This document shows positions 1-24,159 of a DNA stretch of 24,159 bases, one piece after another. The translations under genes and the position numbers were made by a program. Below the pieces are notes generated by a model. That model made no database searches. It was not told the origin of the DNA and saw only the letters and a list, made by a program, of their open reading frames with translations. Each line of letters starts with the position of its first letter. Position 1 is the first letter of the stretch. This stretch comes from an uncultured virus (IMG/VR IMGVR_UViG_3300050010_000596) (Duplodnaviria > Heunggongvirae > Uroviricota > Caudoviricetes). The stretch lies in IMG/VR virus record IMGVR_UViG_3300050010_000596; one strand, given 5' to 3'.

Positions 1-53
1 AACGCCGTACCGTCGCTGACGATGTCCACGATTCTTTCATACGGACGACCCAT
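1..53 (-). CDS. Hypothetical protein, N-terminal fragment (MGRPYERIVDIVSDGTA...), runs off the window
   Basis: ATG at 53 preceded by AGGAG, which overlaps the TAG stop of the upstream gene; open to the window edge. Confidence 0.65.
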   Translation of the reverse strand, partial: MGRPYERIVDIVSDGTA

Positions 54-65
54 AGTTCACTTCTC

Positions 66-2573
66 CTACATTGCTTCCGCAGATTGCTGAAGGTCGGGCG
101 AGCTGAATTGCATCCCAGGGATCGGGGCAACGTCCTTTTCCTTGAGAAATAACACCACGTCTCCAACACTTTCAAAAGTGTTCCGCAGGGCGTCTTCGAG
201 TTCGGGCAGCTCGGCCGTGCCGTACTTGTCTTTGAACTCGTCGTTGTGCCAGTAGAACACGAACAGCAACCGGCCCAGGCGATCCAATGCCCGCAGCAAG
301 TCGCCCAGGTAACGGTTGACCAAGTTGTCTTGCCGCGAGGTGCGGATCAGCCCGGAGATCATCGCCGTGTCGAAGACCTCCTTCTGCCCTTGCTGTCCGG
401 CCTGTTGTGCCGCCTGCATCGCCATCGGATCGGGCGGCATGTACTGCGGCAAGGGGTTGTAGGTGTTGGGGTCGGTGTTCATCGCCGACATTTCCGGCAC
501 CGGCTGGGTCTCTTCCTGGGGGTACTGCGACATGACATCGCCATAGGCACTGTCGGCCCCCGTGGGCGGCGGATTGAAGGCTGGTGCGCCCGGACCGGGA
601 CCTACCCACGGGCCCTGGGTGCTGGCGTAGCCGTTGTCAGCGTACTTCACGCGGAAGCTCGCCGCCTTGCCACGCAACCGCATCCGCTCGGCCTCGGCGA
701 TGAACTCGCGGGCCTCCTTCTCGCGGAAACCGCCCCGCAGGATCAGCGAGAACAGCGCCGACCGCTTCTGCATCAGCGGACCCCGGTTGATGGAGATCTC
801 ATTGCCGTTGCTGTACACCCGCAGCTCAGCGGTCTTCCGCATGATCTCCAACTGGATGTCGGACAGGTTGCCTGGCTCCAGTGGCGAGTCCTTGCTCTGG
901 GAGTCGCCGCCACAGCACGGGATGTCGTCTTTCTTCTTGGTGTCCGAGACACTCTTCTCCACGCGGATGATCTTGATGTCGCTGGGGCAATAGAGCGTGC
1001 CGCCCGTGGCCCGGAACTTGGTCCCTTCCCGCTCGCTGAGCGAGATGATGTCCGCACCGTAGTAGTAGTCGCGGTCCCAGTTGTTCTGTCGGTCGATCTC
1101 CGGCATGTAACGCGGCCGGTCGTGGGAGGCATAGTCCTTGAAGCTCACCCGGTACTTGTCCCCACCCAGATCTTCCTCTACCCGGAAAGGACAGGTACCC
1201 TGGCTCTTCTGACTGAGGATCACATACACGCCGCCCTTACTGAGGCTGGCCTTGCCCTGCTTGTCGAACCAGGTCTTCCAGCCATCCTTCTCGTCCTCGA
1301 TCATGGGCTTGGCGTAGAGCGTGGAGCGGTGGGCGTTGATCCAGTCCTTGGGTTCCAGGCGGACCACGGTGGAGAAGTCCTGCTGGCCTTCGTTGTTGAA
1401 GGGCTGGGCAATCACCAGGCACTTGGCAAAACCCTGCGGCTTGACCAGCATCTCGTAGATCCCGGTCGCGTCGGGGTTGGACAACTCAACCATCACCTGA
1501 GTGTTGTACTTCTTGGAGACTTCTTCGCCGTCCCGCATGTCCTTGACCAGGTAGCCATCCCGCTTGAGCTTCTGCTTGTCGCCGTCCTGGAGCTTGACGT
1601 TATGGGTGATAGCAGCGTCTTCATCCACATGGATCTCGACCTTGGGCCCGGCTGCCTCCTTCACCGGCTCGGGACCCCGCAGCACGTGCGAGACCTTCAT
1701 CCGAGGCGGAGCCTTGGGTAGCAGGCCACCCAGGACATTCAGGCGCGCAGGCTTGGCCTCTGCCTGCTTCACAGCCAGGGCCCGGTGGTGCAGCAAGGCA
1801 TCCTTGAGCAGGTCGTCGCCATAGAACCTCCGCGCGGATGAGGCCAAGGCCGGATACCGTTCAAAGGTCTCCATGGCGGTCTTGCACATGCCCAGGTCGG
1901 CACGCAAAAACTCGGCCAGCGTCAACCGCTGGTCTAGCCCGGCATACTTTTCCAACTTGGATGGCTGCTCGGTCAACAGGCTGCCCATGATTGGGGCGAA
2001 CTCCATCGCCCAGGGCTTCCAGCCGGGCAAGTCCACCTGCACCGAACCGAACTTGGTGGAATGGGGCGGGGTGCTCAGGCGATAGAGGTTGGGCTGCATT
2101 ACGCCCAACTGTTGCAAGTTACGATGCTCCGGTTCGCCCAGCACGTGCGGCCGTTGAGCCAGCACGAAGTTCACCCAGTTCTCCTTCATCGGCACAAACT
2201 GATCTTGCCCCTTGAGGTACAACAGTTCGTGCCCCTTCATCTGGCCGTTCAGGAAGAACACCGGGGCGTACAGCCATTGCTGGCCGACCTTGAAGCCGAA
2301 GATTCCCACCGCCTTGGTCTTGTCGTCGTCGCGGTCCACCAGCTGGAAACCGATCAAGTAGTCCAACAGTCGCGGGGCCTTGTCCTTGAGGTAGGTGTAC
2401 CCCAGTGAGGCGAAGGCCTGCTCGAAAGAGGTCTCCTGGTCCCCGCCAACACCGGCCGCCTGTTTGATGCGCCCGCGCATCAGCTCCAACACCTGGGCCG
2501 TTTTGGTCCGGGCCTCCGCAGCCAAGCGAGGGCTGCGGAACTTATAACCGTAGACGTTACGTGTACTACTCAT
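66..2573 (-). CDS. Large hypothetical protein (835 aa), possibly virion-associated; several K-x-A motifs and a Pro/Gln-rich segment before a helical C-terminus
   Basis: Long ORF with GC-ending codon bias; motifs IKQAAG, VKQAE, VKEAAG, RKTAE, VKYAD; no enzyme motif recognised. Confidence 0.85.
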   Translation of the reverse strand: MSSTRNVYGYKFRSPRLAAEARTKTAQVLELMRGRIKQAAGVGGDQETSFEQAFASLGYTYLKDKAPRLLDYLIGFQLVDRDDDKTKAVGIFGFKVGQQWLYAPVFFLNGQMKGHELLYLKGQDQFVPMKENWVNFVLAQRPHVLGEPEHRNLQQLGVMQPNLYRLSTPPHSTKFGSVQVDLPGWKPWAMEFAPIMGSLLTEQPSKLEKYAGLDQRLTLAEFLRADLGMCKTAMETFERYPALASSARRFYGDDLLKDALLHHRALAVKQAEAKPARLNVLGGLLPKAPPRMKVSHVLRGPEPVKEAAGPKVEIHVDEDAAITHNVKLQDGDKQKLKRDGYLVKDMRDGEEVSKKYNTQVMVELSNPDATGIYEMLVKPQGFAKCLVIAQPFNNEGQQDFSTVVRLEPKDWINAHRSTLYAKPMIEDEKDGWKTWFDKQGKASLSKGGVYVILSQKSQGTCPFRVEEDLGGDKYRVSFKDYASHDRPRYMPEIDRQNNWDRDYYYGADIISLSEREGTKFRATGGTLYCPSDIKIIRVEKSVSDTKKKDDIPCCGGDSQSKDSPLEPGNLSDIQLEIMRKTAELRVYSNGNEISINRGPLMQKRSALFSLILRGGFREKEAREFIAEAERMRLRGKAASFRVKYADNGYASTQGPWVGPGPGAPAFNPPPTGADSAYGDVMSQYPQEETQPVPEMSAMNTDPNTYNPLPQYMPPDPMAMQAAQQAGQQGQKEVFDTAMISGLIRTSRQDNLVNRYLGDLLRALDRLGRLLFVFYWHNDEFKDKYGTAELPELEDALRNTFESVGDVVLFLKEKDVAPIPGMQFSSPDLQQSAEAM

Positions 2574-2576
2574 TTG

Positions 2577-2588
2577 ACCATCCGTGGC
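2577..2588 (-). promoter_or_regulatory. CsrA/RsmA-type hairpin GCC-ACGGAT-GGT just upstream of the 835-aa gene start
   Basis: Matches CANGGANG with a 3-bp stem, 3 nt before ATG 2573. Confidence 0.55.
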
Positions 2589-2613
2589 TAAAGGATGCTA
2601 AGCGACCGGGGTG

Positions 2614-3549
2614 TTACTTCCACCGCTTGTATATGGCTTCCAGTTCTTCCGGCGACGAAGGTCCACCAACGTGCGGAATCCGGTGTAACGGGGAGTCCTC
2701 TTCTTCGGTGGCCGCCGAAGCGGCACCGTGACCCAACAGCTGCGAGAACGTGGGTTTGCCTATCGGCTGGACGCCGGGAATCTTGGTATGGGGAAAGGCC
2801 TGCTGGAAGTGTTGCTGGGCCTCTTCCGATTGTCGGTACATGGGTTGATCGACTTTGTCCACGTAGTCATTCAACCCTTGTTCCCGTTGGCGTTCGAGCT
2901 GAAGCGACTGCGCCTGCTGGGCGCGCTGGAAGTTGGACAGCGGGGCGTTGATGGTGCCGGTCTCGGTCGGGTTGGTGGCCCCGTCCGGTCCGAACTTGCC
3001 CGGCTTCATGTCGGTCTGGTGAAACAGGTCGCCTGGTTCGCCGCCCGTGAGTTTGTTGGGTACCCCGGAATTGGTGGCACCGCCCGCTCGGATCGCCCGG
3101 CCCGGTGTGAGCAGCCAGTCCATCATGCGATTGTGACCACTGCTGCCGGGATCACCGGCACCGGCCGCCACACTGCCCCAGTAATTCTCCCGCTTGCCTT
3201 CCATGGTCTTGTCGCTAGCCATGGGGGCGGAGGCCATCTCGGCACCATAGTAGCCCAAAGCGGGCAGCGCGACGCCGCGACGTACGGGGTGCTCTCCGAG
3301 CCACGGCAAGAGACCCTTGGTGGGCCCCGCCGTACCGCGAAGGGCATCAACCGCATGGCGGCCGCCCGCTGCAAGATCGGAGCCGAGGCCCTGGGCCAGA
3401 TGCCCGGCAGCGCCCGCCCCTGTCATCAACTTGGGGGCGACGTGCGATGCGAACCCGCCAGCAAGGCGATCACCGCCACGGCCAATGGCCCCGCCAAGGC
3501 GCATCAGTAGCTTCTCTAAGCCTGCCTGCTTTTCGAGTTGTGTGGTCAT
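2614..3549 (-). CDS. Hypothetical Gly/Ala-rich protein (311 aa) with N-terminal EKQAG motif
   Basis: Start moved to ATG 3549 (MTTQLEKQAG) because GAGGAG lies 6 nt upstream; the ORF track starts at 3609. Confidence 0.8.
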   Translation of the reverse strand: MTTQLEKQAGLEKLLMRLGGAIGRGGDRLAGGFASHVAPKLMTGAGAAGHLAQGLGSDLAAGGRHAVDALRGTAGPTKGLLPWLGEHPVRRGVALPALGYYGAEMASAPMASDKTMEGKRENYWGSVAAGAGDPGSSGHNRMMDWLLTPGRAIRAGGATNSGVPNKLTGGEPGDLFHQTDMKPGKFGPDGATNPTETGTINAPLSNFQRAQQAQSLQLERQREQGLNDYVDKVDQPMYRQSEEAQQHFQQAFPHTKIPGVQPIGKPTFSQLLGHGAASAATEEEDSPLHRIPHVGGPSSPEELEAIYKRWK

Positions 3550-3556
3550 CCTTGAC
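3545..3556 (-). promoter_or_regulatory. CsrA/RsmA-type hairpin GTC-AAGGAT-GAC overlapping the start codon
   Basis: Perfect 3-bp stem with ANGGAN loop; contains ATG 3549. Confidence 0.6.
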
Positions 3557-3605
3557 TCCTCTCTGTCGGATTTTAATGCAATTTTGTCTGTAAGAATAGA
3601 GCGGC

Positions 3606-4298
3606 TCACATCTTAGGAGCACCGGGCAGAGAAGGCGGAGGCTTCATCGGCGCAGGTGGCTGCGCTGCTGGTGCGGGAGTCGGCGTTCGCGGAGCGGGTG
3701 CTTGCGGAGCGGGCGAGCGTTGAGGCATCGTCGGCGGACCCTGATAGTGCCAGGGAGCCTTCTCGCCTTGCTGAGGTCCGCTGCCGGTTTCGGCTCCGGG
3801 AGCCTCCAACCCGTTCTTCCAGTACCAGCTCTTGTCGCGGCCGGTGACAGCTCGCCCGTGCTGCGCTTCGTAAACGTCCCGGTTATTACCGCCCCACATC
3901 GAGTTAGATGTGCCAGGCATCAGTGAACGCAGGCCGTTCCATGCCGTACCGACCGGATGACCCACCATGGACAGCAATGGACGACCGTAACTACTCCAAG
4001 CGCCTGTACCGCCCCCAAACCGCTGCCGCTCGTGTAGATCTTCGTTGGAGGACCCCAGCCCGACCATGTCCATCGCGTTGTTCATTACGAAACCGCCAGG
4101 CGTAAAGCCTGTAGCGACGTTTACTGCATCGCCAATGTCCTCTCCGATGTTGCCCCCGATCAGACCACCAGCTACGCCACCCGCCACCGGCAGTGCTGCT
4201 TCGCCGACGTGCTTGGCAATCGTTCCCCCGAGACCGGCCTGCTTCTCGCGGACCACCAGCGCGGCGGCCTCTTTGGCCATGTAGTCGATCACGTTCAT
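3606..4298 (-). CDS. Hypothetical protein (230 aa) with EKQAG motif, glycine-zipper segment and Pro-rich tail
   Basis: ATGA overlap with the upstream beta-prime C-half stop; VAGGVAGGLIGGNIG zipper. Confidence 0.8.
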   Translation of the reverse strand: MNVIDYMAKEAAALVVREKQAGLGGTIAKHVGEAALPVAGGVAGGLIGGNIGEDIGDAVNVATGFTPGGFVMNNAMDMVGLGSSNEDLHERQRFGGGTGAWSSYGRPLLSMVGHPVGTAWNGLRSLMPGTSNSMWGGNNRDVYEAQHGRAVTGRDKSWYWKNGLEAPGAETGSGPQQGEKAPWHYQGPPTMPQRSPAPQAPAPRTPTPAPAAQPPAPMKPPPSLPGAPKM

Positions 4299-6190
4299 TG
4301 CAACACCCTCGACTTCTTGGGCTCCTGGGGAGTGATCACTTTGCCAACCCGGCCAAAATCTACGGCACGGGCCAGGCCTGGTACAAAGCTCGTACCCAGC
4401 TCGTCACTGACACCACCTCGGTGCACGCTATCCAGCAGGCTCGATTTCAGCCCACTGCCGAACATACGCGACAGCCAATCGGGGTCGTGCTGGAGGTTGG
4501 ACATGCCACGCACCATCTCCGGCTGGAAGGGTGGGGCTTCCTTGTGCACGTGCACGTTCTGCACGCCGAACTCGTTGAGATCCTTGACCACCGAGGGCTT
4601 CACCTTGGTGCCGATGGTGTAGTGCAGGTAGGGCTTCTCCAGGTACTGCCCCAGGGCTCGCTTGGGCTCCAACAGCTCCGAGCCCGGCCGGGGTTTGTAG
4701 GTGTGCTCCAGTACACTGTAAGGCACGATGTCGTCGGGGGCGTAGTCGCCCATCTCGTCGGTCAGGCGTACGTGGTTGATGAGCCCACGGGCCAGCAGCT
4801 CCAGGTTGCGGCGGTGCCCTTTGATCCCGGCATCTTTGAAGGCCTCGTGAGCGATCTGAGTGAAGTAGCGGCGGCCTTCGCCGATGCCCTTGTGTTCAAC
4901 GACTGAGGCAGGGTTGGGCAAGCCCTCACTGAGCACGTCGCCCGCCTCCACCTTGTCGCCTCGCTTGACGTGGACGTCGAAGCCGGAAGCGACGTAGTGC
5001 CGCTGGCCCTCGATCCACACATACTTGCCACCTGCCGGGGCCTCTTCGACCTTCTGTACTGTGCCGTCCAGGGTGGCGTGGGCAGCACCGCCTTTGAAGG
5101 TCTTGGGGGTTTGCACAATCTGGTTGATGGTGGCAAAACCGGAAACCTTCTTGTTGGCTACGTCCCCGGCGACACCCCCTGCGTGGCGGCTAGAAAGACC
5201 GCCCTGGTTCAAAGGCTCGGAGAGGGCCTGGGAGGCACTCATACCGACGTTCTCGCCCAAGGTGGGCAGACGGCCCCATTCACGCACGCCCGCGTCCCTG
5301 GCGTAAACGCCGCCGTCTGGCGGGCCTCCTACGGTCGGACTACGGACTAGGAGCCGCTTGACGCCCTTCTGCCGCATCGCAGAGAGAACTTTGGGAGTAA
5401 TTGTGGTGTTTCTTGGAAAACCCATTTGGGGGGCAGCCAAGAGGCTCCCCTCGCTCTCGTCGTCGTTCACGTCCACCGGCATGCCCCGCAGAGTCTCGTC
5501 GGGCTTCGCACTGTCCAGGCCAGTGATCAAGGAGCGATGCACGATCTGGTTGAGTTGTTTGCCAAAGAACCCGGCCTCTTGGGTAGCAAACTTGGTGTCC
5601 ATGGTGCCCTTGCGGGCTCCGTACGTTCCGGCCCAATACTCGGCGGGCGATAGGCCTTCGGAGTAGTTGTGCAAGATCGGGAAGGGGATCAACCGGCTAC
5701 GGTGATCCATGTACAGCATGTCGCTGCCCAGCAGGCTGCCCAGGTTGTTCTCGCTGCCACGGGCCCCGGAGCGGACCTGGTACGACGCAGGGTTATTGGC
5801 GGCCAGGCTGTCGGGCAGCAGCGTTTCCTTCTGGGCCACTTGCGCCCGCCCCATGATCCTGATGATCTGCTCTTCTCGCTGGTCGTCCGTGAGGTCATCG
5901 TTGTTGAGCACGGTATCCAACTGCGATTGCGTCTTCGCCCGCAGCTTGAGCGTGGCGGGACTCGGCAGTAGATGGTCGGGACCGAAGGATTGGCCACCCG
6001 TAGTGTAGGCGGCGTGATGGGCAATCTGCATCAAGCGAAAGGTGACGTCGCGATATTGCTCGGGATGCTGCTCGGCGAGATCCCGAAACACATCCTTCAT
6101 CCCCTTTGCGTCCATAATCCGACCCGCCCGCATTCCCGGAGGGAGTGCGCTGTCAACCATAAGCTGACCGGGGGTAGTATTACCGAGCAT
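4295..6190 (-). CDS. rpoC: DNA-directed RNA polymerase beta-prime subunit, C-terminal half (631 aa; bridge helix, trigger loop)
   Basis: SGARGS; NYSEGLSPAEYWAGTYGARKG (bridge helix, cf. NFREGL..EYFISTHGARKG); GENVGMSASQALSEPLNQ..SSRHAGG (trigger loop, cf. [25 protein letters not shown].GG); GDKVEAGDVLSEG; RBS AAGGAGG. Confidence 0.93.
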   Translation of the reverse strand: MLGNTTPGQLMVDSALPPGMRAGRIMDAKGMKDVFRDLAEQHPEQYRDVTFRLMQIAHHAAYTTGGQSFGPDHLLPSPATLKLRAKTQSQLDTVLNNDDLTDDQREEQIIRIMGRAQVAQKETLLPDSLAANNPASYQVRSGARGSENNLGSLLGSDMLYMDHRSRLIPFPILHNYSEGLSPAEYWAGTYGARKGTMDTKFATQEAGFFGKQLNQIVHRSLITGLDSAKPDETLRGMPVDVNDDESEGSLLAAPQMGFPRNTTITPKVLSAMRQKGVKRLLVRSPTVGGPPDGGVYARDAGVREWGRLPTLGENVGMSASQALSEPLNQGGLSSRHAGGVAGDVANKKVSGFATINQIVQTPKTFKGGAAHATLDGTVQKVEEAPAGGKYVWIEGQRHYVASGFDVHVKRGDKVEAGDVLSEGLPNPASVVEHKGIGEGRRYFTQIAHEAFKDAGIKGHRRNLELLARGLINHVRLTDEMGDYAPDDIVPYSVLEHTYKPRPGSELLEPKRALGQYLEKPYLHYTIGTKVKPSVVKDLNEFGVQNVHVHKEAPPFQPEMVRGMSNLQHDPDWLSRMFGSGLKSSLLDSVHRGGVSDELGTSFVPGLARAVDFGRVGKVITPQEPKKSRVLQ

Positions 6191-6192
6191 GG

Positions 6193-6204
6193 GGCCTCCT
6201 TGCC
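6193..6204 (-). promoter_or_regulatory. CsrA/RsmA-type hairpin GGC-AAGGAG-GCC enclosing the Shine-Dalgarno of the beta-prime C-half gene
   Basis: Perfect 3-bp stem with the SD in the loop, 2 nt before ATG 6190. Confidence 0.6.
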
Positions 6205-6212
6205 GAATGCAA

Positions 6213-6488
6213 TCAGTCGCCGAAGGACACTAAGGCCTTCTCTTCAGTGGTCAGCTGCGACATGATCCGTTCTTGGATGCGGGTGTCGGAGATCGAGACC
6301 ACGATCCGTTTGACACCGCTCTTGCACAACGACCGGATCTGGCTGACCTCTTGGTCGGCGATGCGGTTGGCGGCTTCGCAGTCCACCTCGGCATGCTTGA
6401 TCGCCACGCCGTGGTCGCTGACGGCCCTGGCTCCTGACCAATTCTCGTAAGACTCGATACGGCGAGATTTCTGTGGGTCCATTTCCAT
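6213..6488 (-). CDS. Hypothetical protein (91 aa)
   Basis: Fills the gap in the minus-strand array; protein-like composition. Confidence 0.7.
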   Translation of the reverse strand: MEMDPQKSRRIESYENWSGARAVSDHGVAIKHAEVDCEAANRIADQEVSQIRSLCKSGVKRIVVSISDTRIQERIMSQLTTEEKALVSFGD

Positions 6489-6500
6489 GTCACTCTCGTG

Positions 6501-6800
6501 TTAGTGGGGCTGCCGAGGGATCACCAGCGGCAGTTTCCGTTCCAGCTCCAGGGGCGTGGATGCCAAGTCCCCTAGGCTGGAGCAGATGGTTACGTGGTTG
6601 AAGCCCAGGTTGTGCAAGACCTGGTTGAAGTCTTCTTCGTTCGCGTGCGCCATGGTCACGCTGTTCATTCCGCCCTCCGGCTCGCATTGGCAGGCGACGA
6701 AGGCCGCCGTGCCGTTATCGAGTTCCATCAGGAGCACCATAATATCATCGGCGATGATTGGGCTACGATCACCGATCCTACGGAAGGCTTTTATTCTCAC
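6501..6800 (-). CDS. Hypothetical protein (99 aa)
   Basis: GTG start 3 nt after the upstream stop; globular-looking sequence. Confidence 0.7.
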   Translation of the reverse strand: MRIKAFRRIGDRSPIIADDIMVLLMELDNGTAAFVACQCEPEGGMNSVTMAHANEEDFNQVLHNLGFNHVTICSSLGDLASTPLELERKLPLVIPRQPH

Positions 6801-6803
6801 TGG

Positions 6804-7529
6804 TTAGCCTGCGTTGGCTTGTCGGATCAGGGCCTGAAGGCCGGAGGCTTGATTCACCGTGTCCAGGAAGGACGGGTTCATCACTGAGCCCCGGTTCAGG
6901 AACTGCGACTGCTTCTGAGCACCCCCGCCACCACCGGCCGCTAAGGCCGGACTCGCACCGCCCATCGGTTTGATGGGCGGGATCGACGACTGTTGCACGC
7001 CCGGTGCGGCACCGGCCGAGGCCGGGTCCTGGGCGGCTTGATTGGGATCGGCTTGCGGATCGTCGGCCGGATCGCCCAAGAGCATCTCGGGCGGCACGGT
7101 GACGCCCTGCGTCTGGAGCATGTAGACCAAGAGCTTCTTGATCTGGTAGATCTCGGTGTTGACGTCCACCTTCTTCTTAGGCATGCCGTTGGGACCCATC
7201 GCCCCTGCGCCACCCGCCCCGCCGCCCATGCCACCGCCCTGCTGGGCCGCCTGGATCATCTGCATGACCCGGTCTTCGGTCAGACCTTGAGGAGCATTGG
7301 CCGCCTGGGCTTGCAGCTGGGCGTTGACGTCGGCTGCACCGGGAGCCCCACCGCCACCGGGAGGCGGAGCGCCGCCTTGGGACGGATCGCCGCCACCTTG
7401 AGAGGGATCACCGCCACCTTGCGACGGATCGCCGCCACCGCCTGATGCAGTGGACGGATCGACAAAGGCTTGCTTGACCTGGGCACGAGCGGTGCGCAGC
7501 AGTAACGGATCGAAAAGGTTGTTGGACAT
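6804..7529 (-). CDS. Hypothetical low-complexity Gly/Pro/Gln-rich protein (241 aa) with VKQAF motif and one short helical core
   Basis: ORF with biased codon use; ordered core KKKVDVNTEIYQIKKLLVYML. Confidence 0.8.
   Translation of the reverse strand: MSNNLFDPLLLRTARAQVKQAFVDPSTASGGGGDPSQGGGDPSQGGGDPSQGGAPPPGGGGAPGAADVNAQLQAQAANAPQGLTEDRVMQMIQAAQQGGGMGGGAGGAGAMGPNGMPKKKVDVNTEIYQIKKLLVYMLQTQGVTVPPEMLLGDPADDPQADPNQAAQDPASAGAAPGVQQSSIPPIKPMGGASPALAAGGGGGAQKQSQFLNRGSVMNPSFLDTVNQASGLQALIRQANAG
7375..7437 (-). repeat. Three imperfect 21-bp tandem repeats encoding (GGGDPSQ)3
   Basis: ccttgggacggatcgccgcca / ccttgagagggatcaccgcca / ccttgcgacggatcgccgcca; differences are synonymous. Confidence 0.85.
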
Positions 7530-7534
7530 CGTTT

Positions 7535-7546
7535 ACCATCCTTGGC
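7535..7546 (-). promoter_or_regulatory. CsrA/RsmA-type hairpin GCC-AAGGAT-GGT over the RBS of the 241-aa gene
   Basis: CANGGANG with stem, 5 nt before ATG 7529. Confidence 0.6.
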
Positions 7547-7585
7547 TTTGGGAAGGCTTCCTATAGTGTTAGTGTAAAGCACCGC

Positions 7586-7798
7586 TTAGCGTTCTACCAG
7601 TCCAACCAAGTCGCCCAGGGCCCCGATCAAGGCCATCTGGTGCTTGTTGGAATAAGGTTGCGCCGCCTGTTTCTCTTCCGAGCGGGCCAGGATCGTAGCC
7701 TGCCCGTTGGCGAAGGCCCGCTTGATGTTCTCTTGCTGTTCCGTGTGGGCGTTATGGAGCAAGTTGGCGATCGTAGCGCGGGCAGTTTTCTCGTGCAT
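7586..7798 (-). CDS. Small hypothetical protein (70 aa) with three K-x-A motifs
   Basis: ATG 3 nt after the upstream stop; EKTAR, IKRAF, EEKQAA. Confidence 0.75.
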   Translation of the reverse strand: MHEKTARATIANLLHNAHTEQQENIKRAFANGQATILARSEEKQAAQPYSNKHQMALIGALGDLVGLVER

Positions 7799-7801
7799 GG
7801 T

Positions 7802-9160
7802 TCAACCTTTCAGAGACTTGAGGGCGCTCCAATCGGCAGTCAGCCCCGGAGCAATGGTACTGGCGAGGCCATGGGCTGCCTGCCCCGCGACATCGGCGAC
7901 ACCATGAGCCGCTTGTCCGGCTGCATTGACAAGCTGGGGACCGTGTCGCTGAATCAGGTCCTTAGCACCCCAAGCGCCGACTCCGGCCGCGATGGCGGCG
8001 GGAATGCCGCGCAGTGCAGTCGGTGCATAGGACAACAAGTGCTCGCCGATGAGTGCGCCTGGTTTACGAGCTTGTCGAGCCAGGTTCATTCCCAACACGT
8101 CCATCGACTTCTCGGACCCTCGGGCCATTCGCATGAACTCGCTGGGCGCTGCTACAGCGGCGCGTTCAGCCGACATAATTTCCGGGTTTACAGCGTGCAG
8201 TGCTTTTGCCGCGCTGCTGCTGCACACGTCACCTGCCCCTGACCGCATCTGCGGCAATAGTACCTGCTTGTAAACGTCCTGTAATCCCAGTTGCCGCAGC
8301 CGCCCCGTCAGCTTGTGCTTCTGAAGGAATGTGCCGACACTGCCCAGGGCGCGCGAGACGGGCCCCGCCGACTCACCAGCTACTTCATTGGCAGTGATTC
8401 GGCCCATGAGAGCTGTGTTGAACTGAGGGGCTTCCTTGCCAAAGATGGCTTGAATCCCTGGTGTAGCGTGTTCGACGACCTCTGGAGTAATTTTCATCTT
8501 GGGTCGCAAACGAATGGCGGTGGCGTTGGCTGTGTCGGCCCCCGAGACAGCGGGATGGAAGGTCTGGTACTCACCACCGAAGCCGCTGTCTCCAGGCCAT
8601 AATCCAATCACCGGTTCGTTCTTGGTAGCCTTCAACCCCGGAATCACGCCGCCTGTATCAAAATCGGCATGAGCCATACTGCCGCCACCGGCCGCTTGCT
8701 GGATCGCCAATCCTATCCGATTCGAGGGATTCTTATAATTCTCGCTGCTCAAATGCAAGATCACGTCGCCCAGCCGACTTTTGGCCGCTTCGTACGGTGT
8801 ATTGAATGTCAAGTTGCGAATGCTGGCCAGTTCACGCGCAGAAATCTCCGGGTCGGACATGGCCCCGGACATCAGGGCCTTGAAACGCAACGGCGAGTTC
8901 TTCGCCAGGTCACGTATACGGTGATAGGTATCCCAAGAAGAGATGTAACGGCCCAGTCGCGGCCCCACCGGGCCGTTCCAGAGTTCCTGCGAAGCGTCCA
9001 GCATACTCGGCACGCGGTACTTGCGATTCGCCCACGCGGCCCGGCCCAGTTGGCTGGCGGCGTAGCCGCCGCCTGCCGCGCTAGCGCCTGCGGCCAGGTC
9101 TTCACTGTCCGCTTGCTTCTCGCGTTGGGCGACCAGATGTCCGAGCGTCCTTGCATTCAT
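7802..9160 (-). CDS. 452-aa protein with EKQA leader and a probable permuted papain-like (NlpC/P60, YiiX/YaeF-type) domain
   Basis: Motif order GDVIL...SMAHA...IRLRP...DVCSS...AAPSEF matches permuted NlpC/P60 (His before Cys); ATGA overlap with the RNAP stop; the fold call is by eye. Confidence 0.6.
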   Translation of the reverse strand: MNARTLGHLVAQREKQADSEDLAAGASAAGGGYAASQLGRAAWANRKYRVPSMLDASQELWNGPVGPRLGRYISSWDTYHRIRDLAKNSPLRFKALMSGAMSDPEISARELASIRNLTFNTPYEAAKSRLGDVILHLSSENYKNPSNRIGLAIQQAAGGGSMAHADFDTGGVIPGLKATKNEPVIGLWPGDSGFGGEYQTFHPAVSGADTANATAIRLRPKMKITPEVVEHATPGIQAIFGKEAPQFNTALMGRITANEVAGESAGPVSRALGSVGTFLQKHKLTGRLRQLGLQDVYKQVLLPQMRSGAGDVCSSSAAKALHAVNPEIMSAERAAVAAPSEFMRMARGSEKSMDVLGMNLARQARKPGALIGEHLLSYAPTALRGIPAAIAAGVGAWGAKDLIQRHGPQLVNAAGQAAHGVADVAGQAAHGLASTIAPGLTADWSALKSLKG

Positions 9161-12100
9161 TTTTGTATTACCACGGGGTCATTGACGCCGATCTCGCCGT
9201 GCATGTAGGCGTTGATGGCATCTTGCTTGCTGTGGAAATAAGCCGGTCGTTTCCCTTCCTTGGGAGGCCGGGTAGCACTGAACAAACCTCCAATATACTC
9301 TTCTTCGGGGAAGTGCACAGGGGTCTTGAAGTCGGTGGGCGAGATCAGGTTCTTGCTGGGGAGCATCCGCTCCAGCGCCTCCTTCACCGCCTCGGGACCC
9401 ACGGGAACGTGGTAGTTCATCGCGTCCCCGTCGAAATCCGCGTTGAAACCCTTGCAGATCATGGGGCTCACCTGGAGCGTGTGGTTCTTGCTGAGCACCG
9501 GGTGGAAAGCCATGATGCCGAACTTGTGCAACACCGGGGCCCGGTCGATGTACACCGGCCGCTCGTCCAGTTCCTTGACCAGCTCTTCGCGCGCTAGAGG
9601 GGTGTGTTCGCGGACGTTGCGGGCGGCTTCACCGAGGGGCAAGCCTCGCCGCTTGAGTCGGCGGACGATGAACATCTTGTAGAGGTCCCAGGCGCGGGGC
9701 TCCGGCAGGCCGACCTGATCCATGTCGAGGTCAGGGTTTGGCGTGATCGCTGCGCGGCCAACCAAGTCAACAGCGGAAGATAGAAGCCGTCGTTGGACGG
9801 TGCCGTACTTAGGCGAGCTGCCGAAGATATGTTTAAGAACGCCGCCAACTTGCTTCTCCTGGAGTTTGGGGTGCAAGGGGTCGCCCAATCCGGTGACGGC
9901 CTTGAAGGAATCATACAACGCCAGTCGCTCGGCGCCTACGTCGCTGACGCTCTTCTTCATCTCGCGCAAGTTGTCGCGGGCCTCGATCAGCTCCTTGTAT
10001 AGGTAGTTGGCGTCGGCCACCAGGGGCATGTTGTTCTGCATCAACGACACCGGCCGGAAGGTCGGCGGTAAGACTGGTACCTTGTTCAACAGCCACTCAC
10101 TGGGGTGAATGCCCAGGGCGTCCGCCGACTTGAGGTAGCCCAGCTTGCGGACTGCCTGATCGCGGATCGTCGCTCGACCGCCTGCCACCTGGGCGCGGGC
10201 TGCTGCAATTGCCTTGGGAATGTTGACCGCCTCCAGGGCCCGCTGAAGTGCTTGCGGCCCCGTACCCCAGTTGCCCAGGTGTTCACTCCCAGCAAGGACG
10301 CCTCGGAACTGCTTCTCAGTCACGCCCAGGATACGGCGAATGGGTTCTTCCATCACCGGGTTCGGTAGCGGCTCATCGAGCTTGACATGCGCCCAACGGT
10401 TGCCGTTGTGGCCGCCCGTGAGGGTCTCGTCGAACAATCCACCGGCTACCGGCTTGAGCCGCTTGTCCCAGTGCACGGTGTGGCCGAACTGGATCTCGCG
10501 GCCTTCGGTCAGCTGATCCACGTCCTTGTCTGTGAGGGCCATGATGTGCGTCTTGTGCCCCTCATTGACGACGTTGATCCCGGCCGACTTCAGCTCGTTG
10601 ATGAACTTGGTGTAGACCTTCGGCACGGTGGGGTCGGGCGGTACGTTGCCCTGCATCCACTGCATCCAATACTCGGGGTTGGCCTGGCCTTTGATCAACG
10701 ACGCATCGCGGAGGACCTGGGTCGCTCCGTGGGCCAAGAGGGCGTTGGTGTCCATCATCGCCAGCCGCTTGCTTCCCGCCTCGCCGCCCTTGGAGGGTTC
10801 GCCTTGCTGAGTGTAGCCGCCCGTCCCGCGACTCTGGCCTTTGCCTTCAGCGGTGTGGTGCAGCTTCATGTAATGCCGCATACCGACCAGGATGCCTTGA
10901 CCGTCCTCGCCGGTGATCTTGCGACCTGTGGCTGGATCGACGGCTGCTTCACGGAAAGGCACGTTGTGCTGTCGTAGCTCGTTGAGCACGAACTGGGTCA
11001 TCTGCCCGTGATTCTGGAAGTCGGGGATCTTATAGGGCTGGCCGGTCTTGGCGACGATTTTCCCCAGCACTGCCTCCATTACCTGGGAGGGATTGGTACG
11101 GCTGATGATGCCGGTCGGGTTGACCAGGATCTCGAAGGGCTTACCCCGCGTGTCGTGCGGCATCTGGTCGTCGGGGACGATGGAAGAGATCACACCCTTG
11201 TCGCCATAGCGGCCGCTGAGCTTGTCGCCGACCTGAGTCGTGAACACTGACTTCACCAGCACCGTGGGGCCATGCTTGCCCATCACCACGTCGGTGACCA
11301 CGCCCGGCGACTCGTGCTTCCAGGTGAGCGAGGCATCGGCCCAACCGCGTGCTCCCTTCTTATGCACGCGGTTGTAGCCTTCGGCGCGCTGCTGGGCGGC
11401 GACCACCAAGGGATCGCCATAATTGAGAGTGGTGCCTGGCTTGACCACGCCCTGGTTGTCCAAGGTGGCCACCTGCTCGCGGTTGAACTTGCCGGGGAAC
11501 AGCGACAAGTAGGGCCGCTTGCCCGGCTTGTGGTCCTCGGTGTACTCCATCGCGTGCTGATACATGTGCTCCGACGACATCCGCTTGGAGAAGGACTCGC
11601 TGATCACCACCGCATCCTTGGTGTTCAGTCCCTTGAAGGGGAGGTAGGCCACATACGCATTCTTTCCGAGAGCTGTAGTACCGGTCTTGTCGGTGAAGTT
11701 CGAGTGTGCAAGGAGCTGTCCAGGCTCAACCCGATCTCCCGGCTTGACAACTGCTGTCTGGTGAATGTAAGTCTTGCGATTAAAGGGGAAGTTGTTGTAG
11801 AGGTCGAGCGTCTCTTTGGCCCCATCGGCGTGCTGGAGCGTAACTCCATCAGCATCAACAGACAGGACCCGAGCAGGGCCGCTACCGTTAAAGTGTAGAG
11901 CGCCCATGTGTTTGCCATACTCTTCCTCGAAGCTGCGCCCCGGCGTCTCGGGAATACCGGACTGGACCCAGGGCGCTTCGGGGTCGGCGACCGGTAAGGC
12001 CTGCGTGAGATAACGACTACCCATCGCCACCCGCTGCCCCTTGGTCATCATCTTCATGGGGATCATGTTCGACAGCGACGACATGCCGTGCTCCATCGAC

Positions 12101-13596
12101 GGCAGCACCAGATCTACCTGGTCTTTGCGGACGTAGTGCATCTGCCCGCCCTGGATCGCCCGCACCCGTTTGCCCGGCTGCTCCATTTCGCCAGGAAACG
12201 CCACAGCCAGATCGGCCACATCTTCGGGGGAGCGAAGTACGGCCTTGCCCGTTTGCGGGTTGACGAACTGCGAATAGAGTTTGCCATCGCTGCCCTTCTT
12301 GGCCCCACGGGCGATCTGAATATCGACACCCACCTTGAACGATTCGGGAGTCCGCAAGGGGTCCATGAAGCCGAAGTGCGAAGGCTGCACGCTGCGGGCC
12401 TCGTCGGGCACGGCGTCCATGGAGGGAATGCCTCCTTCGCCCAGCCGCGAGATGCGGGCTTGCTTGTCGAGCAAGTCAGCGGGGTTCACCTCTTCCAGGT
12501 GCTGTCCCAGCCCGGAGTGCAGCAGGGCGGCTTCGACTTGGCGGTTCAAGGCATTGACCGGCACGCGGCTGAGGTTCCCGGCGAAGCTGGCCTGCATCAG
12601 CAGCTTGCGGCGAACGCCGCCGTAGTCCCGCCGCAGACGCTCGGAAATCAGATCCTCGGGCCCATGGACGGTCTGGTTGGCCAAATGGTCGCGGTCGTCC
12701 ACCTCGGTCTCTCCTCGGGAGATTGCCAGCAGCTTCCGCGTGGTGTCCAGGATCGGCTCCAGACCCATGTGGGCATGGGGCTTGCCCAGCGTCCGCTGGC
12801 TGACCTTGGGGTCCAGCTCCATCTTCTCGAAGGCCGCCCGCAAGGTGTCATGCTTCTCACGGTCGTCGGCATTGGGATCGAGCTTGCGGGCCAGCTTGGC
12901 CACCAGCTTGTTGAGATTGGCCGGATTGTCCGTCTGCATGTTGGCCTGGTACAGCTTGGGACCCCAGGCTTCCATCAGCTGGCTGTCCTTGGCTCCCAGC
13001 GCCCGCATCAAGGGCATGATGGGAATCTTGGACTGCTCAATGTTGAGGTAGAAGATTCCCTTATCAGGGTCCAGGTGGTAGCGGTGGCTGGGGCCCTTGC
13101 CGGGCAAGATGTTGGCGTGGGCTTCGATCTCGCCGTTGTCCTTGATGCGGGAGTAGACGCCCGGCCGCAGCCGCTGCTGGTTGATGAGGGCCAAGTCGCT
13201 GCCGCCGTGCACGGTGGTGCCCCGTGGGGTCCACCAGGGGATGTGGGCGATGGTCTGCTTGCTCTGGTCGAGCACCTCGCCCGTGGCCTTGTCTACCAGC
13301 TCCCAGGTCCCCCGCAGCTTGCGGCTGAGGGTCTGGCCAGTAAGTAGGGCCTGCTTTTCGTCCTTGAGGCGGTAGCTCTCGGGACCGGCGTATTCTACAT
13401 CCTTCAGCCGCAGGATATGTCGCTGGTTCTCCGTGGGCTCCATCTCCTGGGCAGCAGTCAGCGCATTGTCGAAGATTGCCTTCCGCGTGGCGGGGGCATC
13501 TCCGAAGGCACGAAGCGTCAGCGGTTGCTGCTTCTTCGGGGGAGTCGGAGGCGGACCTCCGAGCGCCGCAGAAGGCTGTCCTAGCACTCGGCTCAT
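9157..13596 (-). CDS. rpoBC: DNA-directed RNA polymerase, beta subunit fused to the N-terminal catalytic half of beta-prime (~1479 aa)
   Basis: Beta motifs: RISRLGEGG, SHFGFMDPLRTPES, GDKLSGRYGDKGVIS, YMKLHH, LKSAGINV. Beta-prime motifs: GGLFDE, VPVLPPTFRP, DRAPVLHKFGIMAF, FNADFDGDAMNYHVP. Start placed at ATG 13596 (GAGG 7 nt upstream). Confidence 0.95.
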   Translation of the reverse strand: MSRVLGQPSAALGGPPPTPPKKQQPLTLRAFGDAPATRKAIFDNALTAAQEMEPTENQRHILRLKDVEYAGPESYRLKDEKQALLTGQTLSRKLRGTWELVDKATGEVLDQSKQTIAHIPWWTPRGTTVHGGSDLALINQQRLRPGVYSRIKDNGEIEAHANILPGKGPSHRYHLDPDKGIFYLNIEQSKIPIMPLMRALGAKDSQLMEAWGPKLYQANMQTDNPANLNKLVAKLARKLDPNADDREKHDTLRAAFEKMELDPKVSQRTLGKPHAHMGLEPILDTTRKLLAISRGETEVDDRDHLANQTVHGPEDLISERLRRDYGGVRRKLLMQASFAGNLSRVPVNALNRQVEAALLHSGLGQHLEEVNPADLLDKQARISRLGEGGIPSMDAVPDEARSVQPSHFGFMDPLRTPESFKVGVDIQIARGAKKGSDGKLYSQFVNPQTGKAVLRSPEDVADLAVAFPGEMEQPGKRVRAIQGGQMHYVRKDQVDLVLPSMEHGMSSLSNMIPMKMMTKGQRVAMGSRYLTQALPVADPEAPWVQSGIPETPGRSFEEEYGKHMGALHFNGSGPARVLSVDADGVTLQHADGAKETLDLYNNFPFNRKTYIHQTAVVKPGDRVEPGQLLAHSNFTDKTGTTALGKNAYVAYLPFKGLNTKDAVVISESFSKRMSSEHMYQHAMEYTEDHKPGKRPYLSLFPGKFNREQVATLDNQGVVKPGTTLNYGDPLVVAAQQRAEGYNRVHKKGARGWADASLTWKHESPGVVTDVVMGKHGPTVLVKSVFTTQVGDKLSGRYGDKGVISSIVPDDQMPHDTRGKPFEILVNPTGIISRTNPSQVMEAVLGKIVAKTGQPYKIPDFQNHGQMTQFVLNELRQHNVPFREAAVDPATGRKITGEDGQGILVGMRHYMKLHHTAEGKGQSRGTGGYTQQGEPSKGGEAGSKRLAMMDTNALLAHGATQVLRDASLIKGQANPEYWMQWMQGNVPPDPTVPKVYTKFINELKSAGINVVNEGHKTHIMALTDKDVDQLTEGREIQFGHTVHWDKRLKPVAGGLFDETLTGGHNGNRWAHVKLDEPLPNPVMEEPIRRILGVTEKQFRGVLAGSEHLGNWGTGPQALQRALEAVNIPKAIAAARAQVAGGRATIRDQAVRKLGYLKSADALGIHPSEWLLNKVPVLPPTFRPVSLMQNNMPLVADANYLYKELIEARDNLREMKKSVSDVGAERLALYDSFKAVTGLGDPLHPKLQEKQVGGVLKHIFGSSPKYGTVQRRLLSSAVDLVGRAAITPNPDLDMDQVGLPEPRAWDLYKMFIVRRLKRRGLPLGEAARNVREHTPLAREELVKELDERPVYIDRAPVLHKFGIMAFHPVLSKNHTLQVSPMICKGFNADFDGDAMNYHVPVGPEAVKEALERMLPSKNLISPTDFKTPVHFPEEEYIGGLFSATRPPKEGKRPAYFHSKQDAINAYMHGEIGVNDPVVIQK
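11625..11918 (-). CDS. Candidate nested +1-frame ORF inside the RNAP gene (97 aa, hydrophobic N-terminus)
   Basis: GAGG 6 nt before ATG; MANTWALYTLTVAALLGSCLLMLMEL; RNAP-frame codons turn A/T-ending over this stretch. Confidence 0.35.
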   Translation of the reverse strand: MANTWALYTLTVAALLGSCLLMLMELRSSTPMGPKRRSTSTTTSPLIARLTFTRQQLSSREIGLSLDSSLHTRTSPTRPVLQLSERMRMWPTSPSRD

Positions 13597-13605
13597 CCTT
13601 GAACC
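13590..13605 (-). promoter_or_regulatory. CsrA/RsmA-type hairpin GGTTC-AAGGAT-GAGCC overlapping the RNAP start codon
   Basis: 5-bp stem (one G:U) with ANGGAN loop; contains ATG 13596. Confidence 0.6.
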
Positions 13606-13627
13606 TCTGCGCCTTTCAGGGTATAAC
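13599..13627 (+). promoter_or_regulatory. Sigma70-type promoter for the endonuclease VII gene
   Basis: TTGAAC (13599-13604), 17 bp, TATAAC (13622-13627). Confidence 0.6.
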
Positions 13628-13694
13628 AAACGAACTGGCCGAAAGCTACCAACTCTCGGCCAGTTCTCACCAATCGGGTTTTGGAGGAACCGTC

Positions 13695-14324
13695 ATGGCC
13701 AAGAAGAAGTGTACCAAGTGTGGAGTCGAAAAGCCACGCGATGCGTTCGATAAGAACCGCAACAAGCCCGATGGCCGACAGGCCTGGTGTAAGCTGTGTC
13801 GACAAAGCCACGTTAAATCTCCCCGCAGGCGGGCATACAAGCGTACCTACGACAAGGCCAATCGTGCAAAACACAAGAAAACAAATCGTACGTACTACCA
13901 GGCCAATCGCAAACGTATTCTGCTGAAACGACAAGACCAATCCTACAAAATCCGTGATCGCGACAGTGAACTGCGACGGCTGTATGGAATCAGCCTCGCA
14001 GAGTACGCCGAGCGGTACGAGGAACAACAAGGCCGCTGCAAGATATGCAAACAGCCAGAGACTGCCACGTTCCGTGGCCAGGTACTCAATTTGGCTGTGG
14101 ATCACGACCATGGGACTGGAAAGGTTCGAGGGTTGCTTTGTGTAAAATGTAATCACCTACTCGGCGCTGCAATGGACAGCACGACGATACTCGCCAGAGC
14201 CATCTTGTACCTGCGTGCTTCTCAGTCCTCTCCGGTTTCATCCTCGTCCAATACGTCCCCGCCCAACTCCGTGGCACTGGGGGCCGGAGCCCCGGTCTGC
14301 GTCACCGGCACCGGCCGGGCGTAA
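13695..14324 (+). CDS. Free-standing homing endonuclease of the endonuclease VII (His-Me) family with an N-terminal Zn-finger
   Basis: RBS GGAGG then MAKKKCTKCGVEKPRDAF...WCKLC; YGISLAEY...QQGRCKIC...LAVDHDHGTGKVRGLLCVKCNHLLG; A-rich and inverted relative to neighbours. Confidence 0.92.
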   Translation: MAKKKCTKCGVEKPRDAFDKNRNKPDGRQAWCKLCRQSHVKSPRRRAYKRTYDKANRAKHKKTNRTYYQANRKRILLKRQDQSYKIRDRDSELRRLYGISLAEYAERYEEQQGRCKICKQPETATFRGQVLNLAVDHDHGTGKVRGLLCVKCNHLLGAAMDSTTILARAILYLRASQSSPVSSSSNTSPPNSVALGAGAPVCVTGTGRA

Positions 14325-15169
14325 ATGGGGGCGGGCCGCATGGTGGCCATCTCCCGCCGATGCTGCTTCTCGGCCTTGGCCAAGATCGCAGCCGGTTGGC
14401 GCTTCCTGAAGTAGTCGTAGGTGGCGTTGCCCGTCAGCCCGGCAATCGCGCCGCCCGTCAGCAAGTACACCCCCAAGGCCTTGCCGATGGCTCCTTGGCC
14501 AAACCCCCGCTTCTGCATCTCGGCGGCGACCTTCTCCCAGGCGTCCGCCAGCCGATCCAGCTCGGCCCCTAATTGTTGGCCTGCCGTCTTCTCTCCGGCC
14601 GTCTTGTGCTCCTGCTGTTGCAGCAAGGCCTGCTCATAGTCCTGGCGGGCCTTGGCCAGCTCCGTTTGCCGCGAAGACTTGTTCTGCCGTTTGAGCAGGT
14701 AGTTCATCAGCTTATAGCCGCCCACGGTGCCCGCCCCCAGCGAGGCCCCCATCGTGGCCAGCCCCAGGGGATGGCTAGCCAGATCGGTAGCGTAGTCGCC
14801 GTGCATGATCTGCCCCGCCGTGTCGGTGATACTGTCCAGCAGCCCAGCGTTCTTGCGACGGGGCATCTTGGGCGGCAAAGGCGCAGACGGAGAGCGGGGC
14901 GGCCCTGCGGCGGCCATCTTCTTCTTGTGGTTCTGCTCTTCCGGGTAGGGGATGTCCGAGATCACCGGCGAGTAAGGCGAGTATAGGGTGCGCGGCGGAT
15001 CAGTGAGGTTCCGGCGCAGCAAGTTGGCCAGGCCCATCAGCCCCGCCCCGCCCGCACCGGCCGCCCCGCCCAGCATCATCCACTTGGGAATGCTGCTGGT
15101 CAGGCCCTCGTTGAGGATCTGCGAGCGTTGTTCACGAACTGACTTGGCCATTTCTTCCAGGCTGGGCAT
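14222..15169 (-). CDS. Hypothetical protein (315 aa) with three glycine-rich hydrophobic segments separated by K-x-A motifs
   Basis: LGGAAGAGGAGLMG, LGLATMGASLGAG, LGVYLLTGGAIAG; KKMAA, RKNAG, HKTAGEKTAG, EKVAA; GGAG RBS. Confidence 0.8.
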   Translation of the reverse strand: MPSLEEMAKSVREQRSQILNEGLTSSIPKWMMLGGAAGAGGAGLMGLANLLRRNLTDPPRTLYSPYSPVISDIPYPEEQNHKKKMAAAGPPRSPSAPLPPKMPRRKNAGLLDSITDTAGQIMHGDYATDLASHPLGLATMGASLGAGTVGGYKLMNYLLKRQNKSSRQTELAKARQDYEQALLQQQEHKTAGEKTAGQQLGAELDRLADAWEKVAAEMQKRGFGQGAIGKALGVYLLTGGAIAGLTGNATYDYFRKRQPAAILAKAEKQHRREMATMRPAPIYARPVPVTQTGAPAPSATELGGDVLDEDETGED

Positions 15170-15172
15170 GTT

Positions 15173-15550
15173 TTACTCCATGAAGGGCAGGCGACTCTGC
15201 GGAACCTCCATCGCAGGCTCCGTATATTCGACGTAGGCGACCATCGGAAACGATCCATCCGGCTGTTGCACCCGCTCCACCTTCCGCATCAGACAACGGT
15301 AGAGACGATTCAGGCAGCCGTCGATGATCGTACGGTACTCTTGTAGCTGTTCGGGGATGCTGAGGTTGAACTCCTTGATATAGACCTCGTGCACGACCTC
15401 GGCCAGGGCCTGGAACTCTTCTTCCTTGAGCATGTGCGGGCGGCCTCGGTAAGGCATCCCGTCGATGTTGGCACGATGGAAGGAGAGGGGACCACGCCCA
15501 TTGCCTTTGAGGATCTTTTCGTCTTGTGCATACTTCAGGAAACTGCTCAT
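15173..15550 (-). CDS. Hypothetical protein (125 aa)
   Basis: ATGA overlap with the upstream gene; globular-looking sequence. Confidence 0.8.
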   Translation of the reverse strand: MSSFLKYAQDEKILKGNGRGPLSFHRANIDGMPYRGRPHMLKEEEFQALAEVVHEVYIKEFNLSIPEQLQEYRTIIDGCLNRLYRCLMRKVERVQQPDGSFPMVAYVEYTEPAMEVPQSRLPFME

Positions 15551-15990
15551 ACCAGGTCTCGATAGGCGCTCCGGTGCTGACCTTTCGCGGCCCGCTGCTT
15601 TTCGGCGTCCGCTGTGTTAGCGCGCGTGGCTTGCATCGCCAATCGATAGGCGTCCACCTTCTCTTGGGTCTTGAGGTCGTCCGGGGACTCGTCGCTGCCG
15701 CCCGTGAGCTTGGCCAAGCCATAGCCGCCTACGGCTCCGAGGGCGGGCGGGGCCAGCAACGCGGCCGGGATGCCATAGGACAAGGCCGAGGTGGCCATGG
15801 ATTGCCCCATGTCCATGCCTTTGCCGGTCAACATTTTCAGCCCCGAGATGATGTCGTCGAGAATGGCGGTCTTCTGTAACGTATCCGCAGCGGTCTTCAC
15901 CCGGTGGACGGTCTCTTCGATTGTCAGACCCTGATCGACGCAGTGCATCAGCATTGCAACCTTCAGGGATTCCCTTGCGGTAAGTGCCAT
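15547..15990 (-). CDS. Hypothetical protein (147 aa) with VKTAA/QKTA motifs and one hydrophobic segment
   Basis: RBS GGAGG; GIPAALLAPPALGAVGGYGLA. Confidence 0.8.
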   Translation of the reverse strand: MALTARESLKVAMLMHCVDQGLTIEETVHRVKTAADTLQKTAILDDIISGLKMLTGKGMDMGQSMATSALSYGIPAALLAPPALGAVGGYGLAKLTGGSDESPDDLKTQEKVDAYRLAMQATRANTADAEKQRAAKGQHRSAYRDLV

Positions 15991-15994
15991 CTCT

Positions 15995-16006
15995 GTCCTC
16001 CGTGAC
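15995..16006 (-). promoter_or_regulatory. CsrA/RsmA-type hairpin GTC-ACGGAG-GAC enclosing the RBS of the 147-aa gene
   Basis: Perfect 3-bp stem, 4 nt before ATG 15990. Confidence 0.6.
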
Positions 16007-16540
16007 TTAGGGCACGACGATGCGTGGTTTCTTTACTTCGGCGGCCGGTTTGGCCTTGGGCATATTGGGCCGTTGGACGCCCTTGTGCGGGTCCTTCTTG
16101 GCGGCCCGCGCGGGAGCAAACTCCAGCGAGCTGTTGGCAGGCATGGGCATGATCTTGGGACGACGACGGCGGCGTTCTTCGGCCACGTCGTGCATGTCGT
16201 CCAGCGGACCGCCCTGGGTCTTGGCTTGCTTGATCACCGGCTCCATGTCGGAGACGAACTTCTGCATGCGGTTGACTTCGTCGCCCATCAGCCCTTGCTT
16301 GCGGGTGTTGTGCACCATCTGGCTAAGGCCTAGCACGCGGTAGGCAGCTTCTTGCCAAGGCATCGAGCCGTAGCTGTTGTCCTTGCTGTCTTCCCAGTGC
16401 ACCAGCCCCCGCTCGGCCCAGTAGCGGACCACGGAGCCTTTGCCCCAGAGCGGAAACTGCTTGGCGACGTTGGCGTCGAAATTGGTGTAGATGTTCGCGC
16501 CTCGGGGGGCGCGAGAGCGGGTCAAGATGTGCTTTTCCAT
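16007..16540 (-). CDS. Hypothetical protein (177 aa) with basic C-terminal tail
   Basis: ORF in the minus-strand array with biased codon use. Confidence 0.8.
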   Translation of the reverse strand: MEKHILTRSRAPRGANIYTNFDANVAKQFPLWGKGSVVRYWAERGLVHWEDSKDNSYGSMPWQEAAYRVLGLSQMVHNTRKQGLMGDEVNRMQKFVSDMEPVIKQAKTQGGPLDDMHDVAEERRRRRPKIMPMPANSSLEFAPARAAKKDPHKGVQRPNMPKAKPAAEVKKPRIVVP

Positions 16541-16565
16541 CCTTGGAACCGAAGTCCTTCCTTGG
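16535..16565 (-). promoter_or_regulatory. Tandem CsrA/RsmA-type sites CC-AAGGAA-GG and TTCC-AAGGAT-GGAA, the second overlapping ATG 16540
   Basis: Two CANGGANG matches, the second with a perfect 4-bp stem; a C-UUCG-G element lies between them. Confidence 0.6.
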
Positions 16566-16567
16566 GT

Positions 16568-17464
16568 CTATTGAGATCGTGGTTTACGAATCAGTTTGCG
16601 TCCGCCCGTGGCACTTGGAACAGGAACCGACTCCAGCGGCGGCATGGGTAGAGAGGGAACCGCTGGAGGTGGTGTAGGTGGTTGTTGTACGACAGCCGGA
16701 AGGATTCGCTGCTGCGGGTTACGCCACTCCGGCAAGTAGGTATTGGGATTGAGCGTGGGATTGCTCAGTACGGGGACGGCAATCTCCCAGGCCCCGGTCT
16801 GCTGGGCCAGTTCGCCGATCAAACGGACATGGACCCGCCCTTCGCTGTCGGTTGTGAGCCCCGTGTGGTCGGAGTAGAGCTGACCCTGTTCGTTGAGATA
16901 GACGGGACTGTGGGCAGCCGGACCATCCGCGAGATAGCCTACAACCTGACGCACTTGTTGTTCCATGGCTTGGCGGTGGCGCTCGGAAGCGGCCCGGCGA
17001 CGAGAGGCGGGCGGCGTCTGGTTCAAGACGCGACCTGCCTGGCGCTCCAGCCGCTCCGCTAGCTCTTGCGCTTCGGTGGAGCCGTTGGGGGTAATGGGGG
17101 CGGCGGGTGGTCGGCGACGAGGCATGGTCTCAGGAGGAAACTCCCCCACGAATTCTTGTCCAAAGTGTCGGCGTGCGTTGGCGTACGCTTGGGCCATCTG
17201 CGCCAGCTCGCCCGCACTGACATAAGGCGAGCTGACGCAGTCGCCTTCGGCCTGATTGTCAGCCAGCGGCCAGACCGGACGCTCCCTGTTGTTCTTGGAC
17301 AGCTCGGCCTCGATCTGCTGGGCCTGTGCCATGGCTACCACCGCCCCCCGTCGCATGATTTCGACCGGGGGCCCCGTGGCCTGTAGTTCGGCCGCCAGGC
17401 GCGCAGCTTCAGCATCGGGCTTGATCCCGAACGACTTCAGTATATCACGAAGGCTAAGCGGCAC
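16568..17464 (-). CDS. Hypothetical protein (~298 aa) with Pro-rich C-terminus
   Basis: Start moved to GTG 17464 behind GGAGG, overlapping the upstream stop; the ORF track starts at 17500. Confidence 0.65.
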   Translation of the reverse strand: MPLSLRDILKSFGIKPDAEAARLAAELQATGPPVEIMRRGAVVAMAQAQQIEAELSKNNRERPVWPLADNQAEGDCVSSPYVSAGELAQMAQAYANARRHFGQEFVGEFPPETMPRRRPPAAPITPNGSTEAQELAERLERQAGRVLNQTPPASRRRAASERHRQAMEQQVRQVVGYLADGPAAHSPVYLNEQGQLYSDHTGLTTDSEGRVHVRLIGELAQQTGAWEIAVPVLSNPTLNPNTYLPEWRNPQQRILPAVVQQPPTPPPAVPSLPMPPLESVPVPSATGGRKLIRKPRSQ

Positions 17465-18611
17465 CGTGACCTCCAAACGCAATCGGCACGATATTGGCAA
17501 TCGCTCCAGCCCACATCCCTGTTTGCTTGAGGTGCTCCTGGGTCTCTTCCGGCATCCCCATCAAGGCCCCCAAGGCTCTACCCACGAGGGCCCCCGACAT
17601 GTAGCCCGTCCCCATCCCTGCGGTCATGCGGGCCACATCCATCGCCGAAATCAGTGTAGCTGGCCGTCCTTCGCCTGCCAAGTGCGCTGCCCCGGTGATG
17701 AGCCCCGTGGCAAGAGCCTGGGTCTGCGGCGGCAGCTGTTGCGAGACCACGGGGTCGTGCCACACGGTCTGATTAAACTGCTCGACGTTGATCGGTGGGG
17801 CATCCATGCCAGGAAAGGGGCGGTCGTTGTTCTCGTCGCCACCGAAGCCGATGTTCTGGACCGGCGTCTGCCACCACGGATAGCCCGACTCGGCAGTCTT
17901 GATGTCCGGTTCGCTGGCGATGCCTGCGTCGGGCTGGCCGCCAAATGGCCAATGCTCAGTGATGCTCTTGCCGTTCTTCAAATTGGCGTAGGCCCACAGG
18001 GCTCCCGGAGCCACGCCCGCCAGGCCGCCCAGCATGGCCCCCGTCCGCCGCCCGGTCCCTTCTCGCTGCCAGGACTCAGGCATGGCGCTCTCGGCCAAGG
18101 AGCCCAGGCCATAACCTGCTCCGGCACCCAGCAGGCCTGTGGCCAGCATCGCGGCCACAGGACTCGGCCAGTGCTCACCCTGGAACAGGTCCGCGTTCCA
18201 ACCGCCCACGGCCTCCAGGCCTCGCAACGTCGGCGAGAAGGCCCGCTTTTCTTGGTAGTACACCGCCTCGTATGGCCGCATGGCAATCTTCACCACGGGT
18301 GGATCACACTTCGGGTCGCCATAACCGATGGCAGGCTGATACCGATCTACACCACAGGGGAAGGTCAGGTAGTCGTACGGCAGGTCGTCCAGCATCTCGT
18401 GCCAGGCATCCACGTTGGCGGCCTTGGCCAGATTGATGGTCAGCATCTCGTCCGGCCAATAGAAGGCGTCGATCAACTCACGCGGACGCCACTGCGACAT
18501 TACCCGGACATCCTCCGCAGCCGTCTTGCAACGCTCGGCCAGTGCCAGCGCCAAGATCGGCACGGCGGCCCATGTCTCGCGTTCCTTGTCTACCAGGTAT
18601 TGGCCGAGCAT
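17454..18611 (-). CDS. Hypothetical protein (385 aa) with glycine-zipper segments and K-x-A motifs
   Basis: TGATG overlap with the upstream gene; EKRAF, IKTAE; GLLGAGAGYGLG, GAMLGGLAG, GMGTGYMSGALVGRALG. Confidence 0.8.
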   Translation of the reverse strand: MLGQYLVDKERETWAAVPILALALAERCKTAAEDVRVMSQWRPRELIDAFYWPDEMLTINLAKAANVDAWHEMLDDLPYDYLTFPCGVDRYQPAIGYGDPKCDPPVVKIAMRPYEAVYYQEKRAFSPTLRGLEAVGGWNADLFQGEHWPSPVAAMLATGLLGAGAGYGLGSLAESAMPESWQREGTGRRTGAMLGGLAGVAPGALWAYANLKNGKSITEHWPFGGQPDAGIASEPDIKTAESGYPWWQTPVQNIGFGGDENNDRPFPGMDAPPINVEQFNQTVWHDPVVSQQLPPQTQALATGLITGAAHLAGEGRPATLISAMDVARMTAGMGTGYMSGALVGRALGALMGMPEETQEHLKQTGMWAGAIANIVPIAFGGHGAA

Positions 18612-19045
18612 CAATTGTCCTCACGCGCACGACAGTTGCCCGTCTCCGACTCGAAGACGGTCACGGTCGGGTAGTCTTTGGGCGGACGGTCGTACACATA
18701 CACAGCCACCGGATGGCGGTGGTACGCCCCCGTCAGGCAGATGTGCGGACCGTCTAACATCCCATCATACCGTGAAGGTACGACCCAGTCGATGTGGGGT
18801 TCGTCGTCGAAGACCTCGCTGGCCATGGGCAGGCAAAAGCTGAACGCCACGCGGAAGCGTTTACCGTCGTCAGGGCCTGGCTCCAACAGCTCAGCTCTGG
18901 TAGGGAAGATCGCCACGCAATGTGGTTCGCGTTTCCACTTCTCCCGTGGAACGTAGCTGTGGCCCATCACAATTGTAGGGATCTCGGGGGTCATTGCCGC
19001 CGAGACTTCTTCCACCAATCGTTGTACCCACTTCGGCTTACCCAT
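18611..19045 (-). CDS. Hypothetical protein (144 aa)
   Basis: AAGGG RBS; globular sequence (PKWVQRLVEEV...AIFPTRAEL..GPDDG...GPHICLTGAY). Confidence 0.75.
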   Translation of the reverse strand: MGKPKWVQRLVEEVSAAMTPEIPTIVMGHSYVPREKWKREPHCVAIFPTRAELLEPGPDDGKRFRVAFSFCLPMASEVFDDEPHIDWVVPSRYDGMLDGPHICLTGAYHRHPVAVYVYDRPPKDYPTVTVFESETGNCRAREDN

Positions 19046-19061
19046 GCTATCCCTTAAACGA

Positions 19062-19283
19062 TTAAGTGCCTGCGTAACTGTACCCCGCCTCGGGGATTGA
19101 GATGCTCAAGCTCGCTACGAAAGGGTATCCGCAATCGGCTTTCCAAGGAAGGGGGATGTGCAGGTCCAGATCGGCACTGTAGCTGAGGATCAAACCAGGC
19201 GGGGCTGAGGGGTGTTTGCAACCATAGATCCCGCCGCTCACACCACGCCGCACCTTGAGGAACGGACAACCACGACAGTCCAT
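19062..19283 (-). CDS. Small Cys-containing hypothetical protein (73 aa; MDCRGCPF...C...C)
   Basis: GGAGG RBS before ATG 19283, directly after the NUDIX stop; 3' part of track ORF 19062-19586. Confidence 0.65.
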   Translation of the reverse strand: MDCRGCPFLKVRRGVSGGIYGCKHPSAPPGLILSYSADLDLHIPLPWKADCGYPFVASLSISIPEAGYSYAGT

Positions 19284-19297
19284 GGCAAACCCTCCGT

Positions 19298-19808
19298 CTA
19301 ATGCTGGGAGGTTGCAACACTCCGTTGTCGCTCGCTCAATAAGTGCCGTAAAACAGCGCGACGCTGTAGGGTGGCCTCGGGATTGAGACCACGCTTTGCT
19401 ATCGTGTGCCGCAAGGCGGTCTGCAAAGACCGGAAGCGGATCTTCTGGAGCTGGGACATCGTGTCGGAGCCCCGTTCTTCCATCGGTACTGCATCGCCTA
19501 CTTCGCCGGTGCCAAAGAAAGTCCGGCTGCCTTTGTATTTCTTGGCCTTCTCGGCCTGCTGCGGGGAGTCGTAGGGCGGGACCCAATCGCGGGTCACCGG
19601 ACCGTAGGGCAGCATGCGGGGCTTGTTGAGCCGGTAGCCCGCCTCTTCCACGAACTCGCGGGCCCCGGCCTCTTCGGGCTTCTCACCGGGCTCGATGCCG
19701 CCGCCGAACACGCCGGTGGTTCTTGTCGTTATCGTAATAGCCACCGAGGACCTTGCCTGCGGAGTTGAGCCCGTACATCTCCACACGGTCGCGGTAGGGC
19801 AGTTCTTC
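19298..19808 (-). pseudogene. NUDIX hydrolase domain split by a one-base frameshift near 19715; its N-terminus lies in the ligase reading frame
   Basis: Intact Nudix box GGIEPGEKPEEAGAREFVEEAGY in frame 19298-19714; first strands YRDRVEMYGLNSAGKVLGG lie in the ligase frame; removing one C from AAC CAC C GGC gives DKNHGVFGGGIEPGE. Confidence 0.75.
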
Positions 19809-22508
19809 AGCGTCTTTGACGATGCCGTGCTGACGGAGGATGGTGATCGAGACCATCTGCACGCAGCCTGCTGTCTTCTGGTGGCAACGCGGGCAGCTGC
19901 CGTCCGGGTTCAGGTGGGCGGCGCAGACGGCACAACAGAGATCGGGGTGTTGCAGGTCGTGGGGACAGGGGTCGGACTCGAAGGCGGCCTTCTCCTCAGC
20001 AGCAGGCGGGGTCCAGTCTTCATGGAGAGCAAGGAAGCTGGGGGCACGGTGGGCTCCAGAGGGGAACTGGCCTTGGGAACGGATACGCGCGGCACGTCCG
20101 ATAAAAGATTCGGGGGAATTCCCAAACTGGCCAAGAGCCTCTCCCGAAAATCCTGTTCCCACTCGGCCCACTGTCGGTCCGCCTGGGTGCAATGAATAGG
20201 TAAAACCACCCACTGTATCTTGTCGCTTGCCCGTGCCCGGAAAGAATCCCGTGATGTGAACGTCATGCTCGTCCGTTATCTTGGCTTTGTAAGGTTTGCC
20301 GAATTCAGGGTGTATCACGATGCCTTCTCGCGACAGTGGATGACGCCCGGACTTTATCTGGTTCCAGAGAGCCATGGCGGCCTCGGTCCCCTGGGCTCCT
20401 TCCCCCACATGAAACGTATCGGCAGGCAGATGCTTGACGATCTCCTGCAACAGCTGCTTGCGTTTGGCATACGGCACTTCCCCCGGCGAGACGTCCTGCT
20501 TGCCGAAGCGCTGTATATTGTGAAGGAGAATTTTAAGATGAATGCCTTTTGCTCGCTGTGCTTGCAAAGAATTGGCTACCGTTGCGTTCAGCAACCCGCC
20601 TAGCTCTTGCGGTGGAAGTACATCGCTTGTTCCAAAGACATTGCTACCGTCTCCCAGATCGTGATCTCGACCAGGTGTTGCGGCGGGTCCGGCGTCAGAT
20701 CGAGATCGGAGGGCACGAGAATACCGCCCGCTGTCGGTCGGTAATTGTCGTTGGCCATACAGCTCTCCCTTCAGTACGCTGCCCACCAACTCAGGCGGGA
20801 TCTTCATCTTCGGCCGTCCGCCGAACACCCGCTCGGTGTGCACGATGGGCATGCCGGTGTCTTTGTGGGTGCGGTAACTGGTGATCTCCACCCCGTCTTT
20901 CATCAGCTCGATCAGCGACGAGGCCCCGTCGATCTTGGCCTGGGCTTCGCCATTTTGGATGTTGCCCAGGTGCTGCTCGACCTGTTCCTTGGGAATGACC
21001 GCATAGTGCACCTTCTGGTACGGCATCTGTTCGCGGGGCGTGGTGTTCACCACGAGCCAGTCTTTATCGCCGAAGGTCTGTGGTTTGACAAGAGCAAAAC
21101 GCTGTGGGTGGCGATCACTGTTATGGGTCAGAACCCCGTTGGCGAAGTAGCACTGCGCATCGCGAACCGTCAAATCAAACAGTTCGCGACGTTCCCGCCA
21201 TTGCCGAATTGACTTGACGACGACGACACGGGTTGCTATAGTTAACTCATGCGACGTGCACATAATCTGGTCATCGACGGAAAGAAACTGCGACGGCTGA
21301 TTCTTCAAGGACGATCCCTTGCCGAAATCGGACGTCGCATGGCAGTCAGCACAACTGCCATCTCGACGTTCTGGAAAAAACACTTTCCAGAACTGGCTGA
21401 CGTTGTTCGGCAAAATCGACTTAAACTGTACCGTGAACAAGCCGATCAGCGTATTCACGAACAGCATCCCTCGCTGCAAGACGCTGCATTGCTGCGGCAA
21501 CTCTACCTGGAGGACTGTTTCAGCTGTCGCGAAATTGGGCAACAACTGCGGCCTACAGCAGCGCCCACCACGGTACGCGCAGCCCTGTTGCGACACGGCA
21601 TCCCTCTGCGAAATCTCACCGGGCCAAGCCATCGGCGATGGCGGAACGGCGTTCCATTGAAACGTACGGGCTGCAACAAACGAGCTGTTCGCCGCATCGT
21701 CCACGCCAGAGACAAAACATGCCGTTGCTGTGGTGGCCCGCTGCAACACATCCACCACATCGTCCCCTTCTGTGTCTGCCTGACCTATCATCCGTGCATC
21801 GTAATCGGCACCTGCGATCAGTGCCACATCGTTCTTGACCGCCGACTCGAACGCGCGTTGGAACAAGAGATTGGCACCCTCTCGCAACTCAGTGGCGTAA
21901 CAAAAGCCACGACCAGGGACAAACACGCGATGTTCGGCAGTACAAACAAGAGTCTGTTCGCCTTGCGCTGTGTCGAACTTCACCTCGCACCAGACCCGCT
22001 CAGCGATCTTGTGGTGAAACCGCTCGACTGGAAAGAAATCGACACGACCTTGGAACACGCCGCGTACCCGGACCTGGTTACGCTCTTGCACAACCTCGCG
22101 GATTGGAAAGACGCCTCGGTCCGTGTCGAGTAACGTCTCGCCGTCAACGCAGGCAGTCGTGAACTCGATCTTGCCCGGCTCGGCGTTGGTAATCAACACC
22201 TGGCCACGACGGTGCTTGCGGACCACGCCCGCCCCATAGCCAGTGAGCGTGCCCTCGAAGTTGCCGTACTCGTGGGAGTGCAATGGCTGTTGGAACAGCG
22301 CGTGGCGTTTGCCTGGTTCCGGTAGACCTTTGCGAGTCGCCCAGCTGTATAGGCCTAATTCAGGAGACCCCAGCCGAATGTCTTGATGCAATCCGGCCTT
22401 CTGGGCAGCATGCTCTTGAATGATGAAGTCCAACAGCTGCCCAGCCTTCAGCTTGGACAGGTCACCGTAGTCTTGAGGATTGGGCAAGCCCATGCCGGTC
22501 TGGGGCAT
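19683..22508 (-). CDS. LigD-type 3'-phosphoesterase domain (intein-interrupted) + ATP-dependent DNA ligase + Zn-ribbon, 941-aa precursor
   Basis: PE domain: FIIQEH...HQDIRL...SWATRKG...HSHEYGNFEG..GYGAG. Ligase motifs: AKIDG (I), LKGELY (III), EGIVI (IV), YKAK (V); OB fold VGTGFS...RAPSF. CAVC..CPRC Zn-ribbon; RBS AAGGAG. Confidence 0.92.
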   Translation of the reverse strand: MPQTGMGLPNPQDYGDLSKLKAGQLLDFIIQEHAAQKAGLHQDIRLGSPELGLYSWATRKGLPEPGKRHALFQQPLHSHEYGNFEGTLTGYGAGVVRKHRRGQVLITNAEPGKIEFTTACVDGETLLDTDRGVFPIREVVQERNQVRVRGVFQGRVDFFPVERFHHKIAERVWCEVKFDTAQGEQTLVCTAEHRVFVPGRGFCYATELREGANLLFQRAFESAVKNDVALIAGADYDARMIGQADTEGDDVVDVLQRATTATACFVSGVDDAANSSFVAARTFQWNAVPPSPMAWPGEISQRDAVSQQGCAYRGGRCCRPQLLPNFATAETVLQVELPQQCSVLQRGMLFVNTLIGLFTVQFKSILPNNVSQFWKVFFPERRDGSCADCHATSDFGKGSSLKNQPSQFLSVDDQIMCTSHELTIATRVVVVKSIRQWRERRELFDLTVRDAQCYFANGVLTHNSDRHPQRFALVKPQTFGDKDWLVVNTTPREQMPYQKVHYAVIPKEQVEQHLGNIQNGEAQAKIDGASSLIELMKDGVEITSYRTHKDTGMPIVHTERVFGGRPKMKIPPELVGSVLKGELYGQRQLPTDSGRYSRALRSRSDAGPAATPGRDHDLGDGSNVFGTSDVLPPQELGGLLNATVANSLQAQRAKGIHLKILLHNIQRFGKQDVSPGEVPYAKRKQLLQEIVKHLPADTFHVGEGAQGTEAAMALWNQIKSGRHPLSREGIVIHPEFGKPYKAKITDEHDVHITGFFPGTGKRQDTVGGFTYSLHPGGPTVGRVGTGFSGEALGQFGNSPESFIGRAARIRSQGQFPSGAHRAPSFLALHEDWTPPAAEEKAAFESDPCPHDLQHPDLCCAVCAAHLNPDGSCPRCHQKTAGCVQMVSITILRQHGIVKDAEELPYRDRVEMYGLNSAGKVLGGYYDNDKNHRRVRRRHRAR
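20600..20758 (-). CDS. Candidate nested +1-frame ORF inside the ligase gene (52 aa, MANDNYRPTAGGILVPSDLDL...YFHRKS)
   Basis: AAGGGAG RBS; by hand count 39/52 codons end in G/C in this frame versus about 21/53 in the ligase frame; coincides with an insertion between ligase motifs III and IIIa. Confidence 0.5.
   Translation of the reverse strand: MANDNYRPTAGGILVPSDLDLTPDPPQHLVEITIWETVAMSLEQAMYFHRKS
21214..21242 (+). promoter_or_regulatory. Sigma70-type promoter with extended -10, predicted to give a leaderless transcript for the antisense HNH gene
   Basis: TTGACG (21214-21219), 17 bp, TATAGT (21237-21242) preceded by TGn; ATG 21249 begins 7 nt after the -10 and has no SD. Confidence 0.75.
21249..22133 (+). 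CDS. HTH-HTH-HNH endonuclease-like protein (294 aa) encoded antisense and wholly within the intein
   Basis: HTH-like GRSLAEIGRRMAVSTTAIS and LRQLYLEDCFSCREIGQQL..TTVRAALLRHGIPLR; HNH-like RDKTCRCCG..HIHHIVPF...TCDQCH; the last ~90 aa are read-through antisense to intein blocks A/B. Confidence 0.88.
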   Translation: MRRAHNLVIDGKKLRRLILQGRSLAEIGRRMAVSTTAISTFWKKHFPELADVVRQNRLKLYREQADQRIHEQHPSLQDAALLRQLYLEDCFSCREIGQQLRPTAAPTTVRAALLRHGIPLRNLTGPSHRRWRNGVPLKRTGCNKRAVRRIVHARDKTCRCCGGPLQHIHHIVPFCVCLTYHPCIVIGTCDQCHIVLDRRLERALEQEIGTLSQLSGVTKATTRDKHAMFGSTNKSLFALRCVELHLAPDPLSDLVVKPLDWKEIDTTLEHAAYPDLVTLLHNLADWKDASVRVE

Positions 22509-22528
22509 GACTCGGTCTCCTTATATAG

Positions 22529-22825
22529 TCACGCGGCCGGAGCCACCGTGGCGGTGCCATTGCTGTTCTTGGTCACGACCCAGTTGCCAGGCACAGCCGG
22601 GACGGTGACACCCAGAGGCAAGAGCAGGGTGGCCAGGTTGTCCAACAGCTCCAAGCGCGTCACGGCATCGGTGCCGAGTTGGGCCAGGACTTGGCTGGGG
22701 GTGGCAGCCGTGTTGTCCCACAGCGTGTTGTGCAGCAGGGTGTGCTGGTGGGCCATGGCGACCTTGATCAGCCCCGTGGTGGAGTTGATCAGGGCGGCGG
22801 CTTGGACGTCGGAGGGAATGGTCAT
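22529..22825 (-). CDS. Hypothetical protein (98 aa) downstream of the fibre gene
   Basis: AAGGAG RBS; biased codon use. Confidence 0.8.
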   Translation of the reverse strand: MTIPSDVQAAALINSTTGLIKVAMAHQHTLLHNTLWDNTAATPSQVLAQLGTDAVTRLELLDNLATLLLPLGVTVPAVPGNWVVTKNSNGTATVAPAA

Positions 22826-22835
22826 GGTTGGCTCC

Positions 22836-24159
22836 TTAACTAAGTGAGAAGACGTTGTCGGTGAGGGTCGGCGCGGTGACCGGCACCGCCACTCCGTAAT
22901 CGATAACCAGGGTGTTGCCAGTCTGGGCGACCGTCAGGCCGGTGAGGCTGGTGGCGGTGGTCCAGGCAGCGCCCAGGATCGCCTGGACGTAGGCCGCGTA
23001 GTTGCTGTAGCCGCTGGTGGACGCGACTTGGTCTTCGGCGGGGAACTGCATTACCGTGGAGCCCAGCCAACCGCCCTCCAGCATCCAGTAGCCGTACTCG
23101 CCGAACTGGGTGGATTCGGCGTTGGTGGGGCCGGTGAAGGTCAGCGTGTGCTGTTCGGTGCTGCTGCCCGGATACAACCCATAGCTGCCAGTCACCGTGG
23201 CGGGGTTGCTGTCGATGCTGTCAGCCCCGGTGTTGTTGAAGCTCCAGCCGAACAGCTGTGTGGACTGGGTGGCGTCGGAGTAGATGTTCACGTTGTTCAG
23301 CAGGCCATACACGGGATTGCCGTACGCGCCCGAGGCACCGAACTGCAAGCCTCCTACACCCATGGTCTGCAAATCGAAGGTGATGGCGTCGGTGGCCGCC
23401 AAGGTGCCGTCGATGTAGAGCGAGCAATTCGTGCCGTCGTAGGTGACCAGCCAATGGTGGAAGGCAGCGTCTCCGGGGCCGAAGGGGTAGATTGCACCCC
23501 CGTTGGCGACCCGATAGGCACCGCCGCTGTAGCCAATCTCGATCATGGCCGTGACAACGGCCTGGTTGCCCCAGGCGATGATCGTGCCTGCCCCCAGGTC
23601 GCCGCCGACGGATTGATAGTCGAAAGAGATCGACCAGGGATTCGCCCCGAAAGCCAGCAGGGTGTCGTCGGCGGTGGCCACCATGCCGTTGCATTGCAGG
23701 GCCGCAGCGCCGCCCGTACCACCTACCTGCGTCTCCAGCAAGGTGATCGTGGTGTCCGTCTGGGCCGCGCCGCCGCCCGTGCCCGTGCCGGTGACGTGGC
23801 CACTACCTACAAGGGCATTGATCGTATAGCCCGCGAAAACCTGTGTAGGATCAATAATGGAAAGCAGCGCCGCACCGGTGCACGTTGTGGCTAAATCATC
23901 CAGTGCCTCCTGAACAGTGCTCGGAGCAGGGCTACCCCAATTTGCCGGGGTAGCTGGGGTGTAAGCCGCAGACAACCCCATCGCCTTTCCTTGATGCCCC
24001 TGGTGTCCGAGATGACCTTGGACCGTGGAGGCTGCCCCCTTCGAGCCCTGGTGTCCGAGATGACCTTGACGCCCCTGGTGTCCGAGATGACCTTGACGCC
24101 CCTGGTGTCCGAGATGACCTTGACGCCCCTGGTGTCCGAGATGACCTTGACGCCCCTGG
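22836..24159 (-). CDS. Collagen-like repeat + LamG/concanavalin A-like domain protein, probable tail fibre or adhesin; 5' end outside the window
   Basis: Frame stays open upstream of track start 23981: (QGRQGHLGH)n QGSKGAASTVQGHLGHQGHQGKA-MGLSAAY; YTPATPANW..PSTVQEALDDLA linker; LamG-like HHWLVTYDGTNCSLYIDG...LQFGA...GLLNNVNIYS. Confidence 0.85.
   Translation of the reverse strand, partial: QGRQGHLGHQGRQGHLGHQGRQGHLGHQGRQGHLGHQGSKGAASTVQGHLGHQGHQGKAMGLSAAYTPATPANWGSPAPSTVQEALDDLATTCTGAALLSIIDPTQVFAGYTINALVGSGHVTGTGTGGGAAQTDTTITLLETQVGGTGGAAALQCNGMVATADDTLLAFGANPWSISFDYQSVGGDLGAGTIIAWGNQAVVTAMIEIGYSGGAYRVANGGAIYPFGPGDAAFHHWLVTYDGTNCSLYIDGTLAATDAITFDLQTMGVGGLQFGASGAYGNPVYGLLNNVNIYSDATQSTQLFGWSFNNTGADSIDSNPATVTGSYGLYPGSSTEQHTLTFTGPTNAESTQFGEYGYWMLEGGWLGSTVMQFPAEDQVASTSGYSNYAAYVQAILGAAWTTATSLTGLTVAQTGNTLVIDYGVAVPVTAPTLTDNVFSLS
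23990..24159 (-). repeat. 27-bp tandem repeat (gcccctggtgtccgagatgaccttgac) encoding Gly-X-Y collagen triplets
   Basis: About four near-identical head-to-tail copies from ~24045 to the window end, plus a partial copy at ~23996. Confidence 0.92.

Follow-up and report, generated by a model that had tools for sequence, protein, structure and literature searches.

Candidate CsrA-type hairpins at translation starts, including those of both RNA polymerase genes, in a clade of environmental phages

CsrA is among the best-understood translational regulators of bacteria. The leaders of the E. coli mRNAs glgC, cstA and pgaA are repressed by it, and the CsrA dimer can reach to a second GGA site at a distance of 10–63 nt. 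The plasmid-borne CsrA homologue RsmQ of Pseudomonas pQBR103 has been described as acting on host mRNAs. In phages, RegA of T4 is a translational repressor of early mRNAs, RegA and RegB exemplify a phage RNA-binding protein and a phage endoribonuclease, and the coat protein of MS2 or PP7 binds operator hairpins. The target of CsrA has been summarized as 'short hairpins exposing unpaired ANGGA' (PMC7366521). Phage alleles of csrA are listed in 30 of 2517 phages (Sobrero and Valverde 2020, PMC7366521), and gp47 of Burkholderia phage JC1 is a CsrA gene carried by a phage (PMC9144972). In the sections of these two reports dealing with them, phage csrA genes are regarded as morons whose action is on the host and whose role is unknown. 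A literature search found no CsrA regulon made up of phage genes.

Here, a stretch of 24,159 nucleotides from an uncultured Caudoviricetes phage (IMG/VR record IMGVR_UViG_3300050010_000596; hereafter the window) was analyzed together with related IMG/VR loci. Like the leaders repressed by CsrA, RsmA or RsmE (e.g. RsmE–hcnA, PDB 2jpp), gene starts of the window carry an A(N)GGA(N) loop on a short, C-G-closed hairpin that lies on the Shine–Dalgarno sequence (SD) or the start codon, and a small dimeric CsrA is present, here at least in relatives. Unlike in those leaders, the predicted targets are the phage's own genes, including those for RNA polymerase (RNAP); the motif occurs at 15–45% of the SD-type starts, as opposed to a minority of cellular mRNAs; and the predicted regulator is phage-borne in most relatives, with no sponge sRNA seen in the window or in two related records, G001 and G003. 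As with T4 RegA and the MS2 and PP7 coat proteins, a phage protein is predicted to shut off translation at the initiation region of its own mRNAs or at a hairpin holding the AUG, although neither the protein families nor the RNA motifs are related to those here. Plasmid pQBR103 likewise is a mobile element with its own Csr-family regulator, but the sites described here are on the element's own genes. As in the earlier reports of phage and plasmid csrA alleles, phages of the present clade carry a CsrA gene of the PF02599 family; candidate operators are found here on the phage's own gene starts, whereas the relevant sections of those reports describe no target sites on phage genes (PMC7366521, PMC9144972).

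A first-pass annotation of the window had listed seven minus-strand hairpins, all of which were located again on the sequence. In every one of them a C-G pair closes an A(A/C)GGA(T/G) hexaloop, so that the GGA core sits inside an A(N)GGA(N) loop, and the stems, of 3–5 bp each, are unlike in sequence yet base-paired, as had been claimed. In all seven, which overlap either the SD or the start codon, the first A of the loop precedes the AUG by 4 or by 11–14 nt. For four genes this distance is 11–14 nt, the SD is covered and the loop itself is the SD. Thus, GCC-ACGGAT-GGT (2577–2588, loop A 12 nt from the AUG) serves gene 66–2573 (835 aa, no known family); GGC-AAGGAG-GCC (6193–6204) lies on the SD of gene 4295–6190, encoding the C-terminal part of RNAP beta'; GCC-AAGGAT-GGT (7535–7546), with another GGA 20 nt upstream, on that of gene 6804–7529 (241 aa, no known family); and GTC-ACGGAG-GAC (15995–16006) on that of gene 15547–15990 (147 aa, no known family). 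In the other three genes the distance is 4 nt, the A of GGA doubles as the first base of the AUG, and there is a separate SD upstream. These hairpins are GTC-AAGGAT-GAC (3545–3556), holding the AUG (3549–3547) of gene 2614–3549, whose separate GGAG SD lies 8 nt upstream; GGTTC-AAGGAT-GAGCC (13590–13605), holding the AUG (13596–13594) of gene 9157–13596, which encodes a fusion of RNAP beta with the N-terminal part of beta'; and TTCC-AAGGAT-GGAA (16535–16548), holding the AUG (16540–16538) of gene 16007–16540 (177 aa, no known family). The overlap of GGA with the AUG at these three sites, together with their separate SDs, indicates that SD function alone is insufficient to explain the motif.

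A second site annotated near 16535–16565 is present as CAAGGAAG (16557–16564, minus strand). As read from the sequence, it lies upstream and is followed by a GGAC-TTCG-GTTC tetraloop hairpin, the whole spanning 16546–16564. The 3' arm of the tetraloop hairpin and the 5' arm of the hairpin at the AUG have bases 16546–16548 in common, and the two structures may be alternative pairings. An additional GGA is found 10–63 nt away at five of the seven sites, an observation of little weight since GGA is common. Both intragenic CAAGGATG copies, those at 1799 and 11613, were confirmed, and neither is among the sites with a stem of at least 3 bp; likewise, all four genes with ATGA overlaps (starts 4298, 9160, 15550 and 18614) lack a hairpin. 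The converse proposal, that genes with a spacer of their own carry hairpins, held for the seven genes but not for starts 19045, 22508 and 22825 or for the doubtful ORF at 6687, which have a spacer and no stem. Evaluated alone, the hairpins have free energies of −0.6 to −4.9 kcal/mol, and minimum free energy folds of 66 nt keep only two of the seven, including that at 13590–13605, whose 5-bp hairpin alone accounts for −4.9 kcal/mol. Such weakness suits a site that is stabilized by a protein.

The assignment of hairpins to both RNAP genes proved correct. The product of 9157–13596 (minus strand) matches Pfam Rpb2_6 (179 bits) and Rpb1_2 (84 bits) as well as PHROGs, and that of 4295–6190 (minus strand) matches Rpb1_5 (61 bits) and has 2829 homologues; in a relative with a contig of 148,523 bp, beta'-C shows 74% identity. 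The start of the latter gene at 6190 is backed by the nearly invariant residues T6, G8 and Q9 in 37 homologues; a gene caller's version of the protein has 606 aa. In related record G001, the orthologous gene starts carry a hairpin for five of the seven window sites, with different stems. These include TCC-ACGGAT-GGA at the start of the orthologue of gene 66–2573, GGGCA-ACGGAA-TGCCT at that of the beta/beta'-N fusion gene, GCTGTC-AAGGAG-GACGGC for gene 15547–15990 and GTC-AGGGAT-GAC for gene 16007–16540. Retention at orthologous starts across relatives is partial, amounting to 9 of 64 for the beta'-C gene and 8 of 17 for the gene of 835 aa. Among the hairpin-bearing genes of G001 are those for RNAP subunits, for a peptidase and for a terminase-like protein; most have no known family. 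The first-pass annotation had also suggested a possible lytic/late switch by which the element would gate its own RNAP; among the 30 of 32 hairpin ORFs scanned for families, the other two straddling sequence pieces, no clear temporal class emerged.

A count of stem-flanked sites at gene starts against those elsewhere, as proposed in the first-pass annotation, showed enrichment both in the window and in relatives. Taking 22 curated starts of the window, 7 of 17 ANGGAN sites near starts had a stem of at least 3 bp, versus 6 of 111 elsewhere on the minus strand (Fisher p = 2.2e-4). Under an automatic start rule covering both strands the figures were 8/17 and 11/178. In 80 related IMG/VR loci, obtained by an alignment-based scan of viral_contigs and counted with the automatic rule in place of curated gene calls, 193 of 621 sites near starts were stemmed versus 541 of 8035 elsewhere (p = 1.5e-65, the loci being related and not independent). 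Whole records behaved similarly, with 32/117 versus 92/1371 in G001 and 23/139 versus 88/1324 in G003.

Pairing was then assessed position by position at 270 distinct near-start CANGGANG contexts. Of these, 83% formed the pair adjoining the C-G closure (46% expected), and the following pairs outward were formed in 67% (38%), 59% (38%) and 48% (39%), with pairing at chance by pairs 6–7; none of 2000 shuffles reached the observed pairing for pairs 2–4. At 1552 sites elsewhere, pairing was near chance and at no position more than 5 points from expectation; pairs 2 and 7 nonetheless exceeded nearly all shuffles. Covariation over four pairs at 270 distinct sites of the family evidences that a short stem presenting the loop is maintained by selection. 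The hairpins are thus real, enriched at starts and covarying across the phage clade.

The clade also carries csrA. A PF02599 CsrA above the Pfam cut-off was found in 27 of the 38 relatives' records searched and in 19 of the 22 that are at least 90% complete. In 26 records the scores were 40–85 bits against a cut-off of 27, while the CsrA of G036 attained 32.7 bits only by summing two pieces. The proteins, of 57–96 aa, retain the conserved Arg that precedes helix 1; residues 1–54 of the 64-aa CsrA of G001 align with RsmE (2jpp, E = 2.6e-16) and residues 1–56 with E. coli CsrA (1y00). Judged by model score, length, conserved Arg and alignments, these genes are genuine members of the CsrA family. 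The csrA gene of G001 is located on the strand opposite to the orthologue of window gene 18611–19045 and 1.6 kb upstream of it, a place at which the window has different genes on the minus strand. The same hairpin is found at 10 of 30 distinct phage csrA starts, as expected for autoregulation. Among the matches listed, the named cellular CsrAs closest to the phage proteins come from planctomycetes, which is a hint at the host only.

The reading we favor, with a probability of roughly 0.6, is that the seven hairpins act in RNA as translational operators of the CsrA/RsmA type, placed on the SD or the start codon; by means of such hairpins this family of phages probably regulates how its own genes are translated. 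A CsrA-family dimer would clamp the hairpin and keep the 30S subunit off, and this exclusion would reduce or time protein synthesis from a group of phage genes that includes both RNAP genes; the dimer would be phage-encoded in most relatives and possibly supplied by the host in this phage. We infer CsrA as the binder, repression as the effect, and the presence or use of CsrA in this phage. The original idea of a translational regulon run through host or self-encoded CsrA is indirectly but strongly supported by the motif, by clade-wide stem covariation and by CsrA in 19 of 22 near-complete relatives; on the other side, neither csrA nor a sponge RNA was found in the 24-kb window. More tentatively, at somewhat less than even odds, a private Csr circuit may operate in a widespread clade of environmental phages of 150–230 kb with a multisubunit RNAP. 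Phage CsrA would repress itself and between a fifth and a half of SD-type starts, including those of RNAP genes, via covarying ANGGAN hairpins, so that a regulator captured from bacteria would provide a RegA-like global translational shut-off; members devoid of csrA would use host CsrA, tying expression to the physiological state of the host. If this were true, viral csrA genes, so far listed without a known role, would gain a concrete job, and translational, protein-mediated control comparable to T4 RegA would add a new layer to phage gene timing. With seven defined hairpins of 12–16 nt and a protein of 64 aa, the targets lend themselves easily to testing, and the motif is a simple signature by which such regulons could be recognized in metagenomic phage sequences.

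An alternative, which we consider unlikely, is that the RNA structure acts by itself, displaying the SD or AUG in the loop or capping the 5' leader and so setting initiation or mRNA stability independently of CsrA. Enrichment persists in two complete records without detectable csrA, G038 (13/85 versus 84/1282) and G032 (18/125 versus 75/1505), and is absent from a third, G009 (4/66 versus 60/1257); that two of three are enriched makes host CsrA or an unseen binder possible. In the 22-kb loci, 66 of 206 sites in csrA-containing records compare with 4 of 25 in complete records devoid of csrA, a weak trend in the expected direction. The lack of csrA within the window and the identity of loop and SD at four of seven sites would also suit a self-acting structure. 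Against it, the loop is held to ANGGAN with C-G closure (118 of 149 distinct stemmed sites in relatives), which is the recognition pattern of CsrA and not that of any SD variant; at three of seven sites GGA is on the AUG, too near for an SD role; stems this weak would not persist unaided; and csrA is kept in 19 of the 22 near-complete genomes of the clade.

Less probable still is a phage RNA-binding protein or endoribonuclease other than CsrA that reads the hairpin as a functional analogue of T4 RegA or RegB. Retention of hairpins in csrA-less relatives and the abundance of clade proteins without a known family leave room for it, but no candidate was found, the motif closely matches the CsrA target, and csrA itself bears the hairpin in 10 of 30 cases.

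A palindrome acting in DNA, as promoter or operator read by the phage RNAP or a DNA-binding protein, is very improbable. The phage does have its own multisubunit RNAP, and CTATAGG- or TTAGG-like strings precede some starts, both in the window and in relatives. However, 41 of 225 formed second pairs are G-T or T-G, which are mismatches on the opposite strand, so that the structure is strand-specific; the hairpins keep two fixed registers to the AUG; only the loop and the closing pair are conserved, stem sequence varying freely; and they occur on the coding strand only, neither of the two near-start sites on the plus strand of the window being stemmed. Chance or SD composition, with stems arising as a selection artefact, can hardly be credited. 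Stems of 3 bp allowing G-U do arise at about 6% of any ANGGAN, but this reading is contradicted by the enrichment in the window and in the related loci, by covariation, and by the controls outside the clade (Arash 1/22, phiKZ 0/17, E. coli 0/17; 1/56 in total).

A search of all six frames with an HMM built from 31 phage CsrAs, together with Pfam searches of ORFs, detected no csrA in the window, and its small ORFs, considered as hidden CsrA genes, were discarded, having no family match and no CsrA-like sequence. In two protein searches, no CsrA from the 148,159-bp contig of the phage was among the best 120 matches, which neither shows nor excludes a csrA gene there. With regard to sponge RNAs of the CsrB, RsmY or RsmZ type, the window gave no Rfam match at E ≤ 0.1, and no cluster of at least three hairpins within 200 nt was found in the window, G001 or G003. 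A tRNA search found none. In a scan of genome_contigs, the RNAP gene turned up on contigs from bins of many unrelated MAG taxa, including Gemmataceae and Planctomycetia, again a hint at the host only. Two peat metatranscriptome libraries contain small pieces 99% identical to the window, as contigs only, which give neither transcript ends nor strand and may reflect DNA carry-over. The window sequence is present in peat metagenomes.

Seven minus-strand hairpins of the CsrA/RsmA type had been claimed to sit on gene starts of the window in the first-pass annotation, and all were found exactly at the positions assigned to them. Each consists of a C-G closing pair plus 2–4 more pairs enclosing an ANGGAN hexaloop (ACGGAT, AAGGAT, AAGGAG or ACGGAG). 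The claimed coverage of the Shine-Dalgarno (SD) sequence or the AUG also held, and occurs in two registers. At the four starts 2573, 6190, 7529 and 15990 the loop is the SD itself, with 11–14 nt from the loop A to the AUG; at the three starts 3549, 13596 and 16540 the last bases of the loop are the AU of the AUG, so that GGA and the start codon share bases, and these genes have a distinct purine-rich SD further upstream. Both RNA polymerase (RNAP) genes carry a hairpin, as proposed, at start 6190 for the C-terminal part of beta' (beta'-C) and at 13596 for beta fused to the N-terminal part of beta' (beta + beta'-N). One gene caller's version of beta'-C is 25 codons shorter than that from 6190, and the near invariance of residues T6, G8 and Q9 among 37 homologues supports the longer one.

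Within −25 to +3 of 22 minus-strand gene starts, a stem of at least 3 bp was formed by 7 of 17 ANGGAN sites versus 6 of 111 elsewhere on that strand (Fisher p = 2.2e-4), which bears out the suggested enrichment over background; the two intragenic CAAGGATG copies were stemless, as had been noted. The restriction of hairpins to genes with their own spacer stood in part: overlapped (ATGA) genes are hairpin-free, but so are starts 19045, 22508 and 22825, which have a spacer and cluster at the high-coordinate end of the window. Only some of the promoter-distal starts, therefore, make up the hairpin-bearing set.

An alignment of beta'-C homologues retrieved 80 IMG/VR loci, 47–63% identical and of 41–66% G+C. 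With an automatic near-start rule (ATG or GTG 3–16 nt downstream that begins an open frame of 80 or more codons and has no more than 40 open codons before it), stems of at least 3 bp were present in 193 of 621 near-start ANGGAN sites versus 541 of 8035 elsewhere; the same rule gave 1/22 in phage Arash, 0/17 in phiKZ and 0/17 in E. coli as controls. Removal of identical 42-nt contexts left 149 stemmed and 303 unstemmed near-start sites, the stems being of 3–8 bp and closed by C-G in 118 of the 149. Finer consensus strings for CsrA are CANGGANG and RUACARGGAUGU. The window, five whole records and the 80 loci together supplied 270 distinct contexts of near-start CANGGANG, stemmed or not, in which pairing was compared with expectations computed from column composition. 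Outside the C-G pair, pairing reached 83% (46% expected) at pair 2, 67% (38%) at pair 3, 59% (38%) at pair 4 and 48% (39%) at pair 5, and was at chance at pairs 6–7. None of 2000 shuffles matched the observed pairing at pairs 2–4, although shuffles ignore relatedness and such p-values are generous. The 1552 CANGGANG sites elsewhere were near chance, within 5 points of expectation at every pair, pairs 2 and 7 nonetheless exceeding nearly all shuffles. Since pair types vary, comprising every Watson-Crick type plus G-U, and G-U makes up 41 of 225 formed second pairs, the sequences fit an RNA stem better than a DNA palindrome.

Comparison with the relative G001 (42–58% protein identity over the compared genes) showed that orthologues of five window genes begin with a like hairpin but differing stems. 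Window and G001 stems are, respectively, GCC/GGT and TCC/GGA for the 835-aa gene (66-2573), GGTTC/GAGCC and GGGCA/TGCCT for beta + beta'-N (9157-13596), TTCC/GGAA and GTC/GAC for the 177-aa gene (16007-16540), and GTC/GAC and GCTGTC/GACGGC for the 147-aa gene (15547-15990); the fifth gene, beta'-C, has its hairpin in the SD register in the window but in the AUG register in the relative. Over the 80 loci the hairpins are partly conserved: 9 of the 64 distinct starts for beta'-C have one, as do 8 of 17 for the 835-aa gene.

Taken alone, the seven hairpins have energies of −0.6 to −4.9 kcal/mol, and two are retained in the MFE fold of their 66-nt context. Because of this marginal stability, they are as expected for a protein-stabilised site rather than an autonomous structure. 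CsrA targets are described as 'short hairpins exposing unpaired ANGGA', the first G being read by a conserved arginine of CsrA (PMC7366521), a description that the window sites fit. Weak hairpins and this fit together lead us to predict, with a probability of about 0.6, that the ribosome-binding site or AUG is occluded in the manner of CsrA. A CsrA-type protein supplied by phage, host or both would cover either element at the hairpin, and the outcome would be repression, presumably timed within the infection cycle.

The search for csrA suggested by the first-pass annotation found none within the 24-kb window. In relatives, source records were searched for 38 of the 80 loci, and PF02599 (the Pfam CsrA family) scored above its curated cut-off in 3 of five first picks and 24 of the 33 other contigs, which were all those of at least 140 kb. 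Among 22 records at least 90% complete (CheckV) 19 were positive, including one whose score passes the cut-off only as the sum of two pieces; G009, G032 and G038 had no csrA by PF02599 or by a custom HMM. The encoded proteins (57–96 aa) resemble cellular CsrA at their N-terminus and retain the arginine that precedes the C-terminal helix. The G001 protein could be aligned to RsmE as found in the RsmE-RNA complex (entry 2jpp; residues 1–54, E = 2.6e-16) and to CsrA of E. coli (1y00); among the matches listed, the named cellular proteins closest to it are planctomycete CsrAs. The csrA gene is itself among the hairpin-bearing ones: of 30 distinct phage starts of csrA, 10 have a hairpin. Five records (G008, G010, G012, G013 and G037) have two widely separated csrA copies, and one group of copies is of 96 aa with a long Thr/Ser-rich C-terminal tail. 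The G001 orthologue of window gene 18611-19045 has csrA directly upstream of it, on the opposite strand; in the window, other genes occupy the corresponding place. No GGA-repeat sponge RNA was seen. The sole cluster returned by that scan, G032:112250-112427 (minus strand) in a csrA-less record, has two adjacent CAAGGATG/CACGGATG hairpins at most 20 nt apart.

Over whole records, stemmed shares near starts versus elsewhere were 27% versus 6.7% (G001) and 17% versus 6.6% (G003) with csrA, and 15% versus 6.6% (G038), 14% versus 5.0% (G032) and 6% versus 4.8% (G009, the only flat record of the five) without it. As csrA-less G038 and G032 are enriched too, the association of csrA with hairpins is a trend, not a rule. 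Host CsrA or an undetected binder must be allowed as the binding protein. Phage csrA genes are already known: alleles were found in 30 of 2517 phages (PMC7366521), and the csrA gene of Burkholderia phage JC1 (gp47) is regarded as a 'moron' (PMC9144972). Full-text literature searches, read mostly at abstract level, yielded no description of a phage whose own genes carry CsrA operators.

The minus strand carries every credible window gene except one. Beta + beta'-N and beta'-C (4295-6190) were identified with Pfam and PHROGs; many other genes are of no known family. The polymerase's closest cultured relatives, about 30% identical, are from Salmonella phage Arash and Vibrio phages D69, D181 and D148, and metagenomic relatives number 2829 proteins at E ≤ 0.001, on contigs of 150–235 kb. 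The contig bearing the window's own polymerase protein is 148,159 bp, and window DNA was found in peat metagenome runs. On these grounds, the window is a piece of a large uncultured phage encoding its own multisubunit RNAP.

The sole plus-strand gene, divergent from the RNAP beta gene, is a homing-endonuclease-like ORF (13695-14324) of the Endonuclease VII family (PF02945, 82.9 bits) with a GGAGG SD. At 13689 and 13720, contigs of one DNA run (X2) switch to sequence unlike the window, and a near-identical population may thus lack this ORF or have a different version of it. Minus-strand ORF 13593-14156, initially listed as a gene, is probably spurious. The divergent spacer contains, some 35 nt upstream of where RNAP beta begins, a terminator-like inverted repeat (10 bp, G+C-rich) with a T-rich run after it (13630-13665, minus strand). 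The ATP-dependent DNA-ligase-like gene (19683-22508, minus strand; 941 aa, phrog_114) weakly matches an intein splicing domain (PF14890; at 27 bits, below cut-off). Intein or LAGLIDADG domains also occur in several beta'-C homologues elsewhere, which are lengthened. Head-to-tail 27-nt repeats (23990-24159), which continue past the window end, code for the collagen-like part of a laminin-G/collagen tail-fibre-like protein. Directly before several gene starts and hairpins, both in the window (7547-7575 and 22509-22525, minus strand) and in relatives' loci L016, L018, L019 and L034, stand strings like CTATAGG, CTATTAGG and TTTTAGG, which could be a phage RNAP promoter or stop-plus-SD overlaps.
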